Assembly (NCBI RefSeq): GCF_024223415.1
Contig: NZ_CP100500.1
DNA length: 64,000 bases
DNA from: Escherichia coli
Lineage (GTDB): Bacteria > Pseudomonadota > Gammaproteobacteria > Enterobacterales > Enterobacteriaceae
Reading direction: 5' to 3' (one strand)
Shown here: piece after piece, positions 1 to 64,000 of the stretch
How positions within the stretch are numbered: position 1 is the first letter of the stretch
Layout of the letters: each line of letters opens with the position of its first letter
Notes under the pieces: generated by a model
Told to the model about the DNA's origin: nothing
The model's input: the letters and a program-made list of their open reading frames with translations, nothing else
The model's database searches: none
Made by a program: the position numbers and the translations under genes

Positions 1-353
1 TTTATTTATGGGTGAAAATTTAGCTTTTTGTGCAAGTCATTAAATAGATACTTAAGTTATATTTCTGACTCTGCGGACAGTGAATAATTCATTATTCAGA
101 GTGAATAATAATGACCTGCCTTTAATTAGCAACTATTGGAAATACGTCGAAGTAGGTATATACGCCAGGATAAACCGATATATTTTTTATGGATATTCAT
201 TTTCCTTTAGCGGACTGTAAATTGCGGGGATATCGAACTTGTACTACTCATCTCAACACTCAAACAGATTTATGAATTTCGTTCATAACCCCTGACAAAT
301 CCTGCCGTCTAATCGAGCTCTTCTCTTTACGTTATGCTTCTCATGAACGATAA

Positions 354-3220
<2,867 letters not shown>

Positions 3221-3360
3221 CTATTATTTTAGCCACATTATTAGTAACAATGATAATCTGGCTGTATCGAAAATAATTCTAAACTTTCAGGAGATTTATT
3301 ATGAATAAACGTATCCTCACGATTGTGCCATTCTTCTTACCGATATTCTGACACATATCA

Positions 3361-4287
3361 TCAATTTTCGAGTTTTACTCTTTTCTCCACCATAAAATCA
3401 ATAAAAGCACGAACTTTAGAGGGCATTCTCACCCGTGATGAAACATAAATATAAAATCCAGGAAATGAAACAGCCCAATCCTCAAGAATCGGCTGTAACT
3501 TGCCCGCATTGATATGTTCAGCGATTGCAAAATCCAGATGTTGAATGATACCCGTTCCATTCAGCGCCATTCGTATCATGCTTTCGTCATCATTAGAAAT
3601 ATACTTACCTGAAACCTCTATTTCGAACTCTTCATTACCCCCCACAACATTAGAAAACTCCCATGCAGAGAGTGCACCGCTACTTTTATGCCGCAACCGA
3701 AGGCAATTATGGTTACTCAGTTCCTGAGGCGTTTCAGGAATACCGTGTTCTTTTAAATAATCTGGCGATGCCACAGTAACCAGTTTAATAAGCGGAGAAA
3801 CAGGAACGGCAGTCATATGCTCATCCAGTCCTTGCTCAAGACGTATGCCCACATCACAGCCGTCCGCAATAATGTTAGATAAACCGTCATCCATAATGAG
3901 TTCTATCTTTGTTTTGGGGTAACGAGTAAGAAACTCGCCAATATGAGGCTCAACAAGCATCCGTGCTGCAACACGGGAGGAATTTATTCTCAACAGGCCT
4001 GTAGGTTCAAGTTGGGTATCACCAACATCTTTCAAAGCATCATCAATTTGCCCCAAAGCCGACACCAGCACTTCATACAGACGCTGTCCTTCCTCAGTAA
4101 GCGACATATTGCGGGTCGTACGGTATATCAGCTTGGTGTTAAGACGTTCCTCAAGAGATTTTAAATTCTGGGACAATGCGGCCCGCGTAATACCCATTTC
4201 AGAAGCGGCTCTGGAAAAACTGCCGGCACGAACAATAAGCGCAAACCAGGCAAGAGAAGGCAAAATTGAAGGCTCTATTTTCATCAT
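3361..4287 (-). CDS. LysR-family transcriptional regulator
   Basis: 308-aa ORF with LysR helix-turn-helix and substrate-binding domain; divergent from the hydrolase gene at 4444. Confidence 0.85.
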   Translation of the reverse strand: MMKIEPSILPSLAWFALIVRAGSFSRAASEMGITRAALSQNLKSLEERLNTKLIYRTTRNMSLTEEGQRLYEVLVSALGQIDDALKDVGDTQLEPTGLLRINSSRVAARMLVEPHIGEFLTRYPKTKIELIMDDGLSNIIADGCDVGIRLEQGLDEHMTAVPVSPLIKLVTVASPDYLKEHGIPETPQELSNHNCLRLRHKSSGALSAWEFSNVVGGNEEFEIEVSGKYISNDDESMIRMALNGTGIIQHLDFAIAEHINAGKLQPILEDWAVSFPGFYIYVSSRVRMPSKVRAFIDFMVEKRVKLEN

Positions 4288-4443
4288 TGTAAACCTTAAC
4301 TTAACACTGTGATAGATATTAGATCATTGATGATAACCAATACAAGTCATACTATTACGCCGTTCTCGATATGAACACGAATGCCAGTTGCGGATAATAG
4401 AAATGATATTTAAATCTGTTTAGGCAAATCCCCGGAGCTTGAA

Positions 4444-5364
4444 ATGAAAACTGTTTCGATAAAACACACTTACTGGGATATAGCTGCTGATATCTATTTC
4501 CCTGACGATTTTAATAGTGAAAAAAAGTATCCTGCCATTATCAGCGCCCATCCAATTGGAAGCTGCAAAGAACAGACATCGGGTAGTGTGTATGGTGCCG
4601 CCCTGGCAAAAGCTGGCTTTATCGTCATTGCTTTTGATGCCAGTTTTCAGGGAAGCAGCGGTGGGGAACCGCGTTATCTGGAAGATCCAACAATGCGAGT
4701 AAAAGACTTCAGCATTGTCGTTGATTACCTTACCAGCTTACCTTACGTTGATGCCGGGCGTATTGGTGTACTGGGTATTTGTGGTGGAGGTGGATATGCC
4801 ATTAATGCCGCAATGACAGAACGTCGAATTAAAGCTATTGGTACTGTCACGGGTGCAAACTACGGGCGTCTTATGCGTGAGGGATTTACAGCGTTTAATC
4901 CTATCGGAGCACTCGAAGCAATGGCGCAACAAAGAACAGACGAAGCTAACGGCGCAAAACTTCGCGTAGATGATTTACTCCCCTCTTCTCCGGATGCAGC
5001 TCTTGAAGCGGGATTAACAGAAATAGACCTTTTTGAAGCCACAGAATATTATCGTTCGCCACGAGGCTGTGCACCTAATGGGGTAAATCGTTCGCTATTC
5101 TCACATCAGACTGTTGCCGTGGGTTGGGATGCATTTCATCTTGCAGAAGTGCTGTTAACTCAACCAATAATGGTTGTGGTGGGCGATAGAGTGGGCGCAT
5201 TTGGTGCCTACCGTGACGGCTGCGAAATTATTGGCCGCGCTGCCTCAAAACATAAAGAGCTGGTCGTGGTTGAAGGTTATTCACATTACGACCTGTATGA
5301 TAAGCCAGAACCTGTGAAACAGGCACTCGATAAATTAATTCCTTTTTATAAAACACATTTGTAA
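4444..5364 (+). CDS. alpha/beta hydrolase (dienelactone-hydrolase-like), no signal peptide
   Basis: 306-aa ORF with IGVLGICGGGGYAINAAM nucleophile-elbow region and KELVVVEGYSHYDLYD C-terminal motif; homologous to the ORF at 24130-25266. Confidence 0.8.
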   Translation: MKTVSIKHTYWDIAADIYFPDDFNSEKKYPAIISAHPIGSCKEQTSGSVYGAALAKAGFIVIAFDASFQGSSGGEPRYLEDPTMRVKDFSIVVDYLTSLPYVDAGRIGVLGICGGGGYAINAAMTERRIKAIGTVTGANYGRLMREGFTAFNPIGALEAMAQQRTDEANGAKLRVDDLLPSSPDAALEAGLTEIDLFEATEYYRSPRGCAPNGVNRSLFSHQTVAVGWDAFHLAEVLLTQPIMVVVGDRVGAFGAYRDGCEIIGRAASKHKELVVVEGYSHYDLYDKPEPVKQALDKLIPFYKTHL

Positions 5365-5607
5365 TAATCTTACAGGGAGATCCCTTATCTCCCTGACATT
5401 TATCCTTTATTGACTACACAACAATAATAAAATTACTCAAAAAGAAATTTCATTAAAAAACAAAAAAGCAGCAACTCAATTATTAAGATTATTAGAAACC
5501 CTTTAAAGGGATTATAAATAAAGCCAGAACTCTTGGTTCCAAAGCTGGCAACAACTAACCAGTTAAAACATACGCATCAAAATCAGATAAACATTTGAGG
5601 TATTGTT

Positions 5608-6750
5608 ATGACAAATAAACACCCATCATTGTTTTCTCCTTTTATGCTGACAGAAAAAATAAAGCTACGTAATCGTATCGTTATGGCTCCTATGACGACC
5701 TGGTCAGCGAATCCTGATGGAACCATCTCTGAGCAAGAACTCGAATTTTATAAACGTCGCTCACAAAATGTTGGTTTAGTAATAACAGGATGTACCTATG
5801 TCACGCCAAGCGGCATTGGGTTTACTCATGAATTTGCCGCGTATGACGACCGTTTCATTAACAGCCTTGAAAAGTTAGCAGCGGCAGCCAAAAGTGGGGG
5901 TGCTCCGGCTATTTTGCAGGTTTTCCACGCCGGTAATAAAGCCATCCCGGAGCTTGTACCAACTAACGATGTTATTAGTGCCAGCGCATCAAGCGTAAAA
6001 TCTGGTGACTTTATGAAGAGAGTGGTACAAAGCAGGGAAATGACTGAAAACGAAATTCAGGAAACCATTAGAGCATTCGGAGATGTCACAAAAAGGGCGA
6101 TTAAAGCAGGTTTTGATGGCATTGAACTTCATGGTGCGCACGGATTCCTTCTACAGAATTTCTTCTCCCCTCTATTTAACCAGCGTAATGACCGATGGGG
6201 AGGAGATCTCGAAGGACGTATGCGCTTCCCGCTGGCCGTATTACAGGAAGTAAAAAATGTAGTCTATGAATATGCGACAAAGCCCTTTGCCATCGGTTAC
6301 AGAATATCTCCTGAAGAATCTGCAACAGGGGGGCTGCGGATAGAGGATACTTATAAACTCCTTGATCGGCTCATTTCATCCGGTATTTCGTATATACATA
6401 CCTCGCTGGTCAGTATTAACGATAGCTACCCTGTTGAGTCGCCAAATGGCCCCCGAACTATTGAATTGATTTTAAATCATATTGCAGGCAGAGTGCCGGT
6501 AATCGCTGCAGGTAAAATACGCACACCGTCTCAGGCTCAAGAAGCAATTTCCACTGGCCTGCCACTTGTTGCGATCGGTAAAGGGCTGGTGATAAATCCA
6601 GAATGGGTGACTTTAGCTGAATCAGGTAGAGGCCATGAAATTCAAACAACCCTTAATCCACAACTTGTTCCTGAATTAACCATTCCGGATAAACTATGGG
6701 ATCAAATTCAGGCATCGAAAGGAACTGGCTGGTTTCCGTTAATGGATTAA
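5608..6750 (+). CDS. NADH:flavin oxidoreductase (Old Yellow Enzyme family)
   Basis: 380-aa ORF; LFSPFMLTEKIKLRNRIVMAPMTT N-terminus and HGAHGFLLQNFFSPLFNQRNDRWGG core are characteristic of the family. Confidence 0.85.
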   Translation: MTNKHPSLFSPFMLTEKIKLRNRIVMAPMTTWSANPDGTISEQELEFYKRRSQNVGLVITGCTYVTPSGIGFTHEFAAYDDRFINSLEKLAAAAKSGGAPAILQVFHAGNKAIPELVPTNDVISASASSVKSGDFMKRVVQSREMTENEIQETIRAFGDVTKRAIKAGFDGIELHGAHGFLLQNFFSPLFNQRNDRWGGDLEGRMRFPLAVLQEVKNVVYEYATKPFAIGYRISPEESATGGLRIEDTYKLLDRLISSGISYIHTSLVSINDSYPVESPNGPRTIELILNHIAGRVPVIAAGKIRTPSQAQEAISTGLPLVAIGKGLVINPEWVTLAESGRGHEIQTTLNPQLVPELTIPDKLWDQIQASKGTGWFPLMD

Positions 6751-7223
6751 ATATCTATTACTCTCCCGAGAGTAAAACTATCAAATCAATGAGTAACCGA
6801 TACAGCCTCACAAATTCTTTCAAATAATTAACCCGTCACTGCGGCACGTTCTCTCATAAGGCGTGCCTGCAGTGTAATCCAGTATGTATCCGGCTTAGTT
6901 GACGGTTTAATAGAGCTCAATTCCTCGCCCAGGTTACCAACAACGATATCTTGTATAACACCCCAGGAGATACGACATTATGATGAGATGCGATATGCTC
7001 CTCAGCGCCAATCAACGCCAGGACTGGGCCAGTCTTGAGATCAGACTCATTCCCGGAACTGACTTCAGGCGACATATATCAATGACGTTGGTGCAATAAA
7101 AGATAGCCGATGTAATACATCTATTCAAATTTGTGATACATGTCAAAAAATTGGTTGACCAAACTCGTTATTTATATAAGGGCACTTACGAAGTGCGCTC
7201 TTTTTTAAAGCGAGGAAGTACCA

Positions 7224-7325
7224 ATGAAAGAGAATAAAGTACAACAAATCAGTCATAAACTGATTAATATCGTTGTTTTTGTCGCAATTGTAGAATACGC
7301 CTATTTATTTCTCCATTTCTATTAA
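7224..7325 (+). CDS. ykgR: small hydrophobic protein, 33 aa (YkgR-like)
   Basis: ATG with GAGGAAG ribosome-binding site; encodes MKENKVQQISHKLINIVVFVAIVEYAYLFLHFY. Position upstream of ykgM matches K-12 as recalled. Confidence 0.55.
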   Translation: MKENKVQQISHKLINIVVFVAIVEYAYLFLHFY

Positions 7326-7648
7326 TAACGGCAATAAACTGTTCACTTCAGTGATATTTAAAATATGCATCCTCTCCCTTTTTGTAAGTAATTATTATAT
7401 CCGTGGGAGAGGAATACACGCTGTCAGGTAATCAATCATACTGCGATAAATCATCGGCCAGTAAAGTGGAGATAACCTCAATCCATACTCTCAGCGAAAC
7501 TATCATCAATCACTCATCCAGGCGTTTATGGGAGCGTCGCCAATGGCTGTTAACAATGCCAGACTTCCCCGTTGCGGAAATTCCACATACCACTAATGGT
7601 CACAGGGATTGGGTGTTGAAATGATCCGGATGAGCATGTATCTTTATG

Positions 7649-7666
7649 GTTATGTTATAACATAAC
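7649..7666. promoter_or_regulatory. Zur box (perfect 18-bp palindrome GTTATGTTATAACATAAC)
   Basis: Perfect palindrome 9 bp upstream of the ykgM start codon; matches the known Zur operator class and the known zinc regulation of ykgM-ykgO. Confidence 0.7.
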
Positions 7667-7674
7667 AGGTAAAA

Positions 7675-7941
7675 ATGATGAAGCCCAATATCCATCCTGA
7701 GTATCGTACTGTGGTGTTCCACGACACCAGTGTTGATGAGTACTTTAAAATCGGCTCGACTATCAAAACAGACCGTGAGATTGAGCTGGATGGCGTAACG
7801 TATCCGTACGTAACAATTGATGTCTCTTCGAAATCGCACCCGTTCTATACAGGGAAGCTGAGAACAGTGGCATCAGAAGGAAATGTTGCACGGTTCACCC
7901 AACGTTTTGGTCGTTTTGTTAGCACGAAAAAGGGGGCATGA
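7675..7941 (+). CDS. ykgM: ribosomal protein L31 paralog (zinc-independent)
   Basis: 88-aa ORF ([19 protein letters not shown]...) with L31 type B signature; Zur box upstream. Confidence 0.9.
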
Positions 7942-8081
7942 TGAAAGTCCTTAACTCTCTGCGTACCGCAAAAGAACGCCATCCAGACTGTCAGATTGTG
8001 AAGCGAAAAGGACGGCTGTATGTGATTTGTAAATCTAATCCACGTTTTAAGGCCGTTCAGGGTCGTAAGAAAAAACGTTGA
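7941..8081 (+). CDS. ykgO: ribosomal protein L36 paralog
   Basis: 46-codon [49 protein letters not shown]; start overlaps the ykgM stop (ATGATG). Below the track size cutoff; read from sequence. Confidence 0.85.
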
Positions 8082-9096
8082 TTTAAAATTCGACGAATTA
8101 ACGATATTTGTCTGATTAATAATCAGACCGGATTAATGTTGGTGTATTTATTACACCAGCATTAATTTTCCTGGGGATGTATCTTCCTGTTCATTTAAGG
8201 TCAACTGCCTGACGTTTCTCTCCGAATATTCCATTATATTAATGTTGACTTGTTGACCAGCTTCGCCCCTGTATGCTGGCATCAACCCTCTTTTAGACTG
8301 AACACGCCACTCAGTTTCCTCCCTTTGCGACGCAGCCTGCATTTACACTCAAACTGTTAAGATGATAAATGTGGTAAATCTGTTGGTACTGACATAAAAA
8401 CGTTTACGCCACAGGAACGGCCTGATCCACCGGTAACCCCATCGCCGACGTTCGAGTGCCAGTTAGAGTAACGCGCACAGATGACTGAATGCAGTGCCCT
8501 GGCAAAGAGGCCATCGTTCCTGTGACAACTGGCAGTCTTCGTTTAACTTCACTTAATTTGGCTCTTAGGGGGCTTACCGGACAGATGACATACTTACACC
8601 TGTTTAATTTTTCATCACTTATTGGGATGAACACCCATAACCATTTTGTGCGGCATGTTAATCCATTAAAACACCTTACTGATTGGCAAATCATCTTTAA
8701 TTATGACTCATGATAGTTTTATATTCTATTTCTTATCATTTAAACTTGTTTTTTTACTAGTCCATTACACAACATATTAAGACTATTCCTAACACCTCAG
8801 GGCAAAGTTCCTGGCTAATATAAAATGCAAGTAAGAATTGAACGTTATATTGCCAATAACCTTATGAAACTGAATGTCTTTTTCTTCTTATCAAAAAAGC
8901 AATATTTTCATTTTTTGTAAATATTGACTTAACCATGGAATTCATTTTCTGTTCACATATTGACACTCATCAGGAAAAAAACATAAATTTAAACCTAATC
9001 GAAATAATTAAAACTTAATCTCGTTTAACCTATATTGATATGTGCTACGTATCTTATTTACTTCCGATTTACTAAAGAAACTGAATGTACCTGTAA

Positions 9097-9708
<612 letters not shown>

Positions 9709-9782
9709 ACTCCAGGCAAGTTAGTTTTGAAAAATGACTCACTGGGACATCACGTCCTCAATTCAACTCGGGAAGAAATACA

Positions 9783-10370
9783 ATGAAAAAAAAGGTTCTG
9801 GCAATAGCTCTGGTAACGGTGTTTACCGGCATGGGTGTGGCGCAGGCTGCTGACGTAACAGCTCAGGCTGTAGCGACCTGGTCGGCAACAGCCAAAAAAG
9901 ACACCACCAGTAAGCTGGTTGTGACGCCACTCGGTAGCCTGGCGTTCCAGTATGCCGAAGGCATTAAAGGTTTTAACTCACAGAAAGGTCTATTTGACGT
10001 GGCTATCGAGGGTGACTCAACGGCTACCGCCTTTAAACTGACCTCACGTCTTATCACCAACACATTAACCCAGTTGGATACCTCAGGTTCCACACTGAAT
10101 GTGGGCGTGGATTATAACGGCGCGGCAGTCGAAAAAACTGGCGATACCGTGATGATCGATACCGCCAACGGCGTACTGGGCGGCAACCTTAGCCCGCTGG
10201 CAAACGGTTACAATGCCAGCAATCGTACCACCGCACAGGATGGTTTCACTTTCTCCATCATCAGCGGCACCACCAATGGTACCACCGCAGTAACCGACTA
10301 CAGCACTCTACCGGAAGGCATCTGGAGCGGCGACGTTAGCGTACAGTTCGACGCGACCTGGACCAGTTAA
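9783..10370 (+). CDS. ecpA: E. coli common pilus major subunit
   Basis: 195-aa ORF with signal peptide and Thr/Gly-rich pilin sequence; position in the operon. Confidence 0.9.
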
Positions 10371-10427
10371 TCTCTCTGATGTACCAGCAGGGGTAGCCCC
10401 CCTGCTTTATTCCTGGACGGAATTGTT

Positions 10428-11096
10428 ATGAAAAAGCACCTTCTGCTTCTCGCTCTGCTGTTATCCGGAATATCTCCGGCCCAGGCGCTGGATGTCGGCG
10501 ATATATCATCGTTTATGAACAGTGACAGCAGCACGCTGAGCAAAACGATCAAAAACAGTACCGACAGTGGTCGCCTTATCAATATCCGTCTCGAACGGCT
10601 CTCTTCACCGCTTGACGACGGGCAGGTTATCTCAATGGACAAGCCGGACGAGTTGCTACTCACTCCCGCCAGCTTGCTGCTACCCGCCCAAGCCAGCGAA
10701 GTGATCCGCTTCTTCTATAAGGGACCAGCAGATGAAAAAGAGCGCTACTACCGCATTGTCTGGTTTGATCAGGCCCTCAGTGATGCGCAGCGCGATAATG
10801 CCAACCGCAGCGCTGTGGCCACTGCTTCCGCCCGCATCGGCACCATTCTGGTCGTCGCCCCCCGCCAGGCAAACTACCACTTTCAGTACGCCAACGGCAC
10901 CCTGACAAATACAGGAAATGCGACGCTGCGGATCCTCGCCTACGGCCCCTGCCTGAAAGCCGCCAATGGTAAAGAGTGTAAAGAGAATTACTACCTGATG
11001 CCGGGCAAGTCGCGTCGTTTTACCCGCGTGGACACGGCGGATAACAAAGGACGGGTTGCACTTTGGCAGGGTGATAAGTTCATTCCCGTGAAATAG
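10428..11096 (+). CDS. ecpB: common pilus periplasmic chaperone
   Basis: 222-aa ORF with signal peptide; second structural gene of the operon. Confidence 0.85.
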
Positions 11097-11121
11097 ATAG
11101 CTGTGCAGATGGATAACGACA

Positions 11122-13647
11122 ATGCCTTTACGACGGTTCTCCCCAGGACTGAAAGCCCAGTTTGCCTTCGGCATGGTCTTTTTGTTCGTTCAGCCCGATG
11201 CCAGCGCTGCTGACATAAGTGCGCAGCAAATAGGTGGGGTGATTATTCCGCAGGCCTTCAGTCAGGCGCTTCAGGACGGCATGAGCGTCCCGCTCTATAT
11301 TCATCTCGCCGGTAGCCAGGGTCGCCAGGACGATCAGCGAATCGGCAGCGCTTTTATCTGGCTGGATGATGGACAGCTACGCATCCGGAAAATACAGCTG
11401 GAAGAGAGTGAAGATAACGCCAGTGTCAGCGAACAAACTCGACAGCAGCTGATGGCTCTGGCGAACGCCCCGTTCAATGAGGCCCTTACCATCCCCCTGA
11501 CTGACAACGCGCAGCTGGATCTCAGCTTGCGCCAACTGCTGCTGCAGCTGGTGGTCAAGCGCGAAGCGCTGGGCACCGTACTACGCTCACGTAGCGAAGA
11601 CATCGGGCAGTCCAGTGTTAACACCCTCAGCAGTAATCTGAGCTATAACTTGGGCGTCTATAACAACCAGTTGCGTAACGGCGGGAGCAACACATCCAGC
11701 TATCTGTCGCTGAATAACGTTACTGCGCTGCGCGAACATCATGTGGTGCTCGACGGCTCGCTGTACGGGATCGGTAGCGGTCAACAGGACAGTGAATTAT
11801 ATAAAGCGATGTATGAACGCGATTTTGCCGGTCACCGATTTGCCGGTGGAATGCTCGACACCTGGAACTTGCAGTCCTTAGGGCCGATGACCGCCATTTC
11901 AGCAGGGAAGATTTACGGCCTTTCCTGGGGAAACCAGGCCAGCTCCACCATCTTCGACAGCAGCCAGTCAGCCACGCCAGTGATCGCCTTTTTACCGGCG
12001 GCGGGTGAAGTACATCTCACCCGTGATGGGCGGCTACTAAGCGTTCAGAACTTCACTATGGGCAATCATGAAGTGGATACCCGGGGTCTACCGTACGGTA
12101 TTTACGATGTGGAAGTTGAGGTGATCGTTAACGGTCGCGTGATCAGCAAACGCACCCAGCGGGTCAATAAGCTGTTTAGCCGGGGGCGCGGCGCCGGTGC
12201 ACCACTGGCGTGGCAGATATGGGGCGGTAGCTTTCATATGGATCGCTGGTCGGAAAACGGGAAAAAGACGCGACCAGCTAAAGAGAGTTGGCTGGCAGGT
12301 GCCTCGACCTCCGGCTCACTGAGTACGCTTAGCTGGGCGGCAACGGGATATGGATACGATAATCAGGCGGTGGGTGAAACCCGTCTGACGCTGCCGCTTG
12401 GGGGAGCGATCAACGTTAACCTGCAAAATATGCTGGCCAGTGACAGCTCATGGAGCAACATCGCCAGCATCAGCGCCACTCTACCGGGAGGCTTTAGTTC
12501 GCTGTGGGTTAACCAGGAAAAAACCCGCATTGGCAATCAATTGCGACGTAGCGATGCCGACAACCGTGCAATCGGCGGCACACTCAACCTGAACTCACTG
12601 TGGTCGAAGCTGGGCACATTCAGCATCAGCTACAATGATGACCGCCGTTACAACAGCCATTATTACACGGCAGATTACTATCAAAATGTCTACAGCGGTC
12701 CCTTTGGTTCGCTTGGCCTGCGGGCCGGTATTCAGCGCTATAACAACGGCGACAGCAACGCCAATACAGGGAAATATATCGCTCTCGATCTCTCGCTACC
12801 ACTGGGCAACTGGTTTAGCGCAGGGATGACTCATCAAAACGGCTACACCATGGCAAACCTGTCAGCACGCAAGCAGTTTGATGAAGGGACCATTCGCACT
12901 GTTGGTGCCAATCTGTCACGAGCCATCTCCGGCGATACCGGTGATGACAAAACTCTCAGTGGTGGGGCGTATGCACAGTTCGACGCTCGCTACGCCAGCG
13001 GAACGCTGAACGTCAATAGCGCGGCGGACGGCTACGTCAATACCAACTTGACCGCCAATGGCAGCGTCGGCTGGCAGGGTAAAAACATTTCTGCCAGCGG
13101 GCGGACTGATGGCAACGCTGGGGTGATATTCAACACCGGGCTGGAGGACGACGGTCAGATCAGCGCCAAAATCAACGGGCGGATTTTCCCGCTTAACGGC
13201 AAGCGTAACTATCTCCCGCTCTCTCCCTATGGAAGATATGAGGTGGAGTTACAGAACAGCAAAAACTCACTCGACAGTTACGATATCGTCAGCGGCCGCA
13301 AAAGTCATCTGACTCTCTATCCAGGCAATGTCGCTGTCATTGAGCCAGAGGTGAAGCAGATGGTTACCGTCTCCGGTCGTATCCGTGCGGAAGACGGCAC
13401 ACTGCTGGCTAACGCACGGATTAACAACCATATCGGCCGAACCCGAACCGATGAAAACGGCGAGTTTGTCATGGACGTGGATAAGAAATACCCCACTATC
13501 GATTTTCGCTACAGTGGCAATAAAACCTGCGAAGTGGCACTGGAACTCAACCAGGCGCGCGGTGCCGTCTGGGTCGGTGATGTGGTCTGCAGCGGCCTCT
13601 CATCGTGGGCGGCGGTGACGCAGACAGGAGAAGAGAATGAGAGTTAA
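11122..13647 (+). CDS. ecpC: common pilus outer-membrane usher
   Basis: 841-aa ORF with signal peptide; size and position fit the usher. Confidence 0.9.
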
Positions 13648-15280
13648 CCTACTGATAGCGATGATAATCTTTGCGCTAATCTGGCCTGCAACCGCGCTCA
13701 GAGCGGCAGTGAGCAAAACAACCTGGGCGGATGCACCGGCACGCGAGTTTGTGTTTGTCGAAAACAACTCAGACGACAACTTTTTCGTCACTCCTGGCGG
13801 GGCGCTGGATCCGCGCCTGACCGGTGCCAACCGCTGGACCGGTTTAAAATACAATGGTTCAGGAACCATCTATCAGCAAAGCCTCGGCTACATTGATAAC
13901 GGTTACAACACCGGCCTTTATACCAACTGGAAGTTTGATATGTGGCTGGAAAATTCACCAGTTTCATCTCCTTTAACTGGCTTGCGCTGCATCAACTGGT
14001 ACGCTGGGTGTAATATGACCACCAGTCTTATCCTGCCGCAAACCACCGACGCCAGTGGATTTTATGGCGCGACGGTGACCAGCGGCGGCGCGAAGTGGAT
14101 GCACGGCATGTTGTCAGACGCGTTTTACCAGTATCTGCAACAAATGCCCGTCGGCAGCAGCTTTACAATGACCATCAATGCCTGCCAGACCTCTGTGAAC
14201 TATGACGCCAGCAGCGGCGCACGCTGTAAGGATCAGGCCTCCGGCAACTGGTATGTTCGCAACGTCACCCATACGAAAGCAGCAAATCTACGGTTGATAA
14301 ATACCCACTCGCTGGCGGAAGTATTTATCAACAGCGACGGAGTACCGACTCTGGGCGAAGGGAACGCCGACTGCCGGACGCAAACCATCGGCAGCCGTTC
14401 AGGATTAAGTTGTAAGATGGTTAACTATACCCTGCAAACAAACGGACTCAGCAACACCTCAATCCATATATTCCCGGCGATCGCCAACTCGTCGTTAGCC
14501 TCGGCCGTCGGGGCGTACGATATGCAGTTCAGTCTGAATGGCAGTTCATGGAAACCGGTGAGCAATACTGCCTATTACTACACCTTCAACGAGATGAAGA
14601 GCGCAGACTCGATCTATGTTTTCTTCTCGAGCAACTTCTTTAAGCAGATGGTGAACCTGGGGATCAGCGATATCAACACCAAAGATCTATTCAACTTTCG
14701 CTTTCAGAACACCACATCACCGGAGTCTGGCTGGTATGAATTTTCTACCTCCAACACGCTGATTATCAAACCCCGTGATTTCAGCATCAGTATTATCTCC
14801 GATGAATATACTCAGACACCGTCGCGGGAGGGATATGTTGGCAGCGGCGAGTCGGCACTCGATTTCGGCTATATCGTAACCACCAGCGGTAAAACAGCTG
14901 CCGACGAAGTGCTGATCAAGGTGACCGGACCCGCGCAGGTGATTGGCGGGCGCTCCTATTGTGTCTTCAGCTCCGATGACGGTAAGGCGAAAGTACCGTT
15001 CCCGGCGACACTTTCCTTTATTACCCGCAACGGAGCTACAAAAACCTACGATGCCGGGTGCGATGATAGCTGGCGGGATATGACCGATGCGCTGTGGTTG
15101 ACCACACCGTGGACTGATATCTCTGGCGAAGTGGGGCAGATGGATAAGACCACAGTCAAATTTTCGATTCCAATGGATAACGCCATTTCTCTGCGTACGG
15201 TAGATGATAACGGCTGGTTTGGCGAAGTCAGCGCTTCAGGAGAGATTCATGTTCAGGCGACGTGGCGTAACATTAACTAA
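13637..15280 (+). CDS. ecpD: common pilus tip adhesin
   Basis: 547-aa ORF with signal peptide; overlaps the ecpC stop. Confidence 0.85.
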
Positions 15281-15959
15281 GGCCCTGCTGACAGTGGTCT
15301 GTATGCTGGCGGCACCTTTGACACAGGCGATTTCGGTCGGCAATCTGACTTTTTCACTGCCGTCCGAGACTGACTTTGTCAGCAAACGTGTAGTGAATAA
15401 CAACAAAAGCGCACGGATATACCGTATTGCCATCAGTGCTATTGATAGCCCGGGCAGCAGTGAATTGCGCACCCGACCGGTGGATGGTGAACTGCTTTTC
15501 GCCCCCCGCCAGCTGGCGTTGCAGGCTGGTGAGAGCGAGTATTTTAAATTTTACTATCATGGTCCACGGGATAACCACGAGCGCTACTACCGGGTCTCAT
15601 TTCGCGAGGTCCCCACTCGTAACCAGACAAGACGCAGCCCAACCGGCGGCGAGGTCAGCACGGAGCCGGTGGTGGTGATGGATACCATTCTGGTAGTACG
15701 ACCACGTCAGGTTCAGTTTAAATGGTCCTTCGACCAGGTGACAGGAACGGTAAGTAACATCGGCAACACGTGGTTTAAGCTATTGATTAAACCAGGATGT
15801 GATTCGACCGAAGAGGAAGGCGATGCCTGGTATCTACGTCCGGGAGACGTTGTTCATCAGCCTGAGTTACGTCAGCCGGGGAATCATTATCTGGTCTATA
15901 ACGACAAATTCATTAAGATTAGCGATTCCTGTCCGGCTAAGCCCCCTTCGGCAGACTGA
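15249..15959 (+). CDS. ecpE: common pilus chaperone
   Basis: Start taken at the internal ATG 15249 ([11 protein letters not shown]...), preceded by a CAGGAGAG ribosome-binding site; signal peptide follows. Confidence 0.8.
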
Positions 15960-16271
15960 TACTTATCCATCGGTCGAGGGAAGAATTCCACCTCAGAGAC
16001 TCAAAAATCGTTTAAATGATGTGGAAGCGATCGTCAATATCACCTGTAACGATGGGCTTTCTCATATGCACACCATAGTGTTCAGGAGACACAGAAAGGT
16101 ACCAGGCAGCCTGCTAACGAGTGGTTTATTCACGAATTAGTACGTAAAATCGGTAACGGCTGGAAATCATTCAATACTCACACTATCGAAAGTTCCCCAG
16201 CCAACCGCGGTACGTTCTTACATACGATGTACCGCTGTTCTCTTTACGATTTATAGCTGTACTGGTGAATT

Positions 16272-16601
16272 ATGAGCAATCTGAATCCATGCATGACGTG
16301 TGGTGCCTGTTGTGCATTTTTCCGCGTCTCTTTTTACTGGGCCGAAGCCGACGATGCTGGCGGCACTATTCCCGCCAGGCTCACTGAACAAATATCCCCT
16401 TTTCACCGATGCATGAGCGGAACTAATCAGAAAAACCCCCGATGTATTGCCCTTGCAGGAACCCCGGGCAAAAATGCCTGCTGCACGATATATAAAAATC
16501 GATCGTCCACATGCAGAGAATTCGCCATGTCTGGTGAGAACGGAGTCGTCAATGAGGCTTGCAATCGTGCAAGGGCTAAATACGGGCTGACACCGTTATA
16601 A
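16272..16601 (+). CDS. ykgJ: cysteine-rich YkgJ-family protein (putative metal-binding)
   Basis: 109-aa ORF with CxxCxxCC motif ([11 protein letters not shown]); position matches K-12 order as recalled. Confidence 0.8.
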
Positions 16602-16624
16602 ACATACAATAATTAATTGCACTG

Positions 16625-16656
16625 CCCCGCCAGCGATAATAGCGGGGCTTCGTTTT
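16625..16656 (+). terminator. rho-independent terminator after ykgJ
   Basis: Hairpin CCCCGC-N-GCGGGG followed by a T-rich run, directly after the ykgJ stop. Confidence 0.55.
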
Positions 16657-16847
16657 CAGGGACAACAAAACCCGATACTTCTTCTATTTGCCAGCAACAA
16701 TGCCTCTCTTCTGTAGCGTTCTTCGGATCTACATCATCCTGAAGTGGCACGATATACTCACTGGCTATCTGCATCAGAATATAAAAAGCAATGTTTTTAA
16801 CCTATAAAAATGGCGCTGTATTTGCGCCATTTTTATCATTCAATGCA

Positions 16848-17462
16848 TTATCTGTTTGAGCCTAAAGGGATCTCAGGATCTGGCTCATGAGTAATTCTGT
16901 TTCGTAAATCTCTGCGAATAATTTCAATAGACCAGAACCAGACTAAATGTCCAAAAATTTCAGAGACATTCTCATACCACGGAAGATCAAACAGAGGTGG
17001 TGTCAGTCCCATGAGAGGGAATGAAATCATATGAACAAAAAGTTGGGCTAAAGCACCTGCCAGTAAGCCCTGCCAGAGTTTAATTTTTGGAAATACTTCA
17101 GCGACCACACAATAACCGACAGCAAACACTATCGAAAAGATAATGTGCGTAACACCAACCCAGTTAAAGACATGCCCGGCAAAGGTATAAACAGCCGCAT
17201 TGGGATCTGTCAGCCCCAGCCAGTCTCGAAGAAAAATATACGGAGGATTGAGAAAATTACGCGAGCAATCAATTTGCCCAGCAGCCCTGATTAATGATTC
17301 CGGGCCACACGCTGCATTAAACATATCCACCGGGCTACGTGGCGGCAATGGAACTTCAGCCCCCCACTTCACAAATGCGGAAACAACGCCAGCAATCAGC
17401 CCAATGAATGCAGCAAGACCATAACGTCTGCGGTTCGGTGGAGTTTGTTCAAATATATTCAT
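16848..17462 (-). CDS. yagU: inner-membrane protein YagU (DUF1440)
   Basis: 204-aa ORF with several hydrophobic helices; position between ykgJ and paoA. Confidence 0.8.
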
Positions 17463-17878
17463 ATCTACCCTGCTTGTACCATTATGTTATACACCTCTTT
17501 AGGAGTATTCATAAAACAAGGAAAATGTAAAGAACCGTATTGTTTTGTATAACAAGATGGTTGTCTAATCGCCAAAGAATATAAGCACCATCATTTCTCC
17601 CTATTTTTATATTAGAAGTGACATAGATTTGCAGGGTGATGCAGAGCTGACAATCACAGGTTTCCTTATCGGTTTTTGCATCGTACAACTCAAGCAATAA
17701 ACCAGCTCCCATCATCATCAACATCCCGGCGAACATGAATTTATTAGCCGGGCTCATAGCTGCATTCGCGTTTTAAGAATAATCCTCCTGCTGTCGCCGA
17801 CTATGCTTAACGTTTAAAAAAGCATCAGCACTCTCGCAACGCACTCTTATTTTCCCTTTAGAATACCGGAGGCCTGGT

Positions 17879-18568
17879 ATGAGCAACCAAGGCGAATACC
17901 CCGAAGATAATCGGGTTGGGAAGCACGAGCCGCACGATTTCAGTTTGACCCGTCGCGATCTGATTAAAGTGAGCGCCGCAACGGCGGCGACCGCCGTGGT
18001 TTATCCTCATTCTACGCTTGCGGCAAGCGTTCCGGCAGCTACACCCGCGCCAGAGATAATGCCCCTGACACTTAAGGTGAACGGCAAAACCGAGCAGCTT
18101 GAGGTGGATACCCGAACCACGCTACTGGACGCTTTGCGTGAAAATCTGCATTTGATCGGTACCAAGAAAGGTTGCGATCACGGACAGTGCGGAGCCTGTA
18201 CCGTGCTGGTCAATGGTCGCAGGCTTAATGCCTGCCTGACGCTTGCAGTCATGCATCAGGGGGCCGAGATCACCACCATTGAAGGCCTGGGTTCACCAGA
18301 TAATCTTCACCCCATGCAGGCGGCCTTTATCAAGCATGATGGCTTCCAGTGCGGCTACTGCACCTCCGGGCAAATTTGCTCATCAGTAGCGGTGCTAAAA
18401 GAGATTCAGGACGGCATTCCCAGTCACGTCACGGTCGATTTGGTTTCCCCTCCAGAAACAACTGCCGATGAGATCCGTGAACGTATGAGCGGCAACATCT
18501 GTCGCTGTGGTGCATACGCTAACATCCTTGCCGCCATTGAAGACGCTGCGGGGGAGATAAAATCATGA
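17879..18568 (+). CDS. paoA: periplasmic aldehyde oxidoreductase, 2Fe-2S subunit
   Basis: 229-aa ORF with twin-arginine signal ([16 protein letters not shown]) and two 2Fe-2S cysteine clusters ([11 protein letters not shown]; CGYCTSGQ). Confidence 0.9.
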
Positions 18569-19521
18569 AGGCGTTTACCTATGAACGAGTGAACACCCCC
18601 GCCGAGGCGGCACTTAGCGCTCAGCGCGTACCCGGCGCAAAATTTATCGCGGGCGGGACCAATCTGCTGGACCTGATGAAGCTGGAAATTGAAACGCCCA
18701 CCCACCTTATCGATGTGAACGGGCTCGGGCTCGATAAGATCGAAGTGACCGACGCGGGTGGGCTGCGCATCGGCGCACTGGTACGGAACACCGACCTGGC
18801 GGCTCACGAGCGCGTGCGTCGTGATTACGCGGTACTCTCCCGCGCCCTGCTCGCTGGCGCGTCTGGTCAGTTACGCAATCAGGCAACCACAGCAGGTAAT
18901 CTGCTCCAGCGCACGCGCTGCCCCTATTTTTACGACACCAATCAGCCCTGCAATAAGCGCCTGCCCGGGAGCGGCTGCGCGGCGCTTGAAGGCTTTAGCC
19001 GTCAGCACGCGGTGGTAGGCGTAAGCGAAGCCTGCATTGCCACCCATCCGAGCGATATGGCGGTCGCAATGCGGTTGCTGGATGCGGTGGTGGAAACCAT
19101 CACGCCGGAGGGAAAGACTCGCAGTATCACACTGGCTGATTTTTATCACCCACCGGGGAAAACGCCGCACATTGAAACCGCCCTGCTTCCCGGTGAGCTT
19201 ATCGTTGCGGTGACGTTACCTCCGCCGCTCGGCGGAAAACATATCTACCGTAAGGTGCGCGATCGCGCCTCCTACGCCTTTGCCCTGGTATCGGTCGCGG
19301 CGATTATTCAGCCTGACGGCAGCGGGCGCGTCGCGCTGGGCGGAGTAGCACATAAGCCCTGGCGCATTGAGGCTGCGGATGCTCAGCTATCCCAGGGGGC
19401 ACAGGCCGTGTATGACGCGCTGTTCGCCAGCGCCCATCCCACCGCTGAAAACACCTTTAAACTCCTGTTGGCGAAGCGAACGCTTGCCTCCGTACTGGCT
19501 GAAGCGAGGGCACAGGCATGA
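18565..19521 (+). CDS. paoB: periplasmic aldehyde oxidoreductase, FAD-binding subunit
   Basis: 318-aa ORF; start overlaps the paoA stop, indicating translational coupling. Confidence 0.9.
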
Positions 19522-21716
19522 AATTTGATAAACCCGCAGGGGAAAACCCGATCGATCAGCTGAAGGTTGTCGGTCGTCCCCATGACCGCATCGACGGACC
19601 GCTGAAAACTACCGGCACGGCACGCTACGCCTACGAATGGTTTGAAGAAGCTCCCAACGCCGCCTATGGCTATATCGTCGGTTCCGCCATTGCCAAAGGA
19701 CGCCTCACCGCCCTTGATACGGACGCCGCGCAAAAAGCGCCGGGCGTACTGGCTGTCATTACCGCCAGTAACGCCGGGGCACTCGGCAAAGGCGACAAAA
19801 ACACCGCCAGGCTGTTAGGCGGCCCCACTATTGAGCACTATCATCAGGCCATTGCGCTGGTAGTGGCCGAGACCTTCGAACAGGCACGAGCGGCGGCCTC
19901 GCTGGTGCAGGCGCACTATCGCCGTAATAAAGGAGCTTACTCCCTGGCGGACGAAAAACAGGCCGTCAGTCAGCCGCCGGAAGACACGCCCGACAAAAAC
20001 GTCGGTGACTTTGACGGGGCTTTCTCCTCCGCTGCGGTGAAGATTGATGCTACCTACACGACCCCGGACCAGAGCCATATGGCGATGGAGCCGCATGCCT
20101 CGATGGCCGTCTGGGATGGAAATAAGCTTACTCTCTGGACCTCAAATCAGATGATTGACTGGTGCCGCACCGATCTGGCAAAAACGCTGAAAGTGCCCGT
20201 GGAGAATGTGCGTATTATCTCCCCGTATATCGGCGGAGGGTTTGGCGGCAAGCTCTTCCTGAGAAGCGATGCGCTGCTGGCAGCCCTCGCCGCCCGAGCG
20301 GTGAAACGTCCGGTTAAAGTGATGCTCCCCCGCCCCACTATTCCCAATAACACCACGCACCGCCCCGCAACCCTTCAGCATCTGCGTATCGGTGCTGACC
20401 AGAGCGGGAAAATCACCGCTATCTCACATGAAAGCTGGTCCGGAAACCTGCCCGGCGGCACGCCGGAAACGGCGGTACAGCAAAGCGAATTACTCTACGC
20501 AGGGGCAAACCGTCATACCGGCCTGCGGCTCGCCACGCTTGATTTGCCGGAAGGGAATGCCATGCGTGCGCCCGGCGAAGCCCCCGGTCTGATGGCGCTC
20601 GAAATCGCGATCGACGAACTGGCGGAAAAAGTGGGCATCGATCCCGTCGAGTTTCGCATCCTGAATGACACTCAGGTTGACCCCGTCGACCCGACGCGCC
20701 GCTTCTCTCGCCGTCAGCTTATCGAGTGCTTGCGCACCGGAGCGGATAAATTTGGCTGGAAGCAGCGCAACGCCACACCCGGACAGGTGCGCGACGGGGA
20801 GTGGCTAGTCGGCCACGGCGTCGCGGCGGGCTTTCGCAATAATCTGCTGGAAAAATCGGGGGCTCGGGTTCACCTCGAACCAAACGGCACCGTTACCGTG
20901 GAAACGGACATGACCGACATTGGCACCGGCAGCTACACCATTCTGGCCCAGACGGCAGCGGAAATGCTTGGCGTACCGCTGGAGCAGGTTGCGGTTCACC
21001 TCGGCGATTCCAGTTTCCCGGTTTCTGCGGGTTCTGGTGGACAATGGGGCGCGAATACCTCCACCTCCGGCGTTTACGCCGCCTGTGTGAAGCTTCGCGA
21101 AATGATTGCCTCGGCAGTCGGGTTTGATCCTGAGCAGTCGCAGTTTGCCGACGGCAAGATTACCAACGGTACCCGAAGCGCCATGCTAAATGAGGCCACC
21201 GCAGGCGGCAGACTGACAGCGGAAGAGAGCATTGAATTCGGAACACTGAGCAAGGAGTACCAGCAGTCGACCTTTGCCGGGCATTTTGTGGAGGTCGGCG
21301 TGCATAGCGCGACGGGAGAAGTTCGGGTCCGGCGTATGCTCGCTGTGTGTGCTGCAGGACGCATCCTGAATCCGAAAACTGCACGCAGCCAGGTCATTGG
21401 CGCAATGACTATGGGCATGGGCGCGGCACTGATGGAGGAGCTGGCGGTGGATGACCGTTTGGGCTACTTCGTTAATCACGATATGGCGGGGTATGAGGTG
21501 CCGGTCCATGCGGATATCCCAAAACAGGAGGTGATTTTCCTGGATGATACCGACCCCATATCCTCCCCGATGAAGGCCAAAGGTGTCGGTGAGCTGGGCC
21601 TGTGCGGCGTGAGCGCGGCTATCGCCAACGCAGTGTATAACGCCACCGGTATTCGGGTACGCGATTATCCCATCACTCTGGATAAGCTGCTCGATAAGCT
21701 GCCTGATGTGGTTTAA
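19518..21716 (+). CDS. paoC: periplasmic aldehyde oxidoreductase, molybdopterin subunit
   Basis: 732-aa ORF of the xanthine-dehydrogenase large-subunit family; coupled to paoB. Confidence 0.9.
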
Positions 21717-21725
21717 GGAGGAACA

Positions 21726-22682
21726 ATGTCATACCCGCTTTTTGATAAAGACGAACACTGGCATAAGCCAGAGCAGGCGTTTCTCACCGATGACCACCGG
21801 ACCATTCTGCGCTTCGCCGTAGAGGCGCTAATGTCCGGTAAAGGAGCGGTGCTGGTGACGCTGGTGGAGATACGCGGCGGCGCGGCGCGCCCGCTCGGGG
21901 CGCAGATGGTGGTGCGCGAAGATGGTCGTTACTGCGGTTTTGTCTCTGGCGGCTGCGTGGAGGCCGCTGCCGCTTTTGAAGCGCTGGAGATGATGGGCTC
22001 AGGCCGCGATCGCGAAATTCGCTATGGCGAAGGTTCGCCGTGGTTTGACATCGTTCTGCCCTGCGGCGGAGGGATCACGCTGATGCTCCATAAACTACAC
22101 ACGGCACAGCCTCTGCTCGCCGTGCTGAACCGCCTGGAACAGAGAAAACCGGCGGGGCTGCGCTACGATCCGCAAGCACAATCGCTGGTGTGCCTGCCCA
22201 CGCAAACCCGGACGGGCTGGAATCTCAATGGCTTTGAGGTGGGGTTCAGGCCATGCGTCAGGCTGATGATTTACGGACGTTCTCTTGAGGCGCAGGCAAC
22301 CGCGAGTCTTGCAGCAGCCACAGGCTATGACAGCCATATCTTCGATCTTTTTCCGGCCTCAGCCAGCGCTCAGATCGATACCGATACGGCGGTCATTTTG
22401 CTGTGCCATGATCTCAACCGGGAGCTGCCAGTGTTGCAGGCCGCGCGAGAGGCAAAACCCTTTTATCTCGGCGCATTGGGCAGCTATCGAACCCACACTT
22501 TACGTCTGCAAAAGCTCCACGAGCTGGGATGGTCCAGGGAGGAGACAGCGCAAATCCGGGCACCCGTCGGGATATTCCCCAAAGCCCGGGATGCGCATAC
22601 TCTGGCACTCTCCGTGCTGGCAGAAGTCGCCTCTGTACGTCTCCATCAGGAGGAGGATTCATGCCTGCCCCCGTCGTCCTGA
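21726..22682 (+). CDS. paoD: XdhC-like molybdenum-cofactor insertion chaperone
   Basis: 318-aa ORF, last gene of the pao operon. Confidence 0.9.
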   Translation: MSYPLFDKDEHWHKPEQAFLTDDHRTILRFAVEALMSGKGAVLVTLVEIRGGAARPLGAQMVVREDGRYCGFVSGGCVEAAAAFEALEMMGSGRDREIRYGEGSPWFDIVLPCGGGITLMLHKLHTAQPLLAVLNRLEQRKPAGLRYDPQAQSLVCLPTQTRTGWNLNGFEVGFRPCVRLMIYGRSLEAQATASLAAATGYDSHIFDLFPASASAQIDTDTAVILLCHDLNRELPVLQAAREAKPFYLGALGSYRTHTLRLQKLHELGWSREETAQIRAPVGIFPKARDAHTLALSVLAEVASVRLHQEEDSCLPPSS

Positions 22683-22741
22683 TCCTTGCGGCCGGGCGTG
22701 GAAAGCGCTTTCTCACCTGCGGGGGAAATACCATAAATTAA
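22661..22741 (+). pseudogene. truncated nucleotidyltransferase (MobA/MocA-like) stub, 26 codons
   Basis: ATG with GGAGGAGG ribosome-binding site overlapping the paoD 3' end; encodes MPAPVVLILAAGRGKRF..., the N-terminal nucleotide-binding motif of MobA-like transferases, then stops after 26 codons. Confidence 0.5.
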
Positions 22742-22860
22742 GAGAAAAATCTGCAGTAGCCGTTTTAGAAAATCACCTAAATCGTTTAAAAGAGCGCCCT
22801 ACCCATAGTGGTTGCTCATCGCCTTGTGTAACTTATTCAGCAACGCGCGCCCTCGCCGGA

Positions 22861-24054
22861 CTAAAGCGCACCGGCCTTCTGGCGTGCGGTAACAAAGGTC
22901 AGTACGCCCGCGCAAAGGAGCAGCACACTACTCATGGCAAACGTACTCTGCCAGCCAAGGCGGTCAAACACGATGCCTCCTGCCGTTGATCCAAGGGCGA
23001 TTGAGAGCTGAATCACCGCGACCATGAGCCCGCCTCCGGCTTCGGCGTTGTCAGGCAACGTACGCGCAATCCATGTCCACCATCCGGTTGGCGCGGCGGT
23101 GGCCAGCATGCCCCAGAGTCCTAACAGCAGCGAGACCGTCCAGACGTGATGCCCGGTAAGCATCAGACCGATGGCAATGACGGCCATCAGTCCGGGTATG
23201 GCCATCAGCGTGGGGTAGAATTTTCTGTTGAGAAATGTCGAAACAACCAGCGTGCCAATAAAACCGGCCACGCCGATAATCAGCAAAATCAACGACAAGC
23301 CTAAGGAATTAACCCGTGTCACCGACTCCAGAAATGGGCGCACATAGGTGAATAGCGCAAACTGCCCCATGAAAAACAGGCCACAAGCTATCATGCCGAC
23401 CACGACCATGCGGCGGCTAAATAAGCGGAATACCGCGCCAAATGACGCGTGGCTTTTATTCGCATCCATGCTGGGCAGACTAATACACTGCCAGATAAAG
23501 GCGACAACCGCGATAGGCACCAGGCACAAGAAAGCGCCTCGCCATCCGACCGTAGCCCCCAGATAGCTTCCCAGCGGTGCGGCCACGACCGTTGCCAGCG
23601 CATTACCGGCGTTGAAAATCGCCAGCGCACGCGTGACCTGATGCTGCGGCACCAGACGAATCGCCGTTGCCGCTGACATCGACCAGAATCCGCCAATGGC
23701 CACACCAATCATCGCACGACCGACCATATACATCAGATAATTGGAAGCCAGCGCAATAATAAGCCCCGATACGGCCATCAGAACCGTCATCCCCAGCAGC
23801 AGGAACTTACGATTCATCTTTCCAGCTAGCGTTGAAAGCGTCAGGCTGGTCAGAACCGCCAGCGCGCCGGAGATAGCAATCCCCTGCCCTGCAAGCCCCT
23901 CCGTCACGCCTAAATCGCGGGTAATCGGCGTGAGCAGGCTGACGGGCATAAATTCAGAAGCAATCAGCACAAACACGCACAGGGTCATGGCAAAAATACC
24001 GCCCCAGTATGCGCGCTGATGATGAGGTGATGGTGTTTGGCTTAGTGTCGACAT
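22861..24054 (-). CDS. MFS transporter (12 predicted helices)
   Basis: 397-aa hydrophobic ORF with major-facilitator-type loop motifs. Confidence 0.85.
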   Translation of the reverse strand: MSTLSQTPSPHHQRAYWGGIFAMTLCVFVLIASEFMPVSLLTPITRDLGVTEGLAGQGIAISGALAVLTSLTLSTLAGKMNRKFLLLGMTVLMAVSGLIIALASNYLMYMVGRAMIGVAIGGFWSMSAATAIRLVPQHQVTRALAIFNAGNALATVVAAPLGSYLGATVGWRGAFLCLVPIAVVAFIWQCISLPSMDANKSHASFGAVFRLFSRRMVVVGMIACGLFFMGQFALFTYVRPFLESVTRVNSLGLSLILLIIGVAGFIGTLVVSTFLNRKFYPTLMAIPGLMAVIAIGLMLTGHHVWTVSLLLGLWGMLATAAPTGWWTWIARTLPDNAEAGGGLMVAVIQLSIALGSTAGGIVFDRLGWQSTFAMSSVLLLCAGVLTFVTARQKAGAL

Positions 24055-24129
24055 AGTGAAATTTCACAAAGATCAGGATAAAAGCCACCAGCCTATGGCC
24101 GGTGGCTTTGCATCAATTCAGGAGAGGTT

Positions 24130-25266
24130 TTATTTCAGTTTGGTCTGGAAAAATTGTTCGAACTTTGCGAAAGGTATTTTTCCGGCCACGTTATCGTACA
24201 GGTCCACGTGATTTGCCCCTGGTACCACTACCAGCTCTTTGTCGTTACTGCCAACCGCCTTGTAAGCATCTTCAGCAAAATAGCGTGAATGCGCTTTCTC
24301 ACCGGTCACAATCAGCGTCGGGATGGTGATTTCACTGGCGTAGCTCAACAGCGGCATATTCATAAATGACAGCGGCATCGTTGCCGTCCACGCCCCGGTA
24401 GAGTTAACGGAACGTTCGTGGAAGCCGCGCGGCATGCGATAGTAGTCAAAGAACTCTTTCAGTACCGGATGAGGATTTGCCGGCAGCGTTTCTGGCAGAA
24501 TACGCTCGCCCGCACTGACCTTGCCGTTGCTATCGACATTAATATCATGACCACCGTGAGCGAACGTTCCGCTCTGCGCATCCTTCCAGCGCTGTTCATT
24601 CAGATATTGCAGAACAGCACGACGGTCGGCGGTAGAATAACGGTCTTCGCCATCCCCCACACCATGGCCCATCGCCCGGCTCATGTCATACATCACGCTG
24701 GTAGCAACCGCTTTAACGCGGGTATCCATCGCCGCGTCGTTCAGCGCCATGCCGCCCCAGCCACAAATACCGAGCAGCCCGATACGGTTGCGATCTACCT
24801 CTTTTTGCAGCCCTAAGAAATCCACCGCCGCGCTGAAATCTTCAGTGTTGATATCCGGTGAGGCGACGTTTCGCGGATAGCCGCCGCTTTCCCCGGTGTA
24901 AGAAGGATCGAACGCCAGGGTAACAAACCCTCGTTCCGACAGCGTCTGCGCATACAAGCCGCTGGATTGCTCTTTCACCGCGCCAAATGGCCCACTGACC
25001 GCAATCGCCGCCAGCTTGCGATCGCCACGGTCTTTAGGCAGGTAAAGATCGCCCACTAAGGTGATGCCATATCGGTTCGGGAACGATACTTTACGATGAT
25101 CGACTTTCTGGCTCTCGGCGAACGTTTTATCCCATTTATCTGTCATGGACACAGGGGCATTAGGATTGGTTGAATCAGCATAACTCATTGTCGTGACTCC
25201 ACTTAATGATGCGAAAAGCAGCATGGCCGGCATCGCGGTTTTTAGCGTTCGGGTGAAGGCTTTCAT
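24130..25266 (-). CDS. secreted alpha/beta hydrolase (dienelactone-hydrolase-like)
   Basis: Start at the ATG with GGGGA ribosome-binding site (MKAFTRTLKTAMPAMLLFASLSGVTTMSYA signal peptide); IGLLGICGWGG and KELVVVPGANHVDLYD motifs; homologous to the ORF at 4444-5364. Confidence 0.8.
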   Translation of the reverse strand: MKAFTRTLKTAMPAMLLFASLSGVTTMSYADSTNPNAPVSMTDKWDKTFAESQKVDHRKVSFPNRYGITLVGDLYLPKDRGDRKLAAIAVSGPFGAVKEQSSGLYAQTLSERGFVTLAFDPSYTGESGGYPRNVASPDINTEDFSAAVDFLGLQKEVDRNRIGLLGICGWGGMALNDAAMDTRVKAVATSVMYDMSRAMGHGVGDGEDRYSTADRRAVLQYLNEQRWKDAQSGTFAHGGHDINVDSNGKVSAGERILPETLPANPHPVLKEFFDYYRMPRGFHERSVNSTGAWTATMPLSFMNMPLLSYASEITIPTLIVTGEKAHSRYFAEDAYKAVGSNDKELVVVPGANHVDLYDNVAGKIPFAKFEQFFQTKLK

Positions 25267-25452
25267 AAAAATCCCCATAAAAAACAACAGAGAGATACAG
25301 GTTTCCGACGGACAACGCTGCGGTGCTTTACTTTGATGGGGTCATTATAGTGAGCAGAATTAGTGCTGATTAGGGGGCGATTAATGCTAAGATTAATACC
25401 ATATTGTTATAAATTAATGCGAAGATTGCCGGCATGAAGGGGGGATGTTTCA

Positions 25453-26337
25453 ATGGCGAAAAGGGAGAACTACAACGAGCTGTACCTGTTTATGCAGGTG
25501 GTGCGAGAAGGCAGCTTTACCGCAGCGGCTCAGCGGCTGGGTCTTGCTCAGTCAGGAGTCAGCCGTTCTGTTCGCGAGCTTGAAGAAAGGCTGGGCGTCC
25601 AGCTGCTGGTGCGCACCACGCGTAAACTGTCGCTGACGCAAGCAGGCGAGCAGCTCTACCAGAAGACGGCATCTGGATTTGAAATGTTAGATCTTGGGCT
25701 TGCCACGCTGGCGCACTATCGAGAGACGCCCTCCGGCACGGTGCGTATCAATGCCAGCCAGCACGCGATTGATAAATGCCTGCTGCCAAAGCTGGCGGTA
25801 TTTAAACAGCGATATCCTGATATCCGGCTTGAACTGATAAATGAGAGCCGGTTCGTCGATATCATCGAGGAAAGATTCGATGCAGGTGTCCGCCTGGGGC
25901 CTGAAGTCGGCCAGGGCATGGTCGCGGTACGCATCACGCCCGATATGGAGATGGCAATTGTGGGGACTCCGGAACATTTTCGTCGCTATGGTTTTCCGCA
26001 AACTCCGGCGGATTTAAAGGCGCATCCCTGTATCGCCTATCAGTTTGCCGACGGCAGCGTATACCAGTGGGAACTCAATCAGGATGATAAAAAAATCACT
26101 CATCGCCCTGAAGGGCAATGGGCCCTATCCGACAGCTATATGGAAGCAGAAGCCGCCCGGCTGGGCCTCGGATTGGCCTATGTTCCTGTTGAACTGGTCG
26201 CGGATGATTTAGAACACGGTAAGCTTATCAGAGTGTTGCAGCGTTACAGCCTGCGAATGGAGGGATTGTTTCTCTATTACCCTCATCGCAACGTCTCCCC
26301 CGCTCTGCGGATGGTCATTGATACATTGAAAATCTGA
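25453..26337 (+). CDS. LysR-family transcriptional regulator
   Basis: 294-aa ORF with LysR helix-turn-helix; divergent from the secreted hydrolase gene. Confidence 0.85.
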   Translation: MAKRENYNELYLFMQVVREGSFTAAAQRLGLAQSGVSRSVRELEERLGVQLLVRTTRKLSLTQAGEQLYQKTASGFEMLDLGLATLAHYRETPSGTVRINASQHAIDKCLLPKLAVFKQRYPDIRLELINESRFVDIIEERFDAGVRLGPEVGQGMVAVRITPDMEMAIVGTPEHFRRYGFPQTPADLKAHPCIAYQFADGSVYQWELNQDDKKITHRPEGQWALSDSYMEAEAARLGLGLAYVPVELVADDLEHGKLIRVLQRYSLRMEGLFLYYPHRNVSPALRMVIDTLKI

Positions 26338-26562
26338 ACGTTAACAACGACCGACTCTTCACTGTGCAATATTGTGTCAGGTAGTCACTCTGCGTTCAAT
26401 TCCAGGGGCCGCTTTGAGCGAGAAAGAGCGGACTTATCTGTACAAGGGGACTATCCAGCAATGGAGATCACCCAAAAGAAAAAACTACCTGGCTCCCTCA
26501 ACAACCTTCATCCGGGAATTTAGCCTCAATCAACATTTTTATATCTGTCAGGTTACTTCATT

Positions 26563-26836
26563 ATGAAAACCGATCAATATCGTTGTTTTTGTTGTAATAA
26601 TAGAATACGCGTATTTATTCCTCCATTTCTATTAATAACGGCCATAAACTGTTCACTTCACTGATATTTAAAATATGCATCCTTTTCCTGCTTTTCAAGT
26701 TGTTCAGCGGCGTAAGAAAACGTATTAAATATGAATTCGACGATTTAACCATTTCTGTCTGATTGGTAATCATCTGTGATTAATGCTGGTCTATTGATTA
26801 CGCCAGCATTAACCGCTTAGGGATGTATTCTTCCTG
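26563..26836 (+). repeat. degenerate copy of the ykgR region and the ykgO-downstream hairpin element
   Basis: 26576-26683 is about 93 percent identical to 7266-7373 (3' half of ykgR plus flank); 26734-26836 is about 75-80 percent identical by eye to 8087-8189. The ykgM-ykgO module between them in copy 1 is absent here. Confidence 0.7.
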
Positions 26837-27047
26837 ATCATATACAGCCCTCGAAAAAGAGAGAAAATAAAACTGTGTCCAATATTACTCTACCACTCCA
26901 GACCGAAGCATCGGTAGAATTAGCAGAACGACTGGTACAATAGATTGGGATAGCGTCATTTGTCAGGTATTCCATTGCCTGACAAATGACAATTTTGAGT
27001 CAATAGACGTGCTTCTTGATCATGTCTTAAAAATTATACCATGAGCC

Positions 27048-27326
27048 TTATGAAGCATCATTTTTACTGACTGGTGTTAACTTTGCTATCATATAAACTC
27101 TGTTCTTAAAAAACGCGCCCAGAATTTTATATGATTTCCCTTGTTTTTCTGCCTGTAAAGAAATTTCTTTTTCAGTGCTGTTAATGGTTGAACCGACGGC
27201 AGTAATCGTTTTGGCGACGCTACTGAATGATAATAAAGACAGTGCAACCACAACAATTAAAGAACAGATAGTATTCACGCTAATTCTCCTGACAATTGAG
27301 AGGATGAGTTTTATATATAAAGGCAT
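27048..27326 (-). CDS. small secreted protein, possibly DUF1471 (YhcN/BhsA-like)
   Basis: 92-aa ORF with hydrophobic leader (ICSLIVVVALSLLSFSSVA) and a short mature domain with KQGKSYKILG resembling DUF1471; start codon uncertain. Confidence 0.4.
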   Translation of the reverse strand: MPLYIKLILSIVRRISVNTICSLIVVVALSLLSFSSVAKTITAVGSTINSTEKEISLQAEKQGKSYKILGAFFKNRVYMIAKLTPVSKNDAS

Positions 27327-27491
27327 TAAACATGAGTCATGTTTACTTCCTGTGAAAATAATCTTTCTGTAATTAAACCTTCATCTCCTTCGGGGTGAGC
27401 AATACATAATGCATCTTGCTATGAAAAACACAGGGATATATAAATCTTCCTTCTGACCTATTTAATAAAACGTGAATGTAAAAGTTATTCT

Positions 27492-28214
27492 TCAGTTTGC
27501 AGATGCAGTGGGTCTGATGGTAATTTCGGTTGTATCAACGCTTTCGGGAGATTCAATAATATGCCTTACCGCACGGGCAATATCCGCAGGTTGAAGTGCA
27601 ACAGAACGGTAGGCGTCCATTGCCTTCATGGTTTCCATATGGGTAATTGTTGAAGCCAGTTCACTTTCGACAACGCCAGGATTTACGCAGGTCACACGGA
27701 TTTTCGAGCTTTCCTGCCGTAAGCCATCAGAAATAGCCCGTACTGCAAATTTGGATGCACAATAGACTGCGCCTGTGGGCACAACAGAAAGGGCACCAAT
27801 AGAACCAAGATTGATTATCTGACCGGAACCCTGTGCTTCCATCACCGGAAGTACAGCGCCAATTCCCCACAGTACACCTTTGATATTCACGTCAATAGTG
27901 AGCTCCCATTCATCTTGTTTTCCTGCTGCAAGCGGTGAAAGCGGCATAACGCCCGCATTATTGATAAGAACATCAACTCGCCCCCAGCTATCCAGCGCTG
28001 CTTGCACGAAATCGGCCATGGACTGTCGGTCTGTGACATCCAACTCCCGCGCTTTAGCAATTCCTCCTGCGCGGCAAATTTCGGTTGCAATGGCTTCGAT
28101 ACGCTCAACTCTGCGTGCTCCCAGTAAAACCTTTGCACCTGTCATTCCAAGCTCTCTGGCAATACCTTCCCCAATACCACTTGATGCGCCGGTAATTAAT
28201 ATGACCTTATCCAT
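27492..28214 (-). CDS. short-chain dehydrogenase/reductase
   Basis: Start at the ATG with AAGGAG ribosome-binding site (MDKVILITGASSGIGEG Rossmann motif); YCASK catalytic motif present. Confidence 0.85.
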   Translation of the reverse strand: MDKVILITGASSGIGEGIARELGMTGAKVLLGARRVERIEAIATEICRAGGIAKARELDVTDRQSMADFVQAALDSWGRVDVLINNAGVMPLSPLAAGKQDEWELTIDVNIKGVLWGIGAVLPVMEAQGSGQIINLGSIGALSVVPTGAVYCASKFAVRAISDGLRQESSKIRVTCVNPGVVESELASTITHMETMKAMDAYRSVALQPADIARAVRHIIESPESVDTTEITIRPTASAN

Positions 28215-28312
28215 TACGTTCTCCTTCAAATGTGTTCGGAGAGAGAATAGAACTTTATGATTGGTTCCAGTATCCTGCTTTCAATGTACTCAGTGGTTAG
28301 CGGCATTAAACA

Positions 28313-29212
28313 ATGAAAATCGATCTTAATCTTTTACCCATTTTTATCGCGGTAGCAGAAGAGAGTAATTTTAGTAAAGCCGCCGCACGGCTGGGCGTTA
28401 CCCGTTCAGCGGTCAGTCAGGGAATAAGACGCCTTGAAGATGCATTCGGGACAATGCTTGTAATGCGGACCACGCGCTCAGTTAATTTGACAGAAGCGGG
28501 AGAACGGCTGCATAAATCGCTGTCATTACCTTTATCCGGTATTGAGACAGCGTTCGAAGAGATGGTTTCTGACCATGTGCCACGCGGACTTCTCAGAATC
28601 GCGGTGAGGTCGATAGCAGAAGAATTTCTTTCAGGTCCGCTAATCGCTTCGTTTGCAGCTGCCAATCCAGCCGTTACGCTTGATATTGTTGTAACGGATG
28701 AGGAATTCGATATCGTGGCCGCAGGTTACGATGCTGGCGTAAGGCTCGGAGAGGTCATTGAAAAAGACATGATTGCTGTGCCCCTTACCGGCAGGCAGCG
28801 TGAAATGGTCGTTGCCTCTCCCTCCTATCTCGCAGCCAACAGCACACCTGTTCATCCGCGTGAACTTGTGAATCATAAGTGTATCGGCTGGCGTCAATCC
28901 CCGGATGTTGCGCCTTATCGCTGGCCATTTGAAGAAAACGGGAGAGTTTTCGACCTTGCGATTGAACCGCAGATTACGACTAATGATCTGCGTCTGATGT
29001 TGAGGCTGGCTCTTGCCGGCGGAGGAATAACAATTGCCACTCAGGAAACTTTCAGGCCATATATTGAAAGCGGTAAGCTTGTATCTCTGCTTGATGACTT
29101 TCTTCCACAATTTCCGGGCTTCTATCTGTATTTCCCACAGCGTCGCAATATTGCACCAAAGCTCCGCGCCCTGATTGACCACGTCAAGGAATGGCGGCAG
29201 CAATTGGCTTAA
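28313..29212 (+). CDS. LysR-family transcriptional regulator
   Basis: 299-aa ORF with LysR helix-turn-helix; divergent from the SDR gene. Confidence 0.85.
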   Translation: MKIDLNLLPIFIAVAEESNFSKAAARLGVTRSAVSQGIRRLEDAFGTMLVMRTTRSVNLTEAGERLHKSLSLPLSGIETAFEEMVSDHVPRGLLRIAVRSIAEEFLSGPLIASFAAANPAVTLDIVVTDEEFDIVAAGYDAGVRLGEVIEKDMIAVPLTGRQREMVVASPSYLAANSTPVHPRELVNHKCIGWRQSPDVAPYRWPFEENGRVFDLAIEPQITTNDLRLMLRLALAGGGITIATQETFRPYIESGKLVSLLDDFLPQFPGFYLYFPQRRNIAPKLRALIDHVKEWRQQLA

Positions 29213-29338
29213 ATGTCTGCACCTGCATTGCCTGATGTCAGAACAGTATTTTGATTAATTGCCAGGGTTACAATGGCATAAATACGGCACAGGAGGAAAC
29301 GTGGTGTATTTAAATATGGGGTAACTACTTGATTTAAA

Positions 29339-29414
29339 TGGTGCCGATAATAGGAGTCGAACCTACGACCTTCGCATTACGAATGCGCTGCTCTACCAAC
29401 TGAGCTATATCGGC
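29339..29414 (-). tRNA. thrW: tRNA-Thr (anticodon CGU)
   Basis: Reverse complement reads GCCGATATAGCTCAGTTGGTAGAGCAGCGCATTCGTAATGCGAAGGTCGTAGGTTCGACTCCTATTATCGGCACCA, a 76-nt cloverleaf with CGT anticodon and encoded CCA. Confidence 0.95.
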
Positions 29415-29528
29415 CCTGAAAGGACATGTTCACGAACGTGAATCACGGTGGACAAGGTTAAAACTAACCGGGCGATGCGTCAATGGCCTTGTGAATCAAA
29501 TGGCTACTTTTGCATCACCCGGTTTTAT

Positions 29529-30782
29529 TTACGCACGAATGGTGTAATCACCAATGCCGATCCACTTGTAAGTGGTCAGTGCTTCCAGCCCCATTGGGCC
29601 ACGCGCGTGGAGTTTTTGTGTGCTTACCGCCACTTCCGCACCCAGACCAAACTGGCCGCCATCGGTAAAACGCGTAGAGGCGTTAACGTAAACAGCGGAC
29701 GAATCCACTTCGTTAACAAAACGCTGGGCGTTGCGCATATCGCGGGTCAGGATCGCATCGGAGTGTTGCGTGCCGTGTTCACGAATATGGGCGATGGCAT
29801 CGTCAAGATCGCTGACGATTTTGACGTTCAAATCTAATGACAGAAACTCATCGTCATACTCTTCGGCTTTAACCGCCACCACCTTCGCAGGGCCTGTCTG
29901 CAACTGCGCCAGCGCAGCTGCATCTGCGTGTAACGTCACGCCGCTTTCCGCCATTTGTTTGCTTAATGCGGGCAGGAAGCTATCGGCGATGTTTTTATTC
30001 ACCAGCAACGTTTCTACCGTATTACATGTGCTCGGACGCTGAGTTTTCGCGTTGACGATCACTTTTAATGCTTCAGCGATCTCTGCACTTTCATCAACGT
30101 AAATATGGCATACGCCTATACCACCTGTGATCACCGGGATCGTCGACTGTTCGCGGCACAGTTTATGCAAACCAGCCCCGCCGCGCGGGATCAGCATGTC
30201 GATGTATTTATCCATACGCAGCATTTCACTGACCAGCGCACGGTCAGGATTATCAATCGCCTGCACGGCACCCGCCGGTAAGCCACAGGATTTCAGGGCG
30301 TCCTGAATCACCGCCACCGTTGCAGCGTTAGTGCGACAGGTTTCTTTGCCACCGCGCAGGATCACCGCGTTACCTGTTTTCAGGCACAGCGAAGCGACAT
30401 CAACCGTCACGTTCGGGCGCGCTTCATAAATCACGCCAATAACCCCCAGCGGTACGCGACGACGCTCAAGACGCAGGCCGCTGTCCAGTACGCCGCCATC
30501 GATTACCTGCCCCACGGGATCGGCGAGGTTGCACACCTGACGTACATCGTCGGCAATGCCTTTCAGCCGTGCGGGCGTCAGTGCCAGACGGTCAAGCATC
30601 GCTTCGCTAAGGCCATTGGCACGCGCGTCAGCAACATCCTGGGCGTTAGCGTTGAGGATGATTTCGCTTTGTGCTTCCAGTTCATCGGCGATTTTTTCCA
30701 GCACGCGATTTTTTTCGCGGCTGGAGAGTTGCGCTAATTTATACGAGGCTTGCTTCGCGGCAATGCCCATTTGTTCCAGCAT
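29529..30782 (-). CDS. proA: gamma-glutamyl phosphate reductase
   Basis: 417-aa ORF recognised as ProA from the translation; adjacent to proB. Confidence 0.95.
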
Positions 30783-30793
30783 CGGCCAGCTCC

Positions 30794-31897
30794 TTAACGG
30801 GTAATCATGTCATCACGGTGAACGGCAACCGGGCCGTATTCATATCCCAGTATTGCATCAATTTCTTGCGAGTGGTGTCCGGCAATACGGCGTAATGCAT
30901 CGCTGTTGTAACGACTGACACCGTGGGCGATATCGCGACCTTCGAGGTTGCAAATGCGGATGACTTCACCACGCGAGAAATTGCCAGTCACGCTTTTAAT
31001 GCCTTTCGGCAACAGGGAGCTGCCGCGTTCAAGAATGGCGGCGGTTGCCCCTTCATCTACCGTGATTTCACCCGCAGGCGGCGCACCGAAAATCCAGCGT
31101 TTACGGTTTTCAAGCGGAGTCGCCTGGGCATGGAACAGCGTACCGACGGAAATGCCTTCCATCACATCACCAATAACGCCCGGCTTGCTGCCCGCGGCAA
31201 TAATGGTGTCGATACCTGCACGGCAAGCCACGTCAGCGGCCTGCAATTTGGTACTCATGCCGCCAGTTCCGAGGCCTGAAACGCTGTCACCGGCAATCGC
31301 GCGCAGTGCGTCATCAATGCCGTAAACATCTTTAATCAGTTCTGCCTGCGGATTGCTGCGCGGGTCAGCGGTATACAAACCTTTTTGATCGGTCAGCAGC
31401 AACAGTTTATCGGCACCCGCCAGAATCGCCGCCAGCGCAGAAAGGTTATCGTTATCGCCGACCTTAATCTCTGCCGTAGCGACAGCATCGTTCTCATTGA
31501 TTACCGGAACGATATTGTTATCGAGCAGCGCACGCAGGGTGTCGCGGGCGTTCAGGAAGCGTTCACGGTCTTCCATATCAGCACGGGTCAGCAGCATTTG
31601 CCCGACGTGAATGCCATAAATCGAAAACAGCTGTTCCCACAGTTGAATCAGTCGACTCTGCCCTACCGCCGCCAGCAGTTGTTTCGAGGCGATAGTCGCT
31701 GGCAGTTCCGGGTAACCCAGGTGCTCACGTCCGGCGGCGATCGCGCCCGACGTCACAATAACAATCCGATGCCCGGCGGCATGTAACTGCGCGCACTGGC
31801 GAACAAGTTCAACGATATGGGCACGGTTCAGACGGCGCGATCCGCCTGTTAGCACACTGGTGCCGAGTTTTACCACCAGCGTCTGGCTGTCACTCAT
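30794..31897 (-). CDS. proB: glutamate 5-kinase
   Basis: Start at the internal ATG giving the 367-aa protein [16 protein letters not shown]...; the track ORF has a 29-codon upstream extension. Confidence 0.95.
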
Positions 31898-32085
31898 GAT
31901 TCTCTGCCATTCAATTTTTGGAAAAATGATATCAAACGAACGTTTTAGCAGGACTGTCGTCGGTTGCCAACCATCTGCGAGCAAAGCATGGTGTTTTGTT
32001 GCGCGGGATCAGCAAGCGTAGCGGCAGTTGTTTACGTTTTTATTACAGATTTACTAAATTACCACATTTTAAGAATATCATTAAT

Positions 32086-32104
32086 CTGTAATATATCTTT
32101 AACA
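32086..32104 (+). promoter_or_regulatory. Pho box (PhoB binding site) of the phoE promoter
   Basis: CTGTAATATATCTTTAACA about 80 bp upstream of the phoE start; matches the CTGTxATA-type PhoB repeat class. Confidence 0.6.
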
Positions 32105-32184
32105 ATCTCAGGTTAAAAACTTTCCTGTTTTCAACGGGACTCTCCCGCTGAATATTCGCGCGTTAATTAAAATCAGGAATGAAA

Positions 32185-33240
32185 ATGAAAAAGAGCACTC
32201 TGGCATTAGTGGTGATGGGCATTGTGGCATCTGCATCCGTACAGGCCGCAGAAATATATAACAAAGACGGTAATAAACTGGATGTCTATGGCAAAGTTAA
32301 AGCCATGCATTATATGAGTGATAACGACAGTAAAGATGGCGACCAGAGTTATATCCGTTTTGGTTTTAAAGGCGAAACACAAATTAACGATCAACTGACT
32401 GGTTATGGTCGTTGGGAAGCAGAGTTTGCCGGTAATAAAGCAGAGAGTGATACTGCACAGCAAAAAACGCGTCTCGCTTTTGCCGGGTTGAAATATAAAG
32501 ATTTGGGTTCTTTCGATTATGGTCGTAACCTGGGCGCGTTGTATGACGTGGAAGCCTGGACCGATATGTTCCCGGAATTTGGTGGCGACTCCTCGGCGCA
32601 GACCGACAACTTTATGACCAAACGCGCCAGCGGTCTGGCGACGTATCGGAACACCGACTTCTTCGGTGTTATCGATGGCCTGAACTTAACCCTGCAATAT
32701 CAAGGGAAAAACGAAAACCGCGATGTTAAAAAGCAAAACGGCGATGGCTTCGGCACGTCATTGACATATGACTTTGGCGGCAGCGATTTCGCCATTAGTG
32801 GGGCCTATACCAACTCAGATCGCACCAACGAGCAGAACCTGCAAAGCCGTGGCACAGGCAAGCGTGCAGAAGCATGGGCTACAGGTCTGAAATACGATGC
32901 CAATAATATTTATCTGGCAACTTTTTATTCTGAAACACGCAAAATGACGCCAATAACTGGCGGCTTTGCCAATAAGACACAGAACTTTGAAGCGGTCGCT
33001 CAATACCAGTTTGATTTTGGTCTGCGTCCATCGCTGGGTTATGTCTTATCGAAAGGGAAAGATATTGAAGGTATCGGTGATGAAGATCTGGTCAATTATA
33101 TCGATGTCGGGGCTACATATTATTTCAACAAAAATATGTCAGCGTTTGTTGATTATAAAATCAACCAACTGGATAGCGATAACAAATTGAATATTAATAA
33201 TGATGATATTGTCGCGGTTGGCATGACCTATCAGTTTTAA
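32185..33240 (+). CDS. phoE: phosphate-starvation-inducible outer-membrane porin
   Basis: Start at [21 protein letters not shown] signal peptide; ends with the porin C-terminal YQF. Confidence 0.95.
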
Positions 33241-33278
33241 TGATTATTGCCGGATGTGATGCATCCGGCACATTTCAC

Positions 33279-33737
<459 letters not shown>

Positions 33738-34982
33738 TTAACACAAACGTTTTTCGATCCATTCTGTGATTTCCTGAAGACCTTTGTCAAAATTCCGATA
33801 CACCGGGTTAAATGGGATCTCTAATAATTTACCGTCAGCAGATGATGAGGTGATTAAGCGTGAGTCCTCTTCCGGGCTGAACGGATCGTTCTTCCAGTAG
33901 CCTGATAACATTGGCGTTGGGCAGCGACGTCCCAGCAATCCTTGCACTTTTAATGAATAGCGATTCAGCTCCACGCGCAACGCTTCGTCGGAAGCATCAT
34001 GCATCCCCAAACGACTGGCCAGAACGTCAAGATACATTTCCGGCACCTGTTGCTGGCACTTAAAATCACTCAACAGGGTATGAACTACCGGACCAAGACA
34101 GGCAACCGCTTTCAGACGCGGCGATTCAAGGTATGCCAGACGCACGGCAACGTTAGCGCCGAAACGGAAACCAAAGGCCGCGACGCGAGTGTGATCCACC
34201 CACGGTACGTTAGGCAGTGCCTTTAAGACGTGCTGATGCAACAGGCTGGAGTCCTGGGTGAGCTTCCATTTTGAAGAAAAGCCCACCGACGGCATATCAA
34301 TAGTCAGCATCGCAATGCCGCGCGGCGCAAAATAACGTTCATACAGGCTGTAATAGTCCGTCTGCATCGCATCCAGACCACCACACATTAATACCGTCGG
34401 GAACGGGCCATCGCCTTTCGGCATATGCAAAAAGCCGGTGATGGGCGCACCGCCGGGTACGGTAAACTCCATCTGCCGCATCGTGCCCGGTAGACGCTGA
34501 GCGGCCTCTTCATAGGCGCGGTTTGACAAAGCCTGCGCTTGCTCGGCCAGGTCATCTCCTTTCAGATGAGGATAGGCGGCAATGTTGTACAACGTAGCCG
34601 CATGCAGCCAGTGACGACCACTGAGTTGCGGATCTTCTTCCGCACAGGCTTTTTGTTGCCACACCATCGCCTGGGTGGCCCACTCATAAATCCAGTTGCC
34701 GCCACGGTAGCCAATCACCGTATCGTATAAATCATCGTCGGTACGTTCAGCATCGCTCATCACAATACGTGCCTGGACGTCGAGGATTTCACGTGGGTCA
34801 ATGCCGCGCCAGATCCACATCAGACGGTTAATCATGCGATACCAGTGAGGGATGGTTTTACCATCAAGGGCCGACTGCACAGGCGGTTGTGCGCCGTGAT
34901 TAAAGCGGCGGACTAGCGTCGAGGTTTCAGGATGTTTAAAGCGGGGTTTGAACAGGGTTTCGCTCAGGTTTGCCTGTGTCAT
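33738..34982 (-). CDS. frsA: fermentation/respiration switch esterase
   Basis: 414-aa alpha/beta-hydrolase ORF in the conserved position between crl and gpt. Confidence 0.9.
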
Positions 34983-35073
34983 GGATGCAGCCTCCAGAAT
35001 ACTTACTGGAAACTATTGTAACCCGCCTGAAGTTAAAAAGAACAACGCCCGGCAGTGCCAGGCGTTGAAAAGA

Positions 35074-35532
35074 TTAGCGACCGGAGATTGGCGGGACGAA
35101 TACGACGCCCATATCCCACGGCTGTTCGATCCAGGTATCTTGCGGGATATCAACAACATAATCATCAACCAGCGGACGACCAGCCGGTTTTGCAAAGATG
35201 GTGACAAAGTGCGCTTTTGGATACATTTCACGAATCGCAACCGCAGTACCACCGGTATCCACCAGGTCATCAATAACGATGAAGCCTTCGCCATCGCCTT
35301 CTGCGCGTTTCAGCACTTTAAGCTCGCGCTGGTTGTCGTGATCGTAGCTGGAAATACAAACGGTATCGACATGACGAATACCCAGTTCACGCGCCAGTAA
35401 CGCACCCGGTACCAGACCGCCACGGCTTACGGCAATAATGCCTTTCCATTGTTCAGAAGGCATCAGTCGGCTTGCGAGTTTACGTGCATGGATCTGCAAC
35501 ATGTCCCAGGTGACGATGTATTTTTCGCTCAT
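35074..35532 (-). CDS. gpt: xanthine-guanine phosphoribosyltransferase
   Basis: 152-aa ORF with phosphoribosyltransferase motif ([12 protein letters not shown]). Confidence 0.95.
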
Positions 35533-35792
35533 GTGAAGTGTCCCAGCCTGTTTATCTACGGCTTAAAAAGTGTTCGAGGGGAAAATAGGTTGCGCGAGAT
35601 TATAGAGATCTGGCGCACTAAAAACCAGTATTTCACATGAGTCCGCGTCTTTTTACGCACTGCCTCTCCCTGACGCGGGATAAAGTGGTATTCTCAAACA
35701 TATCTCGCAAGCCTGTCTTGTGTTGACAACATTTTCTGCTAACCCTGTGACCTGCAATACTGTTTTGCGGGTGATCGACAAGGAGACTTAAC

Positions 35793-37250
35793 GTGTCTGA
35801 ACTGTCTCAATTATCTCCACAGCCGCTGTGGGATATTTTTGCCAAAATCTGTTCTATTCCTCACCCGTCCTATCATGAAGAGCAACTCGCTGAATACATT
35901 GTTGGTTGGGCAAAAGAGAAAGGTTTCCATGTCGAACGCGATCAGGTAGGTAATATCCTGATTCGTAAACCTGCTACAGCAGGTATGGAAAATCGTAAAC
36001 CGGTCGTCTTGCAGGCCCACCTCGATATGGTGCCGCAGAAAAATAACGACACCGTGCATGACTTCACGAAAGATCCTATCCAGCCATATATTGATGGCGA
36101 ATGGGTTAAAGCGCGCGGCACCACGCTGGGTGCGGATAACGGCATTGGTATGGCCTCTGCACTGGCGGTTCTGGCTGACGAAAACGTGGTTCACGGTCCG
36201 CTGGAAGTGCTGCTGACCATGACCGAAGAAGCCGGTATGGACGGTGCTTTTGGCTTACAGAGCAACTGGTTGCAGGCTGATATTCTGATTAACACCGACT
36301 CCGAAGAAGAAGGTGAAATCTACATGGGTTGCGCGGGGGGTATCGACTTCACCTCCAACCTGCATTTAGATCGTGAAGCGGTTCCAGCTGGTTTTGAAAC
36401 CTTCAAGTTAACCTTAAAAGGTCTGAAAGGCGGTCACTCCGGCGGTGAAATCCACGTTGGCCTGGGTAATGCCAACAAACTGCTGGTGCGCTTCCTGGCG
36501 GGTCATGCAGAAGAACTGGATCTGCGTCTTATTGATTTCAACGGCGGCACACTGCGTAACGCCATCCCGCGTGAAGCCTTTGCGACCATTGCTGTCGCAT
36601 CTGATAAAGTCGACGCCCTGAAATCTCTGGTGAATACCTATCAGGAGATCCTGAAAAACGAGCTGGCAGAGAAAGAGAAAAATCTGGCCTTGTTGCTGGA
36701 CTCTGTAGCGAACGATAAAGCTGCCCTGATTGCGAAATCTCGCGATACCTTTATTCGTCTGCTGAACGCCACCCCGAACGGTGTGATCCGCAACTCCGAC
36801 GTGGCAAAAGGTGTGGTCGAAACCTCCCTGAACGTCGGTGTGGTGACCATGACTGACAATAACGTAGAAATTCACTGTCTGATCCGTTCTCTGATCGACA
36901 GCGGTAAAGACTACGTGGTGAGCATGCTGGATTCGCTGGGTAAACTGGCTGGCGCGAAAACCGAAGCGAAAGGCGCATATCCTGGCTGGCAGCCGGACGC
37001 TAATTCTACGGTGATGCATCTGGTACGTGAAACCTATCAGCGCCTGTTCAACAAGACGCCGAACATCCAGATTATCCACGCGGGCCTGGAATGTGGTCTG
37101 TTCAAAAAACCGTATCCGGAAATGGACATGGTTTCTATCGGGCCAACTATCACCGGTCCACACTCTCCGGATGAGCAAGTTCACATCGAAAGCGTAGGTC
37201 ATTACTGGACACTGCTGACTGAACTGCTGAAAGAAATTCCGGCGAAGTAA
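35793..37250 (+). CDS. pepD: cytosol non-specific dipeptidase
   Basis: 485-aa M20-family peptidase ORF; GTG start. Confidence 0.95.
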   Translation: MSELSQLSPQPLWDIFAKICSIPHPSYHEEQLAEYIVGWAKEKGFHVERDQVGNILIRKPATAGMENRKPVVLQAHLDMVPQKNNDTVHDFTKDPIQPYIDGEWVKARGTTLGADNGIGMASALAVLADENVVHGPLEVLLTMTEEAGMDGAFGLQSNWLQADILINTDSEEEGEIYMGCAGGIDFTSNLHLDREAVPAGFETFKLTLKGLKGGHSGGEIHVGLGNANKLLVRFLAGHAEELDLRLIDFNGGTLRNAIPREAFATIAVASDKVDALKSLVNTYQEILKNELAEKEKNLALLLDSVANDKAALIAKSRDTFIRLLNATPNGVIRNSDVAKGVVETSLNVGVVTMTDNNVEIHCLIRSLIDSGKDYVVSMLDSLGKLAGAKTEAKGAYPGWQPDANSTVMHLVRETYQRLFNKTPNIQIIHAGLECGLFKKPYPEMDMVSIGPTITGPHSPDEQVHIESVGHYWTLLTELLKEIPAK

Positions 37251-37306
37251 TTATTTGATTTGCTGCCGGATGGCGTTTAATCGCCTTCCGGCAGTTTCAT
37301 CCTTCA

Positions 37307-37864
37307 TTATCCTTCGATAAAAGCCATCCCTGTAAACGTTCGTCGCGGGTTGCCACGTTCAATCTGGTGATGGAACATTCGCCGCTGCGATTTCAGCGCC
37401 GCGCTATTTTCCTGTTGCTGCTGCTCCAGCTTCCAGGCAATCAGCAATCGCGCCAGCCGTTTGTTAGCATGCTGGCTGCGCTCTGACTGAACCTTCACGC
37501 TAATACCGGATGCCAGATGCGTGGCGCGTACCGCCGAGTCGGTTTTATTGACATGTTGACCGCCCGGCCCCGACGAACGCTGCGTCTCATACCGGATCGC
37601 ATCGGATTGCTCCTGCTCATCAGCGGTAAAACGCCCAATGCCCAGAAACCAGTTTTTGCGCCCATGATGAGGCCGATACGGACTCGGACAAATCCACTGA
37701 ATAGTGCCGCACCAACTTTCGCTTAATGCCCATGCGTTATCGCCATCCAGAGAAATCAGCGCCGAACGCAGCGTGTCAGAGTAGCGGCCCGTTTCTGTTT
37801 CCAGCACCGTTACCGCGACGTCTTGTCGGGCAAAAACGACCAACAGAGAAGAACGCTGCGCCAA
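37307..37864 (-). pseudogene. prfH: peptide chain release factor homolog RF-H, N-terminally truncated
   Basis: Contains the GGQ motif ([17 protein letters not shown]) of class I release factors but lacks the normal N-terminus. Confidence 0.7.
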
Positions 37865-38042
37865 TCGGGTAGCCGCGTCCGGGGTGTAAATCTGGCATCC
37901 CCACTACGCGCTGCATGTTGGGTAAATTTGCCGTGGTGTGTAATTGTTGGATCGCTAAACTCTCGATCCACAGGTCATCAGATGCGATGGTAAATACCGC
38001 ATCGGATAAGGGACGAATATATTTGCCCATGTACCATTCCAT
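37776..38042 (-). pseudogene. RtcB-like RNA ligase N-terminal fragment
   Basis: 88-aa ORF with [16 protein letters not shown] motif typical of the RtcB N-terminus; overlaps the prfH remnant in another frame, consistent with an internal deletion. Confidence 0.6.
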
Positions 38043-38175
38043 TTATACTCGTCATACTTCAAGTTGCATGTACTGCGACTGCGTTCGTTCACCCCAGTCA
38101 CTTACTTATGTAAGCTCCTGGGGATTCACTCGCTTGTCGCCTTCCTGCAACTCGAATTATTTAGAGTATATAAAT
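38038..38175. repeat. ERIC (enterobacterial repetitive intergenic consensus) element
   Basis: Contains ATGTAAGCTCCTGGGGATTCAC and the complement of AAGTAAGTGACTGGGGTGAACG, the central inverted repeat of ERIC, within a longer imperfect palindrome. Confidence 0.7.
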
Positions 38176-38347
38176 ATAAAAATCAGGAAATGGCAGACGA
38201 ATCCAGGGCAAGAAAAAAAGAATTAATCCTGGAAAGGTCTGCAAAGAGTCATTGATAAAGGATTTGTCATGATTTACCTCCTTGCAGTTTGTGGAATAAG
38301 AAAACGCGCACATACCAGGCGGGCGTTATTTTCATTGCAAGCTGGAT

Positions 38348-38800
38348 TTAATGTTGCGGTTTATATCGCATATAAAAATTAGTAAACCACGCTCCCCGGC
38401 ATTCAACGCGCTGCTGCTTAACTGTCTGAAAACCATAACGTTCAAAAAAGGGTTTTGCGGTTATGCTGGCGTCCACCGTAAGTTCGGATTCAGACTTAAT
38501 CACAGGTTTTAACAAAGCGCTGGCAACCCCACGGCGGGTGTATTCAGGGTCAACAAATAACATATCGATATAGTGTTCAACGCAGGTAATAAAGCCGACC
38601 AGTTTTGCATTAATGACTGCAACCCGCACTTGTGATTTCGCGAGTTTATCCTTCCAGCGAGATTCGTCAATCTGCGCCCAGGCGGCAATTTGTTGTGGTG
38701 AATAATGCTGACTGGCGGTCATCATAACCGCTCTAATGAAAATAGCGCATAGTTGCTGAAAATCGCCAGGCTGATAGTTTCTTATTTGTATGTTATTCAT
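38348..38800 (-). CDS. yafP: GNAT-family acetyltransferase
   Basis: 150-aa ORF; start ATG overlaps the dinB stop in an ATGA junction. Confidence 0.85.
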
Positions 38801-39852
38801 AATCCCAGCACCAGTTGTCTTTCCATTTGCGGATCCAGCAACGTCACATGCAGCCCCACCAGTCGCACACCGCGCCCGCCGCGGCGTTCATCCCAGGTTT
38901 TACGCGCGGTGGCGATTAAGTCAGCTTTATTCAGCCGCGGCCAGACGTGCTCCTGGGTGGTTTGCTGAAAATCGTCGAACTTTAATTTCACCCCCTGGCG
39001 AGCAATCAGTAAATCAGGTTTTACCTTTGCCAGACGGCGTTCAAGTTCCGGATACAGCCGCTCGATAATCGCTTCACATTCAGACCAGTGATGAATATCT
39101 TCCGCCATCGTGCGTTCCACGCCGACGGATTTTCGTAACCGTTCGCTGTTAACGTCGCGCTCGTCAATCCCCTGACTACGCTCCCACAAAATGCGGCCAA
39201 ATTTTCCAAAGCGTTTAAGCAGAATCACCAGATCACACTTTTGTACATCACCGCAGGTCCGCAGCCCCATCGCTTCCAGTTTTGCCGCCGAGACTTTGCC
39301 GACGCCGGGGATTTTTGCCAGTGGTAAGGTTTGTAAAAATGCCGGAACTTCTGCCGGCGTAATCACAAACTGGCCGTTGGGTTTATTCATGTCGGAGGCG
39401 ATTTTGGCGAGAAACTTTACTGGTGCCACGCCCGCAGACGCCGTCAGTTGCAGCTCGCTGAAAATCGTCTGGCGGATTTCCTGGGCGATGAGGGTCGCAG
39501 AACCGTGGCAATGGACGCTGTCGGTGACATCGAGATAAGCCTCATCCAGTGACAACGGCTCAATGCGAGAGGTGTAGCGCGAGAAGATTTCACGGATATG
39601 ATTTGAGGCTTCTTTGTAGGCGTCAAAGCGCCCCGGAAGCAAGGTGAGATGTGGGCATAATTTGAGCGCCATCCCTGTCGGCATAGCGCTGCGTACGCCA
39701 AATTTACGCGCGGGATAATTGGCGGTGCTGATCACCCCCCGACGTTCGCGGCTGCCGCCAATAGCAATAGGGATATCGCGCAGGGCGGGATTGTCGCGCA
39801 TCTCCACTGCGGCGAAAAAGCAGTCCATATCCACATGAATGATTTTACGCAT
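38797..39852 (-). CDS. dinB: DNA polymerase IV (Y-family translesion polymerase)
   Basis: 351-aa [23 protein letters not shown]...; a LexA box lies upstream. Confidence 0.95.
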
Positions 39853-39866
39853 TACTCACCTCTCAA

Positions 39867-39886
39867 CACTGGTAAAGTATACAGTG
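39867..39886. promoter_or_regulatory. LexA box upstream of dinB
   Basis: CACTGGTAAAGTATACAGTG, a CTG-N10-CAG SOS-box-like palindrome 15 bp upstream of the dinB start. Confidence 0.65.
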
Positions 39887-39922
39887 ATTTCAGGGTTTGA
39901 GAAATGCGTAAAGATTCAGCAT

Positions 39923-40690
39923 TTAGCGCGTTCGCTGCGAAAGCACCTGCTGCTTATCCAGCTTTTGCACCAGCGGCTGCACCACTTTATCCCCATGCTG
40001 ACCAAAGTATTGATACAGCGTATCGGACGCACTTTTGGTCAACACCATAATCTCAATACGCCGATTGCCCGCGCTTTGCGGATTTTTGGCATCCAGCAGC
40101 ATCTGGTCCGCCATTGCGCTTACCTGCATCACTTTATCTTCCGGCATTCCGGCCTCTTCCAGCACCCGACGAGCCGAAAGCGCGCGGTCACCCGAAAGGT
40201 TCCAGTTGTTGTAGATATTGTTTTTGTAGGCCATCGCATCGGTATGCCCGGTAATAATAATTTTATTATCGAGCGAGTCGAACACTGGCGCTAACTCCAC
40301 CAGCAGCGTTTTAAAGAACGGCATAATCTGCGCGCTGCCGCGTTCGAACATATTGCGATTCTGGTCGTCTTTAATCAGCACGCGTAATCCCTGCGGGACA
40401 ATCTCCATCTCCAGATTCGCTTCCATATGCGCATCACGGGCAATGGTGTTGATACTGGTTGCCAGCTCACCAAGCTCGGTGGCGGATTTCTTCTTCAGCA
40501 GCGCCGTTTTCTCGTTGACGTCGCGCGCTTTTTTCTCCGTCTCTTCCGGCACCGCCACGGTGGCAGGTTTTGGCGGATGAGACGGGCTGATTTTATTTAA
40601 CGGCGACAACCCGCCACCGTTGAAAATCGACTGCCCGTGCAGCGCGGCGATAATGCTTTCACGCTCGGATTTACTGACGCTGTTGACAAT
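39923..40690 (-). pseudogene. lafU: MotB-like stator protein remnant of a lateral flagellar (Flag-2) system
   Basis: C-terminal OmpA/MotB-like domain is intact, but the N-terminal membrane segment is replaced by read-through into the antisense of lfhA. Confidence 0.6.
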
Positions 40691-42392
40691 CAACTTTATC
40701 GTCGTCACCAAAGGGGCCGAGCGTATTTCCGAGGTTTCTGCCCGCTTTACCCTGGACGCGATGCCCGGCAAACAGATGGCGATTGACGCCGACCTTAACG
40801 CCGGGTTGATCAACCAGGCGCAGGCGCAAACCCGGCGTAAAGATGTCGCCAGCGAGGCCGATTTCTACGGCGCGATGGACGGGGCATCGAAGTTTGTGCG
40901 CGGGGATGCCATCGCCGGGATGATGATTCTGGCGATCAACCTGATCGGCGGCGTCTGTATCGGGATCTTCAAATACAACCTGAGCGCCGATGCCGCCTTC
41001 CAGCAATATGTGCTGATGACCATCGGCGACGGCCTGGTGGCGCAGATCCCTTCCCTGCTGCTCTCCACGGCGGCGGCGATTATCGTCACCCGCGTCAGCG
41101 ACAACGGCGATATCGCCCATGACGTGCGCCACCAGCTGCTGGCAAGCCCGTCGGTGCTCTACACCGCCACCGGGATCATGTTCGTGCTGGCGGTGGTGCC
41201 GGGGATGCCGCACCTGCCGTTTTTGCTGTTCAGCGCCCTGCTTGGCTTTACCGGCTGGCGGATGAGCAAACGCCCGCAGGCGGCGGAGGCGGAAGAGAAA
41301 AGCCTCGAAACGCTGACCCGCACCATCACTGAAACCAGCGAGCAACAGGTCAGTTGGGAAACCATTCCGCTGATCGAGCCCATCAGCTTAAGCCTCGGCT
41401 ACAAACTGGTGGCGCTGGTGGACAAAGCGCAGGGCAACCCGCTCACCCAGCGTATTCGCGGCGTACGGCAGGTGATATCCGACGGTAACGGCGTGCTGCT
41501 GCCGGAGATCCGCATTCGGGAAAACTTCCGCCTTAAGCCGAGCCAGTACGCCATTTTCATCAACGGTATTAAGGCTGATGAAGCGGATATTCCGGCGGAT
41601 AAACTGATGGCCCTGCCCTCCAGCGAAACCTACGGCGAGATTGACGGCGTGCTGGGGAACGACCCGGCGTACGGGATGCCGGTCACCTGGATCCAGCCCG
41701 CGCAGAAAGCGAAAGCGCTGAATATGGGGTATCAGGTGATCGACAGCGCCAGCGTGATTGCCACCCATGTGAACAAGATTGTCCGCAGCTATATTCCTGA
41801 TTTGTTTAACTATGATGACATCACGCAGTTGCATAACCGTTTGTCGTCGATGGCACCGCGCCTGGCGGAGGATTTAAGCGCGGCGCTCAATTACAGCCAA
41901 TTGCTGAAAGTGTACCGGGCGCTGCTGACCGAAGGCGTTTCCCTGCGCGATATCGTCACCATCGCCACCGTGCTGGTCGCAAGTAGCACGGTGACCAAAG
42001 ATCATATTCTGCTGGCAGCTGATGTGCGCCTGGCACTGCGGCGCAGCATTACCCATCCGTTCGTTCGCAAGCAGGAGCTGACGGTGTATACGCTGAATAA
42101 TGAGCTGGAAAATCTGCTGACCAACGTGGTGAATCAGGCGCAACAGGGCGGGAAAGTGATGCTCGACAGCGTGCCGGTCGACCCGAATATGCTCAACCAG
42201 TTCCAGAACACGATGCCGCAGGTAAAAGAGCAGATGAAAGCGGCGGGGAAAGACCCGGTGCTGCTGGTGCCGCCTCAGCTGCGCCCTTTGCTGGCGCGTT
42301 ATGCAAGGTTGTTTGCGCCGGGGCTGCATGTGCTGTCGTATAACGAAGTGCCGGATGAGCTGGAGTTGAAGATTATGGGGGCGTTGATGTAG
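40683..42392 (+). pseudogene. lfhA: FlhA-family export-gate remnant lacking the N-terminus
   Basis: Homology to FlhA starts at about residue 130 of the family (FIVVTKGAERISEVSARFTLDAMPGKQMAIDADLNAG); no proper start or promoter. Boundary approximate. Confidence 0.65.
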
Positions 42393-42605
42393 GCATGATA
42401 AGACGCGTCAGCGTCGCATCAGGCATCGGTGCATAACCGCCGGATGCGGCGTGAACGCCTTATCCGGCCTACCGTTCAGGCGCAGGTTTGTAGGCATTAT
42501 AAGATGTGCCAGCGTCGCATCAGGCATCCGCGCACAATTGCCGGATGCGGCACAAGTTTGTAGGCATGATAAGACGCGCTAGCGTCGCATCAGGCATCTG
42601 CGCAC
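42393..42605. repeat. REP/BIME array (about four REP units)
   Basis: Repeated GCCGGATGCGGCG and CAGCGTCGCATCAGGCA units in alternating orientation. Confidence 0.8.
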
Positions 42606-42607
42606 AA

Positions 42608-43105
42608 TTATAAAATGATACGCTCCCCAGCACTCAAATCCGTTATGTCTCCCGCCCAATTGATGGGATATAACCCTCGCGCGACATCGCGATGGAACGT
42701 TGAGAATGGCCAATCACTCACTTGCTTTACCCAGCCATGTTTTACTGGATTTATATAAATATAATCAACATGATGGCGATAGTTTTTGGTATTGCGGATG
42801 GTGTGCTCCCAAAAACGTGGTTGCCAGATATTTTTCAATCCACAAGCATGGGTGAACTGCTTTTTAATCTCCCGCCAGCGAGAGGAAAAATCATCATCGC
42901 TTTCGGGTAATGTCCATATGCAATGCATATGCTCCGGCAAAACTACCCAGGCATTAATTTCAAAAGGTCTGGCTCGCTTAACTTTAATAATGGCGTTACG
43001 GAGCGTCTGGTACTGGGTAGTCAAAAGTTGGCTTCGACGATTCCGTAAATTCACCGTGAAAAACCAGGTTCCCCCTTTGATGTAATACCGACGATATTCA
43101 GACAT
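42608..43105 (-). CDS. rayT: REP-associated tyrosine transposase
   Basis: 165-aa ORF recognised as a REP-associated tyrosine transposase from the translation; flanked on both sides by REP arrays. Confidence 0.85.
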   Translation of the reverse strand: MSEYRRYYIKGGTWFFTVNLRNRRSQLLTTQYQTLRNAIIKVKRARPFEINAWVVLPEHMHCIWTLPESDDDFSSRWREIKKQFTHACGLKNIWQPRFWEHTIRNTKNYRHHVDYIYINPVKHGWVKQVSDWPFSTFHRDVARGLYPINWAGDITDLSAGERIIL

Positions 43106-43184
43106 GGCGACTCCTTTTTCTCAACGGTAAGAAGAAAAGGAAAGGTCGGCAATGAGGTGATGGAATAACGGGAAAGCGGCTCGC

Positions 43185-44131
<947 letters not shown>

Positions 44132-44308
44132 ACTCAATAATGGCTGGTCATGCTTTAATGTTGCAGTGTATCCCGGATCGTTTCTGAACAAACTTAATAA
44201 ACCATTATTATAAAATTAACATATATATTTCAGTGAATTATGTAAATACATCAGTTTATTGAATTGCTCATAAATTGCCGCTGTTGCTCAATTGAGCTAC
44301 AATTCAAG

Positions 44309-44324
44309 CTGAATATATATACAG
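44309..44324. promoter_or_regulatory. LexA box upstream of dinJ
   Basis: CTGAATATATATACAG, matching the CTG-N10-CAG SOS-box pattern 17 bp upstream of dinJ. Confidence 0.6.
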
Positions 44325-44340
44325 CACAGGAGATACCCCA

Positions 44341-44601
44341 ATGGCTGCAAATGCATTTGTTCGCGCCCGAATCGATGAAGATCTGAAGAATCAGGCGGCG
44401 GACGTACTGGCCGGGATGGGGCTGACCATCTCTGACCTGGTTCGCATAACCCTCACAAAGGTCGCGCGTGAAAAGGCATTGCCGTTTGATTTACGCGAGC
44501 CTAATCAATTAACCATTCAATCAATCAAAAACAGCGAAGCTGGCGTTGATGTTCATAAGGCCAAAGACGCCGATGATTTATTTGATAAATTAGGAATTTA
44601 A
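44341..44601 (+). CDS. dinJ: antitoxin DinJ
   Basis: 86-aa ORF immediately followed by yafQ. Confidence 0.9.
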   Translation: MAANAFVRARIDEDLKNQAADVLAGMGLTISDLVRITLTKVAREKALPFDLREPNQLTIQSIKNSEAGVDVHKAKDADDLFDKLGI

Positions 44602-44603
44602 AT

Positions 44604-44882
44604 ATGATTCAAAGGGATATTGAATACTCGGGACAATTTTCAAAGGATGTAAAACTTGCACAAAAGCGTCATAAGGATATGAATAAATTGAAATATATTA
44701 TGACGCTTCTTATCAATAATACTTTACCGCTTCCAGCTGTTTATAAAGACCACCCGCTGCAAGGTTCATGGAAAGGTTATCGCGATGCTCATGTCGAACC
44801 GGACTGGATCCTGATTTACAAACTTACCGATAAACTTTTACGATTTGAGAGAACTGGAACTCACGCGGCGCTCTTTGGGTAA
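44604..44882 (+). CDS. yafQ: toxin YafQ (RelE-family mRNA interferase)
   Basis: 92-aa ORF 2 bp after the dinJ stop. Confidence 0.9.
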   Translation: MIQRDIEYSGQFSKDVKLAQKRHKDMNKLKYIMTLLINNTLPLPAVYKDHPLQGSWKGYRDAHVEPDWILIYKLTDKLLRFERTGTHAALFG

Positions 44883-45037
44883 AGCCCGCTGCCGATGAAA
44901 TTTGTAAACCCTGCGCCGACAGGCTTGCGTAAAACTCTTTTGGTGATAATGTGAGCCTTCCCAATCCAGACTATTCCGATTTGGGATCCATTTTGCCGTC
45001 CTGGCGTGTGTAACCGTTTTATCAAGGAATAAGCAGT

Positions 45038-45778
45038 ATGCGTAAAATCGCATTAATTCTTGCGATGTTGTTGATCCCGTGCGTTTCGTTTGCCGGTTTG
45101 CTGGGCAGCAGTAGCTCGACCACGCCAGTGAGCAAAGAGTATAAGCAGCAGTTGATGGGATCCCCTGTCTACATCCAGATCTTCAAGGAAGAACGTACGC
45201 TCGATCTCTACGTCAAAATGGGCGAGCAATATCAGCTGCTCGACAGTTATAAAATCTGTAAATATTCCGGCGGATTAGGGCCAAAACAGCGTCAGGGCGA
45301 TTTCAAAAGCCCGGAAGGGTTTTATAGCGTCCAGCGTAATCAGTTAAAACCAGACAGCCGTTACTACAAAGCGATTAATATTGGTTTCCCCAATGCCTAT
45401 GACCGTGCGCATGGTTATGAAGGGAAATACCTGATGATCCACGGCGATTGTGTTTCCATCGGCTGCTACGCAATGACCAATCAGGGTATTGATGAGATCT
45501 TCCAGTTCGTTACTGGTGCGCTGGTGTTTGGTCAGCCGAGCGTGCAAGTGAGTATTTACCCGTTCCGCATGACCGACGCCAATATGAAGCGCCACAAATA
45601 TTCCAACTTTAAGGACTTCTGGGAGCAACTGAAGCCAGGCTACGACTACTTTGAGCAAACCCGTAAGCCACCGACCGTTTCTGTGGTCAATGGCCGTTAC
45701 GTGGTCAGCAAGCCGTTAAGCCACGAAGTTGTGCAACCACAACTGGCATCAAACTACACGCTCCCCGAGGCAAAATAA
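45038..45778 (+). CDS. yafK: periplasmic L,D-transpeptidase-family protein
   Basis: 246-aa ORF with signal peptide and YkuD-type catalytic motif ([12 protein letters not shown]). Confidence 0.85.
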
Positions 45779-46516
45779 GCGCCATTCGCCTGGCATAATC
45801 TTTTGCCAGGTTTCATTGCCCGTCAGCGGCTGTGTCGCAATCACCGTGACCACATCATTCGGTGTGGTCTGCGAGCTGAAGTCGATTTCTACATCCTGAT
45901 CCAGCAACGTTGCCACGCCAAACGGCGCGCGGCGGGTGATCCAGTGTAAATTAGTCGAGCAATACGCCATTACATAGCGCCCGTCCGAAAGCAGCATGTT
46001 GAAAACGCCCTTCGCCCGCAGTTCATCCGCCAGTGAGGCGATATATTTAAACACTGCCGCCATGTTGCCCGGCGTGCGCGGGTAACGCTGCGTTAATTTA
46101 TGCAGCAGCCAGCAAAAGGCTTTTTCGCTGTCGGTTTCACCGACCGGGCGGAAGTTGCCGGTTTCCAGTGATTTGTAGCCCGTCAGTTGCCCGTTATGGG
46201 CATAAGTCCAGTTACGCCCCCATAACTCGCGGGTAAACGGGTGAGTATTTTCCAGCGCCACCTCGCCCCGATTAGCCTGGCGAATATGAGCCACCACCGA
46301 ACAAGATTTTATTGGGTAGTCCTGGACCAGTTTGGCGATAGGTGAGTTAAAGCTGGGTTGCGGATCTTTAAATGTGCGACAGCCTTTACCTTCGTAAAAG
46401 GTAATGCCCCAGCCATCTTTATGTGGCCCAGTTCCACCACCACGCTGCACCAGACCGGTGAAACTAAAGCAGATATCGGTAGGGACGTTGGCGCTCATCC
46501 CGAGCAATTCGCACAT
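45749..46516 (-). CDS. yafJ: class II glutamine amidotransferase-like protein
   Basis: Start at [10 protein letters not shown] with GGAGG ribosome-binding site; N-terminal Cys nucleophile typical of class II amidotransferases. Confidence 0.85.
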
Positions 46517-46577
46517 GGGTAACCTCCACAACAGCGGGAGCGCATGGCCCCCGGCGAAGATTGATTTAAGAATTTTC

Positions 46578-46715
<138 letters not shown>

Positions 46716-46721
46716 CCAGAC

Positions 46722-47300
46722 TTACTTAACCATCTCTTTTTCAATTAACTGGATCAGGATATGGATCACTTTAATGTGGATCTCCTGAATGCGGTCGGCA
46801 TAACCAAAGTGCGGTACGCGAATTTCGATATCCGCCGTGCCAGCCATTTTGCCGCCGTCTTTACCGGTCAGGGTGATCACTTTCATCCCCTTCTCACGCG
46901 CCGCCGCGATCGCTTTGATCACGTTTGCAGAGTTACCGGAAGTGGAGATCCCCAGCAGTACATCGCCTTCGCGACCTACCGCTTCAACGTAGCGGGAGAA
47001 AATATCATTGAAACCGAAATCATTACCGACGCAGGAAATATGACTAACGTCAGAAATGGCAATCGCCGGGTAGCCCGGACGGTTTTCACGGTAGCGACCG
47101 GTCAACTCTTCGGCAAAGTGCATAGCGTCGCAATGGGAACCGCCGTTGCCGCAGGAAAGCACTTTGCCACCGGCTTTAAAGCTGTCTGCTAACAGGACCG
47201 CCGCGCGCTGAATGGCGTGAATATTGGCGTCATCTTTTAAAAAGTTAGCCAGCGTTTCCGCCGCTTCGTTCAGTTCGTTACGAATAAGATCCTGGTACAT
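46722..47300 (-). CDS. gmhA: sedoheptulose-7-phosphate isomerase
   Basis: Start at [15 protein letters not shown] giving the 192-aa protein; the track ORF has a 54-codon upstream extension. Confidence 0.95.
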
Positions 47301-47539
47301 GAGGATATCCTTCAGCATAAATGTAATAGACAAAATGCAGTGTACCGGATACCGCCAAAAGCGAGAAGTACGGGCAGGTGCTATGACCAGGACTTTTTGA
47401 CCTGAAGTGCGGATAAAAACAGCAACAATGTGAGCTTTGTTGTAATTATATTGTAAACACATTGCTAAATGTTTTTACATCCACTACAACCATATCATCA
47501 CAAGTGGTCAGACCTCCTACAAGTAAGGGGCTTTTCGTT

Positions 47540-49984
47540 ATGATGATTTTGAGTATTCTCGCTACGGTTGTCCTGCTCGGCGCGTTGTTCTATCACCGCG
47601 TGAGCTTATTTATCAGCAGTCTGATTTTGCTCGCCTGGACAGCCGCCCTCGGCGTTGCTGGTCTGTGGTCGGCGTGGGTACTGGTGCCTCTGGCCATTAT
47701 CCTCGTGCCATTTAACTTTGCGCCTATGCGTAAGTCGATGATTTCCGCGCCGGTATTTCGCGGTTTCCGTAAGGTGATGCCGCCGATGTCGCGCACTGAG
47801 AAAGAAGCGATTGATGCGGGCACCACCTGGTGGGAGGGCGACTTGTTCCAGGGCAAGCCGGACTGGAAAAAGCTGCATAACTATCCGCAGCCGCGCCTGA
47901 CCGCAGAAGAGCAAGCGTTTCTCGACGGCCCGGTAGAAGAAGCCTGCCGGATGGCGAATGATTTCCAGATTACTCATGAGCTGGCGGATCTGCCGCCGGA
48001 GTTGTGGGCGTACCTTAAAGAGCATCGCTTCTTCGCGATGATCATCAAAAAAGAGTATGGCGGACTGGAGTTCTCGGCTTATGCCCAGTCTCGCGTGCTG
48101 CAAAAACTCTCCGGCGTGAGCGGGATCCTGGCGATTACCGTCGGCGTGCCGAACTCATTAGGCCCGGGCGAGCTGCTGCAACATTACGGCACTGACGAGC
48201 AGAAAGATCACTATCTGCCGCGTCTGGCGCGTGGTCAGGAAATCCCTTGCTTTGCACTGACCAGCCCGGAAGCGGGTTCCGATGCGGGCGCGATTCCGGA
48301 TACCGGGATTGTCTGCATGGGTGAATGGCAGGGCCAGCAGGTGCTGGGCATGCGACTGACCTGGAACAAACGCTACATTACGCTGGCACCGATTGCGACC
48401 GTGCTGGGTCTGGCATTTAAACTCTCCGACCCGGAAAAATTGCTGGGTGGCGCAGAAGATTTAGGTATTACCTGTGCGCTGATCCCGACCACCACGCCGG
48501 GCGTGGAAATTGGTCGTCGCCACTTCCCGCTGAACGTACCGTTCCAGAACGGACCGACGCGCGGCAAAGATGTCTTCGTACCGATCGATTACATCATCGG
48601 TGGGCCGAAAATGGCCGGGCAAGGCTGGCGGATGCTGGTGGAGTGCCTCTCGGTAGGCCGCGGCATCACCCTGCCTTCCAACTCAACCGGCGGCGTGAAA
48701 TCGGTAGCGCTGGCAACGGGCGCGTATGCTCACATTCGCCGTCAGTTCAAAATCTCTATCGGTAAGATGGAAGGGATTGAAGAGCCGCTGGCGCGTATTG
48801 CCGGGAACGCTTATGTAATGGATGCTGCGGCATCTCTGATTACCTACAGCATTATGCTCGGCGAAAAACCTGCCGTGCTGTCGGCTATCGTTAAGTATCA
48901 CTGTACCCACCGCGGGCAGCAGTCGATTATTGATGCGATGGATATTACCGGCGGTAAAGGCATTATGCTCGGGCAAAGCAACTTCCTGGCGCGTGCTTAC
49001 CAGGGCGCACCGATTGCCATCACCGTTGAAGGGGCTAACATTCTGACCCGCAGCATGATGATCTTCGGACAAGGAGCGATTCGTTGTCATCCGTACGTGC
49101 TGGAAGAGATGGAAGCGGCGAAGAACAATGACGTCAACGCGTTCGATAAACTGTTGTTCAAACATATCGGTCACGTCGGTAGCAACAAAGTTCGCAGCTT
49201 CTGGCTGGGCCTGACGCGCGGTTTAACCAGCAGCACGCCAACCGGCGATGCCACTAAACGCTACTATCAGCACCTGAACCGCCTGAGCGCCAACCTCGCC
49301 CTGCTTTCTGATGTCTCGATGGCAGTGCTGGGCGGCAGCCTGAAACGTCGTGAGCGTATCTCGGCACGTCTGGGTGATATTTTAAGCCAGCTTTACCTCG
49401 CCTCTGCCGTTCTGAAGCGTTATGACGACGAAGGCCGTAATGAAGCCGATCTGCCGCTGGTGCACTGGGGCGTACAGGATGCGCTGTATAAGGCTGAACA
49501 GGCGATGGACGATTTACTGCAAAACTTCCCGAACCGCGTGGTTGCCGGGCTGCTGAATGTAGTGATCTTCCCGACCGGACGTCATTATCTGGCACCGTCT
49601 GACAAGCTGGATCATAAAGTGGCGAAGATTTTACAAGTGCCGAACGCCACTCGCTCACGTATTGGTCGCGGTCAGTACCTGACGCCGAGCGAGCATAATC
49701 CGGTTGGTTTACTGGAAGAGGCGTTGGTGGATGTGATTGCCGCCGACCCGATTCATCAGCGGATCTGTAAAGAGCTGGGTAAAAATCTGCCATTTACCCG
49801 TCTGGATGAACTGGCGCACAACGCGCTGGCGAAGGGGCTGATTGATAAAGATGAAGCCGCTATTCTGGTGAAAGCGGAAGAAAGCCGTCTGCGCAGTATT
49901 AACGTTGATGACTTTGATCCGGAAGAGCTGGCGACGAAGCCGGTAAAGTTGCCGGAGAAAGTGCGGAAAGTTGAAGCCGCGTAA
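47540..49984 (+). CDS. fadE: acyl-CoA dehydrogenase
   Basis: Start at [17 protein letters not shown] giving 814 aa; the track ORF begins earlier at a TTG. Confidence 0.95.
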
Positions 49985-49992
49985 TTGAATAA

Positions 49993-50017
49993 CGGAGCCG
50001 AAAGGCTCCGTTTCTTT
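49993..50017. terminator. bidirectional rho-independent terminator between fadE and ivy
   Basis: Hairpin CGGAGCC-GAAA-GGCTCCG followed by TTTCTTT, flanked by convergent genes. Confidence 0.6.
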
Positions 50018-50026
50018 ATCCGCTAA

Positions 50027-50500
50027 TTATTTAAAATTAAAGCCATCCGGATGGTTTTCCAGGCTGCCGGTCAACGCCGCGAACAGCACCGTTTTACCAT
50101 CAATCGAAAGCGCATCGTTCACATTCAGCCAGGTCAGTTTCTCTTGCGACGTTTTCTCATCAATAGTCGAGAACAGCCCCGTCATCTGATTAGATTTCTC
50201 GGACCACATCACAGCGATACGTTGCGAGCCACAGTCATGCGGTTTGCACGCGCTCATCACCTGATACGTCTCATCTCCCAACGTTACGGTTTGTGCGGGA
50301 GTATAAGTACCGCCTTTCATCACCCATGCAGGTAGCTTATGCCCTTGCACCATCTGATTAAACGCAGCTTTGGTGGTTTCGCCCTTTGCAAGGCTGCTAA
50401 TGGTTAAATCATCCTGCGCCATTGCACTGGTGGCGATGACCAGAGCGGCGACTGTCGTTATTGCCTTAAACATCATTCCTCCCGAGCTTATCCTGCCCAT
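50027..50500 (-). CDS. ivy: inhibitor of vertebrate lysozyme
   Basis: 157-aa ORF with signal peptide and the CKPHDCG motif. Confidence 0.9.
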   Translation of the reverse strand: MGRISSGGMMFKAITTVAALVIATSAMAQDDLTISSLAKGETTKAAFNQMVQGHKLPAWVMKGGTYTPAQTVTLGDETYQVMSACKPHDCGSQRIAVMWSEKSNQMTGLFSTIDEKTSQEKLTWLNVNDALSIDGKTVLFAALTGSLENHPDGFNFK

Positions 50501-50653
50501 GTTATTAACCTCCTAAAGCCTGGCGATAACACGATAATTTGCAAATCAGATATTTCCAATATCAGCATTTGTTATCAATTTATTCTGCGCTAAGGCAACT
50601 GCCTGATAAGGTGTTAAAGTTATAAAACCCTTCGCATAAAGGAGTTGTACACC

Positions 50654-51421
50654 GTGCCTGGTTTGAAGATTACGCTTTTGCAGCAACCACTGGTGTGGAT
50701 GGATGGCCCTGCCAACCTGCGTCATTTTGATCGTCAACTGGAAGGTATTACCGGGCGCGATGTGATCGTTCTACCGGAGATGTTTACCAGCGGCTTTGCC
50801 ATGGAAGCGGCTGCTTCGTCGCTAGCACAAGATGACGTAGTGAACTGGATGACAGCCAAAGCGCAGCAGTGCAATGCGCTGATTGCAGGCAGTGTTGCAT
50901 TACAAACGGAGTCTGGTTCGGTTAACCGCTTTTTGCTGGTTGAGCCGGGCGGCACGGTACATTTTTATGATAAGCGTCATCTGTTCCGCATGGCAGATGA
51001 GCATCTGCATTATAAAGCGGGCAATGCGCGAGAGATTGTGGAATGGCGCGGCTGGCGTATTTTGCCGTTGGTGTGCTACGACTTACGTTTTCCGGTGTGG
51101 TCGCGCAATCTCAACGATTATGACCTCGCCATCTACGTTGCCAACTGGCCTGCTCCGCGCTCTCTGCACTGGCAGGCATTGCTGACGGCCCGCGCGATTG
51201 AGAATCAGGCGTATGTGGCGGGATGCAATCGCGTCGGCAGCGATGGCAACGGCTGCCATTATCGCGGTGACAGCCGGGTGATTAATCCACAGGGCGAGAT
51301 TATCGCTACTGCCGACGCGCATCAGGCAACGCGCATTGATGCGGAGCTGTCGATGGCGGTGTTAAGGGAATATCGCGATAAGTTTCCGGCATGGCGGGAT
51401 GCGGATGAGTTTAGGTTGTAG
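50654..51421 (+). CDS. yafV: nitrilase-family omega-amidase
   Basis: Carbon-nitrogen hydrolase family ORF; start taken at GTG 50654 ([11 protein letters not shown]...), preceded by an AAGGAG ribosome-binding site. Confidence 0.85.
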
Positions 51422-51479
51422 TGAGTGGGTGTTGTGTTTAGGGCTGGGGAGAGTCGGGGAAGACTACGAAAGCCCGCTC

Positions 51480-51849
51480 TCCTGCGACCACTTTTATCAT
51501 AGGAGTGTGGAAGTGCTTTTCCATCAATCGCGATGACGTCTTTGTCATTTGATGAATGGCAGTCACGCATCCAGTTAATAAAGCACTCGTGAAATTTTGC
51601 AGGACTGATACAGGATACAACTCTGGCAATGGTATCGTGAACAGGGATACCATTTTCAAAATCACCATATTGTTTTAAAAAATCGAGATGTGTTTCCCCA
51701 AAATCCTCTATATCTTCCCAACCTTCTACACCAGAAATAACGGCACAAATAGTCAACAGAAGAATATCTGACAATTTATGTTCCACTTTCCAGGCTTGAC
51801 TGTAATCGGGAATAATAGAAATATGTTCCATCAATTTTTTAAGTTCCAT
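51480..51849 (-). mobile_element. H-repeat (ISAs1-family) transposase N-terminal fragment
   Basis: N-terminal ~120 residues ([40 protein letters not shown]...) match H-repeat-associated proteins; similarity is lost after about residue 123 and the ORF runs into the yafV 3' end. Has its own AAGGAG ribosome-binding site. Confidence 0.7.
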
Positions 51850-52152
51850 TTTTTCTCCTTATTTATGTAAGGAGTATTTGATCATGTATAAGCAATAAAA
51901 AACAGCTTCAGGTAATGAGGAATATCTCAATTTTTAAACATAAAATGCGAATTATTTAGTATAAAAAGTGTACTTCTGATGATCTTTCCCTGGATTTACA
52001 TTAGGTTGGTTATTTTCCATACCCACAACTATATTTTCTCTCTGAATTTAATACGTGCAAGACAATCGCAGCACTCTAACTGACTTCGATGTGATTTGAT
52101 GTTCAGAAAAATCCCTCATTAGATTATTATCATGAAATACAGCCAATTATCT

Positions 52153-53103
52153 TTAGTTTTTATATTTCTCAATATATTCTTTTGAAAGGATTCGCGCCTT
52201 TTCAAACTCTTCAGGAGTTAATCTATTTTCCATCTTCAATTTATATTGAACACTTTTATCAAGTCCATGAGCGTATGCGGCACTGAACCAGGCATATGCC
52301 TTTTTATTATCGAGTGGTAACTCTTTCGTGCCTACGGAATAGATTAATGCAAGATTATGTTGTGCAACAGGATCACCATGTGTGGCTGACTTTCTTAACA
52401 GTTCTATTGCTTTATATTTATTTACAGTAATCCCACCCAGTCCTTCATAGTAAAAGATACTTAGTGCTGATTGTGCTTTTATGAAACCTTGACTTGCCGA
52501 TTTATCATACCAAAAGGCGGCTTTATTATAATCCTTTTTAATAATAACGCCTTCATAATAGAGTCGCCCTAAATGATACTGAGCAACCTTATCCCCTTGC
52601 TCCGCAGCGATACGATACCACTTATCTGCCAGATCTTTTTTATTAGTCTCATCATATAGTAAAGCAAGGTTAGTTTGAGCCGTAACTAATCCAGAATTTG
52701 CAGCTTTATTTAACCACGCTATGGCCTTACCATAATCTCTTATCACGCCACTCCCTTTACTATATAATACTCCTAAGTTTCCCTGCGCTTCTGGAAAACC
52801 TTTTTCAGCTGCCATTTGATAACATTCAAATGCTTTTTCATAATTTTGAGACACCCCATAACCATGAGCATACATAACACCGAGGTTATACTGAGCCTCT
52901 GTCAGCCCCTGTTTTGCTGCAAGCGAGTACCAATATACTGCATCTTTATAACTCTGGATTCCTTCAGAACCACTTCGATATAACTCCGCGAGTTTAAATT
53001 GCGCAGTAGCATCTCCCTTATCAGCATCTTTTCTTATATATGTCATTTTATTGGAGGCTGCTGTGTCTTCTGTCACCCCAATTGCAACAGGAATACTCAA
53101 CAC
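52153..53103 (-). CDS. Sel1-repeat (TPR-like) protein; candidate immunity protein for the upstream Rhs toxin
   Basis: About eight tandem ~36-aa Sel1-type repeats (AQxNLGxxYxxGxGVxxDYxKAxxWYxKAA). Low GC, 45 bp downstream of the Rhs stop. Start codon uncertain (GTG at 53103 or internal ATG). Confidence 0.8.
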   Translation of the reverse strand: MLSIPVAIGVTEDTAASNKMTYIRKDADKGDATAQFKLAELYRSGSEGIQSYKDAVYWYSLAAKQGLTEAQYNLGVMYAHGYGVSQNYEKAFECYQMAAEKGFPEAQGNLGVLYSKGSGVIRDYGKAIAWLNKAANSGLVTAQTNLALLYDETNKKDLADKWYRIAAEQGDKVAQYHLGRLYYEGVIIKKDYNKAAFWYDKSASQGFIKAQSALSIFYYEGLGGITVNKYKAIELLRKSATHGDPVAQHNLALIYSVGTKELPLDNKKAYAWFSAAYAHGLDKSVQYKLKMENRLTPEEFEKARILSKEYIEKYKN

Positions 53104-53147
53104 TTCAAAAAAAAAACATCACAACAACACACATTAATATTTTTCGA

Positions 53148-56100
53148 TTATTTTTTATCGGCATCTTTTTTATCATCACCTTTAAATTTATCTACCGCTT
53201 CACTAGAAGTCATGTCAGTAATATAATCTCCAAATGCATTTTCAGGCACAAAGGGCAATTTACCCAAAGTTGCACCTAATAATTCCTCCGCTCCTGTATC
53301 AGCAGCAGCATAAACACCAGATTTAAAATCCCCTCCCTTACTTAAAAATGACAATCCCATTTTCAAAGCTATTTTCTCAACAAACGTTTTTCCCGCTCCC
53401 CAAGAACCACCTAAAGCACATAGCGCCAACTCGGATTTATCCGGCATCTTATGATCAGACATATAGTCAGTCGTAGCAACCGCACCACATGAACTAAGAC
53501 TTCCAATTGCTATCTCCCCCCATGTAAGAGTCCCCCCTTCTAATGCAGCCGCACTTGCTACTGGCTCGGTAAATACTACTCCGGCAATAACAGGAGGCAG
53601 TAAAGCCCATCCTTTTACATAATCGTCTAATGGATTATACACTCCACGCATACTTGAAAAATCATCCAACGCTTTAAATTTTTCTTCATCTGACAGGTTC
53701 GGGGCGAATCCAACATTAGCCCCCTGCATAGTGTTATAATAATTAGTTCCAAATATCATTTGCGGCGTTACATTAGCTAACCCCAACGGATCTATATGTT
53801 CAATAGGATTGAGTGGGTACTGGTAAGGATTTAATCCTCCTTCCAGCCCAATCGGGTCCTGGGTGATATACCGTCCCTGCAACGGGTCATAGTACCGGTG
53901 ACGGTTGTAATACAGCCCCGACTCCTCATCATACTGCTGTCCCGGCAGACGGTACGGCTGTTGCAGGTGCTGCGCGCTGGTTTCGCCCAGCAGGTTTCCC
54001 CACTCGTCATACTCCCCCTGCCACGCCGTTTCCCCTTCCGGGCTGATGAGCGCCTGCGGCAGTCCCCGGTGGTCGCAGTGGTAAAGATGAAGTTTCCGCT
54101 CCGGGATGTATTCCGCCTCCAGCTGCGCGGCCATCTGCTCCGCCGTCAGCCCGCACTGCGCAAGCCATGCCTCACTCTCCGCACTCACCGCTCCCGCGCG
54201 CAGTTCCCGCTCCAGCCTCCCCAGCATCACCGACAGCTCCGCCGGTAGCGTCACACCCGTGTCCTCTTGCAACACCTCCGCCAGGCTCCGGTGCCGCGCC
54301 TTCGCCTGTTCGCCATTCTCTGTTTCGATTCTCAGGAGCGGCGTGAAGCTCCCCGGCTGGTATACCGTCTGGATACGCGTGGTGCCGGTCTGTATCGTCG
54401 TCAGCCTGTCGCCGTCCCACCCGTACCATGTCACCTCCGGTTTACGCGACAACGACATCCACCCCGTCAGGTCACGCTCCCGCCGCCATACCCGTTTTCC
54501 CGTCCGGCGGCCCAGCGGGTCATAGAGGTAACGGCTCTCCACCTGTGGTTCGCCGTGCTGTATCCGCGTGTAGAACACCAGGCGGTGCTGGCTGTCGTAG
54601 TGGTAGTGGTGGGTCCGCTCGTCGTGCATCCGGATAACCCCTTCCGGGATGCGGTCCGTCTTCTCCGCCAGCCTGCCGTATTCATCGTGGCGGTAGACAT
54701 AGTGCGCATCTTCCGCGATGCGGTTATCCGGCCACGCCGTGAGCGTGCTGTCCGGGTGCAGTTCCGGGTCCGGCAGCCGGTTTCCCGCCGGGTCTGTTGC
54801 ATACGGGATATCGATATCCAGGTTCGCCGCCGTGGTGTGGACGCCCGTCAGCCTTCCCGTGTCACTGTAACGGTACTCCCGGCTCTCCTGCGGGCCGCTG
54901 ATGCGGATTAGCTGTCCGTTGTCGTTCCAGTCGTAGTCACGGTCAAGCTGCGGGAGGTTCAGGTGCCTGCTCCGGAGCTGGCCGCTGGTATTCCAGGCGG
55001 TGGCAAGTTCATATGCCTCCCCGCCGAAGCTGCGGGCCGTCTCACGGTGCAGCCGGTCCCGCGTGTACTCGACCAGTGGCGTTCCGCCCAGCTTCATCCC
55101 CGCAAGATAACCGCTGCCATACGTCAGCCACTCTACCGGCGGCAGACCGTCCGGCTCCTGACGGGTCGCCAGTCCCTGTTCGCTGTACGCGTGCCCCGTC
55201 TCATGCTCCCACAGCATCTCCCCCGTCTCCGGGTTCTCCACCGTCTGCCGTTCGCCCGTCAGGCGGCCTTTATCGTCATAGCCGTAGTGGACCGCCACAC
55301 GGTGGCCTTCACTGGTATGGCTGATGGTGGTTAACCACCCGTGCTCATCATACTGCCACTGCTCCGCCGGGTCGCCGTTCACCGTCCGGTGCGTGATGCG
55401 GTCCGACGCATCGTAATGCCAGAGGGTGATAAGTCCCTCATCTTCACTCTGCGTGAGTTTTCCGGTCAGGTCATAGTGGTAACGTTGCGTCCGCCCGTCA
55501 AAACCGCGCTGTTCAGTCAGCCTGTCCACCGGGTCATACCGGAACGTGGACTGGCTGCCGTTCTCGTTGGTCAGCACGGTGATGCGCCCGGCAGCGTCAT
55601 ACCCCATGCTGCGCGTAAGACCGCCTTCCGTCACACTCACCGGACGCCCGCGTTTATCATATTCGATGGTGCTGCATTTACCGTCCGGTGATATCGTTGC
55701 TGTCAGGTCGCCTGCGGCGCTGTACTCATAACGGATTTCACGCCCCTGCGCATCCTTCTGACTGACCAGTTGCCCACGCGGGTTATAACTGCTGTAAGTG
55801 CTGATGCCTTCTTCCCGGTGAACGGCGATTTGTTGACCGTACCGGTCGTACTCATACCGCGTCGTGTACCCCGAGCAGTCCGTAAAGGCCAGCAGTTGAC
55901 CGTAACGGCTCCATGCCATCTGTTTTGTACTGCCCGTCGCATCCTCTATCCCTGTCGGCAGCTCACTCGCCGGGTCATCATAGCTGTAACTCGTCGTCTC
56001 ACCGCTGCGTGAGGTCTCCGCCGCCAGCCTTCCCTTCTCATCATACTCCCGGCTGCTGCGAAGCCCGTCCGGGTACGTCACCGACGTCACCTGCCGCTGG

Positions 56101-57536
56101 CTGTTATAGCCATACCGTACCGTCCTGCCGTCCGGCCCCGTCACCGCCGTCACCGCACCCGACGCCATATGCAGGCTGTACTCCGTCCGCTGCCCCGCCG
56201 CATCCGTCTGTGCCTTCAGCCTCCCCGCCTCATCATACTCGCTGCGGGTGATGCTCCCGTCCGCATGCTCCTTCTTCACCACCCGCTTCAGGCCGCCTTC
56301 GCCCTCCGTGTACAGCACCTCCCGCCGGTTCAGGCTGTCCGTGATGGTCACACGGTCCTGCCCGTACTCAAAGCGGTAGTCCAGCCCCTCCGGGTTGACC
56401 TGCTCCGTCACCCGACCGGTATCATCATACCGGTAGCGGCTCTCCGGCCTCCCTGCATAATGGTGCGCCACCATCCGCCCCGCGTGCTCCGCATCATAAG
56501 TAAACCCGCGCACCTGCGTCCCGCTGCGGTCATACACCGCCCGCAGTTCTCCGCTGGCCGTGTACGTGTAGCGCGCCAGCGGCGCAGTCGGCTGTTCATC
56601 CGGGTATGCCGGGTCGTGTGTCAGCCACACCGCCTCCAGCCGGATACCGTTATCGGCACCGTACTCTGTACCGGTGGGCAGCGTGTCGGGGAAAACCTGA
56701 GAAGAGGAAACAGAACGGGGACTGGCCGGGGAAGATAAGGAAGACTCGCGCTGTTTACGGAAGGCTTCCGCCCGCTGCGCCTGTGTGGTCAGCGCCAGGT
56801 GAAAACGGCGGCCCGCGCCGTCCGTCACCCCCGTCACCGCGCCCGCCACGTCACCCTCCGCCGCCCTGTGAAAGGCCAGCGTCCGACCAAAGCCATCCAC
56901 CACGCCCGTCAGCACCCGGTATGCGGGCGGCTCCGGCGGCAGCACCTCGTCCGCCTCCGGCACCCGCTCCGGCCAGCTGAGCACCAGCCACTGCCCGGTT
57001 GTGCTGACAGCCATCATATAGGTGTGTGGACTCAGACGGACCGCTTCCGGCAGCGCCCGCCAGAGCCGGGCCAGCGGGTGGTCTTTGTGTTGTTTCAGCA
57101 CCCCACCCCTTGCCAGCCAGAGTGACTCGCTGCGGCTGTAGCTTATCTCGCCGGGAAACAGCGGCTCAAAGTGAATGCTCCTGCCGCCGTTGTCGTTGAG
57201 TATCAGTTCCCGCTCATGAATCTGTAAGCGGATATCAAAGGGGGCTTTCCAGCCGGGGCCAAACACCCCCACCGGCGCGGGCGTCCTGGTCCGGTAACTG
57301 CTGTAGGCACGGGAAAGAATGAACGGCAGCGGGCCGGGCAGCGCAAGGTCCGTCTCGCCCGGCAGCACCTTCGCACCCAGTAGCGGGTTCACCGGGTTAG
57401 CATAGGTAATCCCTCCCGGACACACCGAGCAGGCCACTCCCGTCGGCGCACCTATCAGCACCCCCGCTGAACCCTGCACAATATCCAGTCCCTTGCGGGT
57501 CATATCACCCTGCCGCGCCGCCGGTTTTCCGCCCAT
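53148..57536 (-). CDS. rhs: Rhs-family polymorphic toxin with N-terminal PAAR-like motif and variable C-terminal domain
   Basis: 1462-aa ORF: N-terminus [12 protein letters not shown], long YD-repeat core, core-terminal PxxxxDPxGL motif (DPIGLEGG...IDPLGL), then a 209-aa low-GC extension. AAGGA ribosome-binding site. Confidence 0.9.
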
Positions 57537-57611
57537 GAATCAATTCCTTCTGCTTTTAATATGGTTTATCTGGTCACTGCACCAGTTCCGTTTTGATTTT
57601 TTGCACCTGAC

Positions 57612-59753
57612 TCAAAATTGCCGCATATCCGGCATTCCGGGGGGTAAATCTTTCGGCACAGGCGCATCCGGTACAGGTTGTGTGGCACCACAGTTCCAGT
57701 TAATCACCGGCGCATCACCGTTCACATCCGACTCCCCTTCCAGATGAATGTGCGTACCATTAAGAAATATGCTTCCGTCCTTCGTCAGCACCAGCCTTGC
57801 CTTACCACAGCAGAGTTCAAGATGCTCACCGGCAGAATAAACTGCTGTTTGTCCGGTGTTTTCCTTCATCGTCTTGCCCACCGAGAAGGTGACGTTATTC
57901 CCTACATTGACGCTGTAGCCCATTCCCACCATCAGTGATTTATGCAGCCCTACCTGTGAGGACTGCAACAACGCCACCGAGGTATTCATAATGCCGCCTA
58001 CCGTCGTCTGATACGCCACACCCACCGTCAGCGCACGAATGATCCCCACCTTTTCAACCTGGTTTGATCCCACTTTGATAATCTGGTTACTGCCTACCGT
58101 TTCCACCTGGTTGACACCAACCGTCTGTATCTGATTAACGCCAATGTTCTGGATCTGGTTATTGGTAACGGTGATCGCCTGGTTGTTACCTATTTTTTCG
58201 GCATGGTTGTTTATCACATCCGTGGTGCGGTTATTCAGCACCTCGGTGTTCATGTTCTTCTGCGCGTGGATGTAGACCTGTTCTTTCCCTGTCGCATCGT
58301 CAAACTTCAGTTCATTAAACCCGCTGCCCTTATAGGTTTTCGAACGAATGGTCATCTGCGTCTTTGTTCCCGGCAGGCTGCCGGGTGTGCGGTTTTCCTG
58401 GTGGTAGGTGCGCCCCATAATGATCGGCTGGTCCGGATCGCCGTTGAGGAAGTCCACAATCACCTCCTGACCCACGCGCGGTATCGCAAGGTTACCGAAT
58501 CCGGTGCCTGCCCACGCCTGTGCCACACGGATCCAGCATGAACTGTCCTGGTTTGACGGGTTATAACGGTCCCAGTTAAATTTCACCCGCACGCGGCCAT
58601 GTTCATCACAGAAGATTTCCTCGCCTGCCGGTCCCGTCACGACGGCGCTCTGCGGGCCGTCCACCAGCGGTTTCAGCAACGGCTGTGGTCGCCATGTTCT
58701 GTCTGCCGGTATTACCGCAAAATGGTTATCCAGCGTGGTGCCTGAACCCCTGCGTCCCGGTACCGCCTGCGGCTGTTCGCCGTGAAGATCGCTCGCCACC
58801 ACCTGCCATTCCCGGTTCAGGTTCGCCTGCGGATGCCCCGTCAGCACAATTTGCCGTCCCGGCCATATCTCCGGCGAACGGCTTGTTCCGCGCGCCACTT
58901 CTGCGTTGTTGCGCCAGCCATCCATCTGCCAGCGGGCAAAGTTCTGCCCGTGGGCGCCCTTGAAACGTCCGGGGTAGTCATACACTTCATACTGTGTGCG
59001 CTGGTAATCCTGGTACTGGCCTTCCTGATCAAAACGCCCTGCCCAGCCGGGTCGTTTAAAGGTGTAGTCTTTGGTCACCACGGAAGAAGGGCGGATTTGT
59101 GCGCTGTAGCGAAACTGGCTGATGCAGAGGGTGCTTACCTCGGTACGGGTGTTCGGATTCCAGGGGATCTCAAAGGACTCCGGCAGATAACGCACGGTAT
59201 CGCACAGGACCAGGCTTTGGTCGGTACTTTTTTGCGCGTGCTCCTCATAAAAGAAGATGCCTTCCTCCGCCGCCATCCGGCACAGGAAATCGTAATCAGT
59301 CTCACCGTACTGGACACAAAACTCACGGGAAGGATGTGGCTCGCTGAACAGCGGGCTCCACTCGGTCACCCCGTTTTCCTGCAATATCGTGCCGAGGATG
59401 CTTTCGATGTCCTCATTCTGGAAGATACGGAAGTTCTGGCGCAGCCCTGTGCGCCACAGCGGCGGGCATACCTTCATGCTGTACAGCTTCTGGTTTTTGT
59501 CGTTCTCCCCCAGTTCAAACCAGGTCACCACACCTTTCACCCGGCGCTGTACGTCATCGCCCTGCCATATCGTCAGGTAGGCCATTTTGTCGAGGATCTG
59601 CTGGAATTCAAGGGAGAGAAACTGCTGGCTGACCAGAGAGAGATCGAGGGAAAAAAGCGAAGAGAGTGACTGGTTCAGATGAAAGGAGACCACCGCAAAA
59701 GCATCCGGTGGCAGGCCGTCCACTTCCAGCGTGAAACGTAATCCGGTTGACAT
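57612..59753 (-). CDS. vgrG: type VI secretion spike protein VgrG
   Basis: 713-aa ORF recognised as VgrG from the N-terminal sequence and size; C-terminal repetitive (beta-helix-like) region. Confidence 0.9.
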   Translation of the reverse strand: MSTGLRFTLEVDGLPPDAFAVVSFHLNQSLSSLFSLDLSLVSQQFLSLEFQQILDKMAYLTIWQGDDVQRRVKGVVTWFELGENDKNQKLYSMKVCPPLWRTGLRQNFRIFQNEDIESILGTILQENGVTEWSPLFSEPHPSREFCVQYGETDYDFLCRMAAEEGIFFYEEHAQKSTDQSLVLCDTVRYLPESFEIPWNPNTRTEVSTLCISQFRYSAQIRPSSVVTKDYTFKRPGWAGRFDQEGQYQDYQRTQYEVYDYPGRFKGAHGQNFARWQMDGWRNNAEVARGTSRSPEIWPGRQIVLTGHPQANLNREWQVVASDLHGEQPQAVPGRRGSGTTLDNHFAVIPADRTWRPQPLLKPLVDGPQSAVVTGPAGEEIFCDEHGRVRVKFNWDRYNPSNQDSSCWIRVAQAWAGTGFGNLAIPRVGQEVIVDFLNGDPDQPIIMGRTYHQENRTPGSLPGTKTQMTIRSKTYKGSGFNELKFDDATGKEQVYIHAQKNMNTEVLNNRTTDVINNHAEKIGNNQAITVTNNQIQNIGVNQIQTVGVNQVETVGSNQIIKVGSNQVEKVGIIRALTVGVAYQTTVGGIMNTSVALLQSSQVGLHKSLMVGMGYSVNVGNNVTFSVGKTMKENTGQTAVYSAGEHLELCCGKARLVLTKDGSIFLNGTHIHLEGESDVNGDAPVINWNCGATQPVPDAPVPKDLPPGMPDMRQF

Positions 59754-59962
59754 AGCAACCTCCGGGGTTAAGGAAAAACAGACAGTTCACTGTTAAAGCG
59801 GCTGTGACAGTACAGTGTTACGCTTGCGTTCAGGCACGCTACCGCCGAAGTTTCCGGCAGCCGCCATCTCCCGTGAACGTAACCCCTTACTGACAACCTT
59901 TCTTTCTACGGCGTAATACAAAAACAGCATCCGGCCTGATAGCCGGATGCTGTTGGCTTAAC

Positions 59963-60481
59963 TTATGCTTCCAGCGGTGCGCGCCAGTCGTCGGCACCGG
60001 AGGTGCCAGATTTGACGTGTTCCCATTCAATTTTGCGGTAGGCCAGTGAAACTTCGAGCAACTGGGTGAACTCGCGTTTCGCCGGGTCCTGGCAATGCGG
60101 CATATGCAGTTTCATATCGACAATCGTCGAATCAGTCAGGCGGGTAGTGAAATAATGCTCCTGTTTGCCTTCCACAGAGGTACGCCACCAGTGAAGTTCA
60201 GTGGTTGGCAGCATTTCGCCGGAGGCCAGTGCGTTGTACATCAGCGGAACCGCTTTGTTCAGCGCCACGGTAAAAATGAAAGGCTTGTGAGCACGCTGAC
60301 CCGCAGGCTGACCGGACTGAGGATCGGTCGGGACAGTAACGTTATGCAGGAATTCCTGCACCAGCATCTCGTCTTCGTGCCCCTGCACATAGATGTTGCC
60401 GACAGAATCAGCGGTAAATGCACCTGCAGTAATATTTCCCTGGGTCTGACCAGTGATGGAGATATAACACGGTGTTGGCAT
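59963..60481 (-). CDS. hcp: type VI secretion tube protein Hcp
   Basis: 172-aa ORF recognised as Hcp from the translation; directly upstream of vgrG. Confidence 0.9.
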   Translation of the reverse strand: MPTPCYISITGQTQGNITAGAFTADSVGNIYVQGHEDEMLVQEFLHNVTVPTDPQSGQPAGQRAHKPFIFTVALNKAVPLMYNALASGEMLPTTELHWWRTSVEGKQEHYFTTRLTDSTIVDMKLHMPHCQDPAKREFTQLLEVSLAYRKIEWEHVKSGTSGADDWRAPLEA

Positions 60482-61177
60482 TTGTAAACTCCTTGTTAAC
60501 GTGGTTAATTACTACTTACAATGACCTGCCGTTAATCCCAGACAGGCAGATGCAGCTCACTTCACGGAACCGCATCATTTTTCAGTATTTTTTACATACA
60601 AACCGAGCTAGAATTTACGGTTGTCGTAAAAACTATTTTTAAAATCATTAAATCTCTTATTCAGCAATAACTTAATAATATATATCTGGATAACCATACC
60701 CAACTGTTCAAAGTCCGTATTGCCTCCATAAAATGGCCAAAGCTGAATCATGAATAAATATTGTATTTATCCTTTCTGAATTATCATTTTGATAATTTTT
60801 GAGATATTCCTTAAAAATACCCACTTAATCAATCACAAAACAAACATATAAACAAGCAATCATTAGATTAGCTTATGTTTAATAAAATTATTATATAATT
60901 CAATAAGATGCATAAAAAACTCTATATTTAAATTATTGCCATAATACACCTGACGCGAATTGCACAGGTTCATACAATCTATTTAACGCTTGCAGAATAC
61001 CCCTCTTTACGATCGATAAAAAGTCCTTTTATTATTTATTTTGAAGCGTAAAATGCGGGGTGATGAAGGAGTGGTGATTTTATTTTCACCGCCATCAAGG
61101 CGGCATTTCCGATATTTTTTGCGGTACGAATATGCCGTGTTCATGGCCTGTACGAGATAACATGACGGATCACTTTT

Positions 61178-61678
61178 ATGAGCAAAAAATTTGAAGGCAG
61201 CGTCGCGCCTCGCGAGCGTATTAATATATCGTATGTCCCAAAAACAGATGGCCAGACGGCTGAAGTGGAACTTCCGCTTAACATGCTCGTTGTCGGCGAT
61301 ACCGGAAATACGCAGGAAACATCCTCACTGGATGAACGTCAGGCAGTTTCCGTTAACAAGCACAATTTCGGTGCAGTGATGGCTGAAGCAGCCATTGGCC
61401 TCAATTTTACCGTCCCCGCCACGCTGAAGGGAAGCACAACGGACGATGAGCTGAATGTGGCGCTGAATATCAAGTCACTGGATGATTTTTCACCAGATAG
61501 CGTGGCCCGGCAGGTTCCGGAAGTGAATAAATTGCTGGAACTGCGTGAAGCACTGACTGCACTGAAGGGGCCGATGGGTAACCTTCCGGCATTCCGTACC
61601 CAGCTCCAGGCATTGCTGGAAAATGAAGAGTCCCGCGAGCAGTTGCTCAAAGAAATCGGCCAGGTGAGCAATAAATAA
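61178..61678 (+). CDS. tssB: type VI secretion sheath small subunit TssB
   Basis: 166-aa ORF recognised as TssB (VipA family) from the translation. Confidence 0.9.
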   Translation: MSKKFEGSVAPRERINISYVPKTDGQTAEVELPLNMLVVGDTGNTQETSSLDERQAVSVNKHNFGAVMAEAAIGLNFTVPATLKGSTTDDELNVALNIKSLDDFSPDSVARQVPEVNKLLELREALTALKGPMGNLPAFRTQLQALLENEESREQLLKEIGQVSNK

Positions 61679-61712
61679 CCACCACTATTTCATTAAACAG
61701 GGTTATCCAGGC

Positions 61713-61937
61713 ATGACGGCACACAAAAATATCTCCGGGACATACCACCTCTCTGTTGCAGACATTCTGCAGGTGGTTTACCAGGTATGTTTCAGCCCGT
61801 CCGTTGAAATCAACCAGGATGGTGTGGCTGCGCTGATTACAACACTGGATCGCCGTATCAGTGATCTATTGGATGAGATTATCCATTTTTGTGAGTTTCA
61901 GCAGAGCGCGTCGCACTGGCAGCGCGTACTTCACTGA
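61713..61937 (+). pseudogene. diverged TssC-like internal fragment (74 codons)
   Basis: VAALITTLDRRISDLLDEIIHFCEFQQSASHWQRVL aligns with residues ~65-100 of the downstream TssC (VDSMIADIDERISRQMDVIIHAPAFQQVESFWRSL); different frame, diverged at DNA level. Confidence 0.45.
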
Positions 61938-61987
61938 CGGCGAAAAGCCGGTTTCAGAAACACAGCTAAAACAGAAGGATTTTCAGT

Positions 61988-64000: not shown

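Follow-up and report, generated by a model that had tools for sequence, protein, structure and literature searches.

Layout of the two LysR-hydrolase units

Two divergently arranged pairs of a LysR-type regulator gene and an alpha/beta-hydrolase gene lie within the window analyzed here, a stretch of 64,000 nucleotides of Escherichia coli DNA. They raise the question of whether one ancestral module was duplicated and its copies specialized for different compartments, as the preliminary description proposed, or whether two units of separate descent are present. We consider it probable that they are two operon-like units, inherited or acquired independently of each other, whose YcjY/PA2218-family hydrolases diverged anciently and are each accompanied by their own, non-orthologous LysR. 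The following genes make up unit 1 (3361-6750) and unit 2 (22861-26337):

3361..4287, minus strand: LysR1, LysR-type regulator of unit 1, 308 aa (Pfam HTH_1 and LysR_substrate)
4444..5364, plus strand: Hyd1, cytoplasmic-type YcjY-family alpha/beta hydrolase, 306 aa (Cys113 at the nucleophile elbow; His281 conserved)
5608..6750, plus strand: OYE-type NADH:flavin oxidoreductase of 380 aa, last of the three genes in unit 1 (Pfam Oxidored_FMN, E 1e-76)
22861..24054, minus strand: MFS transporter, NepI/SotB-like (under the NepI cut-off), 3' of Hyd2; the RefSeq start is shorter (1128 nt)
24130..25266, minus strand: Hyd2, exported-type PA2218-like hydrolase, precursor of 378 aa (predicted signal peptide at residues 1-30, 25177-25266)
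25453..26337, plus strand: LysR2, LysR-type regulator of unit 2, 294 aa (Pfam HTH_1 and LysR_substrate)

The divergent pairing of a LysR gene with each hydrolase gene was confirmed. Unit 1, in the order LysR1 | Hyd1 - OYE, is a discrete low-GC cassette of 3.4 kb. GGAG is present 7 nt 5' of the Hyd1 ATG, and the operon-like Hyd1 and OYE genes may be co-transcribed across the 243-bp gap between them. The OYE gene has the low GC3 of the rest of the unit and falls inside 3375-6765, the sole stretch that the window has in common with an Escherichia albertii locus (L009), where the context is otherwise different. In K-12, ykgP is the 3' remnant of this gene. K-12 ymjC was also considered as an OYE remnant, but comparison of OYE with the K-12 ycjY region gave no match, and ymjC is therefore not such a remnant; it represents the N-terminus of an NAD_binding_10 SDR.

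The order of unit 2, LysR2 | Hyd2 - MFS, is conserved in Enterobacterales. In Dickeya, a 294-aa LysR2 orthologue is divergent from the Hyd2 orthologue, and the two regulators grouped together in 198 of 200 bootstraps. Linkage of an MFS homologue to a Hyd2-type hydrolase was seen in Dickeya, Corallococcus, Pseudomonas sp. M47T1, Bosea and Microvirga; around one PA2218-like metagenome representative (P0261), neither LysR nor MFS was present and the only neighbor was a Cyclophil_like2 gene.

Both hydrolases belong to the YcjY/PA2218 family

Hyd1 matches the YcjY structure (PDB 5XB6) over residues 12-304 (E 1.5e-66), and Hyd2 matches Pseudomonas aeruginosa PA2218 (PDB 2HDW), its nearest solved relative, with E 2e-124 and 419 bits. 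The latter match is near full length and includes the N-terminal WDKTF segment, and the elbow reads GICGWGG in both proteins. In fold, both window hydrolases are nearer to members of this family than to other alpha/beta hydrolases. The motifs previously quoted as shared by Hyd1 and Hyd2 are all present, and the two proteins are 32% identical (E 3e-43). The chance that their resemblance reflects nothing beyond a generic alpha/beta-hydrolase fold is negligible; although Pfam returned weak, overlapping matches to many generic alpha/beta families, the full-length structural matches and the direct alignment refute it. Thus, of the two outcomes set beforehand as contradicting the duplication proposal, similarity confined to the fold was not found, and Hyd1 and Hyd2 are genuinely paralogous within one family.

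The family, of COG1073 type, comprises 836 clusters at 50% identity (E<=1e-30). Its signature, consisting of a G-I/V-C-x-G elbow, the His of GxxHxDLYD, KEQ, D65, R128, R164 and YY202-203, is complete in Hyd1, Hyd2 and YcjY. Across 92 family representatives, the nucleophile elbow carries Cys, the residue that this family has instead of Ser, in 83, and His281 is found in 84. KEQ, D65, R128, R164 and Y202-Y203 are near invariant, with K, E and Q each in 89-91 representatives and R128 in 91. Residue 248, the canonical position of the triad acid, is variable (E in 29, S in 26 and D in 19), so a classical Cys-His-Asp triad is not established for the family.

Several named enzymes resemble the window hydrolases to a lesser degree. 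Dienelactone hydrolases (PF01738; Cys-His-Asp) likewise combine the alpha/beta fold with a nucleophilic Cys in a G-x-C-x-G elbow. The Pfam DLH match to Hyd1 is weak (25.0 bits; cut-off 21) and confined to the N-terminal half (profile positions 12-123 of 217), and Hyd2 had no match to this profile. Unit 1 also resembles the dienelactone hydrolase and maleylacetate reductase pathway in pairing a hydrolase with a reductase. The top NCBIfam match of both proteins was UilS, an AHL lactonase of Serratia (NF047920), yet membership was rejected because the scores of 74.6 and 65.9 bits fall far short of the 400 bits required, and the alignment covers just the ~130 residues at the N-terminus. UilS is a quorum-quenching alpha/beta-fold lactonase that RAST annotates as a dienelactone hydrolase (PMC11633161). 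The fungal trans-acting thioesterase-like proteins DcsB (7D78) and GrgF (6LZH) share 18-22% identity; both come from eukaryotic secondary metabolism, where they act on polyketides bound to a carrier, and genes of that kind are absent from the surroundings of the window hydrolases. A literature search on GrgF found nothing relevant.

Hyd1 and Hyd2 are very distant paralogues

Trees were built by neighbor joining (NJ) on representatives at 50% identity, and several inner clades were poorly supported. The deepest split of the hydrolase family placed Hyd2 on one side and Hyd1 together with YcjY on the other in 96 of 100 bootstraps, and the path between Hyd1 and Hyd2 was never shorter than that between Hyd1 and YcjY in the bootstraps. 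Hand-defined inner clades were recovered exactly in just 5-55 of 100 bootstraps, and only the deep split is claimed here. Each hydrolase is far closer to relatives in other phyla than to the other. The nearest relatives of Hyd1, at 75-82% identity, are found in Burkholderia, Cupriavidus, Pseudomonas, Stenotrophomonas, Mycobacterium and Propionispora (~80% in Burkholderiales), and those of Hyd2, at 85-95%, in Enterobacterales. At the DNA level, no similarity between the two units was detected except an unrelated ykgR-derived repeat of 123 bp. By sequence comparison, Hyd1 and Hyd2 are thus real but very distant paralogues.

The regulators were not duplicated together with the hydrolases

Both regulators have the LTTR architecture, with PF00126 and PF03466 well over the cut-off and a length of ~300 aa. 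In Burkholderia, Stenotrophomonas, Myxococcus and Rudaea, an orthologue-like partner of LysR1 (349-384 bits) is encoded divergently from a Hyd1-type hydrolase. Unrelated regulators were the second outcome named beforehand as contrary to the proposal, and this is essentially what was observed. LysR1 and LysR2 are 29% identical (150 bits), one of the lowest values obtained when five E. coli LysRs were compared in all ten pairs. LysR2 is nearer to the neighboring LysR encoded at 2267-3202 (42%) and to PgrR (41%) than to LysR1, and these three are moderately related (41-46%). In the NJ tree of 38 LysRs, LysR1 and LysR2 fell in different clades; the LysR1-type clade was recovered in 177 of 200 bootstraps and a clade joining LysR1 with LysR2 in none of the 200.

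Candidate LysR dyads emerged when orthologous intergenic regions were aligned with one another for comparison, whereas a search for T-N11-A palindromes in single intergenic regions gave nothing useful. Three candidate elements are listed:

4288..4306, plus strand: candidate LysR1 operator TGTAAACCTTAACTTAACA (TGTAA-N8-TTAAC), directly adjoining the start codon of LysR1 (comparison of orthologous intergenic regions)
4327..4355, plus strand: candidate Hyd1 promoter TTGATG-N17-TACTAT (read from the sequence)
25340..25375, minus strand: candidate Hyd2 promoter/activator site CCCTAATCAGCAC ... TATAAT (CTAATCA-N17-TATAAT; comparative)

LysR1 would bind at 4288-4306, where TGTAA-N7/8-TTACA-like dyads occupy the equivalent position in most other LysR1-type intergenic regions that were compared (L009, L023, L025 and L032); the dyad is weaker in L010, L004, L016 and L011 and is not evident in L019 and L044. 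A further dyad, ATCAT-TG-ATGAT (4323-4334), overlaps the candidate Hyd1 promoter. A consensus scan did not call this promoter, and scan matches in the region were no commoner than chance. More generally, the sigma-70 and terminator consensus scans gave no more matches than shuffled sequences did, so they were uninformative. The element at 25340..25375 may serve as a promoter or activator site for Hyd2; the arrangement CTAATCA-N17-TAyAAT is also found 5' of the Dickeya Hyd2 orthologue, and the K-12 pgrR-ycjY intergenic region has a similar arrangement, TCTAATCA-N17-TATAGT.

Another LysR|family-hydrolase pair of E. coli is pgrR|ycjY, and both window regulators were examined as PgrR orthologues. 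The PgrR group was defined by high identity, the operator ATCA(C)-N-(G)TGAT plus GTCTAATCA and a ycjY-type target. Neither regulator belongs to it: LysR1 and LysR2 are 31% and 41% identical to PgrR, true orthologues score 380-580 bits, the candidate operator of LysR1 is different, and unit 2 has the CTAATCA element alone in common with the PgrR operator. Because LysR2 and PgrR are related and share a CTAATCA-N17 promoter element, an ancient module duplication may hold for unit 2 and pgrR|ycjY, unlike the pair first proposed.

For units 1 and 2, whole-module duplication, in which an ancestral LysR-hydrolase pair was copied, one copy gained a signal peptide and both then diverged, is very unlikely. 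It would agree with the paralogy of the hydrolases, with the placement of both regulators in a broad YafC-like subgroup (192 bits each to NF040888) and with the recurrence of LysR pairing throughout the proteobacterial part of the family, seen at 18 of 28 Hyd1-like loci. However, three of the four LysR genes in the window are divergent from an enzyme gene, so this pairing is a default rather than a signature, and LysRs without any link to a hydrolase fall between the distant LysR1 and LysR2. The duplication reading is further opposed by the tree, by the closeness of each hydrolase to proteins of other phyla, by the different candidate operators (TGTAA-N8-TTAAC in unit 1 versus CTAATCA-N17-TATAAT in unit 2) and by base composition, with GC3 of 0.34-0.38 in unit 1 and 0.59-0.65 in unit 2, a difference of ~0.25. 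Both GC3 and the limits of the cassette point to separate origins of the two units. Since the hydrolases are very distant and the regulators were not co-duplicated, the two pairs represent ordinary gene-family content and not a duplicated module.

Export and start site of Hyd2

The preliminary description assigned a signal peptide to the second hydrolase and none to the first, in agreement with our heuristic reading, in which only Hyd2 has a signal-peptide-like N-terminus: basic residues K2, R6 and K9, the hydrophobic core AMPAMLLFASLSGV and S-Y-A|D. These features are conserved in Klebsiella, Yersinia and Dickeya, and in five phyla, Hyd2-type proteins have a predicted Sec, TAT or lipoprotein signal N-terminal to the WDKTF motif. 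On this sequence evidence, export characterizes the PA2218 branch as a whole and is not an E. coli specialization.

If translation instead began at Met34 (ATG 25167-25165), Hyd2 would not be exported and both enzymes would be cytoplasmic. This start is annotated by RefSeq in one strain, NCTC10444 (CDS of 1059 nt, WP_122987247.1), several database entries have 352 aa (P0060, P0066, P0073 and P0076), and GGAG lies 8 nt 5' of its ATG. Nevertheless, we regard it as unlikely. The upstream ATG has GGGGA 5 nt 5' of it, the form of 378 aa dominates the database (cluster P0001, with 1998 member sequences), and this length is shared by nearly all orthologues that are 84-95% identical. Moreover, E. coli and Dickeya agree over the 33 upstream codons in frame, charge pattern, hydrophobic core and MSYA although 50 of 99 nt differ, and the signals of distant Hyd2-type homologues likewise argue against Met34. 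A probable start-site error is thereby corrected for Hyd2, where the wrong start hides the signal peptide.

Of the earlier proposal of duplication with compartment specialization, what stands is that the hydrolases are true paralogues of cytoplasmic and exported type, each divergently paired with a LysR; whole-module copying and specialization within the E. coli lineage are not supported. The difference in compartment would be a property of two ancient branches rather than of local duplication followed by specialization: a cytoplasmic Hyd1 branch, which elsewhere usually appears together with a paralogue of YcjY type and an NAD(P)H-binding reductase of YmjC type, and the exported PA2218 branch of Hyd2, usually accompanied by LysR and an MFS transporter.

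Distribution in E. coli

Among 5426 E. coli genomes, Hyd1 is present in 2118 (39%) and Hyd2 in 939 (17%), and the two vary independently. In 23% of E. coli genomes, ycjY is followed by a further hydrolase that is 62% identical to Hyd1. Four family members occur in E. coli, and K-12 has lost three: those of units 1 and 2, which are deleted there, and the paralogue next to ycjY. Units 1 and 2 are part of the accessory genome of E. coli.

Possible functions and related E. coli loci

In both units, a small-molecule inducer would cause the LysR protein to activate the divergent promoter, and the hydrolase may then attack a small anionic substrate at an ester, lactone, thioester or amide bond via Cys113 and His281, with a thioester acyl-enzyme presumably forming at Cys113. 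In unit 1, the flavin reductase would also reduce the product or substrate; in unit 2, hydrolysis would be periplasmic and the MFS transporter would move the substrate or product across the inner membrane. Our literature search found no report of a substrate for any YcjY/PA2218 family member; YcjY and PA2218 appeared in screens and lists only, and no paper on 5XB6 was found. The neighbors of PA2218 are, we assume, opdE (MFS) and a LysR gene.

The two units might also form one two-compartment pathway for the same compound, with Hyd2 cleaving in the periplasm, the MFS transporter providing uptake, and Hyd1 and OYE then acting in the cytoplasm. The shared near-invariant KEQ, R128, R164 and YY suggest related substrates, and in Gastranaerophilales cytoplasmic-type and exported-type members occur in tandem (L045, L049, L050 and L055; ~1.5 kb apart in L051). 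Still, no locus examined outside Gastranaerophilales has such a pairing, the two units lie 19 kb apart with different regulators, candidate operators and origins, and their genes are present independently in E. coli, which makes a joint pathway quite improbable. A broader proposal, for which we see a small chance, is that the family is a widespread Cys-nucleophile class in one conserved small-molecule pathway, with a LysR-controlled core of YcjY-type hydrolase, Hyd1-type hydrolase and YmjC-type reductase and an exported PA2218-type branch with MFS, the window units being cytoplasmic and periplasmic arms for the same compound class. If so, the compounds might be, for instance, lactones or esters from a host or plant or, as the link to PgrR hints, peptides derived from the cell wall.

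Under the preferred reading of two independent units, the value of the result is mainly annotation: two gene sets labeled generically as 'alpha/beta hydrolase' and 'LysR family' can be named as YcjY/PA2218 members. The window units reveal no new kind of system but accessory E. coli gene content of a known family.

Among named loci, K-12 pgrR (ycjZ) | ycjY-ymjD-ymjC-mpaA resembles the window units in its LysR|hydrolase layout; unlike it, they have no linkage to mpaA, ycjG or mppA, and Hyd2 is of the exported type. Over-expression of YcjY leads to filamentation (PMC3614548). The nearest E. coli paralogue of Hyd1 is the ycjY-adjacent hydrolase (for example in E. coli A30, WP_000680618.1 / WP_000800184.1), which, like Hyd1, is LysR-controlled, of cytoplasmic type and has the gene of an NAD(P)H-dependent reductase behind it. 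It differs in standing in tandem behind YcjY under PgrR and in having an NAD_binding_10 SDR rather than an OYE flavoenzyme as partner. The tandem YcjY-type and Hyd1-type genes overlap by 1 nt. Such an arrangement recurs among the 28 Hyd1-like loci, with a tandem YcjY-type paralogue in ~17 and a YmjC-like SDR in 11, and this conserved hydrolase-hydrolase-reductase operon is a place to seek the substrate of the family.

Genomic setting of the two LysR-hydrolase units

Each of the two units pairs a LysR-type regulator with a divergently transcribed alpha/beta hydrolase of the YcjY/PA2218 family (PDB 5XB6 and 2HDW). They comprise the following genes.

Genes of unit 1 and unit 2 (window coordinates, strand, description)
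3361-4287, minus: LysR1, LysR-type regulator (unit 1)
4444-5364, plus: hydrolase 1 (Hyd1), alpha/beta hydrolase (unit 1)
5608-6750, plus: Old-Yellow-Enzyme-type flavin oxidoreductase, OYE (unit 1)
22861-24054, minus: MFS transporter (unit 2)
24130-25266, minus: hydrolase 2 (Hyd2), alpha/beta hydrolase (unit 2)
25453-26337, plus: LysR2, LysR-type regulator (unit 2)

The preliminary description took these for one LysR-hydrolase module that had been duplicated and had specialized by compartment. The observation and the genes are real: the divergent pairing is true of both units, both regulators are bona fide LysR-type transcriptional regulators (LTTRs), and all of the motifs quoted were found in both hydrolases. 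The duplication is not supported for these units; as judged from sequence comparison, they are separately inherited or acquired and are built on two anciently separated branches of a family that is known but uncharacterized.

Window 2200-7000 is 100% identical to E. coli O78 strain 3, NCTC10444 and NCTC9112, and the RefSeq annotation of NCTC10444 gives the chromosomal setting as the fdeC - ykgR - ecp - pao - thrW - proAB region, with paoD directly preceding unit 2. In E. albertii, the match runs over precisely window 3375-6765 (85% identity) and extends into neither flank; thus, unit 1 is a discrete three-gene cassette. GC3 is 0.34-0.38 for LysR1, Hyd1 and OYE versus 0.59-0.65 for MFS, Hyd2 and LysR2. 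Among 5426 complete E. coli genomes, 2118 carry the Hyd1 gene and 939 the Hyd2 gene. K-12 MG1655 is without window 355-6658 and 22737-28873, two ~6-kb segments that enclose units 1 and 2. What K-12 keeps of the OYE gene is a 3' remnant, the pseudogene ykgP; yagP is likewise the 3' end of another LysR gene (28313-29212) and does not derive from LysR2. In the window, the LysR gene at 28313-29212 is transcribed divergently from an SDR oxidoreductase gene (27492-28229) and sits immediately ahead of tRNA-Thr (thrW), which in K-12 is the CP4-6 integration site.

A 123-bp direct repeat with 90% identity (7257-7379 and 26567-26689) spans the 3' part of ykgR and sequence beyond; its second copy, a ykgR pseudogene fragment according to RefSeq, is just 3' of LysR2. 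No other DNA similarity connects the surroundings of unit 1 with those of unit 2, and the repeat may be the trace of an old rearrangement.

Predicted export signal and start site of hydrolase 2

A signal peptide had been described for hydrolase 2 only, and this is borne out: its N-terminus is signal-like, and in Hyd1 nothing precedes the domain. With the ATG at 25266 as start codon, Hyd2 reads MKAFTRTLKTAMPAMLLFASLSGVTTMSYA followed by DS. This sequence combines a basic n-region with a hydrophobic core, S-Y-A precedes the likely cleavage site, and a GGGGA Shine-Dalgarno sequence lies 5 nt 5' of this ATG. The annotated start of the gene (region 24130-25287) is inconsistent across public records, which include forms of 352, 364, 375, 378, 382 and 385 aa. 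In the RefSeq annotation of NCTC10444 the gene begins at Met34 (352 aa), a form that lacks the probable signal peptide. The 378-aa long form is regarded as the correct one on sequence grounds, because it is the dominant database cluster (and the length of nearly all orthologues at 84-95% identity), the 33 N-terminal codons, although 50 of 99 nt differ between E. coli and Dickeya, are in frame and signal-peptide-like in both, and in distant Hyd2-branch homologues Sec, TAT or lipoprotein signals precede the conserved WDKTF segment.

Probable separate origins of the hydrolases and their regulators

Hyd1 and Hyd2 share 32% identity (E 3e-43) across their full catalytic domains. They are the most distant pair among the four family members of E. 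coli. In a neighbor-joining tree of 92 representatives, Hyd2 falls into a 30-sequence group, mostly with N-terminal extensions bearing export signals, and Hyd1 and YcjY into the opposite group, mostly without such extensions (split in 96 of 100 bootstraps); along the tree, Hyd1 is never nearer to Hyd2 than to YcjY. Relatives of Hyd1 at 75-82% identity occur in Burkholderia, Cupriavidus, Pseudomonas, Stenotrophomonas and even Mycobacterium and Propionispora, and those of Hyd2 at 85-95% throughout Enterobacterales. The nearest Hyd1 paralogue in the E. coli pan-genome is not Hyd2 but a 310-aa hydrolase 3' of ycjY (62% identity), present in 1269 of the 5426 genomes. With the deepest-branch split and closer relatives elsewhere, these comparisons indicate that the two hydrolases are not a local duplication specialized by compartment in this lineage.

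Nor are the regulators co-duplicated. LysR1 and LysR2 are 29% identical (150 bits), which places them near the bottom of the ten pairings of five E. coli LysRs; LysR2 shares more with PgrR (41%) and with the LysR at 2267-3202 (42%). The latter LysR, whose closest relative among the five is PgrR (46%) and which is in turn the nearest to PgrR of the LysRs in the window, faces an aldo/keto reductase pair in convergent orientation (region 1247-3202). In a tree of partner regulators from 79 genome loci of the hydrolase family, LysR1 and LysR2 grouped in 0 of 200 bootstraps. The LysR1-type clade (177/200) partners Hyd1-type hydrolases in Burkholderia, Stenotrophomonas, Myxococcus and Rudaea, a separate clade holds the PgrR type (194/200), and LysR2 with its Dickeya orthologue forms a third branch (198/200). 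Candidate operators, derived by comparing orthologous intergenic regions, also differ: TGTAA-N7/8-TTACA adjoining the regulator start for the LysR1 type, ATCAC-N5-GTGAT plus GTCTAATCA for the PgrR type, and CTAATCA-N17-TAyAAT for unit 2 and Dickeya. Since the last element is common to unit 2 and the K-12 ycjY promoter, unit 2 and pgrR/ycjY would be better candidates than units 1 and 2 if any LysR-hydrolase module was duplicated whole.

Gene neighborhoods

Of the 28 loci closest to Hyd1, 18 have a LysR gene in divergent orientation, ~17 a tandem YcjY-type paralogue and 11 a YmjC-type NAD(P)H-binding SDR (PF13460). In unit 1, the OYE flavoenzyme sits where the SDR follows the hydrolase elsewhere. 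YcjY-type and Hyd1-type genes are adjacent and often overlapping (genome loci L014, L016, L018-L022, L024, L026-L028, L033, L034 and L056) across Alpha-, Beta- and Gammaproteobacteria, Bacteroidota and Streptomyces, which suggests that the two paralogues act together, possibly as a hetero-oligomer. In K-12 (L002, 1390680-1390933), ymjD (22 aa) retains the first 18 codons of the ycjY-adjacent Hyd1-type hydrolase as an N-terminal remnant, and ymjC corresponds to the N-terminus of an NAD_binding_10 SDR. Therefore, the ancestral operon was pgrR/ycjY - hydrolase - SDR - mpaA, which is intact in E. coli A30 (L090) and survives in the same 1269 of 5426 genomes.

Hyd2-type genes are linked to MFS and LysR genes in Dickeya, Corallococcus and Bosea and to MFS alone in Pseudomonas sp. 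M47T1; in Microvirga, both lie a few kb away. A Cyclophil_like2 gene (PF18050) adjoins the Hyd2-type hydrolase in Dickeya (L089, 6234-6743) and a metagenome contig (L088, 4576-4998); it is absent from E. coli unit 2, where the hydrolase-MFS gap is only 76 bp. In Gastranaerophilales, cytoplasmic-type and exported-type family members are adjacent.

Catalytic residues and proposed mechanism

The family comprises 836 clusters at 50% identity (E<=1e-30). Among the 92 full-length representatives, the nucleophile elbow G-I-C-x-G has Cys in 83, replaced by Ser in more distant characterized relatives, and His281 is kept in 84. KEQ, D65, S72, R128, R164 and Y202-Y203 are near invariant, and the canonical acid position is variable (E in 29, S in 26, D in 19). 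We found a substrate reported for no family member in the literature, where YcjY appears solely among the targets of PgrR (PMC5934670) and as a gene that causes filamentation when over-expressed (PMC3614548). The best NCBIfam match of both hydrolases, UilS AHL lactonase, reaches 66-75 bits where the cut-off is 400, which rules out membership and makes it a lead only.

Alongside the family, fold, conserved Cys and His, export signal and gene linkage established for the two units, we propose that each LTTR would sense a small molecule and activate its divergent promoter. In the hydrolase, His281 would act as the base and Cys113 would carry the thioester of the acyl-enzyme. The group cleaved would be an ester, lactone, thioester or amide in a small anionic substrate, on which the invariant Arg and Tyr residues point to a carboxylate. 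Unit 1 may link hydrolysis to an NAD(P)H-dependent reduction inside the cytoplasm, and in unit 2 the enzyme would act in the periplasm, with the MFS transporter moving substrate or product.

A further COG1073-type alpha/beta hydrolase, frsA (33738-34982), has no significant similarity to Hyd1 on sequence comparison and marginal similarity to Hyd2 (E 3e-5). Window ~51000-64000, unrelated to either unit, carries genes for an Rhs core protein, VgrG, Hcp and type VI secretion (tssB/C/E/F), and an ISAs1 fragment.

Follow-up and report, generated by a model that had tools for sequence, protein, structure and literature searches.

The paoABCD operon of Escherichia coli is followed by a short overlapping reading frame, which is very probably the non-functional remnant of a lost fifth operon gene, a nucleotidyltransferase of the MobA/MocA superfamily whose codons past 27 have been lost. 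The full-length paoD-linked gene, which lies directly after paoD in other Enterobacteriaceae, is referred to here as paoE, a name used for convenience. The DNA analyzed is a stretch of 64,000 nt from E. coli (GCF_024223415.1, NZ_CP100500.1), hereafter the window, and the features under discussion are collected in Table 1. PaoD harbors the Pfam domains XdhC_CoxI (E 1.1e-20) and XdhC_C (E 1.5e-20). E. coli paoABCD has been treated as a four-gene operon with paoD last (PMC3909100), and in the literature searched on PaoD and MocA neither the stub nor a fifth pao gene is mentioned.

Table 1. Features of the pao locus and its surroundings, with positions counted from the first letter of the window.
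Feature	Position	Strand	Basis or remark
paoA, iron-sulfur subunit, first operon gene	17879..18568	+	ORF; RefSeq annotation of near-identical locus L001
paoB, FAD subunit	18565..19521	+	ORF of 318 aa; annotated paoB in E. coli records
paoC, molybdenum-binding subunit	19518..21716	+	ORF of 732 aa; annotated paoC in E. coli records
paoD, XdhC-family cofactor insertion chaperone	21726..22682	+	318-codon ORF; Pfam; annotated paoD in L001
Shine-Dalgarno-like AGGAGGAGG	22648..22656	+	4 nt between AGGAGGAGG and the stub ATG; read directly
Stub ORF, 26 codons plus stop	22661..22741	+	translation, protein alignment, BLASTP, DNA colinearity
1-nt deletion (ACCCAT to ACCAT)	22733..22734	+	frame shift, makes TAA 22739-22741
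Ancient junction (proposed)	22741..22742		last homologous base ends ..CATAAATTA; unrelated DNA begins AGAGAAAAATC..
119-nt spacer between stub and MFS gene	22742..22860		no Rfam match, no significant fold
Convergent MFS transporter gene, outside the pao operon	22861..23988	-	RefSeq annotation in L001; longest ORF 22861-24054
CATAAG in the intact LysR gene (28313-29212)	28874..28879	+	microhomology partner of the stub CATAA(A), 22734-22738

The stub and signs of its decay within E. coli

Translation from the ATG at 22661-22663 gives MPAPVVLILAAGRGKRFLTCGGNTIN and terminates at the TAA at 22739-22741, as read directly from the window, where the sequence around 22661 is ..CATCAGGAGGAGGATTCATGCCTGCC... 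The stub and paoD overlap by 22 nt, and AGGAGGAGG doubles as the PaoD codons for residues Q-E-E (within ..HQEEDS..). With its start overlapping the upstream stop and its Shine-Dalgarno element inside paoD, the stub appears to retain the geometry of translational coupling. The first-pass annotation had described an ATG with a strong ribosome-binding site overlapping the last 22 nt of paoD and a stop after 26 codons about 120 bp before the convergent MFS gene; both hold, and the gap is 119 nt. Of the relatives described below, L008 has AGGAGGAGG at the Shine-Dalgarno position and L004 has AGGAAAG, which is weaker. Since the retained strong ribosome-binding site consists of paoD codons, it is uninformative on expression of the stub.

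The N-terminus of the stub had also been read as the glycine-rich motif of MobA/MocA-type nucleotidyltransferases. The residues of the loop (LAAGxGxRF/M type) do match the family: L9, A10, A11, G12, R13, G14, R16, and F17 fit invariant or near-invariant columns of a 20-member family alignment (A2), the exception in the stub being K15, where E15 is invariant. However, the motif by itself is not significant, since the 26-residue peptide has no PF12804 match in Pfam even at E ≤ 10, matches no NTP-transferase model in NCBIfam (TIGR03310 score nil), and yields no match by BLASTP to E. coli MocA, a comparison of the kind proposed at first pass. Synteny and DNA homology therefore carry the case, and the stub is best described as a presumed descendant of a PF12804 member, not as a domain-bearing member itself. 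A LonC_helical match in the Pfam and NCBIfam scans of the stub alone (E 0.035) was dismissed as spurious.

A search of 5,426 complete E. coli genomes with the full-length gene of L004, run at blastn sensitivity, gives matches in 3,597, always over nt 1-77 or 1-78 only (88%, E ~1e-17); in none of the 5,426 does the match reach 80% of the gene, and the best coverage is 14%. Likewise, no full-length homologue bearing an Escherichia name occurs among the 120 best protein matches. Across the complete genomes of the species, no intact copy is present at the locus, as expected of a gene remnant.

What remains of the gene appears to be drifting. The window lacks one C that is kept in all other sequences compared (ACCCATAA in L010, L014, L015, K-12 (L002), L004, L008, and L012), and in strains without this 1-nt deletion the reading frame extends to 35 codons (L014, L015), at least 73 codons (L010, antisense into the MFS gene), or 136 codons (K-12). 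Identity to the window, stub versus paoD, is 93.5 versus 98.8% for K-12, 94.8 versus 98.2% for L016, 90.2 versus 97.3% for L014, and 89.0 versus 98.2% for L015. The divergence of the stub among E. coli strains is 3-5 times that of paoD, a ratio resting on 3-8 substitutions in ~80 nt. The window and K-12 stubs differ by four substitutions, each of which alters a stub amino acid; K15 in the window and C16 in K-12 replace residues (E15 and R16) that are invariant in the 20-member full-length alignment. These observations point to relaxed constraint, with no apparent selection on the stub product, and are supportive rather than statistical.

It is very unlikely that the stub is instead a functional micro-ORF, either encoding a micropeptide or acting, through coupling or termination, to adjust paoD expression or mRNA stability. 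Such a role would be in keeping with the presence of the ATG and strong Shine-Dalgarno element in every E. coli sequence examined and with the retention of nt 1-77/78 in all 3,597 pao-carrying genomes. However, the ATG, the Shine-Dalgarno element, and the first 22 nt are retained because they are paoD codons, and would be conserved regardless. The variation of the stop and of the C-terminal sequence by strain, the accelerated and amino-acid-changing divergence relative to paoD, and the apparent fusion of paoD to the stub frame in some strains through a slip in a C5 run (P0003, discussed below) also argue against it.

The intact gene in relatives

Relatives were chosen via PaoD homologues of 66-87% identity, and the contigs around those homologues were inspected. 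A PF12804 gene (NTP_transf_3, MobA-like NTP transferase) encoding 183-188 aa lies directly 3′ of paoD in all eight inspected relatives with a pao operon. The overlap with paoD is 22 nt in four of them: L004, an Enterobacter oligotrophicus-like genome that carries the label “unidentified bacterial endosymbiont”; L008, a Logan assembly; and L017 and L018, metagenome contigs 345 and 573 kb long. In the other four, Leclercia (L005), Citrobacter freundii (L006), Sodalis praecaptivus (L007), and another Logan assembly (L009), it is 1 nt (TAATG-type). In addition, L012 (Logan SRR11245250, 4028-6148) harbors a 5′-truncated paoD and a full-length paoE-like gene with the 22-nt overlap; its protein bears the NCBI name Salmonella enterica. 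The search for a full-length gene after paoD in other Enterobacteriaceae, suggested at first pass as a check, was thus positive, and the accompanying proposal that the ancestral operon carried its own nucleotidyltransferase gene is supported both by this gene and by DNA colinearity.

The genes downstream of paoE are different in every lineage among the eight relatives, and the ancestral right-hand flank was not found. A hydrolase gene in L012 was considered as a flank shared with a hydrolase gene of the window, and was set aside as a paralogue at only 43% identity. Two aldo-keto reductase genes and a LysR gene lie a few kb downstream of paoE in relatives and ~15-20 kb upstream of pao in the window (window 322-3305 versus L018 13775-16555 and L004 5660-6606, 81-83% DNA identity), indicating that the neighborhood has probably been rearranged between lineages.

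The order of events could also be read the other way, with the short form ancestral and the gene gained in the relatives, or with E. coli having received an already truncated operon by horizontal transfer; this is likewise very unlikely. The distribution of pao within E. coli is patchy, the locus (window 17700-22741) being present in 3,598 of the 5,426 complete genomes and absent from about one-third, with 12 matches on plasmids, and in K-12 pao adjoins prophage and integrase DNA. The 88-90% pao DNA identity to Enterobacter-like relatives (88% to the Enterobacter-like genome) seems high for different genera. These features favor the transfer reading, and there are hints of horizontal movement of the pao operon. 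A further point in its favor is the 92%-identical copy in L012, where the pao 3′ end adjoins integrase, umuD/C-like, UvrD-like helicase, and TraI genes. Since the truncated paoD and the full gene adjoin integrase and TraI there, the pao 3′ end also moves on an ICE-like element. Against an ancestral short form, full-length genes exist far outside the Enterobacteriaceae: in Pseudomonas stutzeri (L013), XdhC-family and MocA-like genes are adjacent in reversed order, and homologues of the full-length gene also occur in Thauera, Bordetella, and Pseudorhodoferax. Full length is therefore taken as ancestral. The transfer variant alters only the place of the truncation and leaves the identity of the stub as it is.

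The descent of the stub from paoE is supported at both the protein and DNA levels. By protein alignment, the stub shows 81, 73, 58, and 62% identity to residues 1-26 of four full-length proteins, and a single BLASTP comparison with the closest of them, P0153, gives 20 identities in 24 residues (83%, E 2e-13). The stub is alignable to the first 24 residues of the full-length proteins and, at the DNA level, over 27 codons. Nucleotides 1-77/78 of the L004 gene match the E. coli stub at 88% identity, with E 8e-18 against 28 Gb. Colinearity of the pao DNA with the window extends across paoD and the stub, at 92% identity in L012, 89-90% in L017 and L018, 88% in L004 and L008, and 78% in L005 and L009. 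The colinear alignment ends at 22732-22741 in the closer relatives and at 22737-22741 in the closest five, and at 22727 in L007 (73%) and 22722 in L006 (66% over the last 334 nt). Nothing of the 3′ part of the gene was detected beyond 22741 in the 119-nt spacer or in the whole window (blastn with word size 7, tblastx). Homology to one end of a gene that is intact and syntenic in relatives, confined to codons 1-27, marks the stub, as far as sequence can tell, as a gene remnant.

That the stub is merely a chance ORF with a glycine-rich string and no evolutionary link to a nucleotidyltransferase gene would fit the lack of NTP-transferase and MocA matches of the 26-residue peptide, but is scarcely credible, being refuted by the 78-nt DNA match (E 8e-18), the paoD-to-stub colinearity (85-92% in the closest relatives), and the 83% identity of P0153 at exactly that site.

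Junctions within E. coli and the composition of YagP

The point of loss can be placed by comparing relatives with form 1, the arrangement of the window, in which the 119-nt spacer and then the MFS gene come after the stub (912 genomes; L010, L014, and L015 are also of this form). L008 and L012 read ..ACC CAT AAA TTA GCC.., and form-1 strains read ..ACC CAT AAA TTA AGA GAA AAA TC.., i.e., CATAAATTA followed by GCCG in the former and by AGAG in the latter. Since the two diverge right after TTA, the junction is placed after codon 27 (22741/22742). The first-pass annotation had the gene lost by deletion at the end of the stub; the rest of the gene is indeed gone, but the 26-codon stop is not the junction and is better explained as a secondary, lineage-specific 1-nt deletion. 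The loss itself was either a simple deletion or a replacement by incoming DNA, which the sequences recovered, lacking the ancestral right-hand flank, do not distinguish.

In the window, the spacer and junction match no Rfam family, show neither a promoter-like nor a terminator-like consensus, and are free of flanking repeats; RNA folding at the junction gives z-scores near 0, none of them significant. In strain GMF054 (L010 520-570), the minus strand of the spacer harbors a GC hairpin (AGCGCCC..GGGCGCU) followed by CUUUUAAA in the centroid fold, a terminator-like arrangement after the MFS gene. The hairpin and CUUUUAAA could be the MFS terminator. The GMF054-type hairpin is degraded by 2-3 substitutions in the window (22780-22830, minus strand), where the consensus scan returned no terminator.

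K-12 and most other genomes have a second form, in which the sequence after ..ACCCATAAG switches to TGTATCGGCTGGCG... In the window, TGTATCGGCTGGCG is found at 28880, inside the LysR gene, preceded by CATAAG. Form 2 is therefore a 6.1-kb in-frame deletion between CATAA(A) of the stub and CATAAG of the LysR gene. The resulting ORF of 136 aa is exactly K-12 YagP (L002 6362-6772), which is labelled in databases as [quoted passage not shown]; a literature search on yagP returned nothing relevant. YagP is accordingly a chimera, in which residues 1-26 derive from the stub and residues 27-136 from the C-terminal part of the LysR protein (window 22661-22738 plus 28874-29212). K-12 yagP (b0282), annotated as a LysR fragment or pseudogene, shares with the window stub the first 26 codons, the ATG, the Shine-Dalgarno element, and the overlap with paoD. 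In contrast, the K-12 stub is fused to 110 C-terminal LysR residues, whereas in the window the LysR gene is intact and the stub ends at 26 codons.

The form-1 junction and the K-12 left breakpoint (within 22734-22738) are only 3-8 nt apart. An origin of both in one event was considered and rejected, since they are separate in position and their right-hand partners differ. No repeat or structure accounting for the closeness of the two breakpoints was found, and it may reflect coincidence or a local fragile spot or hotspot.

Public E. coli proteins include 448-aa PaoD-stub-LysR fusions, e.g., P0003, which reads ..EEDSCLPP followed by VVLILAAGRGERF.., suggesting a frame slip in or near the C5 run at 22669-22673 in the paoD/stub overlap. 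PaoD variants of 336 aa with frameshifted tails also exist.

Nature of the lost gene and implications

When three full-length relatives were rescanned, PF12804 scored 89-95 bits against a Pfam gathering threshold of 27 bits. Their best NCBIfam match is TIGR03310, MocA_YgfJ (E 1e-22 to 1.6e-25), with scores of 81-90 bits that lie below the 186.45-bit equivalog cut-off and so do not assign them to the MocA equivalog. The next matches are the DVU_1551-family, PucB, CofC, and, weakly, MobA. Over 91 residues, identity between the full-length family and E. coli MocA is ~21%, and hhalign, aligning 112 columns, relates the two with 80% probability. Among proteins of solved structure, the best sequence matches are Sulfolobus 3d5n and 2we9, a mycobacterial protein described as “MocA-related protein”. 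The lost gene would thus belong to a separate paoD-linked branch of the MobA/MocA superfamily and is not, on these comparisons, an orthologue of MocA or MobA.

MocA, the CTP:molybdopterin cytidylyltransferase of E. coli, makes the molybdopterin cytosine dinucleotide cofactor (MCD) and delivers it by interacting with PaoD (PMC3909100; PMC2997495). The relatives resemble MocA (YgfJ) in length (183-188 versus 192 aa), in harboring PF12804, and in being associated in the genome with the XdhC-family chaperone of an MCD enzyme. However, mocA is unlinked to pao, being located in the ygf/xdh region, and 5,169 of the 5,426 complete E. coli genomes (95%) have it intact, whereas the pao-linked gene is down to 78 nt.

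Closer parallels in gene organization are pucA-pucB of Bacillus subtilis and the corresponding genes of Arthrobacter pAO1 and Oligotropha carboxidovorans, in which an XdhC-family chaperone gene and a MocA-like gene are linked, adjacent, and co-transcribed in xanthine-oxidase-family operons (PMC2997495). For the full-length relatives, PucB ranks third among the NCBIfam matches (E 6e-11 to 3e-13). The pucA-pucB-type pairs are intact, whereas E. coli pao keeps only the first 27 codons. MobA, the GTP:molybdopterin guanylyltransferase, shares the superfamily and a similar N-terminal glycine-rich loop, but its match is much weaker (E 1.6e-6 to 0.27) and covers only the N-terminal ~45 residues; the enzymes that MobA serves contain bis-MGD rather than MCD (PMC2997495). 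On the basis of the family assignment, the tight linkage to paoD, and the precedent of the xdhC-mocA pair (pucA-pucB; PMC2997495), the lost gene is predicted to have encoded an MCD-making cytidylyltransferase for PaoC.

Under the remnant reading, the ancestral operon would have carried a fifth gene directly after paoD and translationally coupled to it, encoding a nucleotidyltransferase of ~184 aa, as in other Enterobacteriaceae. In the lineage ancestral to every pao-carrying E. coli, the codons past 27 would have been lost by deletion or replacement, joining the stub to unrelated DNA beside the MFS gene. The start codon, the Shine-Dalgarno element, and the first 22 nt would have persisted inside the paoD coding sequence while the other ~56 nt drifted, and in the window strain the 1-nt deletion would then have imposed the stop after 26 codons. 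The loss was presumably tolerated through the unlinked mocA, which would make the cytosine dinucleotide cofactor. Ribosomes finishing paoD may still start on the stub, producing a peptide that would have no role. The stub is a small, ordinary gene remnant and introduces no new mechanism or system; the event is of a familiar kind, given that XdhC/MocA-like linkage, truncated pseudogenes, and microhomology deletions are all known.

A broader proposal, whose chances fall somewhat short of even, is that most Enterobacteriaceae run a five-gene operon, paoABCD plus paoE, with a dedicated cofactor cytidylyltransferase, and that E. coli is a derived exception rerouted via MocA. If so, paoE, being distant from MocA, may be tuned to pass MCD directly to PaoD, the MocA-PaoD interaction described in the literature would have arisen secondarily, and K-12 YagP would be translated from the coupled initiation site of paoE. 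For annotation, E. coli paoABCD would be described as the truncated version of a five-gene operon widespread in Enterobacteriaceae, and the first 26 residues of YagP as the start of the lost gene, not as LysR. The stub also serves as a pointer to an uncharacterized paoD-linked MocA-like subfamily, whose members are at present annotated no more specifically than as “nucleotidyltransferase family protein”.

The 701 nt surrounding the stub match O145 strain RM9872 at 100% identity, but over 12.7 kb identity between the window and RM9872 is only 98.6%, which places the window in a related but separate strain. In RM9872, paoB is a frameshifted pseudogene (956 nt), whereas in the window it is an intact ORF of 318 codons.

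Follow-up and report, generated by a model that had tools for sequence, protein, structure and literature searches.

An empty thrW attachment site beside a strain-variable paoD-thrW block in Escherichia coli

The tRNA gene thrW ranks with the tDNA hotspots which are targeted most often (PMC7545054), and has been described as empty in the E. coli strains W, B and Crooks (PMC3032704). In the 64-kb stretch of E. coli DNA analysed here (the window), thrW is followed by a block of genes reaching to paoD, which raises the question of whether the attachment site is really unoccupied and whether the block stands in place of the K-12 prophage, as a sequence-only reading had proposed. The gene order was taken from the open reading frames, Pfam and the RefSeq annotation of the 100%-identical genome NCTC10444, and the content between thrW and paoD proved to be the one which that reading had given. 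The features of the locus are as follows.

21726-22682, plus strand: paoD (open reading frames, Pfam, RefSeq annotation of NCTC10444)
22732-28878, no strand: span bounded by two CATAA pentamers (22732-22736 and 28874-28878), from BLAST against K-12
22845-26425, no strand: module 1, the MFS-hydrolase-LysR1 cassette, with about 92% DNA identity to a Kluyvera genomosp. 1 locus
22861-23988, minus strand: MFS transporter, 375 aa from the RefSeq start (Pfam MFS_1)
24130-25188, minus strand: predicted secreted alpha/beta hydrolase of the PA2218/YcjY family, 352 aa (Pfam, PDB matches)
25453-26337, plus strand: LysR1, a LysR-family regulator, 294 aa (Pfam HTH_1 and LysR_substrate)
26567-26844, plus strand: decayed duplicate of the ykgR-ykgM-ykgO-ykgL segment (self-comparison of the window, tblastn)
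26567-26635, plus strand: truncated ykgR, a partial YkgR pseudogene in RefSeq
26955-26990, no strand: terminator-like inverted repeat with a 15-bp stem, downstream of the small-protein gene
27048-27326, minus strand: small protein with a signal-peptide-like N-terminus, annotated at 92 aa ('hypothetical protein' in RefSeq)
27492-28214, minus strand: SDR-family oxidoreductase, 240 aa from the RefSeq start (Pfam adh_short, 2.3e-54; RefSeq)
28313-29212, plus strand: LysR2, the thrW-proximal LysR-family regulator, 299 aa (Pfam HTH_1 and LysR_substrate)
29213-29338, no strand: 126-bp spacer from the thrW 3' end to the LysR2 stop codon, equal to the flank beyond attR in K-12
29328-29387, minus strand: attB core (three-way alignment of the window, K-12 attL and K-12 attR)
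29339-29414, minus strand: thrW, intact tRNA-Thr(CGU) (ARAGORN; Rfam tRNA, 71.8 bits)
29529-30782, minus strand: proA (open reading frames, Pfam, RefSeq annotation of NCTC10444)

ARAGORN found a single tRNA in the window, tRNA-Thr(CGU), a complete and undisrupted gene which is identical to the thrW of K-12 at 76/76 positions. The presence of CP4-6 at this tRNA in K-12, stated in the sequence-only reading, was confirmed (262898-297205), its start in the RefSeq record corresponding to thrW position 28. When the three sequences were aligned, the window was found to correspond to the left side of the K-12 attL continuing into the right side of the K-12 attR, and the thrW attB of the window is therefore intact and empty, as had been claimed. 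The attB core comprises tRNA positions 28-76 and some 10 nt downstream; in K-12, CP4-6 has a copy of it at either end, and the window has a single copy. Since the duplicable tRNA sequence occurs only once, the site has either never been occupied or been freed of an earlier element by precise excision.

At thrW, recombination by the tyrosine integrases which P4-like satellites, prophages and ICEs encode takes place inside the 3' part of the gene or immediately after it, and duplicates 18-60 nt of that sequence. A further copy of the tRNA 3' end was found in the 64-kb window neither by exact search nor with up to 3 mismatches allowed, and the local (Smith-Waterman) alignment for a degenerate copy scored 14-15, as compared with 12-17 for shuffled queries. 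Among the block ORFs, no integrase or phage-specific families were recognized with Pfam and PHROGs; the PHROGs matches were to generic LysR, MFS and SDR families, plus a weak integrase match of the 92-aa protein (E=0.006) which was judged to be due to chance. In addition, tblastn of the whole window with three integrases of elements residing at thrW (IntF, an O157 P4-like integrase and an ICE integrase) gave no significant match, BLAST found nothing in the window resembling the final 1.2 kb of CP4-6 (K-12 296000-297205), the search around the block for flanking repeats or the ends of IS elements returned short chance matches only, and Rfam at a relaxed E-value reported the tRNA alone between 22 and 30 kb. 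Thus, the description of thrW followed by a LysR gene, with neither integrase nor phage genes, was borne out, and none of the findings which would speak against an empty site (tRNA 3'-end duplicate, integrase or phage remnant) was encountered in the window.

The proposal that the block lies in place of the K-12 prophage did not hold, since the block is located outside the attachment site, beyond attR, and its loss from K-12 is a separate matter. K-12 and the window have the same tRNA, proBA side, 465 bp beyond attR and pao operon, whereas the 34.3-kb CP4-6 inserted at tRNA position 28 of K-12 is missing from the window. Those first 465 bp beyond thrW, yagP included, are kept in K-12 at 97% identity (97.1% in the alignment to window 29390-28874), and BLAST of K-12 296000-330000 against the window showed that K-12 lacks window positions 22737-28873. 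The deletion, with its junction read by eye, amounts to 6,142 bp between the CATAA pentamers (a 5-nt microhomology), and it removed the MFS, hydrolase and LysR1 genes, the ykgR-like debris, the small protein, the SDR gene and the N-terminal 187 codons of LysR2. What remains is yagP, a truncated LysR gene joined 54 nt after paoD, which is the C-terminal part of LysR2 from 28874 onwards and its sole survivor in K-12; it is colinear with the full-length gene of the window, and encodes the substrate-binding part only, with no HTH domain. A literature search on the origin of yagP gave nothing relevant. According to this comparison, K-12 and about half of the sequenced E. coli would have lost the 6,142 bp in one illegitimate recombination between the pentamers, leaving yagP, and CP4-6 would have been acquired by K-12 independently. 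K-12 thus differs from the window by the gain of a prophage and, independently of it, a 6.1-kb deletion, rather than by one replacement. As a separate observation, the window carries intact copies of genes which are reduced to pseudogene fragments in K-12, namely yagP here and ykgP elsewhere in the window.

The independence of both features could be established on a sample of 5,426 complete E. coli genomes. The thrW junction was intact in 947 of the 5,426; the block, rightly called strain-variable in the earlier reading, was whole in 423/5,426, and any part of it was found in 951/5,426; the K-12 deletion junction occurred in 2,683/5,426, genomes with an empty thrW among them. In the paoD-thrW region of the O157:H7 and O145:H28 genomes, all seven features of the block recur in unchanged order, with 98.2-98.5% identity, but in the O157:H7-type genomes thrW is occupied by a P4-like satellite and additional prophage DNA, where the window has none; the O157-type strain 132 has the full block together with a P4-like satellite and a prophage. 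The O145:H28 genomes, with 100% query coverage across the tRNA, appear to share the empty thrW of the window. Since the block coexists with integrated elements in O157:H7-type strains, and the deletion with an empty thrW in others, prophage occupancy of thrW and presence of the block have been shown to be independent polymorphisms. The attB of strains W, B and Crooks, an intact thrW followed by chromosomal flank, does not differ in anything essential, although the window also keeps the full block, a combination with the intact junction which is rare (63/5,426). An empty thrW with the full six-gene block is ordinary strain-to-strain variation, all of it of a known kind.

A different possibility is to regard the 6.5-kb block as an old genomic island which integrated at thrW and has since lost its integrase and distal repeat, the site being fossil-occupied. 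In fact, the block is missing from most E. coli, it contains an AT-rich segment (36-39% G+C), it adjoins a tDNA hotspot as an island would, and the similarity of module 1 to the Kluyvera locus indicates that at least part of it moved horizontally. However, no integrase, mobility gene or tRNA 3'-end direct repeat was found even at relaxed stringency, and the Kluyvera-like cassette stops at about 26425, leaving 2.9 kb between it and thrW. Moreover, the genomes without the block do not display a clean empty site, but yagP following paoD through the 5-nt microhomology, which marks a deletion and not a vacant insertion site. Where thrW is occupied, attR is situated between the tRNA and the block, which means that to the integrases the side of the block is chromosome. 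The old island is largely refuted by the way in which the deletion junction is built, and is considered improbable.

The age of the block must also be considered, since the K-12 state could be the older one, with the block recently gained in a few lineages via homologous recombination of the flanking core DNA. In favour of this, the K-12 junction represents the majority state, and the paoD-thrW interval is plainly a hotspot of exchange, with AbiE plus a Dpt/Dnd defence island or an ICE in other strains. Nevertheless, yagP is a LysR C-terminal fragment which cannot be the ancestor of the intact LysR2, and the divergence of the block between phylogroups equals that of the backbone: block identity falls within a 95-99% band in 912 of the 951 genomes carrying it, with differences of 1.5-3% between lineages, and the core genes flanking it, at 97-98.8% identity, show a similar divergence. 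A recent gain is therefore held to be very improbable, even more so than the island. The resemblance in divergence to the flanking core genes argues for a long residence, and the block probably predates the diversification of E. coli. Altogether, we consider it highly probable that the window represents an intact empty thrW attB beside an old, dispensable stretch of backbone between thrW and paoD, with the K-12 deletion and CP4-6 as independent events.

Regarding its content, the block is a mosaic in which two modules, each with a LysR gene, are parted by AT-rich pseudogene debris. The G+C content is 55-57% over the MFS and hydrolase genes and some 48-50% in the rest, the stretch at 26.4-27.6 kb, with 36-39%, being compositionally atypical. 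In one module, LysR1 is divergent from the secreted PA2218/YcjY-type hydrolase and the MFS transporter, the LysR1 and hydrolase starts lying 264 bp apart; in the other, LysR2 is divergent from the SDR oxidoreductase and the small secreted protein, with the LysR2 and SDR starts separated by 98 bp. Both LysR proteins have the HTH_1 domain at the N-terminus, and the closest NCBIfam model for LysR1 is YafC, below cutoff; given the usual behaviour of the family, they may be expected to regulate their divergent neighbours. The hydrolase matches the PDB entries 2hdw (E=1e-123) and 5xb6, which is YcjY (E=1e-43), and the MFS transporter is NepI-like, scoring 290 bits with the NCBIfam NepI model against an equivalog cutoff of 584. 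The 92-aa protein bears a sub-threshold similarity to the BhsA/YdgH (DUF1471) family (NCBIfam BhsA, E=0.003; Pfam YdgH_BhsA-like, E=0.1). The promoter and terminator scan gave counts not above those of shuffled sequences, except for the strong hairpin at 26955-26990.

The debris between the modules was read by tblastn with the K-12 YkgR, YkgO and YkgL proteins. What remains of ykgR is its final 23 codons; ykgO is represented by some 11 codons from its 3' end, and ykgL by its 3' end, which has an in-frame stop, whereas ykgM and the greater part of ykgO are gone. Positions 26567-26689 are 90% identical to window 7257-7379, and positions 26702-26844 are 76% identical to window 8055-8197. This may be the trace of an old segmental duplication that involved the zinc-responsive ykgMO ribosomal-paralogue locus.

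Module 1 has relatives outside the genus. The Kluyvera and Enterobacter LysR-hydrolase-MFS cassettes share its three genes and their arrangement, with 88-97% protein identity, but they are situated elsewhere, with no tRNA within 10 kb; the trio of Enterobacter cloacae DSM 26481, for instance, does not adjoin a tRNA. Among the hydrolase matches listed (one genome per species) were Kluyvera, Enterobacter, Hafnia and many distant phyla, and none from E. albertii, E. fergusonii or other Escherichia. The closeness in DNA to the Kluyvera locus and the high G+C content suggest that this part of the block is horizontally mobile and not strictly ancestral, module 1 having probably been exchanged with a Kluyvera/Enterobacter-like lineage. 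Furthermore, since a Kluyvera-like trio is found here and an AbiE plus Dpt/Dnd defence island in other strains, it is conceivable, though rather doubtful, that the paoD-thrW interval constitutes an integrase-independent cargo-exchange hotspot beside the integrase hotspot, small cassettes of regulator, enzyme and transporter genes, as well as defence islands, being swapped via recombination in the flanking core genes.

As for the site itself, the same thrW sequence hosts elements in most other E. coli, the junction being disrupted in about 82% of the genomes, and from this identity thrW would be expected to be a working integration target in this strain as well. The result is of little weight beyond bookkeeping, and provides the frequencies of the states of a classic integration hotspot over 5,426 complete genomes. 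It also means that the yagP 'gene' of K-12 is the stump of a full LysR regulator, which corrects a tempting misreading, and that strains arranged like the window would offer a naive thrW attB for integration experiments.

A single tRNA was predicted in the 64 kb, a tRNA-Thr(CGU) with which Rfam concurs and whose 76 nt are all identical to K-12 thrW. The gene content listed by the sequence-only reading for the interval between thrW and paoD was matched exactly by open reading frames, domains and annotation:

paoC and paoD (paoD at 21726-22682), 6.6 kb from the 3' side of thrW
22861-23988, minus strand, MFS transporter
24130-25188, minus strand, secreted alpha/beta hydrolase
25453-26337, plus strand, LysR regulator (LysR1)
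26567-26635, truncated ykgR
27048-27326, minus strand, 92-aa protein with a signal-peptide-like N-terminus
27492-28214, minus strand, SDR oxidoreductase
28313-29212, plus strand, second LysR regulator (LysR2), its end separated by 126 bp from the 3' end of the tRNA
29339-29414, minus strand, tRNA-Thr(CGU), thrW
proA, proB and phoE, on the 5' side of thrW

The genes from the MFS transporter to LysR2 are referred to as the block. Profile searches gave only sub-threshold similarity of the 92-aa protein to BhsA/YdgH. Both LysR genes are transcribed divergently from the genes beside them (start-to-start distances of 98 bp and 264 bp), and therefore the usual LysR wiring, with each regulator controlling its adjacent divergent genes, would be the likeliest. 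The window is chromosomal DNA of E. coli. In nucleotide comparison, 6.9 kb across the locus matched NCTC10444 at 100% identity, and O78 strain 3, GPEC1446 and KV7 with at most one mismatch.

The thrW attachment site is an unoccupied attB, as the sequence-only reading had proposed. Its statement that K-12 carries the CP4-6 cryptic prophage at this tRNA agrees with the RefSeq annotation, where the element spans 262898-297205 with its first base within thrW. The decisive evidence for the empty site came from a three-way alignment with the two prophage ends, in which the window equals attL upstream of the core and the DNA beyond attR downstream of it. The core covers tRNA positions 28-76 and some 10 nt more; K-12 has a copy of it at each end of CP4-6 and the window has one in all, which is what defines attB. 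The reported lack of integrase and phage genes was also upheld. No integrase or phage-specific family was found among the block ORFs with Pfam and PHROGs, the PHROG matches being to generic LysR, MFS and SDR families plus one at E=0.006, regarded as chance, and tblastn of three integrases from thrW elements of other strains (K-12 IntF, an O157-type P4-like integrase and an ICE integrase) gave no match in the whole window. The tRNA 3' end occurs once in the window at 0-3 mismatches, and the search for a partial duplicate yielded local-alignment scores of 14-15, against 12-17 for shuffled queries. No IS ends or flanking repeats bracketing the block were found.

The same reading placed the block where K-12 has its prophage, and this did not hold. 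On alignment, K-12 beyond attR is colinear with window 29390-28874 (97.1% identity) and then jumps to 22736, continuing through paoD and paoC as far as ykgP (98.0% identity); window 22737-28873 is therefore missing from K-12. The pentamer CATAA stands at both breakpoints (22732-22736 and 28874-28878), which implies that 6,142 bp were deleted when illegitimate recombination joined these 5 nt of microhomology. K-12 yagP, annotated as a LysR substrate-binding-domain protein overlapping the end of paoD, is by this alignment the C-terminal stump of the 299-aa LysR2 intact in the window. Furthermore, the O157:H7-type strain 132 holds the complete block and, beyond LysR2, a P4-like satellite (primase-helicase, Icd-like, Psu, Ogr/Delta, tyrosine integrase) with further prophage DNA, so that block and integrated elements coexist, while several genomes match window 28874-32500 as one unbroken piece, carrying the K-12 deletion and nothing at thrW. 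The block is therefore no alternative occupant of the site, and K-12 differs from the window by two separate events, the insertion of a prophage and the deletion of 6.1 kb.

The frequency of these states was counted as follows.

Counts over 5,426 complete E. coli genomes
K-12 deletion junction: 2,683 (49%)
any part of the K-12-absent 6.1 kb: 951 (17.5%)
at least 80% of that 6.1 kb in one place: 423 (7.8%)
contiguous thrW-flank junction: 947 (17.5%)
half of the block nearest thrW running without a break into thrW-proA-proB, like the window: 63 (1.2%)

In the literature, thrW is already listed as one of the tDNA hotspots that are used most often in E. coli (PMC7545054), and strains W, B and Crooks as having nothing integrated there (PMC3032704). 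In one variant, an ICE with Trb transfer genes abuts a short LysR2 remnant; in another, ECA64 (13054-22064 of its comparison locus), an AbiEi/AbiEii toxin-antitoxin pair and a DptFGH (Dpt/Dnd) phosphorothioation-dependent restriction island replace the SDR side, the thrW-proximal half. The tRNA-side match boundaries vary by strain (window about 29271, 29321, 29334 and 29338), which suggests several element or integrase classes with distinct crossover points, one of which seems to lie some 68 bp downstream of the tRNA. The stretch of tRNA that thrW elements duplicate on their far side measures about 18 nt in some and about 49-52 nt in others. In PS_131_S11, RefSeq marks a 112-nt 'tRNA-Ser' (10539-10650 of its comparison locus) that adjoins a short remnant of LysR2 and an ICE integrase; the 3' half of thrW lies within it, and so it looks like a mis-called attachment-site hybrid.

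Judged by its matches, the block is a mosaic. Module 1, MFS-hydrolase-LysR1 (about 22845-26425), shares about 92% DNA identity with Kluyvera genomosp. 1 strain L2 (8850-12330 of its comparison locus), with sharp edges just outside the three genes and no mobility gene in sight. Core genes of Escherichia and Kluyvera are expected to be far less alike, and this identity, together with the 55-57% G+C of the MFS and hydrolase genes, indicates that the cassette was probably exchanged horizontally. The trio also occurs in Enterobacter cloacae DSM 26481; among the matches listed, close relatives have no tRNA within 10 kb of the hydrolase locus. The hydrolase shares its family with Pseudomonas PA2218 (PDB 2hdw, E=1e-123) and E. 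coli YcjY (5xb6), the sole solved structures of its relatives being labelled hypothetical or uncharacterized. Identities of 54-67% appear, among the matches listed, in Bacteroidota, Firmicutes, Campylobacterota, cyanobacterial-lineage gut MAGs and a Methanobacterium MAG; by sequence comparison, the family is unusually conserved, with identities of 55% or more across many phyla.

Next to module 1 is an AT-rich stretch (36-39% G+C). It holds two pieces of a decayed duplicate of the ykgR-ykgM-ykgO-ykgL segment, the segment itself standing in the window at a distance of 19 kb:

26567-26689, 90% identical to window 7257-7379
26702-26844, 76% identical to window 8055-8197

All of ykgM and the greater part of ykgO are absent between them, and a stop codon lies in frame within the ykgL piece. 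At the full locus, K-12 YkgL aligns with ykgL (8116-8342, minus strand) in two frames (residues 1-60 and 55-75), and the gene appears frameshifted in this strain. A second segment missing from K-12 (6.3 kb, window 355-6658) runs from eaeH-side DNA to ykgR. Its genes code for two aldo-keto reductases, a pair of LysR regulators, a YcjY-like alpha/beta hydrolase (32% identity to that of the block) and an OYE-type NADH:flavin oxidoreductase, of which the K-12 pseudogene ykgP is no more than the final 29 codons.

Among the hydrolase matches listed in a species-level scan with one genome per species, no other Escherichia species was found. Between E. coli lineages the block diverges by 1.5-3%, with 912 of the 951 genomes that carry any part of it in the 95-99% identity band, and the flanking core genes diverge about equally. 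This likeness, together with a majority absent state that is a gene-truncating deletion, points to a block long resident in E. coli and then lost, rather than recently gained. The elements of the thrW-paoD locus are all of known kind, and RefSeq genomes already carry annotations for its genes.

Follow-up and report, generated by a model that had tools for sequence, protein, structure and literature searches.

In Escherichia coli, the commoner fate of incoming linear DNA is circularisation followed by a single crossover, while homology-facilitated illegitimate recombination (HFIR), which has been shown in the same species, is very rare (3e-10 per recipient; PMC3240628). The signature of HFIR is the combination of one homologous junction with one illegitimate junction, and orphaned 3′ ends at T6SS and Rhs loci have been suggested to originate from this process (PMC5361080). 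Here, we describe a remnant of the ykgR locus in a stretch of E. coli DNA of 64,000 nt (contig NZ_CP100500.1), hereafter the window. The remnant, named copy 2 (26567-26844), occurs downstream of an intact ykgR-ykgM-ykgO locus (copy 1). RefSeq already annotates a ykgR pseudogene at 26567-26635 in every lineage sampled; the annotation does not extend to the conserved sequence downstream, the remnants of ykgO and of the terminator, the deletion scar or the 19.3-kb relation detailed below, and we found no paper describing any of these. At roughly even odds (a probability of about 0.5), copy 2 is the displaced 3′ end of a second, older ykgR-ykgM-ykgO-terminator locus, in which case the two-locus arrangement in the window would have arisen from the joining of two old versions of the region.

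Anatomy of the two copies

Coordinates were taken from the window sequence itself because the annotation record with which it was compared, NZ_CP084096.1 (E. coli O78 strain 3), matches the window at 100% over the query with one 1-nt indel between ~8.3 and 10.9 kb. The features of copy 1 are the following.

7224..7325, plus strand: intact ykgR of copy 1, specifying a small membrane protein of 33 aa (translation MKENKVQQISHKLINIVVFVAIVEYAYLFLHFY, then stop; RefSeq ykgR)
7257..7379, plus strand: block A, made up of codons 12-33 of ykgR with the stop codon, and of the 54 nt that follow
7380..8043, plus strand: 664 bp present in copy 1 and deleted from copy 2 (seen when both copies are aligned with single-locus sequences)
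7649..7666, no strand assigned: palindromic Zur box in the ykgM promoter, the sole one in the window (pattern search)
7678..8081, plus strand: ykgM (7678-7941) and ykgO (7941-8081), zinc-independent L31 and L36 paralogs (translations, RefSeq)
8044..8197, plus strand: block B, made up of the 12 C-terminal codons of ykgO and the terminator region that follows
8132..8169, plus strand: hairpin of the putative ykgMO terminator with a 15-bp stem (8132-8146/8152-8166) and a U run
8151-8342, minus strand: convergent ykgL-like ORF, the stop of which is overlapped by the 3′ arm of the ykgMO hairpin; ecpR is next

The product of the intact ykgR scores 78.1 bits against the NCBIfam equivalog profile NF041474 over positions 1-33 (cutoff 40). 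The 664-bp stretch holds the ykgR-ykgM spacer, the palindrome at 7649-7666 (which we take to be a Zur box from what is known of how ykgM is regulated), the whole of ykgM and the first ~34 codons of ykgO. The features of copy 2 and its direct neighbours are listed next.

25453-26337: LysR gene left of copy 2
26338..26566, plus strand: 229-nt tail 3′ of the LysR gene, bounded on its right by the abrupt non-homologous junction 26566/26567
26567..26689, plus strand: block A′, comprising the ykgR remnant and the former post-ykgR sequence
26567-26635, plus strand: ykgR remnant of 22 codons and stop, without start codon (RefSeq pseudogene “missing N-terminus”)
26636-26689, plus strand: sequence once located 3′ of the ykgR stop, part of block A′
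26691..26728, plus strand: scar CTTTTCAAG (26691-26699), then the last ~12 codons and stop of ykgO
26702..26844, plus strand: block B′, the decayed ykgMO terminator region
26779..26813, plus strand: decaying hairpin of 11 good pairs, a C·C mismatch and 2 pairs (-18.5 kcal/mol), without U-tract
27048-27326, minus strand: BhsA-like gene of 92 aa right of copy 2, followed by SDR, LysR, tRNA-Thr (thrW) and proA

The two copies are collinear direct repeats in the same orientation, and their similarity is far beyond chance. The maximal match of block A (7257-7379 vs. 26567-26689) is identical at 111 of 123 positions (90%; E 2e-45), that of block B (8055-8197 vs. 26702-26844) at 113 of 148 with gaps (76%; E 1e-23). 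The original prediction had set narrower limits, estimating ~93% identity for the first block (7266-7373 vs. 26576-26683) and ~75-80% for the second (8087-8189 vs. 26734-26836); over these same intervals, we measured 100/108 (92.6%) and 75/103 ungapped or 84/103 gapped (73-82%), respectively, confirming the repeat. The distance of 50 bp it assigned to the blocks in copy 2 is too large: block B reaches further left into the 3′ end of ykgO, leaving an unaligned gap of ~12 nt, which is itself a microhomology junction.

Two findings had been named that would speak against a genuine repeat, namely an identity no better than that of random AT-rich DNA, and membership of a common dispersed repeat. 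As to the former, the alignment of copy 2 with the copy 1 region scores 187, against 19.9 ± 2.0 (maximum 26) for 300 other windows of 1050 nt. As to the latter, a sensitive blastn search of 5,426 complete E. coli genomes with copy 2 returned one to four places per genome (the two blocks of copy 1 being counted separately, plus an optional copy 2), all of them at these two loci. The many copies at unrelated sites typical for REP/MITE/IS-like repeats were thus not found in these genomes, and Rfam scans of both loci returned nothing relevant. In addition, a codon-degenerate scan of ~100,000 species representatives found the motif confined to Escherichia (E. albertii and Escherichia sp. E1V33), the other eight matches being due to chance and spread over unrelated phyla.

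Copy 2 matches copy 1 from end to end apart from one 664-bp deletion, which occurred between TTTT(N)AAG microhomologies and took the Zur box, ykgM and most of ykgO. The joint in copy 2 matches TTTTGTAAG next to the end of block A (7380-7388) as well as GTTTTAAGG within ykgO (8044-8052), and the endpoints of the deletion are ambiguous within this microhomology. The sequence at 26691-26728 is identical to 8044-8081 at 26 of 38 positions without gaps, as part of the E 1e-23 match, where CTTTTCAAG-TTGTTCAGCGGCGTAAGAAAACGTATTAA of copy 2 aligns to the ykgO end GTTTTAAGG-CCGTTCAGGGTCGTAAGAAAAAACGTTGA; other lineages retain even the TGA context of the ykgO end. Two alternatives had been offered for the difference between the copies: the loss of the ykgMO module from one of them or its insertion into the other. 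The last ~12 codons of ykgO, kept in copy 2 beside the microhomology scar, decide for the loss. The same scar junction occurs in all copy 2 sequences and in all single-locus variants (see the following section), those of non-coli lineages included, from which it follows that the ykgMO deletion is older than E. coli or has crossed species.

A hairpin is indeed present in both copies; its stem, predicted to measure 12 bp, consists of 15 bp in copy 1 and of 11 + 2 bp with a mismatch in copy 2. The copy 1 hairpin (8132-8166; -23.5 kcal/mol, z -6.2) is followed by UUUU, and a consensus terminator scan did not call it, despite the 15-bp stem, because only four T are there where the scan requires five in eight. 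In all eight copy 2 and single-locus sequences, pair 19-29 is unpaired (the C·C mismatch), and the lower 10-11 bp are nearly invariant across these variants. Two hairpin pairs change on both sides across lineages (C-G/U·G/U-A and G-C/A-U). Because both double changes sit among the presumably functional copy-1-type terminators, with the completed change to T-A in K-12 copy 1, the T·G vs. C-G difference between the copies in the window is a one-sided step, rather than the compensatory change for which it had been taken. The copy 2 hairpin is without the U-tract that directly follows the stem of an intrinsic terminator.

Distribution of the two-locus and single-locus forms

Copy 2 is present in 921 of the 5,426 complete E. 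coli genomes, although in some strains it is cut by IS1 or AbiE insertions. K-12 is without copy 2, which was removed by the integration of CP4-6 at thrW. Recombination of one repeat with the other would be predicted to leave a single-locus form, which we sought and found in three of the 5,426 genomes (6EVA, wlxctx60 and GF4-3). The order of features in this form is fdeC, intact ykgR, block A, the same scar, block B′, the 92-aa gene, SDR, LysR ... thrW and proA, without a ykgMO, ecp, pao, MFS, hydrolase or LysR block. The fusion of an intact ykgR to the deletion scar is new here. The difference from the window is exactly one repeat unit.

7257..26566, plus strand: unit of 19,310 bp by which the two-locus and single-locus forms differ, equal to the start-to-start spacing of the repeats

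The unit comprises block A, ykgMO, block B, ykgL, ecpRABCDE, ykgJ, yagU, paoABCD, MFS, hydrolase, LysR and the 229-nt tail; the repeats were thus correctly said to bracket the ecp, ykgJ, yagU, pao, MFS and hydrolase segment. The accompanying suggestion that they could mediate rearrangement is supported insofar as naturally occurring genomes are found that deviate from the window by exactly one such unit of 19,310 bp. The 229-nt tail is present only in two-locus genomes and absent from single-locus genomes, and these 229 nt before 26567 match neither copy 1 nor any sequence of the latter; its first ~95 nt are also linked to the LysR module in a different context (L045).

All two-locus genomes seen were 97.1-98.9% identical to the window, that is, at E. 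coli level. The flanking genes of the single-locus E. coli strains (97.9-98.2%) are likewise inside E. coli diversity. Assembly L025, labelled E. fergusonii, is single-locus and 96.7% identical to the window over 7.7 kb; it was rejected as another species, together with L028/L029, as all are at E. coli level by flanking identity. Within a thin sampling of non-coli Escherichia, the single-locus lineages are the KTE114-type (93.8% identity over SDR and LysR) and L042/L043 (94.7%), which are 94-96% identical to each other. Placing the single-locus strains by proA, we found the allele of 6EVA to be rare; its relative LHM10-1 has lost the whole interval via IS1 and a prophage.

E. albertii has ykgR-ykgM-ykgO like copy 1, in a contig that ends just after ykgO, and its homology to E. 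coli ends at ~8201. The DNA past ykgO matches neither of the E. coli downstream neighbours, and the ORF located there is not a YkgL homolog. Since the homology between copy 1 and copy 2 ends at the same place as that between E. coli and E. albertii (~8197-8201), this is a true synteny break. In strain E1V33, copy-1-type sequence after ykgR gives way to a deletion that reaches a thrW island. Thus, both E. albertii and E1V33 carry ykgMO-bearing ykgR loci, candidates for a donor-type arrangement, of which the downstream context is missing or deleted.

An exhaustive HMMER search with YkgR returned only E. coli-like proteins and assembly chimeras; P0009, considered as a divergent YkgR homolog, is a noisy E. 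coli assembly. Among the YkgM-variant loci, no intact ykgMO was found beside the 92-aa gene or in both copies: the variants led to ICE-borne ykgM, a locus of a different genus and a frameshifted copy 1. Metagenomes scanned for an intact ykgO with the copy-2-type motif behind it yielded 0 matches. The search for LysR homologs was uninformative on polarity because clustering at 90% merges Escherichia species.

Origin of copy 2

The two blocks have separate histories: the copies are closer to each other than to sister orthologs in block A, but not in block B. The core of block B is 71-76% identical between E. coli copy 1 and copy 2 or the single-locus sequences, ~88% identical between the KTE114-type B′ and the E. 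coli B′, and 64-68% identical between E. albertii and all others. Because 71-76% stands against ~88%, the block B split of the two copies predates the separation of E. coli and KTE114. In block A, by comparison, E. coli-specific states are common to copy 1, copy 2 and the single-locus allele of E. coli, and E. albertii, E1V33, KTE114 and L042 lack them. The diagnostic sites of block A are as follows.

Copy 1: ATT..GTC..ATT..GCC..TTT..CAG
Single-locus allele: ATC..GTT..ATA..GCC..TTT..CAG
Copy 2: ATC..GTT..ATA..GCG..TTC..CAC
Outgroups: ATT..GTT..(G/A)TT..GCC..TT(T/C)..xxG

The single-locus allele has the derived ATC (and ATA) in common with copy 2, and only ancestral states in common with copy 1. 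Moreover, amongst ~5,050 genomes, no copy 1 allele is more than 96.7% identical to the single-locus block A. The site patterns rule out that single-locus strains stem from a recent crossover between the modern copies, with copy 1 on the left and copy 2 on the right; the argument involves one or two polarised sites and bears only on such a recent event, an early crossover being compatible with them.

If copy 2 is the displaced end of an older locus, two versions of the region would have met. In the alpha version, represented by copy 1, ykgR-ykgMO is followed by block B, ykgL and ecp; in the ykgMO-less beta version, ykgR is followed by the scar, block B′, the 92-aa gene, SDR, LysR and thrW. Genomes with the beta version alone do exist; their ykgR is intact, and the locus adjoins the 92-aa gene-SDR-LysR-thrW array directly. 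The two versions would have been joined in an HFIR-like manner, by one homologous exchange and one illegitimate join at 26566/26567. A beta chromosome may have taken up 19.3 kb or more of alpha DNA with its anchor in ykgR or upstream of it, or an alpha chromosome may have taken up 2.8 kb or more of beta DNA with its anchor at thrW-proA; under both options, ykgR would be intact at the left and the beta 3′ end would be orphaned 19.3 kb downstream.

Several observations are coherent with this course of events. As expected for HFIR, one side is abrupt, with homology starting at 26567, and ykgR with its upstream flank is continuous in both forms. The distribution of the two forms, the age of the block B split, the polarised sites of block A and the synteny break at ~8197-8201 likewise agree with it. 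An unoccupied form with an intact gene is provided by the single-locus genomes, which may be pre-event or post-deletion. The contrast between the blocks would also be accounted for: block A may have been kept similar by allelic recombination because it is continuous with shared upstream DNA, and block B would have diverged because it is flanked by unlike sequence on both sides. As a 123-nt direct repeat of 90% identity, copy 2 would remain a weak substrate for deleting the 19.3-kb block.

We found neither an alpha-only genome, which would show what first followed the LysR tail, nor a beta locus with intact ykgMO, and both count against the joining of two versions. The same is true of the single-locus E. 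coli genomes, which are rare (3/5,426) and inside species diversity; secondary loss fits them equally well. Further points against it are the very low frequency of HFIR in E. coli, the lack of a clear microhomology at 26566/26567 and the thin sampling of non-coli Escherichia.

A duplication of the ykgR locus had originally been offered as one of the options for the origin of the repeat. The collinear direct repeat is real, as shown above; the duplication is doubtful, given that the block B split pre-dates the separation of the sister clades, the two-locus form occurs only at E. coli level and the single-locus form occurs in non-coli lineages. An ancient duplication is nevertheless the main rival and a plausible one, if less probable than the joining of two versions: a segment of ~0.94 kb (the 3′ half of ykgR, ykgMO and the terminator) would have been pasted into the spacer between LysR and the 92-aa gene before E. 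coli split from its sisters, after which the copy would have lost ykgMO, recombination between A and A′ would have deleted 19.3 kb, and gene conversion would have kept block A alike. Direct repeats in the same orientation would be expected from such a history, and genomes that differ by exactly one repeat unit would be its deletion products. The rarity of single-locus E. coli and their flanking identity within the species range agree with it, as do the old block B split, compatible with an old duplication, and the single-locus block A, whose likeness to an ancestor of the two copies is equally to be expected from an early crossover. However, at least two to three independent deletions through a 123-nt repeat of 90% identity would be needed, and two-locus genomes were not seen outside E. 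coli-level identity. The right end of the copy coincides with the synteny break also seen against E. albertii, and the single-locus allele does not join a left part of modern copy 1 to a right part of modern copy 2. Moreover, no mechanism is known by which a segment of 0.94 kb that begins partway through the codons of a gene would be inserted at a distance of 18 kb.

A Campbell-type integration appears improbable. Here, a fragment reaching from ykgR codon 12 to 229 nt past LysR would have been circularised and integrated by a single crossover in the ykgR-ykgMO-terminator homology, so that the homology would be duplicated on both sides of the cargo, and one copy would later have lost ykgMO. This route is the commoner one in E. 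coli (PMC3240628) and would yield a split direct repeat around cargo with the abrupt joint at 26566/26567. Against it, the crossover must fall in the first ~9 nt of block A to produce the site pattern seen there if the recipient was already ykgMO-less. If the recipient had ykgMO, the identical scar of the non-coli lineages must post-date integration, which would place the two-locus form before lineages in which it was not seen.

Functional state of copy 2 and comparison with known systems

The ykgR frame of copy 2 has a TGA just upstream and no start codon. Its remnant scores 37.6 bits against NF041474, below the 40-bit cutoff, and covers profile positions 14-33 only; it shows neither the full-length match above the cutoff nor the intact ORF under purifying selection that define an intact YkgR family member. 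Among seven distinct copy 2 sequences, there are 3 synonymous to 10 non-synonymous variants in this frame, a neutral pattern. In contrast, copy 1 and the single-locus ykgR allele differ by 3 synonymous changes only, and their proteins are identical. A pattern search of the window revealed no Zur box near copy 2, which is therefore outside the Zur regulon, and no promoter-like site is found on the plus strand upstream of 26563. Judged by its sequence, copy 2 is probably a non-functional fossil that does nothing today.

One open reading frame spans the junction.

26563..26664, plus strand: ATG-started ORF of 33 codons across the junction, in another frame than ykgR, unsupported as a gene

Its ATG lies at the junction, its Cys-rich product is MKTDQYRCFCCNNRIRVFIPPFLLITAINCSLH, and it is open in 10 of the 10 sampled variants, over which only 0.2 stop-creating changes would be expected. 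The frame has 7 synonymous to 6 non-synonymous changes, against 3.6 synonymous ones expected (p ~0.04, binomial, before correction for three frames). The synonymous excess is not significant after this correction, and 26563-26664 is not supported as a gene; its product has no NCBIfam match. It is very improbable that the illegitimate junction created a new gene that reads the old ykgR 3′ half in another frame; if the ORF was translated, it would represent a datable gene birth from a recombination scar.

We attach just as little credence to the more general idea that copy 2 is kept because it is functional, be it through this 33-aa Cys-rich peptide or through the hairpin as a terminator or regulatory RNA for the neighbours. 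The ORF that stays open in all 10 variants, with its 7 synonymous changes where 3.6 are expected, and the nearly invariant lower 10-11 bp of the hairpin would speak for a function. On the other hand, the excess vanishes with the three-frame correction, no more than 0.2 stop-creating changes were to be expected, and neither a family match, an Rfam match, a plus-strand promoter-like site upstream nor a U-tract was found at the locus. In addition, copy 2 is absent from 83% of the E. coli genomes and truncated by IS1 or AbiE among carriers. Chance likeness of AT-rich intergenic DNA (the blocks are 30-37% GC) or a common dispersed repeat can be dismissed in view of the E values, the score of 187 against a maximum of 26, the confinement to these loci in 5,426 genomes, and the ICE-borne ykgM copy, which carries neither block in the conjugative element inspected.

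Returning to the joining of two old versions, the locus would be a natural record of how a core-looking E. coli region by the thrW hotspot was assembled from them. Between Escherichia lineages, YkgM/YkgO, the zinc-sparing ribosomal proteins, are gained or lost as one unit with the ECP fimbrial operon and the Pao aldehyde oxidoreductase. For assemblers and pangenome graphs, a presence/absence variant of 19.3 kb bounded by repeats is to be expected here, and the annotation, which covers the ykgR pseudogene, can be extended to what remains of ykgO and to the dead terminator.

Four described systems come close to copy 2. The RefSeq/PGAP YkgR pseudogene (NCBIfam NF041474; Pfam PF28062) spans 26567-26635 exactly, i.e., the C-terminal 22 codons, but the annotation ends at the ykgR stop codon. 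With regard to the Zur-regulated ykgM-ykgO operon, copy 1 is this operon, with Zur box and terminator, and copy 2 descends from one, although it has only 38 nt of ykgO and the terminator remnant, without a Zur box. As in Campbell-type integration, homology is duplicated on both sides of a cargo that can be excised by recombination of the repeats; a simple single crossover is at odds with the block A site patterns and with where the scar occurs, and there is no integrase or att site here. The orphan 3′ ends of Rhs, CDI and T6SS loci (PMC5361080) share with copy 2 a constant 5′ part, an incoming block with its own 3′ end, a resident 3′ end displaced downstream without a promoter, and one homologous junction where the other is abrupt. 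Copy 2 differs from them by the lack of a toxin/immunity logic, and by a single event in place of an orphan array; here, the gene is that of a 33-aa membrane protein, the block consists of ~19 kb of housekeeping-type operons, and the event may have run in either direction. Set beside these systems, copy 2 is an ordinary, partly annotated genomic fossil, and not a new kind of element or mechanism.

Instability of the copy 2 scar and variation at putative terminators

The deletion scar of copy 2, at which the remnant of the second ykgR locus lacks ykgMO, is unstable. Within window 26682-26699, nine bases (CTTTTCCTG) are present in O78, 6EVA, GF4-3 and KTE114 and missing in O157, E. coli C, the SCU strains and L025 (a single-locus genome), and at the scar site of GF4-3 (L024) TTCAAGCTG occurs three times in tandem. 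The variation looks like replication slippage at the near-repeat CTTTTC...CTTTTC.

The assembly behind L025 (GCA_048109445.1) carries the label Escherichia fergusonii. Its identity to the E. coli window is 96.7% across the 7.7 kb running from frsA as far as the 92-aa gene, and 97.9% in SDR plus LysR. Divergent E. coli reach the same level, which casts doubt on the species label, for that contig at any rate.

Past copy 2, 58 nt beyond the stop codon of the 92-aa gene, the window has a hairpin of 15 perfectly matched base pairs with AATTTTGAGT after it (26955-26990); it may be a bidirectional terminator for that gene. This putative terminator hairpin is broken (CCATAATAATGAC) in GF4-3, SCU-102, L028 (E. 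coli-level by flanking identity) and the KTE114-type lineage. Within E. coli, the ykgMO terminator region of copy 1 (window 8055-8197) also varies to an unusual degree: out of 140 positions, approximately 8 differ between O78 and K-12 (L009), among them both partners of one hairpin pair.

As compared to RefSeq record NZ_CP084096.1, the window contains one single-base indel somewhere within approximately 8343-10945, and the record-to-window coordinate offset changes by one from copy 1 to copy 2. Further downstream, the window harbours repeats of another kind, which have no relation to the ykgR repeat:

42379-46715: REP/BIME-type repeat clusters at three intergenic sites (families D1-D3, 33-164 nt, 3-6 copies each)

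Other deletions between ykgR/fdeC and thrW

In Escherichia sp. E1V33 (L022, 9990-11464), the copy-1-type spacer continues for 46 nt past ykgR, and after approximately 240 bp more comes the thrW-proximal attachment region, which corresponds to window 29267-29357; the intervening sequence of approximately 22 kb is wholly missing. Beyond the attachment region lies an island whose integrase region matches the island of the KTE114-type locus at 98.8% identity. The E1V33 deletion is distinct from the repeat-bounded deletion.

E. coli LHM10-1 (NZ_CP037903.1; L037 and L038), which has a rare proA allele in common with the single-locus strain 6EVA, lacks the whole stretch from a truncated fdeC to thrW, so that ykgR, ykgMO, ecp and pao are gone, and this loss is accompanied by IS1 copies and a prophage at thrW.

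Module genes and ykgM in other contexts

The MFS-hydrolase-LysR module, with approximately 95 nt of the LysR tail, occurs in another context in E. coli FDAARGOS_1373 (NZ_CP069945.1; L045, 1-10084). It is flanked on one side by an Lrp/AsnC regulator and another MFS gene, and on the opposite side by a hypothetical gene and a defence-like pair, an ATP-dependent nuclease and a UvrD-family helicase.

Three loci (L031, L032 and L033, from the E. coli assemblies GCA_028559195.1 and GCA_012322305.1 and from run SRR23373590) carry a second ykgM with a Zur-box promoter and without ykgO, neighboured by conjugative-transfer genes (TraU, TraG_N, integrase). At the DNA level, it is 78% identical to the ykgM region of the window (7580-7948), and a 15-bp tandem duplication results in a 92-aa protein; this gene is apparently a zinc-sparing, mobile L31 paralogue. 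In a non-Escherichia relative with an 80% identical YkgM (L034/L035, 6001-6333), ykgM is located at the ylaC-maa-hha-tomB-acrB locus, and, therefore, the position of ykgMO adjoining ykgR appears to be specific to Escherichia.

Follow-up and report, generated by a model that had tools for sequence, protein, structure and literature searches.

Escherichia coli has a documented small inner-membrane protein, YkgR (b4671; 33 amino acids), for which post-translational cross-linking to SRP has been described (PMC7549839). The literature on ykgR is concerned with the K-12 gene only. In the DNA studied here (64,000 nucleotides of E. coli contig NZ_CP100500.1, hereafter the window), ykgR is followed on the + strand by ykgM, ykgO and ykgL, in that order; ykgM and ykgO, for type B L31 and L36, form an operon with a terminator hairpin. 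About 19 kb further on, an accessory segment that adjoins tRNA-Thr (thrW) and proA carries a second ykgR-like sequence, hereafter copy 2, which starts 229 bp beyond a LysR-family gene (25453-26337). The names ykgS, ykgU and ykgV designate unrelated loci in the literature.

The closest described counterparts of copy 2 are pseudogenes in RefSeq. PGAP flags the same 69 nt as a pseudogene in 13 of 13 RefSeq E. coli genomes fetched, for example as ACYX32_RS22685 in GPEC1446 and AO055_RS32805 in O157:H7 WS4202, with the wording 'incomplete; partial in the middle of a contig; missing N-terminus' and under the name 'small membrane protein YkgR' in 12 of the 13 genomes and 'hypothetical protein' in strain C122. 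The record of GPEC1446 is 100% identical to copy 2 of the window, and the remnant itself is no different.

The family model for YkgR, NCBIfam NF041474 (membrane_YkgR, equivalog; 33 positions, cut-off 40 bits), scores the true protein at 78.1 bits over positions 1-33 and the copy 2 remnant at 37.6 bits, below the cut-off, over positions 14-33 only. YkgR is distinguished by an uninterrupted reading frame of about 33 codons that opens with a start codon and the polar N-terminal MKENKVQQISH, and by purifying selection on the coding frame; copy 2 has neither. Its clear homology is combined with a disabling lesion that is present in all 14 alleles compared, with neutral substitutions and with diversity not below that of the flanking non-coding DNA, which are the marks of a pseudogene.

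Here, we examine what the preserved part of copy 2 signifies, in particular whether its peptide is under selection, as the initial annotation of this DNA had suggested. Positions 26563-26844 are very probably the non-functional wreck of a second ykgR-ykgM-ykgO(-ykgL end) module that was constrained, then disabled, and is now drifting.

Copy 2 and the decayed ykgR-ykgM-ykgO module

A six-frame motif search places NIVVFVVIIEYAYLFLHFY with its stop codon at 26576-26635 (+) and MKENKVQQISHKLINIVVFVAIVEYAYLFLHFY with its stop codon, which is ykgR, at 7224-7325 (+). In pairwise BLASTN, 7257-7389 aligns with 26567-26700 (block 1; 118 of 134 identities, 88%, E=8e-38), a block that comprises the 22 C-terminal codons of ykgR and runs on for about 65 nt beyond the stop codon. 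Both searches bear out the ykgR-like copy with a preserved C-terminal peptide that the initial annotation had reported, and the homology reaches 26567, two codons (K-P/L-I) 5' of the stretch delimited there. The features of the two loci are as follows.

7224-7325, + strand: ykgR, functional and either the parent or a paralogue of copy 2; codes for a small membrane protein of 33 aa
7675-8081, + strand: ykgM-ykgO (type B L31 and L36), 3' of ykgR; the counterpart is deleted from copy 2
26563-26568, + strand: ATGAAA, probably the old start codon of ykgR followed by Lys2, one base off the remnant frame
26563-26664, + strand: 33-codon ATG-frame ORF MKTDQYRCFCCNNRIRVFIPPFLLITAINCSLH, a frameshift by-product with no evidence of being a gene
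26564-26566, + strand: TGA that closes the ykgR frame immediately before the remnant
26567-26635, + strand: ykgR pseudogene remnant (copy 2), YkgR residues 12-33 and stop (KPINIVVFVVIIEYAYLFLHFY), enclosing 26576-26635
26636-26700, + strand: non-coding DNA copied from the 3' side of ykgR (counterpart 7326-7389), within the 88% block
26687-26728, + strand: ykgO (type B L36) remnant, the final 13 codons, PAFQVVQRRKKTY with stop; resident equivalent 8040-8081
26729-26844, + strand: remnant of the DNA 3' of ykgO, including the terminator hairpin and the match to the ykgL 3' end (ykgL coordinates taken from K-12 MC1061)

Copy 2 reads ATGAAAACCGATCAAT, and ykgR reads ATGAAA, then GAGAATAAAGTACAACAAATCAGTCATAA, then ACTGATTAAT. 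The 29 nt GAGAATAAAGTACAACAAATCAGTCATAA that follow ATGAAA in the gene are absent from copy 2, so that the ATG at 26563 lies one base out of the ykgR frame; the loss of about 29 bp from the 5' half and the off-frame ATG had been described correctly. The junction of the loss is a run of A at 26566-26569, the same in 14/14 alleles, all of which have ATGAAAAC and, abutting the 5' end of the remnant, the TGA (within ATGA). Upstream of the copy 2 ATG, no similarity to the ykgR promoter or Shine-Dalgarno sequence was detected; the match of ATGAAA therefore rests on six bases, and a 29-bp deletion is the simplest reading of the gap, not a proven one. Compared with ykgR, to whose 3' two-thirds and 3' flank its DNA is 88% identical, copy 2 lacks codons 3-12, has an off-frame ATG and a TGA-closed frame, falls short of the family cut-off and shows neutral evolution.

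The similarity does not end with ykgR. Directly after block 1, a second block (26692-26844 against 8045-8197; 75% identity, E=9e-26 in BLASTN) begins, in the resident locus, within ykgO. The ykgO remnant has changed at 6 of its 13 retained residues, and the arms TTAATGCTGG (26780-26789) and CCAGCATTAA (26803-26812) match the terminator hairpin of ykgMO. After copy 2, ykgM is absent and only the 13-codon ykgO remnant and the terminator are found: besides the 29 bp within ykgR, about 655 bp are gone between the short repeats TTTT(G)TAAG and TTTTAAG. Relative to the ykgM-ykgO operon and terminator, copy 2 keeps the ykgO 3' end and the hairpin in the same order and orientation and lacks ykgM, most of ykgO and the spacer before ykgM. 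With 13 codons from the end of ykgO and the terminator still in place, copy 2 is a wreck of the whole ykgR-ykgM-ykgO module. The ykgO, terminator and ykgL remnants at 26687-26844 are unannotated by PGAP and are a small addition to the existing annotation.

The surroundings of copy 2 are variable. Strain-specific indels occur within 26340-26900, among them an 18-nt deletion near 26427-26444 and a 9-nt deletion at about 26683-26691, and in some strains the distal part is replaced by an AbiEii/AbiGii toxin gene, all of which fits an unconstrained, decaying region. The divergent LysR regulator and alpha/beta hydrolase pair upstream (24130-26337) has counterparts with 84-90% protein identity in Kluyvera, Citrobacter and Klebsiella, with an MFS transporter as a neighbour also in Kluyvera and Klebsiella; as its downstream neighbours are genus-specific, the pair behaves as a portable unit. 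No ykgR-like DNA was found beside the LysR orthologues in these three genera. On the other side, a 92-codon ORF (27048-27326, -), a hypothetical protein according to PGAP with a sub-threshold resemblance to YdgH/BhsA/McbA (13 bits), is deleted or cut by IS629 in several strains, and about 60 nt past its 3' end lies a hairpin with a perfect 15-bp stem (26955-26990).

The copy 2 locus is present in 921 of 5,426 complete E. coli genomes (about 17%, or one in six) and is divergent, with 548 matching records below 95% identity over 561 bp. The true ykgR is present in 5,075 of the 5,426 genomes, at no less than 95% identity in all matching records except five. Over the tested 561 bp, the window is 100% identical to O78 strain 3, GPEC1446, NCTC10444 and NCTC9112. 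K-12 does not carry copy 2, the yagP fragment abutting paoD there, and published K-12 ribosome-profiling data sets therefore cannot speak to it. The locus is thus an accessory, highly polymorphic segment next to thrW, and this too is a small addition to the annotation. A separate observation concerns the resident gene: in O157:H7 TT12A (NZ_CP038496.1, L014 175-275) the true ykgR is itself frameshifted by a change from T5 to T4 within GTTGTTTTTGTC and is a pseudogene in PGAP, which would leave a strain devoid of any intact ykgR unless the change is a homopolymer sequencing error.

Old and young differences between copy 2 and ykgR

Compared codon by codon over the last 19 codons and the stop, copy 2 and ykgR differ at six bases, exactly as the initial annotation had counted: four differences are synonymous (GTC/GTT, ATT/ATA, GCC/GCG and TTT/TTC) and two are conservative replacements (GCA/GTA, A to V; GTA/ATA, V to I). 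Polarised with outgroups, GTC is derived on the lineage of the living E. coli ykgR, while ATA and GCG are derived on the copy 2 stem, as is a change of ATT to ATC just 5' of 26576; TTC is probably derived on this stem as well, with Escherichia sp. E1V33 also having TTC there. ATA, ATC and TTC are common to 14/14 alleles of copy 2 and GCG to 13/14, the O166:H15 allele having GCC. The two replacements are real, but they are confined to the window's own lineage and are young.

The copy 2 stem has 4 synonymous and 0 non-synonymous changes, which is improbable under neutrality (P=0.002-0.005) and differs from the 3:8 among present alleles (Fisher P=0.026). The ancestral peptide of the copy 2 alleles would have been exactly YkgR residues 12-33. 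That all the old differences are synonymous and that the ancestral peptide would equal this part of YkgR is explained by copy 2 having long been under purifying selection. For comparison, when true orthologues are set against E. coli ykgR over the same 22 codons, synonymous to non-synonymous changes stand at 6:1 in Escherichia sp. E1V33, 3:1 in E. albertii and 3:0 in a third, Escherichia-like contig. Measured by block divergence, copy 2 is about as distant from E. coli ykgR as is the E1V33 orthologue, and its ratio of block 1 to block 2 divergence is the same as in comparisons of true orthologues, which indicates constraint for most of the history of copy 2. We also considered a two-step history, with ykgMO lost long before the inactivation of ykgR, as the source of the difference between 88% and 75% identity, and rejected it because orthologues show the same block ratio.

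The present alleles give a different picture. We compared 14 of them, namely the window and 13 others (L001-L013) sampled over the full identity range of the 921 carrier genomes. The remnant is variable at 11 of 69 sites, with 3 synonymous and 8 non-synonymous changes in the ykgR frame (P/L, N/I, I/T, A/V, I/T, V/I, F/S and F/L), a small sample that was read off directly, with no formal tree. This ratio fits the neutral expectation (synonymous fraction 0.21-0.27; P=0.42-0.60; class-matched permutation P=0.58). The ykgR-frame peptide KPINIVVFVVIIEYAYLFLHFY is shared by the window, GPEC1446 and A30; the commonest allele group has KLIIIVVFVAIVEYAYLFLHLY, the O157:H7 allele has KPINTVVFVATVEYAYLSLHFY, with three polar replacements in the hydrophobic core, and further alleles have KPINIVVFVAIVEYAYLFLHFY, KPINIVVFVAIVEYAYLSLHFY and KPINIVVFVATVEYAYLSLHFY. 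The C-terminal hydrophobic, membrane-spanning segment INIVVFVAIVEYAYLFLHFY is kept in the window with two conservative changes, whereas other alleles have polar replacements in it. Nucleotide diversity (pi) is 0.054 in the remnant against 0.028-0.037 in the surrounding non-coding DNA. These observations are consistent with copy 2 alleles that now drift neutrally.

The selection on the peptide at which the initial annotation had hinted is accordingly recognizable in the past, on the copy 2 stem, and not in the present. A wider comparison of substitution patterns, the check that had been proposed there, returned several polar replacements in the core and nothing that departs from neutrality.

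We suggest the following history. A second Escherichia ykgR-ykgM-ykgO(-ykgL end) module near thrW would have worked as ykgR under purifying selection; a deletion of about 655 bp would have taken the ykgR-ykgM spacer, ykgM and most of ykgO, and a 29-bp deletion would have taken codons 3-12 of ykgR and left the rest off-frame behind a TGA. The inactivation would be older than the common ancestor of the present alleles and would have been followed by neutral drift, and copy 2 would have been lost from most lineages, including K-12. We infer both the order of these events and the former functionality of copy 2. The module itself may have come from an internal duplication or by transfer from another Escherichia lineage.

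Searches for intact or expressed forms, and other readings

An exhaustive HMMER search with YkgR against 1.84 billion representatives returned nine clusters, all of them Escherichia ykgR or artefacts, and among these nine there was no copy-2-type protein with another N-terminus. Four clusters were rejected as YkgR variants: P0006 and, probably, P0002 and P0007 as adapter read-through and P0008 as a contig edge. P0006 owes its odd C-terminus to a Nextera adapter (CTGTCTCTTATACACATCT) translated at the end of a contig (L020 4079-4106), and the unrelated tails of P0002 and P0007 probably have the same origin. A scan of GTDB species genomes yielded the ykgR orthologues of E. albertii and Escherichia sp. 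E1V33 and otherwise two contaminant mini-contigs only, with no intact copy 2 in another species. The mini-contigs (L021 and L022, 403 and 264 nt), one from Sulfoacidibacillus thermotolerans Y002 and one from Alkalicoccobacillus porphyridii P16, code for a protein with 100% identity to YkgR of E. coli and are almost certainly E. coli contamination of both assemblies.

It is extremely improbable, in our estimate, that a hydrophobic peptide of 22-23 residues continues to be produced under selection. In favour of this reading, synonymous differences from ykgR make up four of the six (nominal binomial P=0.038), and routes to such a peptide can be conceived: a +1 slip on AUG-AAA-A, where the AAAA run would in principle let tRNA-Lys shift its pairing to the +1 frame; initiation at AUC or AUA as a near-cognate codon; or read-through of the TGA from a 64-codon frame that, in the window, lies open 5' of it in the same, ykgR, frame. 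The synonymous differences are old, however, and the young changes mostly non-synonymous; the common O157:H7 allele has polar replacements in the membrane-spanning core, and the diversity of the remnant is not below that of its flanks. The signal rich in synonymous changes records selection before inactivation and selection on the living partner, and so is no evidence of present function. No ATG, GTG or TTG follows the TGA in the ykgR frame in any of the 14 alleles, only a poorly placed AGG lies upstream, and the 64-codon frame is interrupted in O157:H7, where 1 nt has been inserted. Present expression, which the initial annotation had thought possible from a non-canonical start, is thus not supported by these closed frames, and its alternative of a fusion to an upstream frame in other strains was not found, the TGA and the same AAAA junction standing directly 5' in every allele.

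Queries engineered to be in frame, with AAA for AAAA in four haplotype backgrounds, had no perfect match in the 5,426 complete genomes, and their best matches always show a one-base gap. The sole in-frame sequence found is in a human-gut metagenome contig, OQDE01001258 (L026 4494-4562, -), which reads ATGAAACTG, with AAA and not AAAA, and has an open 23-codon in-frame ORF MKLIIIVVFVAIVEYAYLFLHLY; its coverage is only 1.66x, so that a homopolymer error is as likely as a rare revertant. No + strand promoter was predicted upstream of the remnant and no terminator within 26340-26900, the counts in these scans being at background level. The part of the supplements of the O157:H7 Sakai RIBOseq paper that was accessible lists no matching ORF, which is weak negative evidence.

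The frameshift might instead have created a new small gene, the ATG-frame ORF MKTDQYRCFCCN(N/S)RIRVFIPP(F/S)LLITAINCS(L/F)H, under selection of its own. Families of genes remodelled out of frame have been reported in the E. coli pangenome (PMC8788219), and copy 2 resembles them in having a frameshift that lays a new frame over an old coding sequence. The ORF is intact at 33 codons in 13/14 alleles, and variable sites cluster at its third codon positions (7:7; raw P=0.012-0.036 over six frames). This excess is suggestive as it stands but not significant after correction for six frames, nor with mutation classes matched (permutation P=0.08), and it is accounted for by T<->C transitions at second codon positions, which are rich in T in the former hydrophobic codons. 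The stop codon is lost in one allele, the ORF has a weak Shine-Dalgarno sequence and promoter prediction gives nothing on the + strand. In a collection of 15 billion proteins that does include the equally short YkgR, this exact sequence does not occur; there is no NCBIfam or Pfam match either, although local Pfam misses true YkgR as well. Compared with the remodelled families, nothing indicates that the new frame of copy 2 is expressed or selected, and we hold such a gene to be highly improbable. Somewhat more broadly put, the wreck could be partly alive, through a 23-residue tail made at a low level (by +1 slip or in AAA revertants) or through a young protein in the ATG frame; there is little chance of this.

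Two further readings dispense with a protein product. Gene conversion by the resident ykgR about 19 kb away, occurring occasionally and with no selection ever acting, could have kept the peptides similar: block 1 of copy 2 is nearer to E. coli ykgR (88%) than to the E. albertii orthologue (77%), and the O166:H15 allele has GCC, the ykgR state, at an otherwise fixed difference. With three synonymous differences fixed in 14/14 alleles and a fourth in 13/14, there has nevertheless been no wholesale homogenisation of copy 2 by ykgR; conversion would tend to mend the 29-bp gap, which was never observed, and as the ratio of block 1 to block 2 is that of true orthologues, ordinary constraint suffices. 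We judge this reading very unlikely. It is harder still to believe that the stretch is conserved as non-coding DNA or RNA, whether by serving as a regulatory site, by giving rise to a small RNA or by terminating the LysR gene. The 3' flank of the remnant does differ from that of ykgR at only 5 of 55 bases, but Rfam has no match at the copy 2 and ykgR loci except one at chance level, neither a terminator nor a + strand promoter is predicted within 26340-26900, allele diversity is as high as in neighbouring spacer DNA, the locus is missing from 83% of E. coli genomes, and the LysR module occurs in other genera without copy 2 DNA.

We therefore return to the reading of copy 2 as the remains of a module that was once constrained. 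By the evidence of its alleles, the preserved peptide appears to be a fossil of past constraint and not a sign of present function. The case carries a caution, in that an excess of synonymous differences between a gene and a dead copy can mislead, and such changes need to be polarised and set beside polymorphism. The finding itself matters little: copy 2 is, as far as its sequence tells, an ordinary and already annotated pseudogene.

Follow-up and report, generated by a model that had tools for sequence, protein, structure and literature searches.

Does the rtcB2-prfH locus in this stretch of the Escherichia coli chromosome still encode a ribosome-repair module and, if it does not, how was the module lost? 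Colicin E3 and CdiA-CT(ECL) cleave 16S rRNA between A1493 and G1494 and so stall the ribosome; PrfH occupies the A site of the damaged, stalled ribosome, its GGQ motif brings about peptide release, and the 16S rRNA is then re-ligated by RtcB2 (Tian et al. 2022, PMC9304027). Deletion of rtcB2, prfH or both makes strain ATCC 25922 sensitive to colicin E3, whereas the same knock-outs have no colicin E3 phenotype in BW25113, which carries a truncated operon (Maviza 2022, PMC9223846). The function of the intact pair is thus experimentally demonstrated, and the original prediction, in which RtcB-PrfH pairs were merely thought to act in ribosome or RNA repair, was worded in outdated terms.

Loss of the module has been described before. 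‘A deletion of about 1,000 nucleotides’ was reported in K-12 MG1655 and W3110 and in O157:H7 Sakai and EDL933, reaching from the C-terminal portion of the upstream gene into the N-terminal portion of RFH, and both genes were argued to be pseudogenes (Baranov et al. 2006, PMC1586002); the K-12 deletion was also described by Tian et al. 2022 (PMC9304027). The rtcB2-prfH deletion, the protein family and the lost function are therefore already published. Mildly new here are the base-exact deletion ends with their 9-bp repeat, a rare junction variant, and a hint that the lost DNA was re-acquired by recombination elsewhere in the species.

Organization of the locus

We analysed 64,000 nucleotides of E. 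coli chromosome (the window), which are collinear with strain SCU-316 at 99.83% identity across 29334-64000. The gene order around the locus is gpt, pepD, the rtcB' and prfH' remnants, yafP, dinB and lafU. Both remnants and an enterobacterial repetitive intergenic consensus (ERIC) element lie on the minus strand between yafP and pepD, with rtcB' immediately upstream of prfH', at the locus that intact operons occupy (Table 1). The interval first singled out, 37307-38175, is bounded by the stop codon of prfH and the far edge of the ERIC element. We are highly confident that this region is what remains, after inactivation, of the two-gene E. coli operon rtcB2-prfH. The PGAP annotation pipeline treats both pieces as partial pseudogenes in SCU-316 (99.9% identical to the window in this comparison), AR_0085, the K-12-like strain LIM and O157:H7.

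Table 1. Features of the rtcB2-prfH remnant locus, in window coordinates.
Feature	Coordinates	Strand	Basis
GC-rich inverted repeat CTGCCGGA...TCCGGCAG, between the convergent prfH remnant and pepD	37263..37294		Read from sequence
prfH remnant, codons 31-204 and TAA stop	37307..37832	-	TIGR03072, PDB 7SA4, alignment to ATCC 25922
Deletion junction, one copy (TGCCCGACA) of a 9-bp imperfect direct repeat	37824..37832	-	Comparison with intact alleles
rtcB2 remnant, ATG and codons 1-66	37833..38030	-	NF007153, identity to ATCC 25922 RtcB2, PGAP pseudogene
ERIC element, 127-bp imperfect palindrome	38049..38175	-	Core match, fold, empty-site comparison

A promoter consensus scan found no sigma-70-like promoter in 37200-38400, and a terminator consensus scan of the same interval returned two terminator-like matches, no more than in shuffled sequences. 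The inverted repeat beyond the prfH stop has no T run and so was not flagged by the terminator scan. An Rfam scan of 37000-38600 gave nothing at gathering score.

On the far side of yafP, the dinB and yafP genes overlap directly at 38797-38800, with no yafN-yafO toxin-antitoxin pair between them; the pair is present at this position in K-12-like strains, O157:H7, C9, B771 and 98210. This is a presence/absence polymorphism of a toxin-antitoxin module next to the remnant pair.

The rtcB2 remnant and the out-of-frame fusion

The upstream piece is the N terminus of RtcB2. The open reading frame at 37776..38042 (minus strand, 88 aa) matches NF007153 (E 3.4e-29, positions 1-69 of 379) and TIGR03073 (E 3.9e-27, positions 1-58 of 356), and its NF007153 score falls well below the curated full-length cutoff (102 versus 407 bits). 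The 66 residues that follow the ATG at 38030 are identical to residues 1-66 of ATCC 25922 RtcB2. Beyond the junction the frame continues for 18 unrelated codons to a stop at 37776-37778, so that the rtcB' and prfH' frames overlap out of frame. Together, the profile matches and the overlapping frames bear out the description of an RtcB-like N-terminal fragment joined out of frame to a release-factor homologue. Catalytic residue H294, present in intact ATCC 25922 RtcB2, has been lost with the deleted interval; an H294N variant served as the catalytically dead EcRtcB2 control in published work (PMC9304027).

The prfH remnant

The downstream frame (37307..37864, minus strand, 185 aa with a TTG start) is of PrfH origin, matching the PrfH equivalog profile TIGR03072 with an E value of 2.4e-82 (275.3 bits, cutoff 166.65), although over profile positions 30-200 of 200 only. 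It also matches the Pfam RF-1 domain and aligns with residues 27-204 of E. coli PrfH in PDB 7SA4 chain 8 (E 2.4e-116); a further, weak NCBIfam match lies over the GGQ motif (NF006718, E 9.6e-08, 31.8 bits versus a cutoff of 100). The GGQ motif is retained, as had been noted from the sequence, and its Q aligns with Q122 of ATCC 25922 PrfH. The usual N terminus had also been called missing, which is right for the 30 residues lost relative to intact PrfH; much of the shortfall relative to RF1 and RF2 is native to PrfH, which naturally has no RF domain 1 (PMC1586002).

Intact prfH begins at a start codon of its own, which overlaps the stop of rtcB2 (ATGA), and encodes 204 residues, and no such complete frame is found in the window. 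Because the start codon and codons 1-30 both fall inside the deletion described below, we classify the frame as a pseudogene of the PrfH family and not as a functional member.

The 174 retained residues carry only two substitutions relative to ATCC 25922 PrfH, T31A and L114Q. T31A is a natural variant that is also found in intact alleles; L114Q occurs, among the alleles compared, in the window lineage only. Such near-identity could reflect residual constraint, and recombination with intact alleles explains it equally well.

Five nucleotide substitutions are clustered within about 40 bp (minus strand, about 37590-37625), a short way upstream of the GGQ codons, and distinguish the window lineage from almost every other allele; L114Q results from one of them. 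The intact allele of strain GF4-3, which lacks L114Q, shares four of the five, and for this reason the cluster looks like a recombinational import and not like random decay.

A single 1,027-bp deletion between short repeats

We aligned the locus to intact operons from ATCC 25922, CFSAN027343, D1, ST131 and others, together with a K-12-like strain. The comparison suggested with the original prediction thus delimits the deleted interval: within the genes the structure differs at one place only, a gap of 1,027 bp from rtcB nucleotide 199 to prfH nucleotide 89, so that the junction joins rtcB nucleotide 198 to prfH nucleotide 90. On the RtcB2 side the gap takes residues 67-379, H294 among them, and the stop codon; on the PrfH side it takes the overlapping start codon and residues 1-30. 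The remnants are out of frame because 1,027 equals 3 × 342 + 1. No correction of the reading frame can restore full-length proteins from the two frames, since 83% of rtcB is absent and so are prfH codons 1-30. The proposal that the module was inactivated by an internal deletion is upheld on three counts: one 1,027-bp deletion in the alignment, pseudogene calls by PGAP and the published loss of function.

Where the deletion ends meet, the window retains one copy of an imperfect 9-bp direct repeat with the consensus T(A/G)(C/T)CCG(G/A)CA. In intact alleles, two copies lie 1,027 bp apart, the left one reading TACCCGGCA or TATCCGGCA and the right one TACCCGACA or TGCCCGACA. This footprint points to slipped-strand or short-homology illegitimate recombination between the repeats as the probable route of loss; removal of the 1,027 bp between them would have left the rtcB2 and prfH leftovers fused out of frame. 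Judging from the K-12 experiments, neither RtcB2 nor PrfH should be made. The strain is accordingly predicted, by analogy, to lack the only known system that reverses 16S rRNA cleavage by colicin E3 and CdiA-CT(ECL), and it would be expected to be as sensitive to colicin E3-type rRNases as K-12.

The window allele closely resembles the K-12 pair of rtcB fragment and prfH pseudogene, which we take to be ykfJ'-prfH' in K-12 nomenclature. The two agree in locus order (yafP, ERIC, rtcB', prfH', pepD), in the 1,027-bp deletion down to its end points, and in having the full-length ERIC element upstream. They differ in the junction 9-mer (TGCCCGACA in the window, TACCCGGCA in K-12), in about 2% of flank SNPs, in PrfH L114Q, which is confined to the window lineage among the alleles compared, and in the absence of yafN-yafO from the window. 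The intact operon of ATCC 25922, CFT073 and Nissle 1917 (PDB 7SA4) occupies the orthologous locus and is 96-98% identical over the DNA that the window retains; in ATCC 25922, an rtcB2 of 1,140 nt overlaps a prfH of 615 nt by ATGA, whereas the window lacks the 1,027 bp.

The upstream ERIC element

The palindrome reported at the 5' end of the rtcB fragment is indeed an ERIC element, ending 18 nt upstream of the rtcB ATG, and its exact limits could be set from strains without the element. Its core (38086-38129) matches the joined ERIC1R-complement and ERIC2 primers at 43 of 44 bases, a match made by none of 100 shuffles; the primer sequences and the definition of ERIC as a 127-bp imperfect palindrome are from PMC6066780. 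As a single strand, the 127 nt are predicted to fold into a long hairpin (-50 kcal/mol, z = -7.27), with inverted arms of 25 nt at 38044-38068 and 38146-38170. In length, imperfect palindromy, intergenic position (here between yafP and rtcB) and primer-matching core, there is nothing unusual about it compared with ERIC/IRU repeats of Enterobacteriaceae.

This is the sole copy in the 64-kb window. A 1.8-kb query of the locus matched a median of six places per genome, and one listed extra place covers only query positions 621-657, inside the ERIC element. The full-length element is present at this site in the window, K-12, O157 and GF4-3; a short form missing 72 internal nt occurs in C9, B771, CFSAN027343 and HH97; and the site is empty in B2 strains such as ATCC 25922 and ST131, so that B2-type intact alleles differ from the window in having no ERIC here. 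The element is an unremarkable member of a dispersed family of intergenic repeats, located in the former 5' leader of the operon, and it is unnecessary to explain operon inactivation.

The ERIC element (38048-38171) also gave a sub-threshold Rfam match to RF02818, ‘Vibrio RNA AS5’ (V_AS5; 48.9 bits versus a gathering score of 96, E 3e-9). We read this match not as membership of that family but as a sign that ERIC-like sequence is probably included in the Vibrio family model.

Alternative explanations

An artefact of sequencing or assembly in one record would be the most trivial explanation of the apparent deletion. It is refuted by the presence of the junction in 2,688 of 5,426 independent complete genomes, seven of which carry the exact 41-nt junction of the window, and we consider its probability negligible. 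A more substantive alternative is that the truncated prfH frame at 37307-37864 is still translated from its TTG start and acts alone as a small GGQ ribosome rescue factor. The frame is open, it keeps the whole RF-1/GGQ domain and the C terminus, and its two substitutions in 174 residues are few; like the stand-alone rescue factor ArfB (YaeJ), it would yield a short protein with a GGQ domain. It is nevertheless a truncated PrfH and not an ArfB, without the C-terminal tail architecture of the latter. The native start and the translational coupling to rtcB through the ATGA overlap are deleted, and no sigma-70-like promoter was found nearby (37200-38400). The lost residues 1-30 hold a central beta-strand of the ribosome-recognition domain, so that the product would be heavily altered if it folded at all (authors' reply, PMC1586002), and knocking out the remnants has no phenotypic effect in BW25113 (PMC9223846). 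Other lineages, moreover, have lost a further 169 bp or gained frameshifts. On balance, a lone rescue factor is very improbable.

Still less probable is that the two remnants are expressed as one protein with a new function, the ribosome slipping by +1 on the junction's T5 run (CGU UUU U/GCC) to produce an RtcB(1-66)-PrfH(31-204) fusion. As read from the sequence, a +1 movement of tRNA-Phe on UUU-U would bring the ribosome precisely into the prfH frame, and programmed +1 frameshifting has a precedent in the related gene prfB. The T5 run, however, is native to intact rtcB (GGT CGT TTT TAC) and therefore did not evolve for frameshifting. It is followed by neither a stop nor a rare codon, no upstream stimulator was identified, and the fusion would contain no RtcB catalytic residue. 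The K-12 remnant knock-outs, again without phenotype (PMC9223846), speak against a fused product as well. We rejected programmed frameshifting on the native origin of the run and the lack of all RtcB catalytic residues, and we retain inactivation by deletion as the explanation of the locus.

Distribution and secondary decay in E. coli

The deletion is common. Among 5,426 complete E. coli genomes, 2,688 have the contiguous junction, and 80% or more of the deleted interval is present in 2,675; about 60 fit neither count. Of the 2,688 genomes with the junction, about 2,663 carry one of four variants of the junction 9-mer, named here by their first 7 nt (Table 2). The window's variant is rare, at 7 of 5,426 genomes compared with about 1,200 for that of K-12.

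Table 2. Junction 9-mer variants among complete E. coli genomes.
Variant	Genomes	Strains or remarks
TGCCCGA (window)	7	AR_0085, SCU-316, O78 strain 3, GPEC1446, NCTC10444, NCTC9112, KV7
TACCCGG	About 1,200	Including MG1655, DH1, DH10B, MC4100
TACCCGA	1,127	O157:H7 and many others
TATCCGG	337	prfH remnant annotated as ‘hypothetical protein’ in every match listed

Remnants in other lineages have decayed further. In both TATCCGG strains inspected (035152 and STEC308), the prfH remnant is called by PGAP as a frameshifted hypothetical protein and carries an additional 169-bp deletion (alignment columns 1768-1936), which is also found in 98210. This second deletion occurs with full and with short ERIC elements and with two junction types. 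Secondary decay of this kind, by deletion and frameshift, points to relaxed constraint on the remnant.

With about half of complete E. coli genomes deleted and half intact, and with signs of re-acquisition by recombination, the locus offers a convenient natural case of loss and recovery of a toxin-counter-defence module. We regard this as a modest extension of known biology and not as a new kind of system.

Single or repeated origin, and possible re-acquisition

To address the origin of the deletion we used junction-type counts, SNP tables for 19 alleles and a chimeric query designed to find intact alleles with deletion-type flanks. Three positions vary in the junction 9-mer, exactly those that distinguish the left from the right parental repeat, and the four junction variants equal the four parental left and right 9-mers of the two classes of intact allele sampled. 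Random mutation after a single deletion explains this pattern poorly. It is better accounted for if the deletion recurred at the 9-bp repeats or if gene conversion drew on intact alleles, and conversion tracts ending at the heterology explain the variants as well as recurrent deletion does.

Full and short ERIC elements occur in all four combinations with presence and absence of the 169-bp deletion, from which we infer recombination within the 2-kb locus, and the SNP tables show the locus to be a recombination mosaic. The window allele itself has three parts: a left flank common to most deleted alleles sampled, a 9-mer and proximal right flank that are CFSAN027343-like, and the substitution cluster near the GGQ-coding region, common to the intact GF4-3 allele.

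The chimeric query, consisting of a deletion-type left flank and an intact continuation, recovered rare intact operons on deletion-type backgrounds. We compared these with deleted and intact alleles over an upstream region (yafP to the junction), the interior, and a downstream region (prfH 3' end to pepD) (Table 3).

Table 3. Mismatches of intact operons on deletion-type backgrounds (mismatches/positions compared).
Comparison	Upstream	Interior	Downstream
HH97 versus C9 (deleted)	0/893		1/1150
HH97 versus ATCC 25922	31/837	5/1035	46/1149
1919D62 versus C9 (deleted)	0/893		0/1150
1919D62 versus CFSAN027343	39/891	0/1035	22/1149

The interiors of HH97 and 1919D62 belong with two different classes of intact allele, and they differ from each other at about 50 of 1,035 positions. 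A third genome, Z1323PEC0010, is a near copy of 1919D62 in which rtcB has since been frameshifted. The simplest reading of these sequences is that the lost 1,027 bp were restored in the three genomes by homologous recombination from two different donors. The alternative, that the operons are relic intact alleles, does not account for interiors that diverge by 5% while their flanks are identical, nor for switch points that coincide with the ends of the deletion.

We propose tentatively, and with more doubt than conviction, that the deletion is a dynamic presence/absence polymorphism held near 50:50 in E. coli and not a one-way loss. If so, the missing 1,027 bp would have been re-acquired by recombination at least two times, possibly under fluctuating selection by colicin E3-type toxins.

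Other features of the window

Several further features lie beyond dinB. An flhA-like pseudogene fragment without its N terminus adjoins lafU (about 40674-42392, by collinearity with SCU-316) and is probably a remnant of the lateral-flagella (Flag-2) system. A type VI secretion cluster with an RHS core protein extends over about 53151-63878, also by SCU-316 collinearity. Its vgrG and tssD genes are annotated as several fragments in SCU-316, and the alignment of the window to that strain contains 24 gap openings; some of the fragments may be assembly errors in the SCU-316 record. Finally, two 164-bp stretches that are 90% identical (42388-42551 and 43200-43363) have between them, according to the SCU-316 annotation, the REP-associated tyrosine transposase gene rayT, which is the usual REP/BIME arrangement around RayT.

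Follow-up and report, generated by a model that had tools for sequence, protein, structure and literature searches.

The two-gene dinB-yafP form of the SOS-regulated dinB operon in an Escherichia coli genome: very probably a deletion of yafN-yafO between short repeats

The stretch of DNA analysed here, called the window, consists of 64,000 nucleotides from Escherichia coli (RefSeq assembly GCF_024223415.1, contig NZ_CP100500.1). On its minus strand, dinB is directly followed by yafP. The two genes overlap: the stop codon of the first and the start codon of the second lie within one ATGA at 38797-38800, which reads TCAT on the plus strand. The TGA of dinB occupies 38797-38799 and the ATG of yafP 38798-38800, with two bases shared within the ATGA. 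This junction was the starting point of the original prediction, and it is indeed there. The features of the locus are as follows.

38348..38800, minus strand: yafP, GNAT-family N-acetyltransferase, 150 aa (from the open reading frame, identity to K-12 YafP and Pfam)
38797..38803, minus strand: ATTATGA, sole remaining copy of a 7-bp direct repeat, a putative deletion scar (from the overlap of query halves and the K-12 alignment)
38797..39852, minus strand: dinB, DNA polymerase IV, 351 aa (from the open reading frame, identity to K-12 DinB and Pfam)
39867..39886, minus strand: predicted LexA (SOS) box CACTGTATACTTTACCAGTG, overlapping the -10 element (read from the sequence)
39876..39903, minus strand: promoter-like site TTCTCA-16 nt-TATACT upstream of dinB (consensus scan, 9/12 matches, a pattern match only)

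Both proteins were compared with those of K-12. DinB has 99.4% amino acid identity, and Pfam finds IMS (PF00817, E=6e-51), PF11798, PF21999 and PF11799 in it, all above cut-offs, so IMS, IMS_HHH and IMS_C are all present. This is the composition of a Y-family Pol IV: an IMS catalytic domain, an HhH/thumb and a C-terminal little-finger domain. YafP is 92.7% identical to that of K-12. It matches PF13673 (E=3e-19) and three more GNAT models above the gathering score (Acetyltransf_10, _7, _1, _9), and has the GNAT fold with acetyl-CoA binding motif A, with RRGVAS kept in the translation. Over all loci fetched, YafP evolves much faster than DinB (mean dN 0.032 vs 0.0046), and nucleotide diversity peaks at around yafP positions 170-230.

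RefSeq/PGAP calls both genes, overlapping by 4 nt as here, in strain NCTC10444, which is 100% identical over the 20 kb compared. Two plus-strand open reading frames run antisense over the junction (38753..38968 and 38790..39068). These are mechanical, found no support and were set aside. Rfam and tRNA scans returned nothing in the focal region.

The control region upstream of dinB is that of K-12. The LexA box 20-mer and the -10 element (TATACT) are identical to those of K-12, and the promoter-like site has the same spacing to the LexA box and to the dinB ATG in both. The box fits the LexA consensus, CTG-N10-CAG. It carries one substitution in three of the other 17 sampled loci (33F4, M24, O99:H6 CU42ET-1, SCPM-O-B-8794 and E. 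whittamii among them). Given the match of LexA box and -10 element to K-12, SOS control of the short operon is a sound prediction from the sequence.

YafO is a ribosome-dependent mRNA interferase, and YafN is its antitoxin. Neither is found here: a tblastn search with the K-12 YafN and YafO against the whole 64-kb window gives zero matches at E<=1e-5. The adjacent genes that would make up a YafN-YafO type II toxin-antitoxin system, a PhdYeFM-type antitoxin and a YafO_toxin (PF13957), are absent from the window. As dinB and yafP overlap, there is also no room for yafN and yafO between them.

In K-12 MG1655, yafN (b0232) and yafO (b0233) do lie between dinB (b0231) and yafP (b0234), as the original prediction had it. 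There, 755 bp separate the dinB stop from the yafP start. An alignment to K-12 finds no direct dinB-yafP junction in that strain, and the description of the window as the shorter form of the operon stands: yafN and yafO are present in K-12 and absent here.

The K-12 spacer of 51 bp between the dinB stop and yafN (L001:3455-3505) begins TGTATACTATTATGTATATT, where the repeat TGTATA occurs twice. Its role may be that of a YafN operator or of an internal promoter region. The short form is without this spacer.

The prediction had also called for a survey of the junction across strains. A query of 200 bp centred on the junction was compared with 5,426 complete E. coli genomes and matches 5,414 of them. 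The junction is contiguous in 2,569 of the 5,426 (47%). In the others the query is split over two places, with ranges 1-102 and 96-200, so that the halves overlap by 7 bases. The K-12 yafNO cassette was found in 2,847 of the 5,426 genomes (52%), nearly always as a single copy. Since 2,569 and 2,847 add up to 5,416, against 5,414 genomes with matching flanks, the short and long states are essentially exclusive and cover the whole species. The short form is thus common in E. coli and not special to this strain.

The lineage of the window is itself uncommon. Only 10 records have at least 99% identity to the window over 20 kb, and only five genomes reach 100.0% (SCU-316, AR_0085, NCTC10444, GPEC1446 and NCTC9112). 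We take ST57 and ST350 to be phylogroup E. According to the literature, NCTC10444 is ST57 and NCTC9112 is ST350.

The two-gene allele is not new. It was published in 2011, with the dinB-yafP ATGA fusion described by Gutierrez et al. (NAR 39:4192, PMC3105422), and it is a common, roughly 50:50 polymorphism of the species. That work found dinB and yafP alone in 40% of 98 sequenced E. coli and Shigella genomes and in 50% of ECOR strains, and verified the junction in the ECOR collection by PCR and sequencing (PMC3105422). By phylogroup, nearly all A strains had four genes, all B1 strains had two, and both forms occurred in B2 and D, while E. fergusonii had four genes (PMC3105422). The authors thought it likeliest that yafN and yafO were lost independently three times or more, through recombination between two copies of ATGA (PMC3105422). 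In a survey from 2023, YafO was of low prevalence in phylogroups C, B1 and G, as well as in ST131 and ST73 (PMC10790755).

The 7-base overlap of the split query halves, at query 96-102, corresponds to window 38803-38797. It is a direct repeat, ATTATGA, which flanks the yafN-yafO cassette. In K-12 the copies are at the dinB end (GGGATTATGA) and at the yafP start (ATATTATGAATAAC), one holding the dinB stop codon and the other the yafP start codon. Each of the nine long-form loci read has the two copies, those of E. whittamii and another non-coli Escherichia included. Going by these sequences, the repeat available for deletion is 7 bp, rather than the published 4 bp ATGA. The short allele would then have come about by loss of the 755-bp yafN-yafO cassette between the two copies of ATTATGA.

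The junction sequence GGGATTATGAATAACAT is identical in 10 of 10 short-form sequences: the window, NCTC10444, seven other E. coli and one other Escherichia species. Deletion between the ATTATGA copies always gives the same ATGA junction, and independent events are therefore indistinguishable there.

A third form of the operon was also found. In Escherichia sp. E1V33 the order is dinB-yafN-yafP (L003:3124-3501). Here yafO has been removed between TTAT microhomologies, and the antitoxin gene yafN is left as an orphan together with 8 codons of yafO. This loss means that small microhomology deletions do occur in the yafNO cassette.

The direction of change can be approached through an outgroup. 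A search for YafO homologues yielded one of 85% identity on a gut-metagenome scaffold (ERZ28584503, here L022). The gene order of L022 is nqr-dinB-yafN-yafO-yafP-pepD-gpt-frsA. DNA identity between L022 and K-12 is 0.80 for dinB, 0.79 for yafN, 0.77 for yafO and 0.85 for pepD, and the synonymous sites of dinB, yafN and yafO are near saturation. The cassette has thus diverged in parallel with its neighbours, and its place between dinB and yafP therefore predates the genus Escherichia. The ends of the L022 cassette are TTGTGA and TCATGA, and there is no 7-bp repeat. Hence the cassette did not leave the repeat behind as a target-site duplication.

At the protein level, the YafP of L022 is 52% identical to that of K-12 and the DinB 91.5%. 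In this outgroup nqrE/F/M lie immediately upstream of dinB-yafN-yafO-yafP-pepD, and there are no Flag-2 or rtcB/prfH genes. Another outgroup search, using YafP peptide patterns in genome contigs, listed as matches four Escherichia loci and an unrelated Thalassoglobus GNAT. This search missed E. fergusonii, E. albertii and E. marmotae.

Four genes are also present in E. whittamii and in another non-coli Escherichia. Together these comparisons support the four-gene form as ancestral and the two-gene form as a deletion, which fits the published view. In this particular lineage the event would have run in the same direction. Taken as a whole, the best reading, and a very probable one, is that the window has the familiar two-gene form of this SOS-regulated operon, derived from an ancestral four-gene form by deletion of the yafN-yafO cassette at the repeats.

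How often this happened is a different matter. The short allele could have arisen once or a few times and spread to this lineage by homologous recombination, with long alleles likewise re-imported, which would make it an old, shuffled polymorphism. This is a serious possibility, if on the whole a somewhat doubtful one. All short forms carry one junction. The dinB and yafP trees conflict, and each mixes both forms: with neighbour-joining, each gene and also the 600 bp surrounding the junction give a tree in which the two forms are completely interleaved. The flanks of the window are mosaic, in that the nearest strain differs by segment. The cassette seems to coalesce more recently than its flanks, as detailed below, and both states also occur in non-coli Escherichia.

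The shared junction is however no proof of a single origin, given that the fixed 7-bp repeats always yield the same one, and Gutierrez et al. arrived at multiple losses (PMC3105422). One pair of strains is also hard to fit with an imported tract. The flank haplotype common to M24 (short) and MS8345 (long) is strongly diverged. Over the final 300 bp of dinB the two strains are identical, over the initial 300 bp of yafP they differ at 3 sites, and variants specific to the haplotype or lineage start no more than 36 bp from the junction. By its sequence, this pair speaks for a gain or loss that took place locally, on one haplotype. For the window, no recent loss from an O157-like allele is claimed, since its flanks were compared with O157:H7 and proved not specially close in haplotype.

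The cassette itself has surprisingly little synonymous diversity. The values below are for nine long-form loci. The dS and diversity analysis draws on 8-9 long-form haplotypes (L001, L005, L006 and L014-L019) and is uncorrected for recombination.

dinB: mean dS 0.187, nucleotide diversity 0.045
yafN: mean dS 0.109, nucleotide diversity 0.029
yafO: mean dS 0.042, nucleotide diversity 0.0175
yafP: mean dS 0.135, nucleotide diversity 0.052

Within Escherichia, the synonymous diversity of yafO is about four-fold below that of the flanks. Between K-12 and E. whittamii, yafO has 3 synonymous differences in 84 sites, versus 75 in 345 for the flanks (Fisher p=2.6e-5). For MS8345 and E. whittamii, the comparison of yafN plus yafO with the flanks gives p=2.8e-9. 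Overall, E. coli and E. whittamii are 99% identical in yafO and 94% in the flanks, and the stretch of low divergence has sharp boundaries at the ends of the cassette. Intrinsic constraint on the synonymous sites of yafO is unlikely, because these sites are saturated versus the distant outgroup L022.

From these figures, coalescence within Escherichia appears to be more recent for the cassette than for its flanks. This points to gene flow between lineages, or to the cassette having been re-acquired, and is offered as a lead and not as a result. Beyond plain keeping or losing, some lineages may have regained or exchanged the cassette by recombination. An extended reading would have yafN-yafO as a discrete unit bounded by ATTATGA, removed time and again by microhomology deletion and regained or passed on among lineages and even species. 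This is put forward tentatively, as rather less likely than not. If true, the allele in the window would be one state of a dynamically maintained presence/absence polymorphism of a toxin-antitoxin pair inside an SOS operon. A cassette that is ancestral yet coalesces young could interest those working on toxin-antitoxin population dynamics, and here it rests on 8-9 haplotypes.

Plasmid carriage of the cassette was looked at and rejected. In the plasmid collection, close matches to the K-12 cassette DNA and the YafO protein are only laboratory F-primes with the dinB region, or 'plasmid' records that are chromosome-sized or error-ridden. CP044307 and CP044308 were left out. For some 140 kb each they have 42 and 35 annotated features, and their identities of 94% and 80% are probably due to sequencing error.

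It is very unlikely that the change went the other way, with the two-gene form ancestral, yafN-yafO inserted at ATTATGA as a mobile cassette that duplicated its target, and the window never having held it. A perfect 7-bp direct repeat bracketing the cassette in every long-form Escherichia locus is what such an insertion might leave, but in L022 the cassette occupies exactly that site, is diverged to the same degree as dinB, and lacks the repeat. The GC content of the cassette (0.42-0.44) is below that of dinB (0.54), but that of yafP is equally low (0.43), and the cassette does not stand out by composition. Synonymous divergence within Escherichia is far lower in the cassette than in the flanks, and the YafO family does move, with homologues (69%) in Klebsiella in unrelated island or ICE-like contexts. 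Against this, no transposase, integrase or attC-like site is present, and E. whittamii, E. fergusonii (PMC3105422) and a further Escherichia species have four genes.

Finally, that the junction is an assembly or sequencing artefact which collapsed the 7-bp repeat can be practically dismissed: nothing speaks for it beyond the presence of a short repeat, while 2,569 complete genomes, all independent, share the junction, PCR and sequencing bore it out in ECOR (PMC3105422), and five genomes match the window at 100% along 20 kb.

Given a deletion of yafN-yafO from the ancestral four-gene operon, some consequences for expression can be proposed. The LexA-repressed dinB promoter, intact in the window, would read through dinB and yafP. 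As the genes overlap, there is no terminator between them, and transcription from the dinB promoter would run on into yafP. Scans for terminators and promoters between and after dinB and yafP gave counts no higher than in shuffled sequence and bring in nothing beyond the dinB promoter.

YafP would be made by termination-reinitiation: ribosomes ending dinB at the UGA restart at the AUG one base upstream. Such coupling is the most likely route to YafP, as judged from the start site. Only a weak Shine-Dalgarno-like GGGA precedes the yafP AUG. At two bases upstream, its spacing is too close. The yafP AUG of K-12, 9 nt past the yafO stop, has no recognisable Shine-Dalgarno sequence, and the dependence of yafP on upstream translation probably holds there too.

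It has been stated that YafP synthesis 'probably requires translational frameshifting' (PMC3105422). In our opinion this is an imprecise term for coupling, since coupling at an ATGA needs no frameshift. Phenotypes of a yafP deletion have been measured in CFT073, which was chosen for its two-gene operon (PMC3105422). From the overlap and these CFT073 phenotypes we infer that dinB and yafP are co-transcribed and that YafP is expressed.

In the strain, SOS control would thus extend to Pol IV and the acetyltransferase YafP, with YafO and YafN missing. This makes the two-gene allele relevant to annotation and physiology. Results on yafNO in K-12, such as SOS toxin-mediated translation arrest and effects on stress-induced mutagenesis, are not transferable to two-gene strains.

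A dinJ-yafQ toxin-antitoxin pair lies at 44341-44882 on the plus strand, per the annotation of the identical NCTC10444, and the strain without YafNO therefore keeps the region's other toxin-antitoxin module. Downstream of yafP, remnants of rtcB-prfH occupy 37307-38030 on the minus strand: a 204-bp RtcB fragment (37827-38030) and an N-terminally truncated prfH (37307-37813). Other strains, both short-form and long-form, have intact rtcB (1,140 bp) and prfH (615 bp) at this site.

On the other side of dinB there is a deletion scar of Flag-2 (lateral flagella) at 39923-42392, where lafU (39923-40708, minus strand) abuts an N-terminally truncated flhA-like pseudogene (40674-42392, plus strand). 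In several other short-form strains motA-lafU is intact, and the Flag-2 and yafNO states assort independently. Four copies of the naRNA4 (REP325-type) repeat (42392-43382, and 46634-46711 on the minus strand) flank rayT (42608-43105).

Further away, tRNA-Thr(CGU) is at 29339-29414 on the minus strand, by proA. It is directly followed by a few regulator and oxidoreductase genes, and then by pao, ecp and ykgMO (1-29300). No prophage was seen at this tRNA in window positions 1-29300. In K-12, we take the CP4-6 prophage to be integrated at this tRNA-Thr.

The additions over the literature are the balance of 47% short to 52% long in 5,426 genomes, the 7-bp repeat, the variant in which only yafO is deleted, the four-gene outgroup and the low synonymous diversity of the cassette.

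Among known systems, the closest is the operon of the uropathogenic strain CFT073 and of about half of the ECOR strains: an ATGA-fused dinB-yafP, no yafN or yafO, and the SOS promoter upstream. CFT073 was compared by its published description (PMC3105422), and nothing substantial is different. The window does come from an uncommon lineage, with a mosaic flank haplotype.

K-12 MG1655 has the operon at the same chromosomal position (lafU ... dinB ... yafP ... rtcB'/prfH' ... pepD). The rtcB-prfH remnants of the window resemble ykfJ/prfH' of K-12, and its Flag-2 scar is as in lfhA'/lafU'. K-12 differs by the 755-bp yafN-yafO insert, bracketed by the ATTATGA repeats, and by the yafP ATG, which comes 9 nt after the yafO stop in K-12 and overlaps the dinB stop in the window.

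More generally, the junction resembles the translationally coupled ATGA gene pairs of bacterial operons, which have the same overlap and orientation. The 4-nt ATGA is the commonest class of overlap in E. coli, according to sources cited in PMC3105422. Unlike anciently co-evolved ATGA pairs, the overlap in the window would be a secondary junction, which came from the deletion of two intervening genes.
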